A stretch of 57,413 bases of DNA, the filler included, from Sphacelaria rigidula (lineage: Eukaryota), in the NCBI GenBank assembly GCA_964200075.2. It is 8 parts of 8 records of this genome, joined end to end, with 100 filler letters (N's around TTAATTAATTAA, not from the genome) between each part and the next. Parts side by side here need not be neighbours in the genome. Positions count along the whole stretch, not along the records: positions 7,192 to 14,281 come from CAXNAA020016536.1; 7 more parts are not named here. One strand, written 5' to 3'. The position numbers and the translations under genes were made by a program. Position 1 is the stretch's first letter; each line of letters begins with the position of its first letter. This document shows positions 1-57,413 of this stretch, piece after piece. The notes beneath the pieces are model-generated. The model saw nothing but the letters and a program-made list of their open reading frames with translations, was not told where the DNA came from and made no database searches.

Positions 1-143
1 ACGGCGCTTCGCGCTTGGTGGTTTGAGAGAAAGCCTGGTCCGGCGAAAACCCGGCGTGCTGCGTCCCGGCATTGTAGGGATGCGAGGTCAATGGTCTTAT
101 GACTATGGCGTGCATGATATGATCATGAGTACACCCACCCCCG
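1..143 (+). repeat. 3' part of dispersed SINE-like repeat family A, ending in a C-rich tail
   Basis: Matches 19213-19320 directly and 45655-45790 as reverse complement (ACGGCGCTTCGCG...AAAACCCGGCGTGCT...GGTCAATGGTCTTATGACTA). Confidence 0.9.
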
Positions 144-1037
144 AGTATACAATAGTGCGGAGGCCGGAACGTGACTGTCTAGAATCCACAAATGTATATC
201 TCGCGCGCCCCTCTGCGTTGTCCCTCTGACACTACTGACTCTTTCAAATAGTGGACTCTCGAGGAGGACCTGGTAGTCTGGGGGATCGTATTCAACTTAT
301 GGCCGTACACGAACGACCGGACACTCCTGAGGTCCAGGATCCGCCGCAGATAGCACGTGCTTTTTCTCGTCGAATCTAGATGATATCATGAAACGAGAAA
401 CGAGGTGTTCACAGAACGGATTCCATTGCCACCTTACAGCATTTCGAGTGTTTTGGCTTGGCTGGAAAGCATGCTGTAGACTCTCGTGCTCCAGCGGTTC
501 GACCTCTGACCCTCCAACCATCTCTAGGGCGAACACTGTAGCGACATCAGGAACAGAGCGCGCCGCCTACAGCGAGAACAAGACAGGTAGCATCAAGCTC
601 TCCAGAGCTGATAATGAGTCAAATACGAGGATGTCAACACACGGTAGAGCGCTGCATCACATGCAAAGAAGAAATGTTTCCACAAGACTTGTTATCGCGG
701 ATGCCGTGGAGAAGGTGCCGAGCGCATCGCACGATTAAACCGGTAGTCTCCCCGCCACCGTACCACATGCCGGGTGAGATTCAGGTTACCAAGGCTCGAC
801 ACACGACTCGTTCTCTCTGCTACTCTTCGTTGACGGCTTGGGTCTTTTCCTCTCCGGAGCATCGGCACCATCGCCGACTACAGGGTGAGGGTGATTCCCA
901 CCGCGGGAATACTCTGGAAAGATGGAGGCTACAGTCGAGGTCTCGCAGCTTTTATCATGAGCAACAATGCAGGCGAGATTCCACCCCAATTACAAGCACA
1001 GTAGCTCAAACTTGCTCGATTAACGATCAAGTAGCAG

Positions 1038-1870
1038 GTGTGTTTCGCCGCATTCACCAGTATAGTAGCACATGTTGCTGACGTAGCGATGGTCAGTTTT
1101 TTGCACCTGCGCTGACGTAGCCCCAGAGCACGTGATGGAAGAAGCCGGGACAACTCGAACGTTGGGTCACGTACAGGACTCGAACGCCGGAAAGGTAGAC
1201 AAATCCCTACCACACGTGCGTGATGTGAGAACAGTGGTCGGCGGTAAAGACGGTGTGTGGGGACGTCAGTCCCTGTTGGTGTGCGGTGCGTGGGCTGTCG
1301 TTGGCCGTCATGCCGGGTTTGTCTCCTCCGCAACATATATATCCAAGCGAGTGAGGCGTGTGTTTCCCCTCCATTACGTGTCCGGTAGAACACTTTTCTC
1401 GATTGGCGATCCAATAGTTTGTGTTTTCCCTCCAGCACAAGTACACCAGCACATGTTGCTCGATTGAAGGTTAAATAGTGTGTGTGTGTTTCGCCACAAT
1501 AATTATGATGGGACAGTAGCACATGGTGCTCACGTCGCGAAGCCAGTTGATCGCACCTGTGCTGACGTGGCTGCAGAGCACATGGTGGACTGATGCTGGA
1601 CAACTCGAAGGTGAGGCCGCGTACAGCACTCGAACGCCGAAAACGTAGGCATGTCCCCACCGTACGTGCGCGACGCGAGAGCGGTCGCCGGCTGTAAAGA
1701 CGGTGTGTGGGGACGTCAATCGGTGTCGGTGTCCCGTTCGTAAGCTGTCGTTGGCCGTGATGCCCGCGTTTGTTGCCGTCGCTAGACACAAATCCAAACG
1801 AGGGGAGGGTGTGTGTTTCTCCTCCATCACGTGTACAGTAGCACCCTTTTGTCAATAGTCGATCCAATAG
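1038..1870. repeat. Tandem repeat of about 450 bp (about two diverged units)
   Basis: AAGACGGTGTGTGGGGACGTC and GCTGTCGTTGGCCGT recur 450 nt apart (1251 and 1701). Same family as 6088-6920. Confidence 0.9.
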
Positions 1871-2404
1871 TAGGCATGTTCCGCCCTTATTACGTGCAGA
1901 GGATCACGTATTCCGGAACTATTACGGTGGCGTATGTTTTTCAAAGTAAATTCACAGGAAAAGACGACTGCTCAATTTGGTCCTTCTCGAAAAAAAATCC
2001 ACAGCAGCTGTTTTGTAGAATGAACAAAAAGTTCGAAGCCGCTCATAGATACTCATCATACCAACACAAAGGGCTGATACGTCACTTGAGCACATCAAAT
2101 GAAATCTAAAGAGCGCAGCTTTCGTCAGGTGCCGGCCCTATATGCAGAATGCAAACACAAGTTGCAGTACCGCACGTCGAAAACGAGCACTTCAAAACAA
2201 CACATCGTTGCGGGGGTAATAATTTTCATGATCCTAGTTTTGAGCATGAAGCAGTAGAACCAGTTACAACAGACAGCTCTGAACCAGACGGTTCGAATGA
2301 TTCATTCGAATTTTGAATCTGCGCGCGCAATCTCGAAATATTAACTTTTGAACTGGGGCACCTCGGGTAAACATGCACCTGGTGCACTCCACCGACTGCG
2401 CAGC

Positions 2405-3014
2405 ATGGCGGAAGCCAAAAACAAGCGCAAAGCTGCCCCGATGGGGAGACCGAAGAAAGTAATCAGGTTTGAACATGCAAACCTTGCCAAGATGCTCAAG
2501 ACAAAGGAGAAGAGTATTTGGGTGAGAGAGGTTGCGTGCGACCGTAAGCTTGCTCAAGACATGACAAGGGCTGCCAAACAGAAGGTAGAGTTCACGGCAG
2601 AGTACGCCGAACAGGAGGCAGAGTTCACGGTAGAGTTCGCCAAACAGCAGACAGAGTTCACGGCAGCGTTCGCCAAACAGAAGGCAGAGTTCACGGCAGC
2701 GTCCGCTCAAACGGAACGCAGAGTTTGCTGCACTGCCGAGGGAGCCTGCAAAGAGCATGGAAACAACGCTCGCCGACCGTGAGACCGCGGTGGAGGAACG
2801 GGAGAAGGTGCTGCAGGAGAGGTCTTCTGCCCGTGGGGCTGCGCGGGACGACCTGCAGCACCAGCGCGGCGGGTTGTTGACCGAAGCCCAATCGAGATGC
2901 ATCCTCTTGAACTACTTCGAACTCCAGCAGCGGGGTGCAGGCGAGAAGCAGTCTGTCAGAGAGAGCGAGGATCCTGAAAGTGGGCGAGAACAAGGTCCAC
3001 CACGTGAGTGGTAA
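2405..3014 (+). pseudogene. Possible frameshifted coiled-coil protein gene containing a 33-bp (11-aa) tandem repeat
   Basis: MAEAKNKRKAAPMGRPKK... then about 4 units of the type KQKAEFTAAFA (about 2575-2710). A coiled-coil-like continuation ETTLADRETAVEEREKVLQER lies in another frame. No family recognised. Confidence 0.3.
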
Positions 3015-4119
3015 AGCAGCTCATGACTGTACTGTAGTCACTGTGGTGTTGAACGCGCTACAGACAGTACTGTAGTGATCATTAAAATTTGCTCAATTTT
3101 CAAATATACCTTGAGTGTAAATGTATACTATAATTATGATCAAATGTACAATACTCGAGCGCCAGCCGCTTCAAATGCTCCGAATCTTGTGTGTCTCATG
3201 TCCGCCACCCCACCCTGGGCAGTCCTTACGACGGCGGCTGGTTTTCGTACGGAGGTGGTAAGTATACTGTACTCACTGGCTGGTTGGACGTGCTGACGCT
3301 ACACGCAACACTGATGCATGGTTTGTTGTGTACATACAGCAGGCGTAGATTGCTGTGTACGAGGTCGTGACTGTTCCGTGTTCAGAGCGATCTGGATGTG
3401 CAAAATCCGCAGACAGCTCTGTACTTTTCACGAATATAGGATCATTTTTCATTGATATATATCTCATGTTCAAATGTACCATATATTTATAATCAAAGTT
3501 GTTCACTGTTTGTGCTCTGAAATACACCCCGGTACCGCCCGCAGCGCTGTGTGCGGGTTTCATATCCCGCACTCTACCTTGTGCCCCACATGAAGTAGGC
3601 ATTGCCCGCTGGCCGGATCCTCACGCGGAACTCTTGAAGCGTTGTATCGCGCGTCATGTGATTTTGACTCGATGTTTGTACCGACCCTTGCCTACTGGGA
3701 GAGCTGGGTGCTTCCAGCGAGGTTGCCTCGGAAGTGCAGAAGCTGTTGTACTTGTTCGAGTCCTCTCCTCTGTTTTGTGCTGAGTGTGTATCATGTAGTC
3801 GTGTGGACACAGCACACTGCTGCAATGCTGAATATACTCGTATTTAAACTTGCATCGTTCAGTGGAAAAAATATAAGCGAGGGATATATTCGATGCCAAA
3901 GGAATGAACATTCCACCTCGAACACATTCGCTTCTTGAATTTATTTGTCTCCGAAACCGCGATACGTCTGCAACCCAACAACAAACGTCCCCACCTCGCG
4001 AAGTCATCATTTCTCAAAATAGAATCGCCACAAATTTATGCGCGTCTCGACTTGAAATATTCCCGAAACCGAACAGGTTCGCAATCACTGGGAGAATCAC
4101 CACGACTTTTTGCATCATC

Positions 4120-4165
4120 GGGGGGGGGCATACTCATTTGTTGCTTGCCTTAGTCAATGGTTGAC
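4120..4165 (-). mobile_element. Isolated 3' tail of the LINE family seen at 50326-51232
   Basis: GGGGGGGGGCATACTCATTTGTTGCTTGCCTTAGTC is near-identical to 50331-50368. Confidence 0.8.
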
Positions 4166-4169
4166 ATCA

Positions 4170-5548
4170 TTGGGGGAGGGACGAGGCGCCAGCCGTGGAG
4201 CGGACAAGCGAGTCCGGCTCGACAATGATCAATGCAGGAGACTGCGCGCCTTCATCAGCGAGAAGCACAGCGCAGGCATGAGATATCGAACCGTGTGGTT
4301 GGAGACGTTTTGTACAGGCTTGGCTGTAGGCGTCGCCGCGGACGAATCAAAATCCCCCCTCTCAACGATGAGAGAAAGGCGCGTATTCGACGCTTTCTGG
4401 TAGAGATGGGCGGTGCGCTTTCTCAAGAAAAAGATGGCTTGCACGTAATCGTGTACATGGATGAGACTCTCGTGCACCAGTTGCGGTCTGCCTATTCGTA
4501 CTTCTTAGCGGACGAGAACGGGGTTGTGCAGGATGGGATAGGCCGTACCTCGGCCACGGGCTTGCGATTGATCATGGTTCACGCGATCACTGAAGAGGGG
4601 CCGTTGGTAAGTCTTGCTGACGGCGGACAGCCCATCGAAGAGGGGTGGTTCAAGAAACGGGGTGATGGGAAAGGTAAGCAGGGGCAGGGACCGATGGGAA
4701 GCGAGCAATCTGCAGAGATGTTGTGGCAGGCATAAAGATCCACCGGGGATTACCACGACGCCATGACCGACAAGATGTTCGAGGACTGGCTAAAGCAGCG
4801 CCTTGAGCCGGCATTCAAAACCGCTTTTCCGGGTGAAGAGATGATTCTTGTGCTTGACAACGCGTCATGCCACCACAGCTATGACGCAGAGATCCGTGTT
4901 CCTGTAACCAACACCAAGGCCTACAATACAGATTTGCTGCGGAAGTACAAGGCTAAGAGTATCACGGTTCTGCGGTCAGACGTAGCGCATAGGTTCTAGG
5001 TTCTAGGTTCGGGATAATTTCCGAACGCGAACTCGAAGTGAGGGAGGGGGGCTAGTAGTGAGGAGGTTCAGGCTGCTACTCGGGCGTTTTCTAAACGAAA
5101 ACACCCGGAGAAGTTGAAGGAGAAGGTGGAGAAATTCATGGATGAGCGAGAGTGGAAGTTGATTTGGACCCCCCCGTACATGCCGACTTTTCAGCCGATC
5201 GGGTTGTTCTGGCTGCACGGTAAGCAGTACGTCAGCTTTTACTACAACACGGGTCGTAAAAGGGTTCGGGTGTGGGGACGAGCTCTAAAGGAGCGGTATG
5301 GTGACGCAAAGTGGAGAGGGCAAGATGGGGGTTAAAAACCCGCCAATTGTGGGAAGCTCTTAGAGCACGCCGACAAGGAGGTGGATCGTTGGGTAGGGAA
5401 TGATGCCATTCTGTCCGGTAGTATGCGTCAACTTGACTTTTCCAAGTACTACCCAGATGACTCTCGTAAGAAGGATAGCGTTGACGGCGATGGCATGGAA
5501 GACCAGATTGCTCAAGAGCTATCTGCAGATTTCGCTGATTCTGTGTGA
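4170..5548 (+). pseudogene. Degenerate IS630-Tc1-mariner transposase of the long-spacer (Sailor-like) type
   Basis: One frame carries VYMDET (D at 4460), GLRLIMVHAITEEG, GDYHDAMTDKMFEDW, LVLDNASCHH (D at 4856) and WTPPYMPTFQPI[G]LFW (GGG at 5201, one change from GAG). In-frame stops at 4733, 4997, 5015, 5039 and 5333, and a probable frameshift near 4275. Confidence 0.9.
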
Positions 5549-6087
5549 TTCGAAGGCGATGTGCCTATGATGTAACGAAGGTCGACAATATGGCCGCTGT
5601 GCTGTAATTTTTTGCTGTCCATTGGACTCGGGTGCTCAGTCCAGTCGACAACATGTTTAGCGTTCGTTTGTTATATTCCGAACACAATTGGTGACTTTAT
5701 AATGGATCATTCGTTCGAATTTTCACCACGGGCTATCCCACGGGTGAGGCACAAAATCATGAATATTAAGGCATAACTGATCACATTTTCTCTTTTTTCT
5801 CATGACACGTGCATTGTTACAATTCTTTGAGGCAATCTTTACTTATCTTTCAATCACAATACGATTGACAGTGTTTTGCTGCTTCGATTTTTTACCGCAA
5901 TCCATTCCACGGGTAATGTCCAAGGTCATGTATATGCAGGCATGACTCGTCACTGGAGAGAATGTCCTTTTTTTCTTCCTGCGAGTCAACCTTTAAAATA
6001 CGGTTCGTTAAAGCTATAGAACGTTCCACTAGCTCAACAAATGGAAAACTGGTGTCCAACTTTCACCAACCATAAGCCCCCGTGATG

Positions 6088-6920
6088 GCGATCGGATGGT
6101 GTGTGTGTTTCGGCCCCACCTCGTATACAGCAGCAGATGGTGCTCACGTCGCAAACGCCAGATTTTCGCGCCTGTGCTGTCGTGACCACAGAGCATGTGG
6201 TGGACTGCTGCGGGGCAACTCGAACTTAAGACAGCGTGCCGCACTCCAATGCCGATATTGCCAGCAAAACCCCCACCACACGTGCGTGACGTAAGAGCGG
6301 TTGCCGGCGAGTTAAGACGGTGTGTGGGGACGTCAATCGGTGTCAGTGTACCGCGCATGAGCTGTCGTTGGCCGTGATGCCCTGGTTTGTTGCCGTCGCT
6401 AGACACAAATCTAAGCGAGGAAAGTGTGTGTGTTTCTCCTCCACGACGTGTACAGTAGCACCTGTTAGTCAACTGTCGATCCAATAGTGCGTGTGTCTCG
6501 CGCTCATTACGTGCAGAGTAGCACGTGTTGTCGAACGAGCGATCGGATGGTGTGTGTGTTTCGGCCCCACCTCGTATACAGCAGCAGGTGGTGCTCACGT
6601 CGCAAACGCCAGATTTTCGCGCCTGTGCTGTCGTGACCACAGAGCATGTGGTGGGCTGCTGCGGGGCAACTCGAACTTGAGACAGCGTGCCGCACTCGAA
6701 CGCCGATATTGCCAGCAAAACCCCCACCACACGTGCGTGACGTAAGAGCGGTTGCCGGCGGGTTAAGACGATGTGTGGGGACGTCGATCGGTGTCGGTGT
6801 GCCGCGCGTGAGCTGTCGTTGGCCGTGATGCCCTGGTTTGTTGCCGTCGCTAGACACAAATCCAAACGAGGAAAGTGTGTGTGTTTCTCCTCCACGACGT
6901 GTACAGTAGCACCCGTTATC
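6088..6920. repeat. Tandem repeat of about 451 bp (about two near-identical units)
   Basis: GCGATCGGATGGTGTGTGTGTTTCGGCCCCACCTCGTATACAGC at about 6088 and 6539. The units align throughout. Confidence 0.93.
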
Positions 6921-7091
6921 AATTGTCGTGTTCCGAACCGTGTCGATTTTGTTTTGTGAATGTAGATAAAATATATCAAACTGTAACGCTTTCACAGATT
7001 TCTCCAGTTCCTCTTGTCATCGTGACGACCTCTGAGTAGCCGGGAGGACGCGTATCAAAGGAAGGAAATGTAGCAATGATCCCATTTGCCT

Positions 7092-7191
7092 NNNNNNNNN
7101 NNNNNNNNNNNNNNNNNNNNNNNNNNNNNNNNNNNTTAATTAATTAANNNNNNNNNNNNNNNNNNNNNNNNNNNNNNNNNNNNNNNNNNNN
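7092..7191. other. Artificial contig linker (44 N + TTAATTAATTAA + 44 N). Identical linkers at 14282-14381, 21472-21571, 28661-28760, 35850-35949, 43038-43137, 50226-50325
   Basis: Seven identical 100-nt spacers with stops in all six frames. The segments between them never increase in length (7091 down to 7088 nt). Confidence 0.98.
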
Positions 7192-8310
7192 GGGCGGGGT
7201 CTTCACGGCATACTTCGCCGAAAATCACACCGGAGATGAAATGAAGCCCATAAAATGCCATGATATGACATCGCGGAAGGTCACGTGAATGATACGTTTT
7301 GTTCGTGAAGGAGAATGCATACCTCTCGCAATCTAGCGCCATTTTGTTTTGCTATTTCCAGGGAGTAACATATAGGAGGAGCCGGCACAAGTGGCCGTAT
7401 CCATTTCAAAACGCACCATCTCCGCAGAAAGAACACTTGCCCTGAACACTCAATACCCTCATGGTATGGACACTGTATCCTTTGCTGCGGCGGGAAGTTC
7501 AGGGCGCAAAACCGTTCGATGAAATGCCGAGTGCTCACATCAAAACGCACGATGCGCCGGCGTCGGTCGATACTCAACAAATCGCGCCACTTTCTATAAC
7601 AAAGGAGACCAATACGACATTACAACCGTTGACCCCTCCACCGCCGGCGCGGCGGGCACATCTGGAATGTCGAGCGCATAATGTGAACGACAACCCGTCC
7701 TTCCATGAGACCACAGTACATCCTACAGTGTACATGGTCTCCGTCCACCCGCGACACCACCCGTGGCAGTCTCAGAGTCTGGTTGCGCCGCTTTTCGTGC
7801 ACCTGAGGCGAAATGTAGCGTGCACGCCAAGAAATAGACGCAGAGAGGGTCAGCGAGCCACAGTCGTGTTCCTTTTCAGCCCGACGGAGAGGGAGGGGGG
7901 GGCAATCGTCACGATAGCACCGGAAAAGGGGCGGCGTCGCCGCGCAACATGACTCATAGACATCAATCGGCGGTTGCATGCTCGCGCAACTCCCACGAGG
8001 TATGCTTTCCTCAAACTAACTCATCGACAGCCACATTCCAATACCATCTACGGCAGCCACAGTGTGCTCCCCTCATGTTACAACCTCACAGATTGCAACA
8101 TTTGACCAACTGCAACAGTTCAATTGCTGCAACCCACCGCAGCCCCATCCATCCAACATAACACCAAACAGGAGAAGAAATCTCCGGGATTGCGGGCGAT
8201 GCACGGGCCTGTGCATCACAATAAACGAGGGGGGACCGGGGCGTATGACTAGCGACGCGAACCTCCTTAGCCGAAGGTCTTGGTATCATACCTGTGCGTT
8301 GACCACTCTC

Positions 8311-11009
8311 TCACACATCGTTCATCCGGTCCAGGTACCATTCCAGTATGTCCTCGGCCGTGTCTCCGTGCAGACCACATGACTCCTCCGATGATGTGCT
8401 GCTACGGCACTCGCAGTCGTCATCCGAGCTCGTCTCTGCTTCGTCGTTGCTATCACCCCCGGGATCCACCTCATTCGCCATCACCACCTCCAACCCTTTG
8501 CCAACCGGTACGCTTTGCGCGTCGACAGCAGGATCGCACCGCCCTCTGCACCCGCACAGTATGGGATGGCAATTCTTCCCAAGCTTCGCGCATTTACAGT
8601 TGCCGTTGCACTGGTGTTTCTCCGCCGCCGATGGGTTACACCCGCACAGAAGACGATTGATCCTCCCCGTGGGGTCGATACGCGCATGTTCCGATAAGTT
8701 GACGACAATATTGGCCTTCGTCATAGGCGTCTGTGCGTCTGGAGACGTCGTACTCCAACCGCGATTGTTGAACTTCACGTCCGCCATCGACTCCTCCATG
8801 CCCGCCATCCAATATTCCAATACGGCTCCTGCTCGCTGCGCTTGGAAGCGAAGCGCATCCGCGGGCGGCACGAGGTCTGTTGGCCTCCTGCCGCCCAACT
8901 TCCACCTCAAAAACCTTACCCAATTCACGAACAGCGTCACTTTCCCCCCCGCCAGGTCGCGGAGGATGTACTCCACGCTGGTGCCGGCCGTGGAGAATGC
9001 CGATTCCTTCTTGTAAAAGAAAGCGACCCCCAGAAACTTCACCACTTCGTCCTCGTCTACATACACCACCCGGCCCTCAAACGTGACCAGGGGCCTCGAG
9101 AGAAGACCCGGTACGCGCAGGGCTTTCAGGAGCGCCTTCCACATAGAGAGGAAAGGTAGCCCGTGGAAACAAGGTAGAAAATCACAGCCGCTCAGCAAGT
9201 ACACCAGCACGAAGAGGGCGACCCTCGTGTGGGGGGAGTCCTTCACCCACGCCGCGGTCCCTTCCCACGCATCGCAAGGGCCGTCTTGGAGTCCAGTTAT
9301 CGCTTCGTACACGCGGTTCACGTTCACGTATTCGACACCGTTCGACAACCGCCGCCGTACGGTTACGTCGGTGCGGTCCGGGCCCGCGGCAGCTATTTTC
9401 TTCGTCGCCATAGCCAGCAACACGATCATGATTTCATCCGTGTCGACAGAAGTAAGCGTCCACGTTCTCATCGCCTTGCCGTCAGGATGCGCGTATTTGG
9501 CGTGATTGATCATGAAGTGCACTGCAGCGAGCTCCCCCTCCCCGATCTGCGGCCCGAGTGCATGATGGACAGCCCCCGGGTCACCAGCACCGGGATGCCA
9601 ATGAAGCAGGCTTGTAGACACCCCGCTTCGGGCATCGGCGGCCCCTGCCGTCACAGCGGTATCATCCTCTCCACAGACGCCGAGAGGCGGTTGACTCAGC
9701 AAAGCCCGCGGCGGTGGTGAGAAAAAACCGCCGCCGGGTGCAGCGCTCGCCTCCGAAGCCACCGCCTGTACCTTGCTTGCGACATGCCACACAGACGGCG
9801 GGGGCTCATTCACCGACACTGGCACCAGTGCCGGGCGGTGGTGCACATATGGTGGTGTCCACGCCACTGCCGCAGTCGGTGCGACCACCGGCGCCGCGGT
9901 TGCGCCGTGTGGGGCGGCATGCCGTGGCGGTGCGCCCCGGCAAGCGATGTGCATGCCAGCGTTCGCGAGAAATGCAGTACTGCCATGTTGAAGCAGAAGA
10001 GCGGGGGAAATCATCGCTGCTCCCCCCGCGGCATTGTCAGTCCGCGACAGGTCCCCACAGACGCCGAGAGGCGGTTGAGTCAGCAAAGCCGACGGCGGTG
10101 GTGAGAAAACCCCGCCGCCGGGTGCAGCGCTCGCCTCCACACCCACCGCCTGTACCTTGCTTCCGGCATGCCACACAGTCGGCGGGGGCTGATTCACCGA
10201 CACTGCCGCCAGTGCCGGGCGGTCGTGCAGATATGGCGCTGTACACCCGACTGGCGCAGTCGGTGGTACCGCCGGCGCGGCGGTCGCGCCGTGTGGGACG
10301 GGACCCGGTGGCGGCGCGCCCCGGCAGGCGCTCTGCATGCCAGCATTCGCGACAGGCCGTCGCTGTCTTAACCCTATCTGGCCACGTCCACTCGCCGGCG
10401 GAGTAATGTTCTCACCCCCATGTCCCGATGCTGAAGTTGCGTTCGGCTCCGTCACCGCCGCCTCCGCCGGCTGCCGATCTAGGTTGTCCACAATTGGAGT
10501 GGCCGACCGGTCCATGACATCGACGCCGTAAAATACCACGGCCTTTCCTGTTTGGCGCTGTAGTTCCGCATGACCGAGGGTGCGCTCACAAATCGCCCGA
10601 GCCATAGCGTCTCGGTTCCCGGGTACACGCAAGTATGCCTGATATTCCGAACCGCCTGGTAGTCGATCAGTTCGACTCAAGTCGAACACCTGGTCGCAGT
10701 TGGTCCTCTTCGCTTGCCGCACTGCTTGCTCGTGTGCCTTGATCGGCGGTACGAGGTCAGCCCGATCATAACAAACGACCACGAGCCTCGTCCGGCCTGC
10801 GCACTTCGCCATGATGTTCACGCGGTGATACTCGACCACAGCCGCGTCGCCCCCGGCAAGGACGGCGGGTGGCGGACTCTTGTGGATCTCGCAAGGAAGA
10901 TCGATGGCGTGTCCTTCCGTCGAATAGAATTCCTCCTCTCTTATCGCATCTGGGCACGTGCTGGTCATGAACGTTTTCGGGCCCTGTGATTTGTTGGCAT
11001 GGCGCGCAC
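8311..11009 (-). CDS. Academ-like protein, last exon: XPG/FEN1-like (PIN + H3TH) nuclease and C-terminal Cys-rich (CXC/Cys8) finger
   Basis: Contains HAIDLP, VVVCYDR, IKAHEQAVR, GEGE, SVDTDEIMIVLL, LLSGCDFLPCFHG, LVPPADALRFQAQRA...YW, NRGW and CGC...CNGNCKC...C...CGCRGRC, then an acidic tail. Acceptor TTCAG|GT. Confidence 0.87.
9590..10352. repeat. In-frame 384-bp (128-aa) tandem duplication, Pro/Ala-rich, inside the nuclease exon
   Basis: GCATGCCAGC(G/A)TTCGCGA at 9951 and 10335. The peptide ANAGMxxACRGAPP...QPPLGVCG occurs twice. Confidence 0.93.
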
Positions 11010-11433
11010 CTGAACAACAGGGTGGCAAGCGGGTACATCGCGTCGGCACTTTTGTGTGCGAAGGGCTGCAGACAGGATTCATGATATTTTACAGGAGCGG
11101 GTTCCGCCCGACAGCGAATAAGAGAGTGCATCGGCACCTCCTGCGAGTACCGACATCTATTTACTCCGGTGGACCACATACAACGCACAAACAACGTGGC
11201 AGGGGGGGGGGGGGGGGTCGCCCGCTGATAAACACATCCTGTGACATGAGGGTTTAGGGGCACATCACATTCAAACCGAAAACGGTACTGTGTCCACACT
11301 TTCGGCGATGGTGCCCAATGACACAATATAATCCGCCGCGCAACATCACACAATATAATGGGCTGTTCACTGTTCATTTGCCGTCGTACCGAGGACTTTC
11401 TTCATTTCGATGTCATGTGTACACTCGACTCAC

Positions 11434-12856
11434 CTCCGTCTTCGATGGCCATGGCCTGAGGCACCACTGTCCCGATCTGCAGAACAGCTCTGAAGAGCTC
11501 CTGTGGCGTCACGAGGTGACCACGACTAATCAGCGACAGGAGGATGTTGTGCTGTTCCAATGCTTGGGCGCTAAAGCTGCTAACACTCTTCTTCAACGCC
11601 GATGATCTTCCTTCCTGCTTCGTGGGCTTCTTGCTTGTGCGCGCGGGGGGAATGCACTTAAGTTTTGTCCTAGACGCGCCGTCCGCTGTTTTGTCCCCCA
11701 ACACTACACCCTTTATCACACCTGCCCACATTTCGTCGCAACGGCGAGGCACGTCCAGGATCTTCGTCTCTTCCTTTTCCGTCATGACACGACCGTCTAG
11801 CGCCACAAGGTGGTCCCGGCCGTCGACACCAAACGCCCGGGAGTGCGGAAGGACTCGCATTGCTTCACGCACGGCCGGGTGCCTTTTTTTTTGCACTTCA
11901 ACCGCAGGGTCGCCCTGCTTCACTCCGGGGAAGAAGGCTTCCGCGATTTTCGCCGTGGCTCTCTCTCGTGCGCCAACAATAGCGGCTAGCTTTGAGACGA
12001 AGCTCCTGGTGATTTTCTTCGTCGCCCCCTTGTAGCCCCGATTGGCAATCTCTTGCCGCTCGTCCAACGCCACGCGAGAGAAGGCATCGCCGCCCAGTGA
12101 TGTTGAAAATTGTTTGCACATGACGCCGTAGTCCGCGTCCGTCATCCGTGTTGCATCCCCGAGATGCCCGGCGATGGATGTCTGGTAGTGATCCTTGCCG
12201 GACTCGCAGAAAATGGGTGCTGCGACGCGGAGGCAGGCGTTGCGGAGCTTGAGATTTCCGGTGCGCACGCCCATCCTCACCCCTGAGTAGGCGGGGTAGT
12301 CGACGACAAGGAATCGCGACCAAAACCTGAAAGTCTTGTGATCGCGCGACCGGCGCTCGATCCACTGCCGCACCTGCTCGGCGCCATCTGTGCCTTCCTT
12401 CAAAGCAGACCCCATCTCGTCTCGCATTATCGTCGTGATCACGATAATGAAGGACTCGTACAGCACCGTGATCTGGTGGTGGGCACGTCGATAGCTTGTG
12501 CCTTCTGCGGCGTTGGCGTCATCGCTGCCGATCTCTTTCGCAACGAACTCCAGGCCGGCGCCCCAAATACGTTTCAGCATAGCCTTGGCAAGATGGAACA
12601 TAATGTGGAAATCGCCGGGCCAGAGGAGGAGTTTCTCCGCGAACTCGGGGTACATGCGCGAATATTTGCGGACCCAACTGAAGGTCTCGTCGTCCCCGGC
12701 GAGGATGGCCCTCGGTCGTCCATCGCTGTCGCCCATGCGCAACATGTCGCAGATCCGACGAAGAGCGCTTTCCATCGCGTTGTAGTCTTTCGTGGACCCC
12801 TCCTGGATGAACATGTGCACAGTCTTCTGCGGCACGCGCTTCTCAGGTTTGAGTAC
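11434..12856 (-). CDS. Academ-like protein, transposase core exon (DUF6589-like)
   Basis: Contains ILAGDDETF, WPGDFHIMFHL, GTSYRRAH, TFRFWSRFL, VRTGNLKLRNACL, SGKDHY and FSRVALDERQEIANR. Acceptor GCGCAG| and donor G|GTGAGT, phase 1. Confidence 0.85.
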
Positions 12857-13500
12857 CTGCGCACGATTGCATGGCGGGGTGTGCACCGGGGGGTCCGCGA
12901 TTGGAAAGTGGAGAAATCGACCAGACGGTTATGTCCGGCCAAGCTTAGCAGTTACATTCTCAAGCATGTGCACCGAGACATGTGCACATGCGGTATACAT
13001 TTCCATGTACATATTTCCTCTGTGCCATAGGTGAAGATCCTGACGATTACACAGACCCTGAACGGTGTCCGACACCGCAGGCGAGTTTTTCATTTATTAT
13101 TCGGTGTCTTTTTTAATTGGAACCCATATATGTATACATTTTCAGGCACCAACATGCACGTTTGCTTCCCAACGCAGTCGTAATCGCCCATCGGCGCGGA
13201 CATAATCTGGAAAAGCGGCCAAAATTTCCAGGACCCAATCCACTGTCTCTCCGTGGGCCCGCCTCTTTGCTACTTTTGCATACATTGCGTGTGTTACCGC
13301 TCTACTTGTATCCCTCAGCCGTACAGTCGTTCCGACTCATATCTTTTGCCCGCCCCCCACACGAACAGTGGAATGGCATCGATCTTCCATCAAATGGACG
13401 CCATCATATTTTGTTTTAGCCACGCTGTCAGTAACCCTCTACGTGAACCCGCCGAACCCAACATTTTTTTTTCACCACATGCGCGCGGGAGTCGGCATAC

Positions 13501-14281
13501 CTGCCGGAGCTGTGCCTCCACGCATGTTTCCTTCCCCTCTCGAAACAGAACCGCGCTCCTGCATGCGCTGACGAAGAGGTCCGTCACGTATGTATCGAAA
13601 ACCCGGCGGGTATCGTCACGGGGCAGCCCGTCCCTGACCACCTCCATTGTTAACTTCGAGAGCGGTGTCCACTCCGAGTACGGAGACAGTTGCAAATTCC
13701 TTTCAGATGATTCGTCATCCTCAGGCACCACGCATGTTGCAGCGATGCAAGAGACGTAATCCGTTTTGATAAGGTTCATCGCCGCCTTCATGTCGCAGTT
13801 GTCGATAGCCACAGCCGGTGTCCCCTGCGCTAAGGGAATAACGTGGTGATCCCGCCTCTCGTGGACAACAATCTCTTCTCGCTTGGTACGTTGGCTGTCC
13901 GTCAAACAAAGACCAAGACCCGCCAGGAAATCGTTCACTCTCCTCGTAGCACCCAACGATTTCAGGGCCTGAGCGAGCATGAGCTCGTGGGGAGCCCTGT
14001 ATGCTCGTTGCAGCACAGCTTTGATCAACATGGTCGCGAAGAAATACAGGAGAATATGTTTTTTCTTCGCATCATTACATCCCCCCACATCACCGTCGGG
14101 ACTCGCTACGCTTTCGCGCTGCCCGCACGCGCTCGGAATCGGAGCGTCTTCATCGCCATTGTCGAACCCCGTGTCAGAACGCAAAACACCCCGGAGGAAG
14201 AGACGCAGCGTGGCAGGCAACCCCGCTACATATTCAAGCACGGGGGCCAGGTCCCCCTTGATATCGTCTCGGCGGGTGCTC
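13501..14281 (-). CDS. Academ-like protein, first visible exon (N-terminal transposase part)
   Basis: Open to the contig edge. Contains LAQALKSLGATRRVNDFLAGLGLCLT and AVAIDNCD (candidate first catalytic D). Ends at the donor CAG|GTATGC, phase 0. Confidence 0.8.
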
Positions 14282-14597
14282 NNNNNNNNNNNNNNNNNNN
14301 NNNNNNNNNNNNNNNNNNNNNNNNNTTAATTAATTAANNNNNNNNNNNNNNNNNNNNNNNNNNNNNNNNNNNNNNNNNNNNGGAGAAGGGAACGGGCCCC
14401 CTCCCCAAAGGGGGGGGTTGACAATGGTTAAACCCTTTAAGGCAACACCCCAAAAGGACCCCCCCCCCCCCCCCCCGCGCGCGTTGAATTCACAGTTAGT
14501 TCACGAGGTGTTTTCGCGATGCGGGTGGGACGGTGTGTGTGTGCGACTGTGTGGATTTAACCCTCGTACGTTTTTACCATTCTATTGCCGTGTCTCA

Positions 14598-14770
14598 CCC
14601 GTATTCTGCAAGGGGGGGGGGGGTATACCCATGATATTGCATGCCGTAGTCACCTGACCGTTGACCTCGTATTCTGCAAAGGGGGGAGGGGGGGGTTGTA
14701 CTTATGATCTTGCATGCCGTAGTCATATGACCATTGGCCTCGTATTCTGCAGGGGGGGGGGGGGGGGGGG
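14598..14770 (-). repeat. Tandem copies of only the ~70-nt 3' tail of repeat family A, separated by G runs
   Basis: A unit Gn-TATACCCATGATATTGCATGCCGTAGTCA..GACC.TTG.CCTCGTATTCTGCA occurs twice between G runs. Confidence 0.8.
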
Positions 14771-15158
14771 AAATCTGGGGTTGGATAAACAAAAATATAT
14801 TTTTATATAATTATTTTAAAAATGGGGGTTTTTGTTGTCACGCCTTTTNNNNNNNNNNTGTGGTGGGGTGGTTGGTGTTTTGTCTTGGTTCTCTGTGTGG
14901 TTTTTTCCGCTTAGGTTCTTCTGGCGCGTTTAGGCGGGGGGGGGGGGGGGGGGGGAAATCTAGCGTTGGATATACACACATATATATGTATATATATATA
15001 TTCAAAATGGGAGTATGTGGTGTCACGACGTTCTGTTGATTGTTGCTCTGGTCGTCTGCTTCCTTGTGATTGATTATTGCGTGATTGACGACCAGATTGT
15101 TTCCCTGGGTATCCGCCCTTTAGTCTTGATCCATCGCTACTTTACCCTGCCTACTTTC

Positions 15159-16357
15159 CACATGTCGGACGGATCACTTTCTATAGGATGCGGGTGATAC
15201 ACTTCAACGAGTTATGGAACGGTCCTTGTGATCCGGATCTCATCGATCAAGGGGGAGATTATTTGTACGGGTTATGAGGATACACAGGTTCTTCTTGACG
15301 TTTCGTGTACACCTGATTCGGATTACATAGGTGTGCCCAAGCAGATCATGTACAGATACTCGGGTCATACAGATCGTCATCAGACAGACATGTGCGGATC
15401 GCATGGGTAGTACAGGCCATCATCAGACAGACATGTACGGATCGCACGGGTAGTACAGATCATCATCAGACAGACATCTACGGATCGCACGGGTCATACA
15501 CGTTATAATGGGACAGATATGTACGAATCACACGGGTTGGCAGGTGAGGAATACTGGATACTGTTTATTGTATGCTTCATTCGGATGCGCCGACAGTGCA
15601 CATCTTCAGAAAAAATATGCAGCCCTACCGTGGAACCACCCGGAATAAAGTATGCGTACTTTATGTTTCACATGCCCGGGTTGCTACAGCCAACATACAG
15701 ACTTGTGAACATGCACATTGTACCAGGGCCAGGTTAGCAGGTGAGGACTACTGAATACTGTGTATTGTATACTTCATTCGGATGCGCCGACAGTGCACAT
15801 ATTTGGAAAAAATATGCAGCCCTAGCGTGGAACCACTCAGATTAAAATATACATACTTCATGTTCCATATGCCCGGGTTGCCACAGCCAACGTCTGGACT
15901 TGTAAACATGCATTGTACCCGGGCCATACACGTTCACAGGTGAGGGAGCTGAATACTGTTTTCTTGCATACTTTATCCGGATCTTACGGGTGCGGGAAAG
16001 GGTTTCTTGTACACTAGATTCGGATTCCACAGGAAGGGGTAACTTTTGGTGTAGATGAGATTCGAATCGCACGGGCCGACGACAAGCTAGTGCGCTTGCC
16101 TGATCCGAGTGATATAAATGACAACTATGGGATGTTGTACAGATGACACGGGTCTGCAGATCAGTTGTACACGAAAGTGTGTGTGTGTGAACCGGGTCGT
16201 ACAGCTCGTCGCTCGGCAAACATGTACGGGTCAAGCGGGTCCTACGGAGCAGCATCGGAGAAACGTGTACGGGTGACAGCTCACCTCGGATGGATCATGA
16301 TCTATGCCCCAAATGAGCTGACCCGGATCTGTCACGAGCTGATCCGTCCGACGTGTG
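15159..16357. mobile_element. Non-autonomous TIR DNA transposon, 1199 bp, with an 8-bp target-site duplication
   Basis: TIRs CACATGTCGGACGGATCA / TGATCCGTCCGACGTGTG (17 of 18 match). Perfect TSD CTACTTTC at 15151-15158 and 16358-16365. Internal 43-bp x3 repeat (15370-15498) and ~197-bp repeats (15540-15960). Confidence 0.92.
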
Positions 16358-16497
16358 CTACTTTCTATTCACTGTCACACATTCATTTTCTCGAATGAGT
16401 TGGTGAATTTTCGGAACCAAAACATTTCGACAAAAATTCCGTCATTCATCAGATTGAGACATGTATTAAACTGTTCTGAAAAGAGTCGTCATTGATA

Positions 16498-16529
<32 letters not shown>

Positions 16530-17984
16530 ATGATCATCATCATGGCGGCGTCATTTTGTAAGGATGGTGACCGCCTGGTGCTGTCAAGATGTTATTTTAA
16601 AGAATATGTTGGCCCTTGGGCCGTCCGTTGCGTTCGCCTTTCCGAAAATCGTCATCATTTTCCGCTTGGCTGAATGAATGTCAGTCCGAGATGCTCTTGC
16701 ACAGGCTGTCCAAACGTTTTTGATGCTCGTACTCATGTTATGGTGTATAATTATCGTTTTTTTTGTTTATGGTCTTGTATTTCATTTTGTATTTTGAGTT
16801 TTTTTTTCTTTTACCTTCTCCAATGTTGCATTACTTGTCTCGTGTTTCTTCTTCTTCTTCTTCTTCTTCTTTTCTCCTTGTTATCGAGTCTTGTCCCACG
16901 AGTACTTCTGCGTATTTTGTCTGTGTTGGGCATAGTTTATCGTTGCTGTGGCTAGATTCGGAGCTGATCTGTTCATATGATTAGGAGCTGATCTGTTCGT
17001 ATGGATCGAACGATCCATCACACGACCAACCAATCAATGACATATTTCTGGGGTATAGAAAGGTGCTCCCGCATTTTCGATATGCTGGCCCAAGGGAGTT
17101 GGATGAGGTCATACTCTGCGGCATATATTGAACTCTGTAATAGAATGAGGTTTTCGTTGTTTTGCACACCGTGGATTGGATAAGGAATAATGACAAATAT
17201 ATCAGTTTTCGAAAAGTGTACGGCGTACAGTATGGAAATCTATTGTATATTTGCGGTAGACGGGAATGGTCGATACTGTATGCGGTATACTTTTTTTTTG
17301 ACAGAATAATCTGTTGTCATTTCCCAGCCAGGGCGTAGTGTTTATGATAGCGCACGTCAAGCATGACGTACGCGATGGCTCGGCGCGGTCATGTTGTACA
17401 ACGCTCTTGACGAATCAGGGAGAGCAGGCAGCCGGAGAAGAGTACTCCTTGTGTGGTGATTACTATACCGTCCATACAGTGCAGAGAGCTCAGGCTATTG
17501 TTGAACCATGTCACGCGTCGGACAACTCAACTCATTCAAGTCACTTTCTTATTACTCGGCGGTACCTAATTCTACTGGCCGAGTAATGCCGTACAGCTCG
17601 GGGATCGTGCCATTTCCATCGGCTGACTTATGTGGTGTAACTTAGCCATAACTTTCCCCAAGACAGTAGAAGGGTTTTATATACAGTAGTCAGCTCCAGA
17701 AGTATGCAGGATTCGTAATTTCTTACTTTCTCAAAGATTTTCCAAATTTGTTTCGCTGGCCACCGTTCATTACAATGGCTGTTGAATACCAAAAAATAGG
17801 CATCTGGAGATATTTTCATTTTCTTGACAAATATTGAAAGAAAGAATATTGGCGATCAGTATTGAGTGACTTACGGGCTTGACCGATCTCCGAGGGTCCC
17901 GCAGAAGTACAACCCCAGGTTCTTGCTTTTCGGTATTTTCGGTGGACCTACTCAATCCCGATCATATAAGTGAAGCTGATTTTT

Positions 17985-18195
17985 CACCTATTCACTGCGC
18001 TCAAGCTGGTAAACTACGGTTCTTGCACCATTCACGGTCAATAACACCCTCCTGATAAACGGGGTCTTTACTTCGTATCGCCCCAAAAACATCAACTTGG
18101 GCGCTGCAGTTTGAGCGCGGCCTACGCTTTCCCCTAAATCTACAGGTGCTAGCACCTTCAAGTAGTGATGAAGAATAACACTCGAGAAAAACTCA
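17985..18195 (+). repeat. Dispersed repeat, second copy at about 29428-29630
   Basis: Shared GGTCAATAACACCCTCCTG(A/G)TAAACGGGGT...CGTATCGCCC and AAATCTAC..G.GCTAGCA. Confidence 0.8.
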
Positions 18196-18738
18196 AAAAC
18201 TAGAACAACTACGAATCCTGAAAGTTCTGATGCTGACTATTATATACAGCATTGCTGAGTTAATTCACGAGTTGTCCGACGTGTGAAACGTTTTCCACAA
18301 CAACACGTCCCTGACACCGGTCTGTTTACTTCGATGTGTTCTGTTCTATTCTATTCTATTATATTCTGCTGTTCTGCTCTTTTGTTCTGCTCTTTTGTTA
18401 TACTTTTTTGTTTTGCTCTCTCTCTCTGCGTTTGTTCGGCTTTTGTGACTTTGGACTATTCTTGGCGACCCTATAGCTAGCCCCAAATACTTCAGGCCTT
18501 TCATGAGCCGGATGATAGATGGGGGAAAATAAGCTCTCGTGCAGGTTACGTGGCAATGAACTTGTCTCTGTTGTTTTCAGATGGCAAAATAGGGCGACGA
18601 ATACATGCTATCGTGTTTTGCGTTTTGCGTTTTGCGTTTTGTGACGGGATGTAAGTGGCCGTCATGTTCATTCCCCTTCGCGTACGTTTTCTTGCATTTG
18701 AACAAATAACCCCGCCCCCCCCAAAAAAAAAAAAATAG

Positions 18739-19572
18739 GTGTGCAAGAAACTTGGAAGAACCGACGCGGCGATGCGGCACTTCACCATTGCTCTTGACCT
18801 GCACAACAAGGTATTATACCACCTGCGTGAGTTATGTCTCTGAAATATATGCAAAATATGACATTTGCTTTTGTCTTCGCTTTTTGTAAGCTAGGCAACC
18901 GGGTAACCGATTTGTTTGTGCGCGCTTGCGTTGGTTTCGCGGTAACCATGATGGTAGTCGAGCTAGATCATGTTGTGCGGCGTGGGAGGACCTCATCTCC
19001 GCATAAAGGGGATGGTCGTGCTACGTAGTGCTTGGATGGTGAGACACCCATGGGGCAGTGCATAAACCGTGGCTGTCTCTGGAAGTGGCACCACCAGAAA
19101 ATGAAGCAACTCATTGTAGGCTGTCATCCTACTGCAAGCTGATCAGTAGGTCTCGGGCCGAACAATCTTAGCAGGATGCAGCTCACCTTTCATGCGACTC
19201 GTCGAACACACCACGGCGCTTCGCGGTTGGTGGCGATTGAGTGCGAACCTGGTCCGGCGAAAACCCGGCGTGCTTCGTCCCGGCTTTGTAGGAATGCGAG
19301 GTCAATGGTCTTATGACTATGAAACTGTGCGTCCTCGATCGAAATTGTGGACAGAATAGACGAGCGAAGTATTGCTTGCCCAATTGGTCGTCACACGGAG
19401 CCCTTCATGTTCCGTTGCACTGACGTCCTCTCTTGCATTGGTTGCTTGGGTGTTTGTGTGTTTTTTCTTCTTGTCGTGCGGAAATACACGTGCATGACAG
19501 GACAAGAACCTTATCAAGGCTGCTGTGGATCGGCTGAACGAGCCAGACCTGGATGAAGAGGAGAAATTTTAG
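18739..19572 (+). CDS. CDC27: Anaphase-promoting complex subunit 3 (CDC27), last two coding exons (18739-18810, 19501-19572)
   Basis: Spliced peptide VCKKLGRTDAAMRHFTIALDLHNK|DKNLIKAAVDRLNEPDLDEEEKF* resembles the CDC27 terminal TPR and tail. AG/GT borders, phase 0. Confidence 0.8.
18886..19320 (+). mobile_element. SINE-like repeat family A, near full-length copy in the last CDC27 intron
   Basis: Aligns end to end with the reverse complement of 45680-46112. Partial copies at 1-143, 33590-33708 (-) and 42935-43037. Confidence 0.85.
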
Positions 19573-21742
19573 TGTTATTTCTTTTTGTGCATTTTTTTTG
19601 TTTTTGTTTTTGTCGGCGTACAAAGTGCGTATCTCTTGTTCTGTGCCTGTGTTTCTGTTCAGAAAAACGTTCATGGGCGTAGCAGGTTTGGCGTCAGAAG
19701 CTGAGCTTCTGTGCGGCGGTGTGTGTGTGTTTGTGCGTGTGTGCAGAATGTGAGGTGTGTGAAATGCTCACCATACCAGTATAAAGACAAGCTAGCTGAA
19801 CATGACTTCTGGTAAAGGGTTCACGCGCACGCTGCCGTGTGTGTGTGTGCAGAGGAGGAGCAGGAGGATCGTTCGATTTTTTGGGGTCCCCGACGAACGA
19901 GAAAATAATTTTTGAAATGGGAGCTAAGCGGCTTAGATTTTGCCGGGTAGAGTGCATGATGTCAATACTGGAGCAAGTACGAGTACAGTAGCTCAAAGCA
20001 CATGCACGTTGGGACAGCAAGAATGACGGTATGTTCGGAGATCAGCCAAGCAAAACTCAAGTTCTGGGAGACTGAATATGACGAAATCTACAAAGAAAAA
20101 CATCTCGGGGGGCAGCTTAGGGCGCTCAACATGTGGTTGATATTTGCCTGTACACTTGAGAAATGCAACTGACGGTGTGGGTGATGGTGAGGGGTACGTA
20201 ATGCGTAGTGTGCTGTGTGGTCGTAACTGAATGGAAGGATTTTTACGTTACAATATGCGTCTTCAGCTGTCAGTTGCTTCCGTGAGTTGACATGTGCTAT
20301 TTTGGATAGGGGGCAGAGGTGCGGAAACCCTTGGATTATATTCTCATCACCGCGTCGTGGGCAAAAACCAGAAAACACACGGGTATGGGAACTTTTGAGC
20401 ATTATTGGAGGAAGACTCGAGCCGTCATTATTCTCGTGTGTCTGTCGTGATTCTTCAATGACTCCAAACGCTTTCATGGTTACTACTCGCGCTGCGACAT
20501 GGCCAGCTTCGTTCTTGACTGTGGTGGTGGACGGGAGCGCGCGGGGGGGTCACACGTGACTCAGCATTCGTCCATACGTGTTTCGCTGCTTTTGAGGAAT
20601 CAAGCAAAGCAATCAAAGCGATACGGTTGGCATCGTGTGGCAACCCACAAATCGCGTCATTCTCGATGGAGAGATGATGGGGGTATGTTTTCCCCAGAGT
20701 GATGCCGCGATAACTCCCCCGCCCCGTGAACCACCCCCAGGATACTCACGAAAAAATTGACCTCACAGCGCATGATAGCTGCTTCCAGTCTGCACGAAGC
20801 GAAAATCTTCCAATGGACCAATACAATTCAAGGAGAGTCTCGATTTCAGCACTCTGCCCAAGGCGGGTTTCTTTGGAGTAGCTCTTTTGCTGACAGTCTT
20901 TACATCGTTGTACACCCACGCTCATTGACTAACCTTCCACGCGGAGCGGTTGTGCACACAGCATCATTCAACACCGTGTTTACCTGATCTACCTTCGCCA
21001 TGTCGATTTGGTTTCCTCTCGTACCGACGCATTTGTAGGGCGCAGACAACTACTAAAAGACATTTGATACTCCGCGATATCTCGATCCAAACTCTGGCGT
21101 CCATTGCCACAGTAGACAACGCCTTATCCGCCGACATACACACTGATCCATGCAAATCCACAAGAAAAACGCTTAGGCATCTGGAGGTCCTCACGGCTCC
21201 TACATGAGTGGATGCTTGCACATGGCATTGACGTACAACCCACGGGCGCACAAGCATCAGGACATGGATTCGTATTGGTTCATCACCTAACCAGCGGGCA
21301 TGTTGAACTGTAGGTTTCCCCATACGGAGGGCCGCTGTGGGTCTGCGGTTCCAATTGCAATTTTCAAATTGGTTGTTGTCTCAGGCTATTCCAGATTCGG
21401 CTAACGATTTCTGTGACAGAAAACACTCTAGATTTTTTCGGAATACTCTTCAGAAAATGTAGCGTTCAGTANNNNNNNNNNNNNNNNNNNNNNNNNNNNN
21501 NNNNNNNNNNNNNNNTTAATTAATTAANNNNNNNNNNNNNNNNNNNNNNNNNNNNNNNNNNNNNNNNNNNNGCGTGGCAGCGTCCTGGCCGTGTTTGTCA
21601 GCCACCTCTTCCAGCTGAACGTGAATTGCACATGGGTGGCCCTTCAGCGCTTCCACATGTGGCGACGGGATTTCCACTTGCTGCGCCATATCATTGTCGT
21701 CGTATAGTGTGGCTTCCTACGCTCGCGAAGTGTTGTTAATGT

Positions 21743-21743
<1 letters not shown>

Positions 21744-21812
<69 letters not shown>
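21744..21812. repeat. (GAT)23 microsatellite, followed by a dispersed repeat (21810-21985) also at about 40118-40256
   Basis: Read directly. GATGATGCAGCCCACC..AACGGTGCAC...CTCTAAGTTCAAGT...GCACCGAACT is shared with the 40118 copy. Confidence 0.9.
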
Positions 21813-21813
<1 letters not shown>

Positions 21814-23921
21814 CAGCCCACCAACGGTGCACTACTCTAATTTCAAGTATATTAGTGCGCCACTCTAAGTTCAAGTGCACTGATGTGACATATTCGCGCA
21901 CCGAACTCGAGTTGAGGATTTTCACAGATTGCCACGGACAAAAATCACATATACGAGAGTTTGTACTGTTTTGCGAGAGTTTTGTCGATGCATACAAGTG
22001 AACACACTTCGGCCGTCGCGTGATATCATTGGACAAACCCAACCCGACCGCTCCGCGGTTTCCTTTTCGGTACATCCATAACGTATGGTTCTAGAGTCTT
22101 CTTCGGTTTTCCACGGTAAAAATGGCTGCCGTCGGTCTTTCCTGTTTTCATCTTTTCTTCTTTGTCATAACGTGAAATAATGATGCGTCTGGCCCGGGGA
22201 CGGGAGGGGAGGGTTCCAAAAGGATCAACAGAGAATTTCGGGAAACGCTTTTTTGTCATATCAGAGTGCAAATATCTCAGGATCAGAGTCCGGAACAAAA
22301 AAAAAACACCTCATCGAAAAAACTCGAGAGGATACCACATTTGACGGAAGGGGAAATAATTTTTCGTTACACTCTGATCCTGAGATATTGGCACTCTGAA
22401 ATGACAAAAAAGCCGAAACTCTCTAATAATATCTGAAACAGAGGTATCATTAACACACGTGTCAGCAAACTTGCAGGAATTTGTGGTACTGAATATTCTC
22501 GGGGGCGATGAGAAAAGTACTTGTGAATAGAGATTCCGATCCATACTCGACGAGTTTCATTGCGCATTTACGAAGTCCCAATGTCTGATCCGTGACCTTA
22601 TTTCAATCTGCTGCTGACTAATCCGAATACCGTCTGCTGATTTGGCGTTTTGGCGTTTTGGTTTGCTTCAGCCGTGCGAGTAGGGTCGTACATCCATACT
22701 CCGGATCACAGTTGTAATGAACTATGCATGAAACGGTTCGAGGTAGTCAGCGTGTGCGTTGATTTATCATCTCGAGTTGGGTATTATATGAAGCAAAGGA
22801 TGTATCGTTGCCGTTGTGGGGTTGTTGCAGTAAGGATCCACTGGAGCAATATTAACGATTCGTTGCCGATATGCCGATATGCTGATGCGTGGTGTACAGT
22901 AGCTCTCATTCAGCAAACAGCAGGATCATCCCGTGGACGTTGTTCCTCTATTCGTTTGACGTGTCGAGGAGCCGCATGGGGTAAGGATAATGTCCCCCGA
23001 ACCCCTAGCTGTATATTGTATTCGTACAACCATTTACCAGACGCATATTTGTCCCAGAATCTATCGTTCCGCCTTTTATCCCGCAATCCGTGGATTGGAA
23101 ATTGCGACAGACACTCGGATCCGCAACGAAACCGGATATCTGTGGAGGGAAGTTTCTGGTGTTTATCCGAATACGCTGGAAATCCCGACATCTGTTGAAT
23201 TCTCAATACGCGGATTCCGTCTGGATAACTTCCGGAAATCCGTATACCCGATTCGACGGCATATTTGGTGACGGGATTCCATCTCTGAACCCAACCTCGA
23301 GTTCCTCTGTAACAATGCCCCGCACTACCGACAGACCCTGTTGACCGGAAAATGTGGAGATACCGCCAGCGGAGCAGCTTGAGTGTCGTTGTCACCGCGC
23401 TCCGCGAGATTGCCAGGGTTGGGTTCCTCATCGCTTGTAGTGACATAATCTGTTGCCCATCGTGCACAGTACTGTGCTGGATGGAGCTCCTCCAGCTGTA
23501 GTCCAAGATGTTGATAAAATGGAGACAAGTACGATCGTTTATGTGTTGGTGTGCTCCTATCGATGCGATTCAAACTCGGCAACACGACCCCACATCAGTG
23601 ATGTGTCAATATCTCAACCATGCTCTTTCATTTAGCCCCGAGGAGACGAATACCAACACACATTACGATACACTCATTGGCAATTAGCCGTATCAAGAGC
23701 AACTACCAAGAAGCACTCGGGTGGCAGGGTGTTTGAACATGGTTCAGTACTCTATTTTGTATTGTATGCAGAAAGTACATGCAGGCTTTCACTCTTCTGT
23801 TTCTCCACAGTCCGCGTTGACCCATGCCCTTACCCTTGACCCTTCGACGTTGCCGTTGTCATCTCGTCGCCATCTGGTTACGGTGGCTGTACATCTTTGG
23901 TGAACTACCACCCATCTACAG

Positions 23922-25835
23922 CACCGAAAGGATCTGCTTCTGCGGGAATGAATGTGCTCAAGGGTGAGAATTCCGCATACAACATGCCGTGTGTTTTTTG
24001 CCACGACTGCTGACGAGAATGTAACCAGCACAGCCCAGTACAGTTGTGGATTCCCTTCTCTCACTAGTAATGGCAAGAAACACCGGTCACCATCACTCAA
24101 GGTAGTGACTTGGACGCTGTCTTCATCTCACGGTGAGACGGTGCAATATGTAGATGAACATATATTGGAATTCAGTTTACGCGAGAGTGTGTTTTGGGAT
24201 CTTGGGTCCCTTATAAGTTACGTAAAAGTAAGAAGTGTGGAGCGCTTCAAGGCAACAACGCTTCCGGTCCCCGCCCTGTCTCAGTCGCTTGATATGTTGG
24301 TGGTGAAACGGGTAAAACATATTGTGGCCGTCACCCTGCCGGAGGTATCGAGTGTTTCATGTGCTGTGGTCTGTCCTCCGCGCGAATGTACATACGTACA
24401 TACGGTAAGTCAGCTCCGCATGGGCATCTGCCGGATGTCGCCACGAAGTGCTGGGTGTGATAACGTTTTTCGCTGACGCACCAGGACAAGTCTTGTTTGT
24501 TCACACGCCTTATTACAGCTGGATCGCGTGCCCTGTGCCTCGCCTGTACCCACGGTACATTCTCGTGCTCTGTCTCAAAGTAGGATGTAATCACGGTACA
24601 GTGTTGTACTTGTTTATTAATTCGGGATTCTTTCGTGATTCGGGTCATGATCTTTTTCTCTCTATCCTCTCCGCCCCTTGTATTACTTGTACCCTTGTAT
24701 CTTGCATTCTTTTTTATGCAGCGGATGAGGGCAAGCTTGGCACAAAGTTGTACCACGGTGTCAGCCTTGCGCTTTTGGTGGGGGTGCCGTTGGCCTTCGC
24801 AACAAGTCCGTCTGCTATCACGATGCCAGTCGACGTTGTGCTCGGCATTGCAATGCCGGTGCATGCTCACATCGGCATGAACTATGGTGGGTGTTGGCTA
24901 CAGAAACAAAGGGTCACGTCTGCCGGCTTGATGATATCTATGCCAATTTCGGTCTGTTCTGTTCTATTTTATTAGGATTAGGAGTATTTGTCACCACTTG
25001 CTGAACGTTCTGTCTGAGCCTTGAAATATGGTACATGTCTGTTTCTTCACGTTGGATATTGTGCCTTGAGTAACCCTAAGTCCGCTTTGTGCGACGAGGT
25101 GATTTGAGTCACACGAGTCACACGAGTCACAGTGCAGCAGAATGGGAATGTCTGGGACCCCGACACCCAGCCTAGCCACAGTACATGCATGCACTGTGCT
25201 CACGCGACGACGCGGTGAGGGTATTGTTTTCGACGTTGCTTGACTTCACTTGAACTCGCTCGACTGGTACCTCGTCTGCAGTAATCAGCGACTATGTGCC
25301 GCGGGCGTCTAGAGGTCCAGCAAGGGGGGCGATGCTGGCAGCCACAGTCATCGCTACCCTAGGGTTATTGAAGGTCAGTCTATGCTACAATTTTACCAAT
25401 CGCTCGTTCCACTGGCGTTGCGCTCACTAGCTCTTATAGCACTTGATTAGGCAACGTAAAAGTAACGGTTTTATGCTCACGACGTTGATCGACGCTGATA
25501 TATTTGCTATGATGTTCAACTGACAACCGACGAGACGAAGTACAATAGGAAGTGGTTTGCTACCTTCGACTTGGTGATGGAAAGTCGACGTCATCTGCGC
25601 AATATGCAGTCGTATGGCATCTTCAGTACTCTGGAGTTTGATCTTTTGGCTTTGTGTTCGTTCCACGCGTGCCTTGTTCCTTGATCGCCCGATCGCCCGA
25701 TGGCCCGATGCCCGCCCGATGCAGCTTAACGTTGCGGGAGCAGGACTGACGGAGACGCTTAAAGCAACCTGGAAGAAGCCTGAGGCAGATGGCCGAAACA
25801 CAGAGGGAACGTCTACGAATACTAAAATGAAATGA
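23922..25835 (+). CDS. SDH4: Succinate dehydrogenase cytochrome b small subunit (SDH4/SDHD, CybS), 5'-partial. Exons 23922-23963, 24722-24886, 25282-25373, 25725-25835
   Basis: Spliced peptide ...GMNVLKADEGKLGTKLYHGVSLALLVGVPLAF...VDVVLGIAMPVHAHIGMNYVISDYVPRASRGPARGAMLAATVIATLGLLKLNVAGAGLTETLKATWKKP... has the HxHIG...IxDY CybS signature. All introns are GT-AG with compatible phases. The first listed exon is less certain and the start exon was not found. Confidence 0.9.
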
Positions 25836-27289
25836 ACTGACGGATTTCACTTCGTTCTGCAACGCAAATTTGTACAAAAAGCTTTCGCTGTCGGATAGCA
25901 CAGAGAGTTGAAGTAGTTGATGTTGAATGCGAGCGAGCTGATGAGAACAATGCACTCTGTGTAGTCTGCTGTGGACACCATGAGGGTTAGATTGCAATAG
26001 GTTAACGACGTCACCACCTCTATGTGTGATTCTACACCTCCCGTACATGTGGTGCAGTTGCGTCAACCAAGTTATTTCAAGGGGTGTTGATGATAAGCTA
26101 CTCTTCTCGTCTTGGCTGTGCTGCGCATCCCAGGGTCATAAGACAAATACGCGCGTCATGAACAATTGGGAATCAGCGATTGTAGTGAACAACTGCGAGA
26201 CGCGATTTGTGTATGAACGTGATGGAAAGTTTGGGATGACTGGTTTCCGGTGAAGGCCTGTCTATCTGACGACCCAGCGCATACTGCCACAGCACACGGC
26301 ACCATAGCGCCCAATCCGTTTCGTCTCATCGAGTCTACTCTCGTCCATTTTGATCCTTCATGGGGATTGCGTCGGACGAAAATACCCATCTGCTGTCAAT
26401 GCTGCTAGAGGCTGCTTTGAGCGAGGTGTCCCTATTACCCTTGCTTCATTCAAACGGAGTGGATATGAGAATCACACTATCGCAACTTTCATGTACTCGT
26501 AGTTGTAATCGATAGTCAAAGAGCAATATTGTTGGGTAAAATGGCGACATGCAGCTGGCTTACCTCCGAGGTGGTTGAACCGTTCGTTGACCATGGCAAC
26601 GTGAAGAGAAGACGAAAAAGATCGAAGGTAAAAGTGTCACACACACGGCCATACACTGCTCCTTGTAGCAGTCACTGGACATTGGGGCGACCGACGGGAA
26701 GCATGAGACATTCATCACAATGCATGGACGAATTGCGCGATACTTAGTGATGGATAATAGCCGTGACATGAATATAGATTAGGTGAATGTCTGCTACGTG
26801 CTACATATGTACTGAGTATATATGTCCTCTGTGCTACAAGTAAAGTCGGTTATGGGGTGCATATCTCATCCTCCGAACAGAGGTGCCTACGATCCTACGA
26901 TGCCCTTGTATACTTTTCTTCGAAAATATCAAGTTTTATGCAGAGGCTCACGGTAAAGAGATGAAGCGGAATCACAGTTTTCGAGTGTAATCAGGACGAA
27001 ATTGCCCATATTTTGGGGATATGGGGGGAGGGGATATCTCTGGGAAAAGTATTTGAGCATTTGTTGTACAATTGTTTCAGACAAGTCTGTTTTTTTTTTG
27101 TCGACATTCAATCGCCCACTACCGACCACAACCACACTGGGCTCTCCCGTGCACACACCCTCACGTAGCAAACGGTGCGCTCAAGTATCATTGGGCCACC
27201 GTACGCCGTGGCGGTGCAGGATAGCGCTGGCCTTTCCGCCAGGCCACTCAACGGTGCCGAAGGGTATTCTACGTCCGCTCACCGATTGC

Positions 27290-27724
27290 TACGGTGCTGG
27301 TCGAAAAAACTATGGGAAAAGTGCAAAGTTCAGATACAGTAGACGACAACGGGGGGTTCGACCTCTCAAACAAACGGCGGAGTGGGCGGCCGTCGCCTCT
27401 TACTCCAACAAAGACCTCGGCATGCGACGGGCAACAAGCAGGAGCGACCATTTACGCTCAGGCGAGTCTCGAATGAATCAGCTGGAAGATCGGGCTCGAA
27501 TACAGCTCAGGGACTGCGAGGCGGTGTTTCAAGAAAGAAAAACGGAAAGGTGTCTTGGCGCATCAAGCCGGCCTGACACAAACCCTCTCCGAGGCTCAGA
27601 AGAAGCGTCGGGTCGGTTTTGTCTGTGATCAGGGATTCCCAAACGACACGTACGGTAACTCCCTTGACCGAGGAAACGTCATGTATCTGAACGAAAGTTC
27701 TTTTTGTTTCGAGGGAAAACATAT
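27290..27724 (+). pseudogene. Highly degraded Tc1/mariner transposase fragment, possibly resuming at about 28110-28550 after an insertion
   Basis: KRRSGRPSPLTP, LSEAQKKRRVGFV and VMYLNESSF (degenerate first-D motif). Downstream PEHQVLYGYFF weakly resembles the PDLNVLDLGFF motif of DD39D mariners. Confidence 0.6.
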
Positions 27725-28110
27725 CATACTCGAAAGTGAGGTTGAACAATAAAATGAGGTTCGAGCCCACAACAGTGCTTTCCCTGACCCAAAGCCATGA
27801 CAAAGGACTTTGACAGGGACGACCCCATACCTCCTACCTCCCTGAGACTATTCTGGGGGATTTCCCGTCTTCCGTTCCTCCAAACGGCATGCGTGAAAGC
27901 ACTATTTCCAGGCTAAGAATTGTCCTAGGGGGTGTTTTCGCACACACCCTTTGGGGGAACAGAAGACAGGAAACCCCCAAAATAGTTTCAGGAAGGTAAG
28001 GGGGCATGAGGCTGTCATGGAAGTCATTTGTCATAGTTTTAGGTCAGGGGAAGGTCTGTTTTGGATTTGAGCATCATTTTAATGTTCAACCTCATTTTCG
28101 AAATAGTATG
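27725..28110. mobile_element. Fold-back (palindromic) MITE-like element of about 385 bp
   Basis: Left arm CATACTCGAAAGTGAGGTTGAACAATAAAATGA...CCCTGAGACTATTCTGGGGG pairs with right arm CCCCCAAAATAGTTTCAGGA...TCATTTTAATGTTCAACCTCATTTTCGAAATAGTATG. Confidence 0.8.
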
Positions 28111-30351
28111 TTGAGGGGAGAAAGTAGAAGAACGAGAAAAAAATGATCTAGGTCTATGTGAAACAAATAAATAGTAAATATCTCCACAATAGTGAAATAG
28201 TATCATAAGTGGCCGGCACCTGAAGTAGGGCTTCAGAAGCAGACGAGCAAAAGAAATGGCCATGCGCGCATAGAAAAACCTTGTGCACCCATACACAGTA
28301 AACAACGCAAAATGCCGTGAAAGCAGACTGCGGCTCAGCTACTGTGAAACTTTCTATGATAGCCCCCCCCCCCAAAAGTGCATGGTTTTGGGAGGCAAAA
28401 TCTTCGCCGAAATCGAAATGGGAAAAGCCGAGCACAATGAGCAGCTGGGAATAATTCCCACGCTTGAGTTCGTTCTCGCCAATGTTGCCAATATGAGGCA
28501 CTTCCTCCAGCCTGAACATCAGGTGCTGTATGGCTATTTTTTTCGTGACACTTTTGGACTGGTTTGCGGGGGGGGGGACTATCAACAGTGATTTCGTGAG
28601 ATTGAGAGTAGATGATACGATTGAGAGTGAAAAGCGGTCAATCAGTGAATGAATCGTTACNNNNNNNNNNNNNNNNNNNNNNNNNNNNNNNNNNNNNNNN
28701 NNNNTTAATTAATTAANNNNNNNNNNNNNNNNNNNNNNNNNNNNNNNNNNNNNNNNNNNNGACCGCTCACATTAAGGAGCTTAAAGTCTCATCAAATGAG
28801 TGAGCGATTCGAAAATCATCAATCTGAAATGTGCAGTAGCATAGAATCTCGTCGAGGAGAGGAGGATACAAACAAGCCAAGGCTGGCAGCACGCGTGGGG
28901 ATAAGGTGAGTGGCCTGCAAAAAACTGTCCAGAAATTTGACTGAACCGGTTACTAAACGACCCATTCGCCGGTATGGACAATGAATAGGGCACAATAAAA
29001 AGAGTTATGCTTGGACCCGAATACTTTCTTTAATGAGTTTTTTTGGTATCCGTAAAATGCCCTTAAATAATGGAAAGAATATATATATATGTATATATTT
29101 GAGTCCATGCATAATTTTTTTCATTATGCCCTATTGATTGTACATATCAAGTATTACCGTACTGGGCGCCTGAACCATTTATTTTGTAATTTCTTCGTAA
29201 TTGGCAATTTCCCTGGGCTCTGTAGCTTGCTACCGCTGTTCATATGGGGGATCTGAGGATACTTGTACACGCTCCACATTTCAATATTAAGTGACCTACG
29301 GGCTGACCGGTCATCGGGGGTCCTGACATGTTTCAGCCCAGATTCTGACTTTTCGATACTTCCGGTCGATCGAGCCTGCCCTGATCGTATCTGTGAAGAA
29401 ATATACAGGTTTTTGTTTTTGAAACTCTACCTATTCATAGCACTAAAGCCGAAGAACTGTGTTTCATGGTCAATAACACCCTCCTGGTAAACGGGGTATC
29501 TACTCGTATCGCCCGATAACACCAACCAACACTAAGTTAAGCACCGGGGGGAAGATCTGTTTGTTTTACCAAAATCTACCGACGCTAGCATTTTCGAATT
29601 ATATCGAAGAGTAATCGCCAGAAAAACCCTTCTGAAGAAAAACATTTCACGTCCAGTACTATAAATTGTGAATGGGCCTGCAAACTCCAAACCCGCTTCT
29701 AGGCTGGCCCAGCTCGTACCACGAGTACCAACACCATATTCGTGAGATTTAGAGCGTAATATCGGAGTCAGAGTGGATGCTCTAACGTTCCTCACAAGCA
29801 ACTTTTTTATTTTTGCTTGAGCACACGTCCTGCGCATGCAGCTACCGTACAGTACCCCATTCGAGGAATTCGGCGGTCTAGTTGGTGAGATACCGCATAG
29901 AGCATTTTTACGCCTGGGGTGGCATTTCGGAACTGAAACTGTTTCAGGCACTGATCGGTTTTTCCTGAAAGAGGGGATCTTTTGTTCCAATGGACTGACT
30001 ACGTCGTTGCGATCAAGTGATCAAATTGATCGTGTAGGTGACAGCTTTCATTGAAGCCACCGCTTCACCAGCTGGGCGCATTACTCCTCGTACTGTGGAG
30101 ATGTCAAAATCGACGGGAAAGTCAAGTTTTTCGGGTCTCACTCTGAATCCGATGTTACACTCTGAATCTCACGAATATAGTGTTTACTGTTGTCAGGTGC
30201 AGGTCCCATTTCTACCGTCATTTTGTTCGTCGTAATGTGAGTATCTTTATCCTAAACTCAAAACACTCAAATTGGTATAAACATAGCCGGTAACGGCAAA
30301 CTTCGAATATACTGCGGATAAAATGGAGTCCTCATCACCAGTTCCAGTTAA

Positions 30352-30449
30352 CCCATAGACCGCGAGAATAGTCTTTCTGGATCATGCATACTTTTTTTCA
30401 CTTGAAATTGATGCCGATTCAACAGCAGACTAACCTTGCGGTCTAAGGG
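30352..30449 (+). mobile_element. 98-bp piggyBac-type MITE, solo copy. Further solo copies at about 30748-30848 (reverse) and 39620-39726
   Basis: TTAA|CCCATAGACCGCGAG ... CTTGCGGTCTAAGGG|TTAA, that is, CCC/GGG termini flanked by TTAA on both sides. Confidence 0.85.
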
Positions 30450-32799
30450 TTAAACTCCAGTTCCAATCTAATCGTCAGTAGAAACTGGTCCAGTTCACAG
30501 GGCTAAAAAAACACTTGGGGGAGGCGTTTTCAACGAAAAAAGGGGTCCCTTTCTGCCACCTTTTTACACGTCATTTATCGAATTCACACTCTTGAGTATT
30601 ATATATAGTTTTCATAATCGGAAACGTGAATGGCTTTTTCCTCCCCATCGCGTTTGTTCGTTTCCGTTTCTAAATTTGGAATGTGGACACCCCCGAAATT
30701 CAGTACTGCTGTGATATCACAGGCATTAGCTCGGTAGGCTCTTTCAACCATTTGACCGCGAGGGTAGGTCACCTGCGGAATCGGCATCAATTTGACTTGA
30801 CAAGTATATGCGTGATTCAGATGGACTACCCGGACCACGATCTAAGGGTTAAGACCGAAAAGCACATGTTTTTGGCCCAAGAGAGCCTTCGGAGCAAAGG
30901 CCTATAGCGCTGCTTAGCATGAAACTATCATGTTCCCCATCTCTTCTCTACAGGTGAGTAATACTGTAAACATGAGAAAAAACAAAAGTGCTGCCCCTGC
31001 AAGAACCCCACCTACATGGTGAAAAAACGAAGCGGGGAGTCAGGACCGATCGAGCCAATCATCGGCGCGCAACCACGGGTGTTGTATGCAGCAGCAACGA
31101 GCAGCGGAAATTCTCGATGCCAATCAAAAATGAGATCATCCATTTGACCGATGGGGCGTGTCATCGGAGTCGTGCATTTATTTTTCACGACAAAACGGTA
31201 CCGATGCCTGCAGAATAGTAGTGGGAGAACTCTGTACAAGGATCAGTACACTAGCATACATCGGACGCAAAATAAATCCCTGCGCACGACCAAACGGTTA
31301 CATATATTTATACATACATATGCAAGAATAAGGTTGAACAACTGTTGTACTACTCTATACTGTCGCCGCTAACGGTATACGCAACCACGGTGCGGTAGAA
31401 CAAGGGAACGGTGCCGGTTAATACGAGTATGCGCCCATGACTGCTCTGAAAGCTCAACATGGGGAGTTGGTTCATTAGCGAACCTGACAATCCACAAACA
31501 AGGGCAATAATACTGGACTGTTGTTGTCGGCACTCATCGGCAATATTAATTTGTCCCGTGGGTGCATATATATCATGGATCAGGCAAGCAAGCTCCACCG
31601 CAGGCGGATGCATACCGTTGTCGTTATTACGTTACTTCCACATGTTTCACGGATTCGGATCTTCCTAGTTACACGTACTCTAATGACAAGAAAAAAGCGG
31701 AAATCCCTCAATTCTACGCACATTTCGTATGCCGAGCATTAAAATGGCGGAGTCTCTCGAGATAGATTGATCGGGCACTCACGACACGAACGAGCGGAAA
31801 CAAGAAGAGTAAGAACGTTGCAACACTAAACTGTCGATGGTATTCAGTTTCTAGCCCCAGTTAACAAACGTTCTCTCGGGAGATTGAGGGTAGAGCGCTG
31901 ATTTAGAGTCGCCATTTTTTCATTCCGTGTGTGCTTGTCTTTGCCTGTATCACTGGCGTATGCTTACAGCTACTACCGTACACGTCGATACCTGCCCGAC
32001 TCAGGGATATCAAGGGCTTCAGTGGCAAGCTACTACAGAAAGCATATCGGGCATCGTCGAGGGGCATTTCGGAACTGAAACGACTCATTTACTACTTGAC
32101 CGCTTTTCACTCTGAAATTGTATCCTCTACTCTTAACAATCTCACGAAATCATTGTTGGTTGTTGACGTGAGCGAGCATCGCTCAATTCGTAGACGGAGG
32201 TTCAGTTTGTCCACCTCAGGCCTCAAAATAGACGATACAGTACTGTACGGTATACAGTAGAGTATAGTATAGTACATAAGCATCCACATGCTCGGCGGGT
32301 AACAGACCACACGGCAGCCCTTTTTCCATTATCTATGAAGAAGGCATCTTTCTTTAGCCCTTCCATCAATGAAGGCCATTTTCTTGATTTCTGATCGATC
32401 AATCATACCTCGCTAATCCGCGCGCGCCTTGAAGTTTCCCTGACCCAGTGGTCTCGTGAGTTGTGTGGCCTTTGCGAGATTGACTGGAAGCGCTGGTGAG
32501 GGGAGATGTGGTGTGAGTGGAGAGGGTCGGGTAAGGGGACGACGAATGCGAGACAACGGACTGGTCTCGACAAATTAAAAATTGCGGGAAAATTGTCGTT
32601 CCTGTTTTGTTACGCTGGTGGTGTGTATGGCCGTTGCAGAATCTTCAGGAACTAAGGGGAACTTATTATCGTCAACGGGTCTATTTTGTTTTCCGAGGTC
32701 TCCGAAGTTTTTTGGGGGAGGAAAAACTTCTACTAGAAAATTGTGCGAGCATATCACGCACTGCAACCAGGTCAGGCAGTAGATCACTTCAATCATTAC

Positions 32800-33503
32800 A
32801 CCAGGAGAAGGGCGGTCCATCTGTATCATGCATGCCTTTTCCAGGTGAGATTGATGCCGCTTCAACAAATGACACGCTACTCTCGCCGTCTAAGGGTTAA
32901 CCCTTAGACCACGAGGGTAGTCTATCTGGATTGTGCATACATATTTCGGGTAAAATTGATGCCGATTCAACAGATGACCTACTGTCGGCGTCCAAGGGTT
33001 AACCCTTAGACCGCGAGGGTAGTCTATCTGGATCATGCATGATTTTTGCAAGTGAAATTGATGCCGATTGAGCAGGTGACCTACCCGTCGCGGTCAAAGC
33101 ATTAACGCTTAGACCGCGCTGCGGGTAGTCCATCTGGATACACCGCGAGGGTAGGTCACCTTCTGAATCGGCATCAATATTCACTTGAAAAAAGTATGCA
33201 TGATGCAGATGGACTTCCTCAGCGAGGTATTAGGGTTAAATTGAAAATGATGCCGAGCCAACAGATGGCCTATACTCGCGGTCAAAGGGTTAACTCCTAT
33301 ACGGCGAGGGTTTTATCCATCTGAATCATGCACACTTTTTTCGAGTGAAATTGATGCCGAGTCAACAGATGACCTACTCTCGCCGTCAACAGCAGTAAAT
33401 TAACCCTTGGACAGCGACAGCAGGTCATCTGTTGAATCGGCATCAGTTTTACCTGAAAAATGTATGCACGATCCAGATGGACTGCCCTCGCGGTCTAAGG
33501 GTC
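32800..33503. mobile_element. Cluster of about 7 complete or partial piggyBac-type MITE units sharing TTAA junctions, in mixed orientation
   Basis: AAGGG-TTAA-CCCTTAGACC junctions at 32897-32900 and 32999-33002. The core AAATTGATGCCGATTCAACAGATGACCTAC and its reverse complement recur. Confidence 0.88.
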
Positions 33504-34029
33504 AAGACTGACAACGAGTAGAGTTTTTTTCCCGTAAGAGCAACGTCGGGATTGTTTTTCAGCATTTTTTGGTGGGGGGGAAGCCGGGGAGGCGGGGGTA
33601 TACTCATGATCATGCATGCCATAGTCATAAAGATNNNNNNNNNNGTGGTGTGTTCGGCGATTCGCATGAAGGGTGAGCTGCATCCTGCTAAGATTGTTCA
33701 GCCCGAGGTTGGGGGGGACATTTTTGCGGGAAAAGTATAAAATAGAAATGAAACGAAAATTGTTGGTTGTTGTTGTTGTTGTTGTCTTCAGATTGAAAAC
33801 CGTCTCAGCCTAATTACCCCAAATACAAATGCTCCGTAAAATAAGCAAAACAAAGTTGCCCTAACGCGTATTTGTCAGGATTCTTACCCCCTGAAAGCCG
33901 TTTTTCTTGTACCTTCCAGAATCGGAAGGAGTTTCAGTAGACCTCAGGAAATGGACGTAAACAATGGTTGGTACTCGATTTTACTTCATTTCAGAGTCAA
34001 GAAAGTTCTGAGAAATCATGGTCTGGGAC

Positions 34030-34210
34030 AGGTGAGCAGTGGTGGGCAGTAGACCCAGCTCGTCCAGGACGTGTTTTGGTCCGAAATCAGCTGAAAGGGG
34101 TCGATTTGAGCTCTGGCAACGCACACTTTGTGCCGAAGGGACGCTCTTCACCCCCCCGCCCGAAGGTTTTCGGTATGTCTTGGTCGGGGTTAGGGTCAGG
34201 GTTAGCGTTC
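34030..34210. repeat. Dispersed ~170-bp repeat ending in a short (CCCTAA)-like tract. Opposite-orientation copies at about 39783-39930 and 40745-40920
   Basis: CAGGTGAGCAGT..GACCCAGCTCGTCCA matches the reverse complement of TGGACGAGCTGGGTCCACTGCTCACCTG. GGGGTTAGGGTCAGGGTTAG matches the reverse complement of CTAACCCTAACCCC. Confidence 0.75.
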
Positions 34211-34554
34211 AAATTGGCGGCATCTCCATAGTACCAACCATTGTTCACGTACATTTCCTCAGGTCGCCTCAGGAGTTTTGAGTTTTGCATCGTTCGTCGA
34301 ACATTGCGCCGCTATCTCGCGCACCACACAGCTTCCTATTTATTTTTTTGTCTATTGTACTCTATATGTCATTGTTTGAAGAGCCACCAAAATATGCACC
34401 ACAAACGTTTGCGAACTCCGCAGACGTAAAAGTCCAGGAGGGATAATGTCGCACGTAGTAGATTAATGTCGTCGCGAGATCTGACGCGGACGGAACGTTT
34501 CATGATTGGAACGCTTGAATGTTTTCACGAAATCTGGCCCTGGCGAAATGTGTT

Positions 34555-35400
34555 TTAACCCTTAGACCGCGAGAGTAGTCTTTCTGGATTATGCATACTT
34601 TTTTTCACTTGAAATTGATGCCGATTCAACAGAAGACTAACCTCGCGGTCTAAGGGTTAACCCTCAGAGAGCGAGGGTAGTCCATCTCGATCACGCATAA
34701 TTTTTTCGAGTGAAACTGATGCCGATTCAACAGATGACCTACTCTCGTCGTTCAAGGTCGCGGTGCGGGTGTTGTGTTTGTTGTCGTCTCATCTATCCTG
34801 GATGCCAGTCTACACCTTTGGGTATATGTGGGCGAACCGGCCGGGGTCACACAGGAGAAAGGTCAACACAGGGGTTTTTCTTTTCTGTTTCTTTTCAGTA
34901 CTCTACCTTCCTTCTGCGGTGCTTGCCTTCATTTTTTATCGCGAGAGGAGTACCGCAGTCCCTTTCCCTCGTCGACCGTTGAGTCGAAATTTGTGTACCC
35001 ACGACATAGTCTCTCTCCACTGTTGGGCATGGTGTGAGAAAAAGTCCCAGATCGCTCCGAGATTTGAAACACGACCCGACCGCCAGAACGTTTCGAGGTT
35101 ACCAACCAAGCCGGCGGGGCAACCGGCCCCTGTGGCGGGTAGTCCATATGGATCACACATTATATTTTCAAGTAAAATTGATGCCGATTCAGCAGGTGAC
35201 CTATACCCTCGCGGTCAAGGGGTTAACTCTTTGATGGCGAGAGTAGGTCTTCTGTACCCGCATCGCCGTCTAAGGGTCAACACTCAGCCTGCGAAGAAGG
35301 TAGCCCATCTGGACCATGCATACTTTCTTCAAGTGAAATTGATGACGATTCAACAGATGACCTACTCTCACCGCGTCCAAGGGCTCTAAGGGCCAAGACT
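34555..35400. mobile_element. Second piggyBac-type MITE array (34555-34760 and 35133-35400), interrupted by a SINE-like insert
   Basis: TTAACCCTTAGACCGCGAG...CTCGCGGTCTAAGGGTTAACCCTCAG. The same core sequence resumes after 35133. Confidence 0.82.
34765..35130 (-). mobile_element. Putative tRNA-derived SINE (family B). Second copy on + at about 54610-54880
   Basis: About 250 nt shared with 54620-54880 (TCACACCATGCCCAACAG...GGTCGACGAGGGAA...CCTGTGTGACCCCGGC). The minus-strand head has a B-box-like GTTTCAAATC and the tail is CA-rich. Confidence 0.65.
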
Positions 35401-37639
35401 AGACGCTGAGAAAAGCGACATCCATCCCCAGGATGGCTTCCACGAACAGCAGAATAACGAGCAGAATAACGAGCAGAAAAAGTGCGCATGGTATGTATGC
35501 CAAAGAAATCCCTTACCACAACATACGGTATGATCAGTAAACTACATGTAACGGCATCTTATTTGGGAAGAGGACGTTTCACTGACCTGCGGCCACTGGC
35601 CGCTTGTATGTACGGCAATCCCCGGAGACAGAGCAGTGTACTTTGCTCCTCTCTCAAGAATTTAGAACCATTTCCCTTGAATAATCTCGCCAGCGAGCAG
35701 CCCCAAATGGAAAATCAATAATTCTCTGCAGGCCAAGATGCACCAACAGCATCTGGGACCGACAGTACGACGGTTAGGACGAATCATCACGACTAAAAAT
35801 CACAAAATCCACGATTTCTTCGGCCTGATTGCCCAAAAGGGAGGAAGAANNNNNNNNNNNNNNNNNNNNNNNNNNNNNNNNNNNNNNNNNNNNTTAATTA
35901 ATTAANNNNNNNNNNNNNNNNNNNNNNNNNNNNNNNNNNNNNNNNNNNNTGTGGAAGGATGTCTGACATACTTATGAGCCATTTTTTTCGTGCAACCAAA
36001 TACCCCCCCCCTATCGTAGGATGACTCGTGAGTCAGAAGGGAATGTAAGGGGTTTGTCTATAGGTGAAGAAACATAAGACTATTGTCGGCAAATAGGGTG
36101 CAGTGTAGGGATCATAGTGTCCTGTCGTACATGTTCAAGCGCACTTCCTTGCGCATTTCTCGGCCACAACATTTGATCTCATCGTCTGGACGTGCTTGAG
36201 GGGGCAGGCGAGGGAAACGTTTCATCTCAGTGGGTGGCGAACGCGCAAGGGGCGATGAGACATGTGTTCTAGAACCAATAGGGCAGGGTGTACACGACCC
36301 CGTGATTTCCGCCATGTGGTTGGTGGGGGCATCGCCATGGATGCCAGGCTAACATGGTGGGCACCACTCGCAGTGTGATCATTCACGAGGAGGAATTCGA
36401 AACTGGTACACCCCGACTCGCAGATATATTTCGTTTTTGAGAGCTTTACACAAGTTCGAGTATCCCCAAACTGTGCTCTCTACTTCTATTGTGGTTCGGG
36501 GGGACGGCGTTGGTCCGCTGGAGACCCCTACGAAAGACGTCATCCTCGGTGATACAGAGAATCCCACGCCACGGGGATGTCTGTTCCTGTTCCCAATGAT
36601 GTATCACGCATCATATTTTCTGAAAATTTCCTTCGTATTCATTCACTTTTTGTGAATTTTATCACGTTTTCATTTGTCGAAAGAGTTATCCTACGATAAG
36701 GAGGGGGAGGGGGAATTTGGCTTGTTTCTTCAACAAAATTGCACTGCAGATAGTCGTTGAAAGCAGTAACGGTGGTTCGAACGGGCCTGTTACCGATATA
36801 CTGCGCTCATTCATCCCGCTTGACATCCTTTTTCACCCGAATACAAGCGCATCGCGACTGGGTTACGTCGTTCGACACACCCACGTGTTGTACTTTGTGT
36901 CGTGGTTCATGTATAGAAGTATACAGTACTGTGTTCAGCTAGCTGACGGACAGGGGCTACGGCTTCAACTCGTACGTCTAAAAATTAACAGTTCAGAAAA
37001 AGTATCGAACAATGTTGGCAAAAAGAAATCGAAAGCCAGATTCTATCCAGATGACAATAGCTCGTAGAGGGTGCACATCAACTGTTAAGTTACTTGCGCC
37101 GTACAGAAACGTTATGAGTATCACAGGCGCTTATGTCGCCAACACAGAGAAAGTGTTCAAGCCTGCTGCCGAGATGGCCCCCCCCGAATCGGCCAAAAAA
37201 GTGCACGGAGGTGATGATCGTAAATGCCGTTAGAGCTGGTTTCGTGCTGTTCGACGCGACTCATTTGGGCGTTATAGCTGGTTTTGGACTGCAACACGCC
37301 TCTCATGTAAGAGGAATTGCTGCAAACGAGCCCAGAGGTGGGGTCGCAGCCGGACGGTGTCCAGTGCACCTTTTGTGGGGGAGATATCTCGGCATTAGTC
37401 TCAAACCCTTTGCAAAGCAGAGAACTGTCCACAACGCGGCTGGTATAAGAGTGATTACGGCAGGGGTGGAGTCCCAGGGGGTAAGCTTCCTTGGCAAATC
37501 GAAAGAGAACAAAGATATTATAGATAAGAAAATGAAGGAAATATGAAACGCAGTCCCTGAAATATGAAACGCAGTCCCTGGGTCAACAAATAAATGAAGA
37601 TTTTCACGGCAGGATCACACGAATATGGGTTGGGATACC

Positions 37640-38270
37640 AAGAATATAAGGCAAACAGGCGGGAGACGCAGACAAGGACATAGCAACACTACGAACACAG
37701 AACAATCTGTACAATGGTTGGTAGTTCGAAGGAGAAATGAAACGAACAGGAGAGCGCTTCTGAAAACTATGAACACCAACAACTGACAAGACCTTCGACG
37801 CGGAGTTCGAGGGGAAAAACAACGGGTGGGCAGGGGCAAATTTCGAGAAATCAAATCGGAAAGATATTGGCTCAAAGGGATTGCAGAGAATCTTCACATG
37901 AAGGAAGATGAAGGAGTGTGCAACTAAACTCAAGAACAGGTAGGCAAAAAGGGAAAATATATTGGCGAATGACTTCATGAATTACAGCAATTGATCCCCA
38001 CGATTGCTACGGTGTACAATTGGATCTGGGAAAGCAAGTACCCTCTCAAGATTTTGACAAATGGGGTAGTAGAGAGCCTTTTTATAAAAAGAAACAGAGC
38101 TGATCCGGGGAATGAGAGAAGAATGACGCCATTATGCACCATGGGAGGCACATCCTGTAAGATTCTGAACGATAGAGGGGGAACGATGCTAGAGAAGAAA
38201 AATATCACAGATGGTCAAGCAGGGTTTAGAGCTATCCGTAGCTGCGGAGGCTACGTGCACACATTTAGTA
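37640..38270 (+). pseudogene. LINE (non-LTR retrotransposon) reverse transcriptase N-terminal relic
   Basis: GVVESLFIKRNRADPGNERRMTPLCTMGGTSCKILNDR...GQAGFRAIRSC is a decayed KGD..DPGNYRGITLL...KIL..R...QAGFR..RS. Multiple stops upstream. Confidence 0.88.
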
Positions 38271-38299
38271 GAGCGAAATGTACCAATTAAGATACAGAG

Positions 38300-39115
38300 C
38301 CAATTAAGATACAAGTTAATTTAATAGTTCATATCTTCGCGAAATATTCACCGTTTTCCGTTCTGTTTTTTTCTGCGTGTGCACAAGAGCACGATGCTTT
38401 GTTTGAGCTATTGTATGTGTCTCAAGCATCCGACTACGTTTTCTTACAGCACTGCGAGTAAGCGCGTATGTGTCATCCTCCAAAATCAGCTTTTTGGTCG
38501 ATCGGCTGCTAAGCATCAGAGAGCAGAACGTGCAGTACAGGCCGTATAAGCGGTACACAGCGGTCGTCCTAGCTTCCGTGCTGCAGCTACGACCTTTGAC
38601 ATCTCCGTCGGTGCACTTCACAAGCGTATGAGTGGTAGCGTGGGCATAGCTGGCAGGGGTGTTGTACACACTGCACTGACGACCGAGAAAGAACACTTCA
38701 TCAAAGATACGCTCAAGTTTGCCAAGATACAAGTTCTTTCAATCGTCCATAACTCCGCGAAATATTGATCGTTTTCCATTCTGTCTTTTGCTGCGTGTGC
38801 ACAAAAACACGGCGCTTTGTTAGAGCAACAGCACGTGCCTGGGTCATCTGAATACGTAGTGCTACAGCACCGCGAGTAAGCGCGTGTGTGTCTTTCTCCA
38901 AAATCAACTTTTTGGTCGATCGGCTGCTAAGCATGCAGAGAGCAAGGGTGGACCCCGAACGTGCAGCAGAGGCTGTAGAAGCCGTGCGCAGCGATCGCAT
39001 GACCTTCCGTTCTGCAGCCAAGACCTTTGACATCTCTGTTGGTTCGCTTCAGAAGCGTTTGAATGGTAGCGTGGGCATAGCTGCCAGGGTTGGCCCAGAC
39101 ACTGTGCTGGGGTAG
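38300..39115 (+). mobile_element. Tandem duplication (about 420-bp period) of the 5' part of a pogo/Tigger-like transposase gene (HTH_psq-like)
   Basis: MQRARVDPERAAEAVEAVRSDRMTFRSAAKTFDISVGSLQKRLNG resembles a psq-type HTH. TTTTTGGTCGATCGGCTGCTAAGCAT is present in both units. Confidence 0.65.
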
Positions 39116-40964
39116 ACTAGCGCTCAGAACAAATGGGACGACAACACACACACACTAACACGAAAAATCTTGAAGTAAAAAAGAAAAAGAAAAAAAGTGG
39201 GGCCATCCCGCGCACCCTCACCGTCACCCTCGCATTGTCGAACATGTGATGATCGCCACCGTGCGAAAGTCCCCAACTCCTTCCCGCTTGCACCGGGGCA
39301 ACCGCTAGCATGTTCCAGCTTGCTGCACAGTCAATTTACAATCAGGGGAGGGGGGGGTGGTATTGGGTGACGAAAGCTCGCATATGGGAGTCTGTACTGC
39401 TTTTGGCGATTTCCAAGAGGGTTGAGAATATAACGCGTAACGCACATTCGCAGGGAGGCAACCTGGTTCCGCTAAAAATACAAGGTGTACCTCGATCGAG
39501 TGCGTCTTGTTCCATCATGGGCGGAGCATCAAACGATGTGTATCAAGCAAAGTGTGTAGTCCTTGCACCAGAAAAAAAAGTGCGAAGTTTGGGACACCAT
39601 TTGTGTGAGGTGGGTTTTAACCCTTGGACCGCGAGGGAAGTCCATCTGGATCATGCATTATACCCTTTCGAAGTGAAAGTGAGGCCCATTTAACGGATTA
39701 CCTACTACTGTCGCCCGTCTAAGGGTTGACCGGCGTTGAGCTACGATGTGTCCATGGTTGACACATTTTACAACTATCCCTGCCCCTAACCCCAACCCAA
39801 GGTATATCGAGAACCCTCGGGCAAGGGAGGTACATAGGGTTTCCTAGGCAAAGTGCGACCTTCGTAGACCCCAAATCGGTGCCTGTGCCGCCGATTTGAT
39901 CGAAAACGCGTTGTGCACACGCGAGGAGCACGCGGGACTGTCAGCCCCATTGAAGAAACGGTTCTCGTTGTTCACACTCAAATCAAGTAAGATCAACCAT
40001 GAACATATGGTAGCCCAAGGCCCGGTCAGCCCTTTTGGAAGCGTTGATGGAAAAGTGCCGATTTGCAATTGACGTTTCCTTGGGCAATATATGGTTGTTT
40101 TTCTGCAAGTGTTGATTGATGATGCAGCCCACCGAAACGGTGCACCGCTCTAAGTTCAAGTACATCAATGTGACAGATTCGTGCACCGAACTGGAAGTGA
40201 CGATTTTCCGGTGACGAAAGCTCGCATATGGGAATCTGTACTGTTTTTCGAGAGTTCCCAAAGGGTTTAATTCTCCAGATTTGTGCTGCACGATTCTCCG
40301 AGAACGATCCGTCAATGCAACCTCACCATCATTTCTTGGCGGGGACAAAGTCGAAAGCCAAAGCAAGCGCATCCAGTATCGTTGAGTTTGGAGCTATCGT
40401 GCGGGGTTATTATCGAGCTCTGTTTGGAGGGCACGTCTCGCAACTCTAATGGTCTGTATTTGAACCCCTTTGATCGATCGGCAGCTACGGTTTGTCAGGT
40501 ATTGGCCGTTGTGGGCCCAAATCTCATACGTATCATATGCATGTATGTCCGCGAATAAATTTTCTCTGTCAGAGCCAGAAGCCAGCTTGCAACATGAAGG
40601 ATCGAAATCAACACCACCGAGAATTTTCTCTGTCGGTGCCCCAGTGGAAGATCAGAGCCTAGCAGGATCTGAGATTTGTGGGAGGTGACCTAAAGTTTTG
40701 GTCGTATATCTATGGTCGATTTTTGCGAATAAATGAACAACAACGCTAACAACCCTAACCCTAACCCCGACCCAACGCGTACGAGACCCTTGGGCAAGGA
40801 GAGGGTGCACAGGTTCCCCTGGGGAAAGCGTGCGCTGGCAGACCTGAAATCGATGCCGCAGGCGCCGATTTCGACAAAAACATGTTGTGGACGAGCTGGG
40901 TCCACTGCTCACCTGCTTGAGCTTCGTATGCGCGTTTTTCTCAAAAATCATGCTCATTTGTTTT

Positions 40965-41481
40965 GCTCGCCTTAAGCTTTTGAAAAAAAAGGCTTATTTC
41001 AAGCCCCAGAACCTCATATTAATCTAAACATTATGCGCGCATACGGAGCTAAAGCCTAAACGCTGTAGTGGGTAGTGGGTCCATGTGCAACCATTGTACA
41101 AAATCTTGACTATATTTTTCAATTCAGCGTAGTATCACGTATATGAAATATACAGCGAAACGTTTCCGGATCAGACCCGCAACCATGGCAGTTTGGAGCA
41201 TCGAAGCCTGTCTGGTGACGGGTGACGAGTCACCACTCTCACCATAGGCCATAGGCACTATAGGCACACCATAGGCCATAGGGGGCACTTTCAGGCAGCT
41301 GTTGCAATGGCTGGAGGAGGCGCATAAAACTTGATCGCAACTTTATGCTCGTTTCAAGCACATTATAAGCTCGTCAGAAATTTTATGCTCGCCTTAAGCT
41401 TTTGAAAAAAAAGCTCTTTGTAAGCCCCAAAAGCCCAAATTAAGCTAAACCTTTCGCGTGCATACGAAGCTAAAAGCCTAA
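40965..41481. repeat. Direct repeat pair of about 95 bp (40965-41060 and 41386-41481)
   Basis: TGCTCGCCTTAAGCTTTTGAAAAAAAA...AAGCCCCA...GCATACG(G/A)AGCTAAA occurs twice. Confidence 0.85.
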
Positions 41482-41614
41482 CCTGCCCCGAGACATGAAT
41501 TTTCTCGGAACTTTCTCAAGTCTAAAATCAAGTGTAATAGTCATGTTGTCAACCATAGATATACGACCAAAGCTTCAGGTCTACTGGAGGGTTTGTGGAT
41601 CGGGACGAGTCGTT

Positions 41615-41794
41615 CACTCCCTGGACAAAATACGGTCAATAGTTGCAACAGACGAAAATTGTACTGGGTAAAGTATGGACCTATTGCAACTATTGACTAC
41701 CGACAAAAGTTGCATTATAGGCCCATACTATACCCAGTACTTTTGTCATTTATTGCATATATTGACCATATATTGATTTAGTGTCTAGGGTGCG
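41615..41794. mobile_element. Palindromic MITE, diverged relative of 48466-48635
   Basis: CACTCCCTGGACAA.ATA.GGTCAATAG... with inverted arms. Flanks GAGTCGTT / GAATAGTT match at 6 of 8. Confidence 0.75.
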
Positions 41795-43142
41795 GAATAG
41801 TTACAAAATGCAGCTGGTCCAGCGAACGGATTACAGTAACGCAAGAATCGGATTCTGCAAAATCGGATACACCAGGGCTGATATAGGGACCGGAAGAAGA
41901 GAAGCAGGTAGGTGTCCAATAATTTAGATAGTACGGCGGTACAGCTATCTCGTCAAGCAGCCCAAGCAGCGTTTTGCAGCATGAAGGATCGCAATCGAAA
42001 TGACGAAAACAAATATCTGTCAACGCCGAACCCGATTGCAACAACGCCACACCGAAGATCGATTTCGATTTTCGATTTTTTTTTTCGAAAATATAATCAT
42101 ACACACCCTTTCGATCGCAAGGTCTCAGACCGACTTTCATGCGCGATATTATAGCGTCAATTTTTTCAGTTCGTTTGAGTTCAGGTGGTTTGTCTCAGTG
42201 AAAGTGAATATTGTTTTAAACCACCTTGACCAATTGTGTGCGCTCCCGCGAACGTAGTCGGGGAAATGCTTAGAAGCAGCACCGGTGCAAACGGACGGTT
42301 ACAGTTACACAGCGAAATTTCTGCGGTTGAAAGTTTCACACCCACTGCGTGCTGTGTCTGATGTGTGTGACGAAGCGCTGTTCAAAAGCGCTAGAGGCAC
42401 GACGATGCTCTGGCCGAAGCAGGGGTGACTGGCACGCCCTCCTCACCTACACGTCGGTACCTCCACGGTCCGTTCAATTAATTCCCTGTGTAGCATGAGT
42501 TGTACCCAGAAACGGTAGGAACGGTAATAAAACAATGCCGCATGATGCTGAAAGTACGGCTGTGAAGGTGAGACTTCTTACGTTTTGGGGCATGAAGTAG
42601 ACAACCGCGACGCTGTTTTGGGCGAGACCAGGTTTGTCCGAAGGGCTTCGGCGCGGGCAAAACATGGTTTCCACGCACCGAATGCCCTTCTTGCTGTAAA
42701 ATGAGCCGTGTACCCACGTGACGCCGCGGTTTCGGCACAGGAATCAAGGCTATAATCGTCAACGCAGCACCAAACGCCTCCTTAACGACCATGCCCCAGA
42801 TTCAGGAGGGGCGAAAGTCCCGGTGATCTCGGGCCCAGATTGCCGAAAAATCTTGGATCAATAATCTCAAATTTCAGGTGAGATTTTATGCCGGTGGTTT
42901 GACTAGACTACCCCCCTCCCCACAACATACGGTAAGACACCCATGAGGCAGTGCACAAGTCGTGGCTGTCTCTGAAAGCGGCGATACTAGAGAATAAAGC
43001 AACTCATTGTAGGTTGTCATCCAAATGCAAGATGATCNNNNNNNNNNNNNNNNNNNNNNNNNNNNNNNNNNNNNNNNNNNNTTAATTAATTAANNNNNNN
43101 NNNNNNNNNNNNNNNNNNNNNNNNNNNNNNNNNNNNNTGCAC

Positions 43143-43205
43143 TCTGTGACCACGGGTTCGAGAGATCGAGCTAATGTGATGGATATAATAATAGTAAGAA
43201 GAAGA
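43143..43205 (+). repeat. Short retroposon 3' end with an (ATA)n-like tail. Copies at about 49782-49852 and 50078-50125
   Basis: CTGTGACCACGGGT(T/C)CGAGAGATC..GCTAATGTGA followed by ATAATAATA. Confidence 0.7.
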
Positions 43206-44300
43206 AGTAGCCCAAGGCCGGATGTTATGGGAACATATTTTGGCCCACAGATTTTTTAAGCCTGGTGAAAAAAATCCGCGACAAATTTGGGTTCGGGATC
43301 GATCTTCTGGCAGCACACAGATTTTCGTACCATATTGTTCTAATTTGTATACCTCCACCAGGGTTTCGAGTTTTATGTGTAGCGTGTTTCAACAGCTGAC
43401 AGTCCCGTAGGTGTATCGTGTGTTGTGATGTGCTGTAGTGATGCAGCGTCACTGCCGCAGAGAGATCGCCACTCACTGACACCGGCGCCGGTTCTTTCGA
43501 GCACGTAAGTAAGCGACCATGCCCCCCTCGTTGCGGCTAAATTTGAATCCTTCATCGAAGGATCGCCGAACCACCCGCGAGACAGCGATAGTGCGCATCA
43601 CATGTCTCCTCTCTCGACGTCTCTGCAATGTTTTTGCCAGGAGACCGACGAGCAAGGCGTGTCGTCTTTTGTCTCGTACGCGCGAGTCTCCAGAGGCATG
43701 GTATAAAAGCACGCCCTTCGCCCACATTTTCCTCCTTTTTTTTTTTCATCTCTCTCGTTGCATCGCCCAGATTTGTGGTGAAACGAAGCAAAGTGAAGAA
43801 AGGTTGCGGTGACAGGGTAGGCCTATGTGCTGTTCCGCTGGTGTCAATTTTTCACGCCGTAAGTCGGAAATTTGCGCCGCGCATGCCCTGTAACCTGTGG
43901 CGACGGAGCCTTGGCCGGTCCAGCTCGTATGACCAATCCCAGCGTTATTCATTTCGACAATATGGAGGCATTCCAAGCGACGCACCATTCACAACTGTCC
44001 GTTTCAGTCGCACCAGTCATGTTCCCCAGTGTAAAATGTACTGGGCTCAGAGCAGGAGTCATCGTGGCAAGAGGGATGATCACAACTTTGACGCGTCAGC
44101 TGGCTCGACAGGAGTTGTCCCAAGGTGGTGAGAGCAGTACCCCGTAAAGGGAACATCACTGCGCATATCGCAAACGGTTGCAAGCGAATCAGTCTTCCGT
44201 AACACGAGTACAGGACGAAGTTCGTACCGTCTTCTCGCACATTCGACCCTCGCCCTGTCTGTGCGCACTATTATAAGGCAGCAGTACCGACTCTTTGCTC

Positions 44301-44302
<2 letters not shown>

Positions 44303-44350
<48 letters not shown>
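44303..44350. repeat. (TG)24 microsatellite
   Basis: Read directly. Confidence 0.97.
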
Positions 44351-44353
<3 letters not shown>

Positions 44354-45644
44354 CCTTGATGGAAGGAGGAAACCCAACCCAACACTTACCCCGCAAGCGA
44401 TCGCATGCGGTCGCTAGCGAGTTCGTGTGCCAGTTACTCGAAGGCTCGGCTAGACCACCTCGCGGCAGTCATCTGGGGAGGGCGCCTCGAGCGGTGGCTC
44501 AAGGCAGTGTGGTGGATGCTGCCACTAAAACCCCCTGTCAACTTGGCGCAGTACACGCGCCGCCCTGCTCTTGAGAGCTTCGGCCCTAGTTGCTCATGTG
44601 TGAAGACTGCGCACCATCCACAACAGCATTAACGTCTTGGGCAAGGGCAGTCGGGGTCATTTATCACATGACCTTTTTGGCGTCACGATTCCCCCGTGAA
44701 TTGCACGCAGATCAATGTGAGACCTCGATGAAGCGTGCGTTCGCTCTAGGTGGTGCATGCAGAACTGTAAGGCCGCCGCCTCCTTCGTTTCAATGACCGT
44801 CTGTACAATGGATGAAGCTACACAAGTGAGTGGCCGTGTGTACATGGAAAAAGCAACTGACTCTTTGGCATACACTCAGACTTGAACTTCTGCACAAATT
44901 AAGTTACGTGCTGAGACCGTCAAATACTTCACAAGACCTCCGCGAAGTAGGAGTGATTTCATCATCGAAAAATAAAATCACAAACCGTTACTCGCCGTGC
45001 ACCAAGTTGGTATATAGAAAATCATATAACATCACCCAGCCCCGGGGCTGCCAGACTTCCAGCCGTCCGTTAGAGTACGTCGTGGTACCGTCTGTAGGGG
45101 GTCGTTGCCCCCCTTGCCAGGTTGCCCCCCTTGCCAGGTGCGCCGGCAAGGGTCGTTGCCAAAGCGCACCGTGCGCGCAACAGGAGCTTAACCTACACCT
45201 GTCGAACGAGTTGGAGCGGGAACGTTCAGCCCCAAACCCTCATAGATATAAAGGAGCCTAAACAATGCTTCTTACAGTAGCTGTGTCGTTGACCCTCCAT
45301 AACCGGGCAAAGAATCATGATGAGGCTGCCAGGGTTCGGTGCTGCCTGCGTGCCCGATTGATACCGTACCCCCTATACTGTCATCAGACAGACGGTGTTG
45401 AAGATAATAAGAATCGCACCGTCGGTGGTGTTCACCGTTGCAGTGCCACGAGGCGCCCTCAACTGCTTGCGCTGCTGAACCTGTGAATGTGAGATGTTGC
45501 TTTGGTACCAGTGAACACACCGCTCAAGTATCGGCCTCATTACACACGAGCTGCGCTGTATCGATGCCTAACCTTTCAAAATATCGCCTACATATTATCA
45601 GAAAGGAATGAAACTGATTGTGCCCTTACAAGTTGACCGTTGGG

Positions 45645-46112
45645 GTGAGAGGCGTGGAGGGGTGTAGTCATGATCTTGCATGCCGTAGTCATAAGACCAT
45701 TGACCTTCCATCCCTACAAAGCCGGGACGAAGCACGCCGGGTTTTTGTCGGACCAGACTCACACTCAATTACCAAGCGCGAAGCGCCGTGGCGTGTTCAG
45801 CGAATGGCATGAAGGGTGAGCTTCATCCTGCTGAGATTGTTCAGCCCGAAGCGTACTGATTATCTTGCATTTGGAAGGCAGCCTTCAATGAGTTGCTTCA
45901 TCTTCTGGTATCGCCACTTCCAGAGACAGCCATGGGTCACACACTGCCTCATTGGTGTCTCACTATTTAAACACTACATAGTACGATTATCTTCTTTGCG
46001 CGGGATTCGGGTTCTCCACCCCGCACAATATCATCTAGCTCGACCACCATGTTGGTTACTACAAAACAACGCAAGCGAGAAAAACCTCGGTATTATGGTT
46101 GCTCAGCTTACG
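45645..46112 (-). mobile_element. SINE-like repeat family A, apparently full-length copy (about 460 bp) with C-rich tail
   Basis: Reverse complement aligns to 18886-19320 and 1-143. Confidence 0.85.
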
Positions 46113-46493
46113 CAGTGAGGGGAGTTTTTTCCAGCGCCATTGCCAACCGAGGCCACCTCTCGAAAGAGAGAGGCGGGGAGGAGGGAGGAGGGGGGTAAGA
46201 GTGCTGAAAGACGTGCTACGAGACTCCTTGCATGCTCTTTGTGTAATGCAGTACGGAACAAATGGCAAAATTCGCCGAGCACAGTTCGAGAAAATTACAT
46301 AAAACCAAGGTATACCCGAAATTTTGGTGTTTGACCTCACAAACAAATGCCAAGTTAAGGTGGTGAGACGAGACGTGTGCAGTCTAGTCACCCGTCGAAA
46401 TATATATTTGCTCCACACATAGCAACTCGATGCTCCCTCCGGCCCACCGCGTGTGCACACGCTCGCAAAAACACTACACAACACGCTGCGCAG

Positions 46494-49449
46494 GCGGCGG
46501 GATTTGGAGCTCTGACAGCAGCGCCAGCACCGCAGGATGCCGGATCCGCATCGGCCAGGGAGTTCGAAAAGCTTGCGGCGGCGTACCGGGAGAAGTTACC
46601 TACGGGGGAGCCCAACCCTGGTTGTAGAATGAAGGTGCGCTGCTGGTTGCAGGGGGCGTTTTCCATTGTGGTTTTTCGTACGTTTGAATGTGCGTCGGCT
46701 AGTTAAGGTGCGACAATCTAGTCACTGCAAAAGCTGTCGATTTGTTTTGCCTCGTTGCGGTAGGATTCTGCTGAAATTCAAAATTCGAAGTCGTGGGGGA
46801 TTTTTCATGCGTTGTTCGTCGGAACCGGTTACTGTTTTTTTTCCCATATGTTTGCATTTTGCGATACTAAATGATGATTTTAATAGAGAAGTCACCATAT
46901 ACACGTGCAGTAGTAGTACGGTGTCACCTGTAGAGTGGCGTCTGGCCGATCCGACGTGAGGTGGAAAGGGCAAGTAAAGATGGTACTCTTTCGGGCGCAA
47001 GAAACCGTCGAATGGACCCTATATATGTGGACTGTTGGGAAAATGTGGAAAGCAAGTGCTGTCCGTGAATAATTTGTTCATCATGCTGTAACTCCAGGGT
47101 CGGTTATCATGGAAGAAGTCGCTTGTTGTCATTTGGGTGCCAAATAGACAACGGAGAGAAATGAATCAGCTACGAGCTGAGTCATGCGGCGATATTGTTC
47201 TAAAATGTGCTCAGCGGTCAGAGGTTTCACCGGCACACTTGTGGAATGGGCAAATTCTGTGTGCCGTCATGCGTATGTTCAGCGCTCGTGATTTTAATGA
47301 AGGAATTGAACAGACAACCATCGGCCTTACACGCTGCCACCGGTTGCATGGAGAAAAATAAGGGGAAAAAATTAGTGCTCCTGCGTGGTTGTTACAGTAG
47401 TGTGTGAAGCAAGTTAAGCGGATCCATACATGCCCGAAGTGATGACGTTTGACTACGCTGACGTACGACTTTACCCAACGTCGTTGTATATCTGTGTGTA
47501 TGGACCATGCCAACTGCACACGACATATCGCCGCAGCATGTGGTGTATAACCAAGTGGACCCAAGTCTTCGGAATTCGTACGCGCGCCCTCCGCACATGG
47601 ACGACAAGGCGTGGAAAAAGGCAAGTGCAACTAAAAGGGAAGGAAGAACCGATGCATGATAATGCAGCTATTCGCAGGGCGTTACTATCACAGGAGTGGC
47701 GTCATTAAGCAAGCTTGAATCGAATTCCCTTTAAAATTACAGCTTAGACTCGAGCCTCCAAAACGGGGAGCGGGGTAAACCGGAGGGGCTAGAGGTCGAG
47801 CTACTCCATGAAAGCATACAAGGATACGATCCTCCCTCAGCGGTCTAGTCCCGTGCTTCCACTAGTCAAGTCTGCTGTAGCTCGTTTTGCTGAAAGGGGC
47901 TATAGCTCGTTTGACTTGAGGGGGCGGGGACCGGGGGGGCATATTCATGTGTTGCTTGCTTTGGTGATTTGACCAGTCACCACGCATCCTTGTCGAGACG
48001 GAGCACCGGTCCCACTCCTAATAGAGACACACCCAGCATTTGGGGCGTTCATCGCTTTTATTACCTTACACAAAACCTTTATCATGTCTTATCCCCTTCC
48101 TGTTTCGCCGTCTGAAGGGGGGAAGGTAGTGCGATGAATCCGAGAAATCACAATTGGAGGGCGTAGCGCGTAAAAAATGCATGTAAGATGAGATGATGCG
48201 GTGAGTGTTTGCCGTTTCCACGTGACGCAGCTGAAATATCTTGGCGTAAAGCTTGCGCCGCTTGGCTGTCGATGACCTTTATGTTCGGAAGCTTTGTTAT
48301 CGCTGGAAATTCGTTGCTGTGGATAACTTTGGGAAAGTGGAAATAGCCCAGTCGTGCGCAATTCGTGGGTTCATGTGCATAAATGTGCGTGGTGTATTCT
48401 AATCTGGGCGAGAAACTGGTGTGTTGATGCACCATGGTTGGCCGCTACATTTTTGCGAAGCATTTCACACCCTGGACAATATATGGTCAATAGAGGCAAT
48501 AGACGAGAAGTGTACCGCATAAAGTATAGGCCTATTGCGACTATTGCCGGCCGACAATAGTCGCAATTTGCCTATACTTTATGCGGTACACTTCTCGTCT
48601 ATTGCAACCATTGATCATATGTTGTCCAAGATGTGAAACATTTCAAGAGTTCATATTCGAATTCAATCACGAACCCGCTCGTTCACAGGGCAGGGCAGTT
48701 AGGAGAGCAATATTTCCCCTCAAGTGCTTATTGATCTATTATGGGCGATCCATGGAGAAGTGCGCGTTTCGGTTGGGTTATCGATTGGTTTTGAGAGATG
48801 TCATGATGTAACACACTTGACACCTGGATGTATGCAAAGCACGCCTGCAGTACAGATCCCGTTTTTTTGCGCTAGATGAGTGCATGAAATTATGGTGTTT
48901 TCTCTCCATTCTGTCGCTCAAATGTTACGGTTTGACACGACCTTGTGTTTGTAAATAAAAACCTACGGTTAGCCGCAGCCCACGTGGCCCAAACCGAAGA
49001 TAGATGGAGAACCCTGTGGCAAGGACATCTGGACATCTTCATATTAATAGCGTCGTGGGCAAAACGTGCATTAGAAGGGCTCAAATTGGCGCTGGGGGCG
49101 CTGATTTGAGGCAAGAAACGTGCTGCGCGCGCTGGTGAAGCCGAGGGACTGTAGAGCGCCCCATACCGATCCGAATGTTATTGTCCACACTGAAAGCCAA
49201 GCGTGTGTGAACCACGGAGTTTTGGCGACGGGTTTGGGGAATGCAGACGGTCGTAATATATATATATATATATTTGTTGAAACGATTTTTTCTCTCGTTT
49301 TTTTTGTTTTTTTGTTTACTGCGCAGGCAGAGGAAGACAACCCTGACCCGACCAAGTTAGCCCCGGCCGCGGTGGTTGGCTGGGAGAGCTTGAAAGAGAG
49401 ATTGGTGGAGCAGCAGAAGGAGATGGAGAAGATGACTAAATTTGTCGCG
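46494..49449 (+). CDS. NUP54: Nucleoporin Nup54/Nup57, three internal exons (46494-46634, 47537-47620, 49327-49449)
   Basis: Spliced peptide ...EKLAAAYREKLPTGEPNPGCRMK|HVVYNQVDPSLRNSYARPPHMDDKAWKK|AEEDNPDPTKLAPAAVVGWESLKERLVEQQKEM... matches the Nup54 pattern YN..RP..W..A..DNPDP.KL.P...GF..L..R. All junctions are phase 0. Confidence 0.88.
47925..48115 (-). mobile_element. 5'-truncated LINE 3' fragment in a NUP54 intron
   Basis: Aligns with 50330-50520 (TGTTGCTTGC...ACCACGCATCC...GAGACGGAGCAC...CTCCTAATAG...TCCTGTTTCGCCGTCTG). Confidence 0.85.
48466..48635. mobile_element. 170-bp near-perfect hairpin MITE with CAC...GTG ends and a probable 8-bp TSD
   Basis: GCAATAGACGAGAAGTGTACCGCATAAAGTATAGGC is perfectly inverted. 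Flanks AAGCATTT / AAACATTT match at 7 of 8. Confidence 0.88.
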
Positions 49450-50325
49450 GTGGGTCCAAATGGTTTGGGTCTTGGGACCTCGAGGATTGAGAAACTGATA
49501 CGTATTTCTGTTTCGAAAACGTTGAGTACTTACGCCGGCTATCTGCAGTGCCGAAGGGGATTTTGCTTCAGCAATTGAAAGCAAGCTGTAGCTTCTACGA
49601 GACCGTCCGCCGATCTCACCAAGTTCTGACAAAACGTGTCTTGACTGCTATTTTTTCTTAATCGATCTTAAACGGATCTGTCGTAGTGTAGGTGCCCTTT
49701 TTCGTGTAGATGTTTTGTTTTTTGCCTTCCTTTGCGGGCTGTCTGATGTACGGGTATGGGTGGTTTGTGGTATGACCCTTGACTGTGACCACGGGTCCGA
49801 GAGATCAGGCTAATGTGACGAACATAATGATAATAACAAAATAATAATAACAACATAGGGAGAAGATGCATTAATGGGGCACCGTATATATATTGAACGA
49901 TGGAAAATGCGAAGGCCATGCCATGGTCCAGTCGCTCAGATACACACTTCCTTTCTTCATTTTTTTCAACCATTTCATTGTGAAAGCATCAAGTAGACAG
50001 GTGCCGTTCTCCGTATTAGCTATATCATGTTAGGGTGTCTCAGTAGAAAAGGCACTGGAAAGGTGAGCCTACCACGTCTGTGACTATGGATTCGAGAGAT
50101 TGGGCTAGTGTGGGGAAATACGGTAGTGGGCGGTCTAACTATTTTGGGGTGTTTTGGGGTTTCCCCTAGCGTACTGCTCTTCGATAGAACTCGAAATTGT
50201 TAGCGTCGGTAGATTTTGGTACAACNNNNNNNNNNNNNNNNNNNNNNNNNNNNNNNNNNNNNNNNNNNNTTAATTAATTAANNNNNNNNNNNNNNNNNNN
50301 NNNNNNNNNNNNNNNNNNNNNNNNN

Positions 50326-51232
50326 GAGGGGGAGGGGGGCGCGTACTCATTTGTTGCTTGCCTTAGTCGTTCGACCATTGACCACGCATCCCTTTCGAGA
50401 CGGAGCACTGTTCCTACTCCTAATAGTGACACCCCCAACATTCCGGCGCTCATAACGTTTTTCCTTACATTGCACAAAGACCTTTTACACATCTTATAAC
50501 CGTCCTGTTTCGCCGTCTGCGGCCACCATTCATCTCCTAGTGTAGCCATCGTTTTCTCGCCACTGTGTAACACATCAAATGACTTCATGCCACCTTCGTT
50601 CACGTCCCGCATTTCCCCCTCTACAATACATTCCCGACTCTGCTCTCAATGCTGTATTATTCGTCGTTTTCGAGCATTCAAGTATTTTCTTAGCTCCTGC
50701 CATCTGTACTGTTTCTAACGTCTTCACCAACTTCACGTTCCCCTCCCACACTTCTCCTGCATATTCCAGCTTTGGTACGATCACGTGTATCAGGATGCTT
50801 TGATCAGCCCTGCGGTCTACGTACGAGTCTCTGAGGATCATGTCCGTCCTGCCTGTCTGTGCCTTACCCTTTTCTATTACTTTGTTCATGTGTGCATCCC
50901 AAGTACAGTCATTTTATATCTTTACGCCAAGGTATGTATACTGGTCTACGATCGGCAGTCCCTCTTTTCCCCACTTCCATTTGAACTCTACCGGTTTTTT
51001 CTTATCTTCGTCACAGACGAATACCGCGCATTTGTTGACGTTCGCTGTCACTCTCCATTTCCTAGTGTATTTTAGCGTCTTGTCTGTCTGTTTCTGTAAC
51101 TCTTCTGCTGGTCAATTAATCCCCACAAAATCGTCCGCGAACATCAAATCTGATATCATATCTTTACGCACCTTGACTCCTTCCTTTGCTGCTTCTAATT
51201 CTATTTTCAGGTCATTGATAAACACCTTGAAT
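50326..51232 (-). pseudogene. 5'-truncated, internally deleted LINE: reverse transcriptase C-terminal half plus 3' end
   Basis: FKVFINDL...LMFADDFVG (RT catalytic FADD, about 51130-51141), WRVTANVNKCAV, YTYLGV and PKLEYAGEVW. Has in-frame stops and ends in a C-rich tail. Confidence 0.93.
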
Positions 51233-53275
51233 CGGGGGGCCGTTTAATGGTACACTCAATATCACAGATTTGTGAGACAGTTATGTGCACAGTCATTTTC
51301 TGCATGGGTGTGGTATCGCGTACTCGTGCATGAAGCCAAAGAGCAGGCAGGCGATGAGCAATCCTTCGAGTACAGTGTCGTACCTTTGTACCCTGGGCTA
51401 ATACAGTAAAGGACAATTCATCAGTACAGTACATGATAATGCAGTGCGGTAGTACATGATGGCACAGTCTGTATTGCAGAAACAGTAAACAGACAGTGTG
51501 CAAAAAGAGTTCAGCAGTGCCGTGCATGCATCACCCTACAAGCACAGCGACAACAGACTAAGAGAGTACAGTACCGTTCGTTATAGTGATACACATGGCA
51601 GCGCAGTGCAGCATCAAATATTATCATCGCCGCAGGGTACGACGTCAACACTTATTACCCGCTTGTCAAACCCCATGTAAAGCTGCTTCAGAAGCTGGCG
51701 CGGGCAGGCACGCCCTGCGCTGTCACTAGGCTGTCTTTTGCTACGGTTGCGAAAATATCAAACGTCTCGTAGCCGACCAACGTACGCCAATGTACGTACA
51801 TCACCTCCTCAAAATCGTGGGGAGTCACGATCTCGGAACGATTTCCCCCCATGTAAAAAAAATAGAGGAGAATCTGTCTGGGATCGTGACACCCCGATTT
51901 TTGGTCCAAATCGAGGCCTACAAAATGCGTTCCCCGATTTTTTTCCCCCCCGATGTAGAAAAACATCGAGATCGTTGACTGCCATAAAAGATTCTCTTCG
52001 ACAGCGATCCCCCCCGCAGGTGGACTGAATTGGACTATACTTTATCTGGAGTTCACAACAGCTCTTTTCTCGCTAGAGAAGACGCCTTTTTTCATAATCA
52101 TGTGGATGCTGGACATCTCTATAGAAAATGGTTACGGAGAGCCCCTGACCTGTTTTGCTCGTGCAGTCAGTGGCGTACAGAGTCGGTACGTGTGCATTGT
52201 GTCACCGCTGGATACAACAGCAAGAAGCAGTCAGCGTGAATTCTCTCCACTGAACACAAATTACTGCATGTTGCTGATGCCTCTGCTTGATCGATTGATC
52301 TGCTTATAGTTCAACAACATTACAGTGTGAAGCTATACGGGCAACACATGGGGCGTCAGACAGGCGGCCCAGACTTCGAGCAGAGCACAAAACAAGTCAT
52401 TCGTAAGCACGTAATCTATGGTTGAATGTCTATAACCAACATGAGAAATGCCAGTAGACAGCGAAATAGTGAACCTGTAGTCCGCCTGTAGGGGAACTAC
52501 GTGCTCACTTTGACGGCCGTGCTAGGTCAGAATGGTCATACCGCGCCTCTCCAGCCTCGTTTCTGACTTCGAATCTTCCACGGAAAACTTTCAAACACAC
52601 GTGGTTGACTTGGTGAGCTTTTCGCCTCCTCTTCAACCCCCCCCCCCCCCCCTTGGCCACTGGGAACCCCCGAATGTCTCCGGACTGTCAGCCTGTGGCT
52701 CAGTTCCCAGATGGCGCTCGCTGTATGAGGGCTGAGAGAAGGGAGTTGATGAAGAGATTGCCATCGGCTTGTACGGTAGATACCACGGTTTAGAAAAAGG
52801 GCAGAGGGAAGTTTCAGGTACATGATCCACGTATAGAACGAGCTGACCAGATTTTCAGTCACGTGATAGGCCGAAGCCGTCGCATACTTGTTTTTGGCGG
52901 AAAAGGCGACATGTGTACCTGATAATTCGTCTTTTCTTCCAAACCTGTACCTGAATCAGACGGAAACTGCACCTGGATGTTGCAGATAACAAGGAGAAGA
53001 AATGCAATATTTTAGTCCTTCCGACAGTGGCAGAATAGGGATAGGCGCGCATTTCCGAACCCTTCCCACAAGGTACACTCGTCCAAAAGAACCACATGCG
53101 TTCCGATCTCCGAACGAACTCCGAGTCTTGTGTGCGAAGGTCCGGGTGCTGAGTTTGCCTGCTACAGATAACAGATGGCCCGTCCACGGACCAATAGAAT
53201 CGTGTGGGACGAGTGTCAACAGAGAAGAGTCCATCACGCCAACGCCTTGAACGAACCGTGTACCGCGAAAGCTCA

Positions 53276-53465
53276 GGGCCTGTCTTAGCATATTAGTTTT
53301 CGATCGAAAATATGCGGTGGAAAACAAAAATCCTGATCCAATAGGTCGTAATTTCAACCATCGTCGAAAATTTTCGACAATGGTTGAAATCATGTCCTAT
53401 TGGATCAGGATTTTTGTTTTCCACAGCACAATTTCGATCGAAAACTAATATGCTAAGACGGGGCC
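53276..53465. mobile_element. 190-bp palindromic PIF/Harbinger (Tourist-like) MITE
   Basis: GGGCCTGTCTTAGCATATTAGTTTTCGATCGAAA ... TTTCGATCGAAAACTAATATGCTAAGACGGGGCC, with a 3-bp TSD TCA at 53273-53275 and 53466-53468. Confidence 0.88.
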
Positions 53466-55321
53466 TCACGGTCGGCGGTAATCCGTCGAGGTGGGGAAAT
53501 AGGCGGTGAAAAGCAGCACTGCAGATATGATGTTAGTGCCATCGATGGAAGGCGCGTGGAAAGTCAGCCAGTGTACCGCGTTTTCACGTTTTTATGCGGG
53601 GAGCATGGTACAGTACATTGCCGCACATATGCAGTAACGTACACACAAAATACCAGCAGTGTTGGTCAGTCGTATGGCACTATCTTCACCGCGGGTAGTT
53701 AGTAGTATTGTCCGTCAGGTCATGCTTCCTCTACCCCCCTCTGTTTCTCTTCCGCTGGGCCACCGTAGATGGTTGTGGCCACAAGTCGCAACACATCATT
53801 GTACGGATCAAGCGTAAGACACAAGCCTGATCTTCGGAATCTATCTATTGTTGTGCGGTTCGTGTGTCTGACAATTTCATTTCGAGACGAGACGCCCATG
53901 TATCCTTCCGCCATCGGAATCAACGCTAGGCCAGTGTGTATGGGCCCGGGAAAGATCACTCGAACATAGCACTCTGGTGGATACGGGGCGTCACGAGCCG
54001 TCATGACATGGATCTGGGAGCTCATTGTTGTCCCCATTTACGCACACTAGCCCGATCTCTCGAACCCGTGTTCACAGACCTATGGCGCCTTTCCAGTAAC
54101 GTCACCACTATTTCTGGAAAGAGATATGCGCGCTCATTGGGCGCTTCCTTCTGAGACCCCATAACAAGAGCAAAACAAAATATGAAGACAATGAAAAATG
54201 ATAGTGTTTTGGGATTTCTTGATCAGATTTCATGTCGAGGAAAAATGGGTTGCTTGAGTGTGCGCGTGCTTCATGTGCAGTGGTCCATTACTGCCTCATG
54301 TACGACAATGTGCTGTACCATGCTGTCTTTGTACATACGTGAGTACGTTTCACGCCCACTGACTTTTACAAGCACCTACCATTGGCGACTATGGCTTTTT
54401 CCAGGGTGTTGACGCGCTGAACATTTTTTTGTAGGCAGTCGTCCAATACGATTGCGTTTGTCCGTGGGTGTTTTTTTCGTCATCTGTGGTGGGGAAACGC
54501 GGTGGCCGAAGCTAGCCGCACGCGAGAATCGGACTTCGCTCGAAAATAGAAACACATGCCGTAGTTTTGGCTACCAACTGAGCCGCCGAGTCGACCCGCT
54601 CACGATGGTTTTTTTCTTTCTCACACCATGCCCAACAGGGGAAAGCGACCATGTCGTGAGTATACAAAATTCGACTCTACGGTCGACGAGGGAAGGGGAT
54701 CGCCGAACCCCTCTCGCGTTTAAAAAAAGGCGAGCACCGCAGAAGGAAGGTGGAGTATCGAAAAAAAAATGTGTTGGTCTTCCTCCTGTGTGACCCCGGC
54801 TGCTGCGCCCACGTATACCAAAAGGTGTGGACTTTCGCCTAGCATGGATGGGATGACTACACGCAACACACACACCCGTTCACCGGTTGTGAGCGGTCCT
54901 CTCGTGTAAGGGATGGAAGCTAGTCCGGGTAGGCCAACGAACCCGCGTCGAGGTTTTCCTGAGAGCAGATGGCGCCTGGGTGATGAAACAGCGTCCACCG
55001 TTTCAAAAACAGAAATGCCGTCAAATGGCATGGAGAAGCTCGACGCCAACGCTTCCCGAAAAAGCTCTGTTTATTTTCTTTTGTGTGTATTTCTCTTGTG
55101 CTCGTTTTGTTACTTATTTTACATATCATCACGTCACCCAATTTTCAATTCTCACGACTTTCCTTTGTGTTTTGACCTCCCCACACCCCCCTCCCCCCGT
55201 AATGCCTTGAGTGTGGTTTCTGTTGATTCAAAAAACCCCAACCCCCGACCCCCGCTACGCTTTGCTGTTGTTTGGGTGTGCTTGACACAACGGTCTCGTA
55301 ACATCTCACTGGGCAATACAG

Positions 55322-55463
55322 GTTTTTCATTCCAGACGTTGAGTACCTCGTAGATCCCGAGGGTCTGGTACGCTACGTGGAAGAGAAGGTGAAGCTGGGG
55401 CACGTCTGCCTCTACTGCAACGGCAAAGGCAAGACTTTCCACTCCTACCGCTCAGTACAGCAG
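55322..55463 (+). CDS. ZNF622: ZNF622/REI1-like pre-60S maturation zinc-finger protein, one internal exon
   Basis: (G)FFIPDVEYLVDPEGLVRYVEEKVKLGHVCLYCNGKGKTFHSYRSVQQ is the Rei1/ZNF622 signature. Borders ACAG| and CAG|GTATGG. Confidence 0.87.
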
Positions 55464-55668
55464 GTATGGATATCCACTCCCCTTCAGCCGCCAGATGGCA
55501 CAGGTCGACCCTAGATATACCAGAAGGGACAAGACGGGAAAATGTGTTGGTTGAGCAATCTCCATGAGTCGTGAGGTTTGGGTTTCAGCCGGGGTACGCA
55601 CGGTGTATCGTCGTCGGGGTTGGTGCTGGCCAAGAGAGGAGGGCTGCTGTAGTTACGGTACAATGTAT

Positions 55669-56019
55669 CACACGTCGGACAGCTCATGAGCTACCTGAAA
55701 CATGTAATGGAAGAGGGCTCTCAGCTCCCGTGTAGATGAACACAGGAATACGTGACAGCTGGGTCTGAGAATCCGAAGCACTACCTTTTCGCTACTTCGC
55801 GTGCTCGGGTTCCACCGCTGTTTTTTTTTTTTTCATCACACTTTGAACCCCTCCCATTTTTCGTGATGAGTCCGTGGTCTCAAGAAATCAACCCATCTCT
55901 CCCCCGATGCTGTAGGGAGAAAATACGGGAAAAAGGAGCCAAATGAGCTAGCTCATGATTCAGATCACCGCACCAGTAAGAAATACTTTTCAGGTAGATG
56001 ATGAGCTGTCCGATGTGTG
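55669..56019. mobile_element. 351-bp MITE with ~31-bp TIRs, same terminal motif as 15159-16357
   Basis: CACACGTCGGACAGCTCATGAGCTACCTGAAA / TTTCAGGTAGATGATGAGCTGTCCGATGTGTG. Flanks CAATGTAT / CAATATAT match at 7 of 8. Confidence 0.88.
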
Positions 56020-57413
56020 CAATATATGGAGAGACGGACACACGTGGGGTTGATCTGAAAACATTTGCCCTGTGTTGACATTGATGAGTAGCAGTAGCAT
56101 CACCGATATACCAGTATATTACTTCGCATTGTCCACTGAAAGAAAAGTGTTGTTCCACTGCTATTTCCGGACCTCCTTCCCCCCCCTTTCCTCCCGTTCG
56201 TCTCAGAAATACCCTTTGTCCCGCGGTATCTCGATATAGCAGTGAAGGTCTGAGATGGGCAATTTTCGCGGTATTTTCGTAGTTGCCGATTTTCTTTCAA
56301 TGATTTTCGCTCGCCACCGCTTATCACGGTGGGCAATTGACCCCAAACGTCATGGATCGGGAGATGTCAGTATCCGCTCCAAATTCCGAAGAGAAAATAA
56401 TTCTTCACGCAATATTGAACGACTTACGGGGTGACTGGTTCTCGGGGGTCCTGCGTCTATACAGTCTCAGATGACCATTGGGGATTTTCGCGTGCTTGAA
56501 ACTTGATCGTTCGCGTGAACAATTGTGCATATATCTGACTCTGACGTTCCAGCTTTTCATTGTGCTAGGTCCGAAAAGCCAATGACTGCCGATAACAAAC
56601 ACTCTTCCTATTGACGGGGTTTTTACTCCGTATCGCTCCGAAACCGCAATACTGAGAATTGTGTCCAAGCACCTGTCTCTTTCCTCAGTATATATTGACT
56701 GAAGAACTTCCGAATCTTGGTGTAGAAAGACATCGGAAAAAAATTGGAGTACACAACTACGAAAACGGCTCAACTCAGATGTGTATGATATAGGAGGGTG
56801 AACGAATTTCGATTAATCTCGTGAACTGTTCGACATGAATATTTCCTTGAACTCTCACCTACCCATTAGGCGAGAATCGAAATACTGTTTTTAGGGGGGA
56901 TGAAAGACGACCTATAAACCGCCCTGCCTTTCATAACATACATTATTTCGTGAATTTGTTTCACCCGGAAGATGCTCTTTCGAAGAGTCAGTTGTTTCCC
57001 TTGCGTGCTCTCATATTTTGTCTTTCAAGGATGTTTTTTCAGAGCTTGTCACGGAGCGTTTTCAGGGTAAACCACTGGACGGGGCAGAAATTCCCGTCCC
57101 CCATTTCCCGTCCCACCCCAAAATCCCGCCACAAACCCTGATAACAAGAATCGCGACCGTTCATCCTGTCATGTGGAATTCAAGAATAGGCTGTACAATG
57201 CGCGACACATGTTAAGAAAAATCTGTTGTGTCCAAGGCTCGTGTCTCCTTTTCGGCGAGGAGGTGCAAAACGCTAGGTGCTTGAATATCAAATTCTTTTT
57301 TTTTCAAAACAAGTTGAAAACAACAATTTTTTCTTGAGCATTATGGGGATTCATTTTCAGGCCCACCCCCCCACACCCCCACCACACGCACCCCAACACC
57401 CTCTCGGACCAAA

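What the first reader, a model, noticed from the sequence alone, without database searches (positions are those of the whole stretch)
8311..14281. Apparently intact AcademX-type transposon (transposase + XPG-like nuclease + Cys finger) in a probable brown alga
Seen: three minus-strand ORFs join via canonical splice sites into one stop-free frame of at least 1633 aa. It carries AIDNCD, LAGDDETF, PGDFH and DERQEIANR, then PIN/H3TH motifs (YDR, GEGE, DTDE, SGCDFLP) and a terminal Cys cluster. Established: this domain order defines helicase-less Academ (AcademX) elements, a poorly characterised superfamily reported from animals, a red alga and, as AcademH, fungi. Inference: this may be an undescribed, divergent stramenopile lineage. 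Unlike every other TE coding region in the window it has no stops or frameshifts, so it is either recent/active or domesticated.
Basis: partly seen in the sequence, partly recalled or inferred. Interest (0 to 1): 0.82.

Follow-up and report, generated by a model that had tools for sequence, protein, structure and literature searches.

The report
Expressed Academ-type transposase gene, brown alga
A 7-kb unplaced contig of the brown alga Sphacelaria rigidula carries an expressed, spliced gene that fuses an Academ-type cut-and-paste transposase to a flap/5'-nuclease and a cysteine cluster, which puts a little-studied transposon superfamily into brown algae; whether this copy can still move is not shown.

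Summary
Three minus-strand exons (14281-13501, 12856-11434, 11009-8311) give a stop-free 1633-codon frame. Contigs of two probable RNA runs join them exactly at the predicted GT..AG introns; two DNA runs do not.

The gene is cut at its 5' end by a contig boundary. The window is a chain of eight unrelated ~7.09-kb contigs joined by N/TTAATTAATTAA linkers. No element ends, TIRs or TSDs can be read, so "intact transposon" is unproven.

An NCBI record (Sphacelaria rigidula, 1359 aa, "unnamed protein product", 7090-bp contig) is identical to exon 2 (from an internal Met) plus exon 3.

- **Academ membership:** five conserved landmarks of a published Academ RNase-H profile occur in order with matching spacing. 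Relatives hit Pfam DUF6589.
- **C-terminal module:** it folds confidently as a 5'-nuclease of the EXO1/FEN1/XPG/XRN superfamily (Z 15-16). A 295-residue disordered spacer splits it, and nine conserved cysteines follow.
- **Copies:** six loci in S. rigidula, seven in Ectocarpus, two deep lineages.

Verdict: a new host lineage of a known transposon kind. Activity is unshown.

The parts
13501..14281 (-). Exon 1 (260 codons, open to the contig end). It holds the first catalytic-type motif AIDNCD (13792-13809; D160, N161, D163 of exon 1).
   Evidence: ORF; donor GT at 13500; RNA-type contigs X6 and X7 cover 14184-13498 and join to exon 2. BLASTP to S. rigidula paralogue P0008 gives E 7e-14 across the DNCD motif. 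It matches positions 3-6 'D N w D' of the published Academ HMM.
12857..13500 (-). Intron 1, 644 nt, GT..AG.
   Evidence: Splice sites. The joint 'skips 644, CT..AC (cut +3)' is seen in X6 and X7 and has depth 0 in DNA runs X1 and X2.
11434..12856 (-). Exon 2 (transposase core). Motifs: LAGDDETF at 12680-12703 (second D), PGDFH at 12605-12619, PIF...YQ, and LDERQE at 12038-12064 (D265, E269 of exon 2).
   Evidence: Homologues. Conserved columns in alignment A3: the invariant and near-invariant columns include Y224, Q225, D265, E266, Q268, E269. Academ HMM positions 186-195, 219-224, 391-402 and 444-454 match.
11010..11433 (-). Intron 2, 424 nt, GT..AG, phase 1. It contains a segment (bin 11221-11457) with very high summed depth in the DNA runs only.
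   Evidence: joint 'skips 424' in X6 and X7 only. The junction ...AIEDG|GARHANK agrees with homologues and with NCBI model P0163.
8311..11009 (-). Exon 3 (898 codons plus stop at 8311-8313): 5'-nuclease, spacer, Cys cluster, acidic tail.
   Evidence: ORF. RNA-type contig X7:27 runs unspliced from 11006 to 9103. Identical to P0163.
10498..10995 (-). Nuclease N-region (exon-3 residues 5-170) with conserved D36 (AIDLP) and D81 (YDR).
   Evidence: pLDDT above 90. D36 kept in 19 of 22 and D81 in 28 of 31 aligned homologues. Aligned to EXO1/FEN1/XRN1 from chain residue 2.
9616..10500 (-). Disordered spacer (residues 170-464) between the N and I regions. It includes an in-frame 384-nt tandem duplication (9668-9967 and 10052-10351, 87% identical).
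   Evidence: pLDDT below 50. Repeat. Most of the 150 listed homologues have their best stretch outside it (within residues 1-242 or 418-898). Differences between the two copies are spread 15/14/14 over codon positions, with 9 synonymous-only and 28 non-synonymous codons of 102. The spacer is retained in the transcript contig.
8773..9615 (-). Nuclease I-region plus helical part (residues 465-745) with conserved E490, E492 (GEGE), D522, D524 (DTD) and D609 (GCDFLP).
   Evidence: pLDDT above 90. Conservation: E490 27 of 31, E492 25 of 30, D522 33 of 37, D524 32 of 37, D609 34 of 41. Fold matches.
8536..8646 (-). Cys cluster, CxC-x9-C-x3-CxC-x6-C-x4-CxC-x3-C (C788 to C824).
   Evidence: Nine cysteines conserved in 12 of 15 up to 26 of 26 aligned homologues. 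No Pfam hit. One Atlas neighbour cluster carries PF03638 TCR in 14% of members, a lead only.
7192..8792 (-). 3' segment shared with many other copies: the last ~160 codons, the stop, and a 3' UTR with an intron at 8291-7803.
   Evidence: Summed depth is 900-2300 in X2 against 76-350 over most of the gene body. Loose ends at 8792 appear in all 4 runs. The joint 7800|8290 (GT..AG on the minus strand) is seen in X7 at depth 824. Short S. rigidula gene models P0011, P0161 and P0162 on other contigs cover only this C-terminal part.

Best explanation
The contig holds one copy of a brown-algal member of the Academ superfamily of DNA transposons, of the helicase-less, nuclease-bearing (AcademX-like) architecture. 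One spliced mRNA encodes a polyprotein of at least 1633 residues.

Shown:
- The gene is transcribed and both introns are removed.
- The N-terminal half carries the DNxD ... GDxxTF ... GxFH ... YQ ... LDExxE series that characterises the published Academ RNase-H-like profile.
- The C-terminal half folds as a two-part (N + I) metal-dependent 5'-nuclease. All seven acidic positions are conserved across relatives, and a disordered spacer splits the domain.
- A nine-Cys cluster follows.
- The family is multi-copy in at least two brown-algal genomes.

Inferred mechanism:
- The DDE domain nicks the element's 3' ends and carries out strand transfer.
- The fused structure-specific 5'-nuclease cuts or trims the complementary 5' strand, or the flap left at the ends. 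This is the job TnsA does beside TnsB in Tn7, and it would make excision a clean double-strand cut with a short staggered target cut.
- The Cys cluster binds DNA, probably the subterminal repeats.
- The many copies that share only the 3' 1.6 kb, and the deletion-type joints, are read as non-autonomous derivatives.

Whether this copy is still mobile is open. I put that at about one in three.
For: Gene model and expression:
- spliced contigs in X6 and X7, introns absent only there, intron bins 12880-13353 at depth 0-0.65 against 24 in the exons.

Academ profile:
- I read 7 of about 20 parts of the HMM 'RNase_H_Academ' (465 positions, 44 sequences) in Supplementary File 1 of PMC5751038.
- Positions 3-6 'D N w D' correspond to AIDNCD.
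- Positions 186-195 'vvltgDqply' correspond to AILAGDDETF. The upstream 's a a d' corresponds to STKD, 33 against 34 residues before the D.
- Positions 219-224 '[l/p]GfFHi' correspond to PGDFHI.
- Positions 391-402 'pilhatnhlkYq' correspond to PIFCESGKDHYQ, without a gap.
- Positions 444-454 'wayvhlDealE' correspond to FSRVALDERQE.
- The HMM's most conserved states seen (D3, N4, H223, Y401, D450, E454) are all matched.

Other transposase evidence:
- Pfam DUF6589 is found in 5 of 7 relatives at E below 1e-4, and in 3 of 7 above the curated cut-off.
- Atlas neighbours of exon 2 are DUF6589 clusters from Arthropoda, Basidiomycota and Mucoromycota. PMC5751038 (passages read) reports fungal Academ as most abundant in Pucciniomycotina.

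Nuclease:
- AF2 model with pLDDT above 90 over residues 5-170 and 465-790.
- VIA-align against 48,161 chains: all 17 chains with Z of 8 or more are 5'-nucleases (EXO1 15.3, XRN1 15.2, FEN1 13.0, XPG 12.7, GEN1 12.2, T5 exonuclease 12.2). The next chain scores 6.0.
- Second look: EXO1 16.3 (274 aligned, rmsd 3.6), FEN1 15.2, XRN2 15.3.
- Seven acidic residues conserved.

Transposon-like population:
- Six S. rigidula loci: P0163, P0011, P0161, P0162, P0024, P0008.
- Seven Ectocarpus sp. loci: P0001, P0014, P0015, P0164, P0022, P0028, P0031.
- 243 representative clusters at E up to 1e-3.
- Two lineages, each with 100/99 support, both present in S. rigidula.
- Deletion-type joints 8563|11873 and 8772|12766 in DNA runs, and 7316|14155 in all four runs.

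Architecture: a passage in PMC10045372 states that AcademX encodes a nuclease and makes 3-4 bp TSDs, while AcademH encodes a helicase.
Against: - The window's own protein gives no Pfam family at all, even at E up to 10. A profile of 71 nuclease homologues finds no nuclease among PDB sequences.
- The match to the Academ HMM was made by eye on 7 parts of the file. No score or E-value was computed, and no Repbase Academ protein was compared.
- No TIRs, TSDs, empty sites or insertion polymorphisms could be examined. Both contig ends lie inside sequence that is repeated in the runs.
- The 5' end of the ORF is missing.
- Over most of the gene body the DNA runs show only a few variants. The spacer region is covered by one contig at depth 76 in X2, so full-length copies may be few or single.
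- Expression and an intact frame fit a domesticated gene as well.
- The RNA contigs differ from the window at about 1% of positions (33 of 3212), so they may come from another allele or copy.
- The RNA label of X6 and X7 is the tool's guess.
- The joints that suggest deletion derivatives have short sides (21-73 nt).
- A fused nuclease has no free N-terminus, which FEN1-type enzymes use at the active site.
Confidence: 0.7

Rival explanations
1. It is a domesticated host gene, or small gene family, derived from an Academ transposase-nuclease. It is kept for a cellular function such as DNA repair or programmed rearrangement and is no longer mobile.
For: - Long intact frame, canonical introns including one in the 3' UTR, and steady expression in two RNA-type runs.
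- Conserved catalytic residues.
- Few variants over the gene body in the DNA runs.
- The Ectocarpus siliculosus relative is named 'expressed unknown protein' and lies on a 3.98-Mb contig.
Against: - Many loci per genome: six in S. rigidula and seven in Ectocarpus sp. Many are fragments, and some have lost conserved cysteines, for example P0162 and P0161.
- Two deep lineages co-exist in one genome.
- Copies are only 35-44% identical between genera.
- The contig is an unplaced 7-kb piece whose ends are repeated.
- Deletion-type joints are seen.
- The spacer duplication evolves without codon-position bias.
Confidence: 0.17
2. It is a DDE transposase of the DUF6589 kind that is not truly Academ. 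It would belong to a separate or sister superfamily, and the resemblance to the Academ profile would be limited to motifs shared by many RNase-H-like transposases.
For: - No score against an Academ profile was computed.
- Pfam names the family only as DUF6589.
- G-D and [C/D]xxH-type motifs occur in several superfamilies (recalled, from no call).
- The nuclease is not detectably XPG by sequence.
Against: - Five landmarks match in order, two of them gapless over 11-12 residues, including the profile's most conserved states.
- The same rare architecture, transposase plus 5'-nuclease, is stated for AcademX.
- Atlas neighbours have the animal and fungal range reported for Academ.
Confidence: 0.1
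3. The contig is foreign to the alga: a contaminant, or a piece of an integrated giant virus.
For: - It is an unplaced short contig.
- One holder run is labelled 'algae metagenome'.
- The nearest viral folds are giant-virus XRN exonucleases.
Against: - Relatives occur in three independently sequenced brown-algal genera, on contigs up to 3.98 Mb.
- Eight of the nine holder runs carry the one organism label, from two studies; the ninth holder (X1) is labelled algae metagenome.
- It has spliceosomal introns.
- The viral matches are at fold level only, 9-18% identity.
Confidence: 0.03

Closest known systems
AcademX lineage of the Academ DNA-transposon superfamily (Kapitonov & Jurka 2010; Kojima 2020). 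The primary papers are not held: searches failed. What I use comes from a passage in PMC10045372 and from recall.
   Same: - One long protein with an Academ-type DDE core followed by a 5'-nuclease and a Cys cluster.
- No helicase in the part present.
- Multi-copy.
   Different: - The host is a brown alga. The hosts I recall for AcademX are animals and one red alga.
- The nuclease is too divergent for Pfam XPG models.
- A 295-residue disordered spacer with a recent 384-nt duplication splits the nuclease.
- TIRs and the 3-4 bp TSD could not be checked.
AcademH (the helicase-encoding Academ lineage of fungi and animals)
   Same: The transposase core family. DUF6589 neighbours include Basidiomycota and Mucoromycota clusters.
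   Different: No helicase domain was detected and a nuclease is present instead. The 9-10 bp TSD stated for AcademH was not testable.
Rad2/XPG-family nucleases (EXO1, FEN1, XPG, GEN1)
   Same: - The fold: Z 12.2-16.3 with 228-277 residues aligned.
- Seven conserved acidic residues.
- The N and I regions are separated by a spacer, as in XPG.
   Different: - 10-17% identity, and no Pfam or HMMER match.
- It is fused behind a transposase, so it has no free N-terminus.
- Extra C-terminal helices and a Cys cluster.
XRN1/XRN2 (Rat1) 5'-3' exoribonucleases
   Same: - Best Foldseek matches (E 1.5e-4).
- Z 14-15 with 350-365 residues aligned, reaching model residue ~785.
- An N-terminal G-P-K-x-[FW] stretch recalls the XRN start (recalled, not tested).
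   Different: No sequence-level match. The XRN-specific domains are absent, and the context is a DNA transposon.
Tn7 TnsA/TnsB (a functional analogy only)
   Same: Two nucleases that would share the two strands at each transposon end. This is inference.
   Different: TnsA is a restriction-enzyme-like fold on a separate protein. There is no homology.

Membership tests
Academ superfamily (transposase) | RNase-H-like DDE core that fits the Academ profile | tested here: met
   Five landmarks of the published HMM RNase_H_Academ (PMC5751038, Supplementary File 1; parts 1, 6, 7, 8, 9, 16 and 18 read) are found in order with matching spacing. The comparison was by eye and no score was computed.
Academ superfamily (transposase) | Pfam DUF6589 (PF20231) on the protein. 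This is a proxy, not a formal definition. | tested here: inconclusive
   The window's exons and P0163 give 0 families. Relatives: 3 of 7 above the curated cut-off and 5 of 7 at E below 1e-4.
Academ superfamily (element) | Terminal inverted repeats | not testable with these tools
   The contig (7192-14281) ends inside the gene at one side and inside repeated 3' sequence at the other. No second copy is in the window and no genome is held.
AcademX | 3-4 bp target-site duplications (stated in PMC10045372) | not testable with these tools
   No element boundary is available.
AcademX | Nuclease of the XPG/5'-nuclease type encoded with the transposase | tested here: met
   Same ORF and same mRNA. Fold Z 12.7-16.3 to XPG, FEN1 and EXO1, and all 17 chains with Z of 8 or more are 5'-nucleases.
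AcademX | No helicase | tested here: inconclusive
   No helicase family in the 1633 residues present. The N-terminus and the rest of the element are missing.
AcademX | Placement inside the AcademX clade in a transposase tree | not tested
Rad2/XPG nuclease family | Sequence signature XPG_N / XPG_I | tested here: not met
   No Pfam hit for the window's protein or for 23 homologues. The profile against PDB sequences finds no nuclease.
Rad2/XPG nuclease family | Seven active-site carboxylates on an N + I split fold | tested here: met
   D36, D81, E490, E492, D522, D524 and D609 are conserved in 83-90% of the aligned homologues that cover each. The model aligns over residues 6-746 to EXO1 2-312. 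The residue-by-residue superposition was not inspected.
XRN 5'-3' exoribonucleases | XRN_N sequence family and XRN-specific domains | tested here: inconclusive
   The fold match is as good as for EXO1 (Z 15.2-15.3; Foldseek E 1.5e-4), but there is no Pfam hit.
CXC / tesmin-TSO1 (TCR, PF03638) domain | Profile match to the Cys-rich motif | tested here: inconclusive
   Nine conserved Cys and no Pfam hit. One Atlas neighbour cluster carries TCR on 14% of members.

The most novel reading that the evidence does not exclude
Brown algae harbour a live, transcribed AcademX-like lineage. Its transposase works as a two-nuclease machine: the DDE domain handles the 3' strands, and a fused EXO1/XRN-like 5'-nuclease, held on a long disordered tether, cleaves the 5' strands. 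This copy, or a near-identical sibling, would still mobilise the abundant short derivatives that share its 3' 1.6 kb. It would be the first tractable model for the mechanism of the Academ superfamily and a potential native transposon tool for brown-algal genetics.
Probability: 0.25. Interest if true: 0.7.

Novelty: new member of a known kind. Interest (0 to 1): 0.45.

Why it matters
From recall, no Academ transposase has been studied biochemically, and why some lineages carry a nuclease and others a helicase is an open question. The TSD difference between the two lineages is noted in PMC10045372.

An expressed copy with all catalytic residues intact gives a concrete protein to test. Its confidently modelled nuclease domain makes that easier.

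It also extends the known host range of the superfamily to brown algae. It gives a function to a set of 'unnamed protein product' gene models in the new brown-algal genomes. Annotators should mask or label these models as transposon genes.

Tried and rejected
- **Pfam on the three ORFs and on P0163:** 0 families.
- **PDB sequence searches:** with exon 3 alone, with profile A2 (nuclease) and with profile A3 (transposase). No meaningful hit; best E-values 0.16 and 0.36 to unrelated proteins.
- **Word-index homology search with exon 3 at near lengths:** none found. The cause is probably low-complexity words from the spacer.
- **Pfam on 23 nuclease homologues:** no XPG or XRN family.
- **tblastn and blastn of the contig against the rest of the window:** no second copy.
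- **Tandem Repeats Finder:** nothing on the contig. The 384-nt duplication came from the repeat finder.
- **TIR search:** the inverted repeats on the contig are short and 71-94% complementary, and none sits at plausible ends.
- **Rfam on the contig:** 0.
- **Whole genome and earlier findings:** not available.
- **Key papers not held:** Kojima 2020 and Yuan & Wessler 2011.
- **Supplement of PMC10799480:** no Academ or DUF6589 term.
- **Sequencing runs:** no listed holder is on record as RNA. X6 and X7 are RNA by the tool's guess and by the spliced contigs.
- **Synonymous versus non-synonymous differences of the RNA contig:** only 7 of its 33 differences were listed, 4 synonymous and 3 not. That is too few to use.
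- **Second structure prediction:** the D-D-E region with paralogue P0008 as first row of A4 was not accepted. The RNase-H fold of the transposase part was therefore not tested.
- **Viral fold library:** only fold-level XRN and FEN matches.
- **Pfam on four long ORFs of other contigs in the window:** 0 families.

Full report
**1. Where the finding lies**

The window is not one stretch of chromosome. N runs of 44 + 44 bases around the twelve-letter linker TTAATTAATTAA recur every ~7190 bases, at 7092-7191, 14282-14381, 21472-21571 and so on. So the window is a chain of eight unplaced contigs of about 7.09 kb each.

The finding occupies the contig 7192-14281. Nothing else in the window is its genomic neighbour. 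No other part of the window resembles it at protein or DNA level.

**2. The observation**

Three long minus-strand ORFs are present. In-frame canonical sites join them:
- GT at 13500 with AG ending at 12857 (intron 644 nt).
- GT at 11433 with AG ending at 11010 (intron 424 nt).

The product is 260 + 1373 = 1633 codons, ending at the stop 8313-8311.

Homologues cross both junctions. The S. rigidula paralogue P0008 aligns to exon 1 and exon 2. P0006, P0008 and P0010 align to exon 2 and exon 3.

Laying public runs on the contig gave direct support:
- In two runs that the tool guesses to be RNA (X6 and X7, one study), contigs of 3212 and 4014 nt read 14184-13498 | 12853-11431 | 11006-9103. They skip exactly 644 and 424 nt, with GT..AG ends on the minus strand.
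- The two DNA runs (X1, X2) show no such joints.
- The intron bins 12880-13353 have depth 0-0.65 in X6 and X7, against 24 in the exons.

The transcript contigs differ from the window at 33 of 3212 positions, so they may come from another allele or copy.

The frame runs open into the contig end at 14281, so the N-terminus is missing.

**3. Organism and existing annotation**

The best representative hit to the C-terminus (P0011, 92% identity) belongs to a 90% cluster of four Sphacelaria rigidula proteins. One of them, P0163 (1359 aa, 'unnamed protein product'), comes from a contig of 7090 bp. Its sequence is identical to exon 2 from an internal Met, plus exon 3 joined at ...AIEDG|GARHANK.

The contig is thus from S. 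rigidula, a brown alga of the Sphacelariales. The gene is already in NCBI without a name and without exon 1.

**4. The transposase half**

Pfam finds nothing in the window's own protein. Its relatives do hit PF20231 (DUF6589): 62% identity to an unnamed ENA protein, and 35-44% to proteins of Ectocarpus, Pylaiella and Sphacelaria. Three of 7 score above the curated cut-off and 5 of 7 have E below 1e-4.

The Atlas places exon 2 next to DUF6589 clusters from Arthropoda, Basidiomycota and Mucoromycota.

To test the Academ call itself I used the HMM 'RNase_H_Academ' (465 positions, 44 sequences). Muszewska et al. published it in Supplementary File 1 of PMC5751038. Their text (passages read) says it was built from the Yuan & Wessler alignment plus Repbase Academ entries, and that in 2017 no Pfam family matched Academ.

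I read parts 1, 6, 7, 8, 9, 16 and 18 of that file and compared the consensus with the window:

| HMM positions | HMM consensus | Window |
|---|---|---|
| 3-6 | D N w D | AIDNCD |
| 158-161 | s a a d | STKD (33 vs 34 residues before the second D) |
| 186-195 | v v l t g D q p l y | AILAGDDETF |
| 219-224 | [l/p] G f F H i | PGDFHI |
| 391-402 | p i l h a t n h l k Y q | PIFCESGKDHYQ (no gap) |
| 444-454 | w a y v h l D e a l E | FSRVALDERQE |

The most conserved states I saw (D3, N4, H223, Y401, D450, E454) are all matched. The matched residues are also the conserved columns among the brown-algal relatives.

This is a comparison by eye, not a score. It is nevertheless specific enough that I accept membership of the Academ superfamily at about 85%.

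The RNase-H fold of this half was not tested. A second structure job was not accepted.

**5. The nuclease half**

A full HMMER scan of 1.84 billion representatives with exon 3 found 243 proteins at E up to 1e-3, 112 at 1e-10 and 27 at 1e-30. The best stretches of most of the 150 listed lie within residues 1-242 or 418-898, outside the middle.

With 70 of them as alignment, AlphaFold2 gave pLDDT above 90 for residues 5-170 and 465-790, and below 50 for residues 170-464.

Fold comparisons:
- Foldseek ranks XRN1/Rat1 first (E 1.5e-4), with EXO1 and FEN1 at E 0.2-0.8.
- The Foldseek-independent search of 48,161 chains gives EXO1 Z 15.3 (273 aligned, rmsd 3.7), XRN1 15.2, FEN1 13.0, XPG 12.7, GEN1 12.2 and T5 exonuclease 12.2.
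- All 17 chains with Z of 8 or more are 5'-nucleases, and the next chain has Z 6.0.
- The second look gives EXO1 16.3, FEN1 15.2 and XRN2 15.3.

Seven acidic residues in the expected order are kept:
- D36 in 19 of 22 aligned homologues
- D81 in 28 of 31
- E490 in 27 of 31
- E492 in 25 of 30
- D522 in 33 of 37
- D524 in 32 of 37
- D609 in 34 of 41

By these tools it is no nearer to XPG than to EXO1, FEN1 or XRN, and no sequence model detects it.

**6. Spacer and Cys cluster**

Between the N and I regions lies a 295-residue disordered spacer, at the place where XPG has its own spacer. It contains a 384-nt (128-codon) tandem duplication, 87% identical.

The two copies differ equally at the three codon positions (15/14/14). 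Of 102 codons, 9 differ synonymously only and 28 non-synonymously. The sequence of the spacer is therefore under little constraint. It is nevertheless retained in the mRNA contig.

Downstream, nine cysteines (C788 to C824) are conserved. Pfam does not name the cluster. One Atlas neighbour cluster carries the TCR/CXC family on 14% of its members, which is a lead only.

**7. Transposon or host gene?**

For a transposon family:
- Six loci in S. rigidula: contigs of 7090, 8783, 9053, 6075, 11350 and 8520 bp.
- Seven loci in Ectocarpus sp. CCAP 1310/34.
- Many are fragments, and some have lost conserved cysteines.
- Of 20 representatives looked up, 8 carry an organism name, and all 8 are brown algae. 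The other 12 come from unnamed assemblies.
- A tree of 11 transposase cores has two clades, each with 100/99 support, and S. rigidula has a member in both.

In the runs:
- The last 1.6 kb of the contig (7192 to about 8792) covers the final ~160 codons and the 3' UTR. It has 5- to 25-fold higher summed depth than most of the gene body.
- Loose ends at 8792 appear in all four runs.
- That is where the short S. rigidula gene models P0011, P0161 and P0162 begin.
- Deletion-type joints occur at 8563|11873 and 8772|12766 in DNA runs, and at 7316|14155 in all four runs.

I read these as non-autonomous derivatives that keep the ends of the element. That would also mean the element is longer than the contig.

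These points are inferred. Depths of contigs are not copy numbers, and the joints have short sides.

Against a transposon: over the spacer only one contig (depth 76 in X2) is seen, so full-length copies may be very few. No TIR, TSD or insertion polymorphism could be examined.

**8. Mechanism**

Shown: the domain order, the conserved catalytic residues, expression and splicing.

Inferred:
- DDE-catalysed 3' nicking and strand transfer.
- 5'-strand cleavage or flap removal by the tethered nuclease, analogous in logic to TnsA/TnsB of Tn7.
- DNA binding by the Cys cluster.

A passage in PMC10045372 states that AcademX makes 3-4 bp TSDs and AcademH 9-10 bp TSDs. It says the difference seems related to the nuclease versus the helicase.

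**9. Novelty**

In the held library:
- AcademX/AcademH: 8 papers, 7 listed.
- Academ + Ectocarpus: 1 paper, on Fanzor, with no link between the two terms.
- Academ + algae: 23 papers. By their titles none is on brown-algal transposons. I read Academ passages in three of them (PMC5751038, PMC12973397, PMC3627910), and none reports Academ in brown algae.
- Academ + Phytophthora: 9 papers.
- Academ + stramenopiles: 2 papers.
- The large brown-algal genome preprint shows 0 occurrences of the word in the listing.

Repbase, Dfam and the Kojima 2020 paper could not be consulted, so existing entries cannot be excluded.

I rate this a new member of a known kind, in a new host lineage and with a divergent nuclease. 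It is of moderate interest, mainly as a candidate for mechanistic study of an uncharacterised superfamily and as an annotation fix for brown-algal genomes.

Noticed in passing
window 7092-7191, 14282-14381, 21472-21571, 28661-28760, 35850-35949, 43038-43137, 50226-50325: There are regular N44-TTAATTAATTAA-N44 linkers every ~7190 bases. The window is a size-sorted chain of unplaced contigs, so adjacency in the window carries no biological meaning.
   Followed up: yes
window 11221-11457 (inside intron 2): Summed depth is 27,209 (X2) and 46,398 (X1) in the DNA runs but only 31 and 4 in the RNA-type runs. Loose ends lie at 11322 and 11330. A very abundant short DNA repeat seems to sit in the intron. 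The only local feature seen is a 15-nt direct repeat at 11318-11332 and 11345-11359.
   Followed up: partly
window 7803-8291 (minus strand): A GT..AG intron of 489 nt starts 20 nt after the stop codon. It is spliced out in run X7 in a contig of depth 824 that is about 6.5% diverged from the window. Relatives of this gene therefore have a 3'-UTR intron and are far more abundant in RNA than this copy.
   Followed up: partly
window 7316 | 14155: A joint that skips 6838 bases is present in all four runs, DNA and RNA-type. Its sides are 28-30 nt and its ends are non-canonical (GC..TC). It could be a short internally deleted derivative that keeps both ends of the element, or a repeat artefact.
   Followed up: no
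window 929-1903, 6029-6991, 26957-27628, 34661-35389: The four longest ORFs on other contigs of the window (223-324 aa) give no Pfam family at E up to 0.01.
   Followed up: partly
window 14430-14480 and 14620-14700: Long G and C homopolymer runs lie at the start of the neighbouring contig, typical of low-quality contig ends.
   Followed up: no
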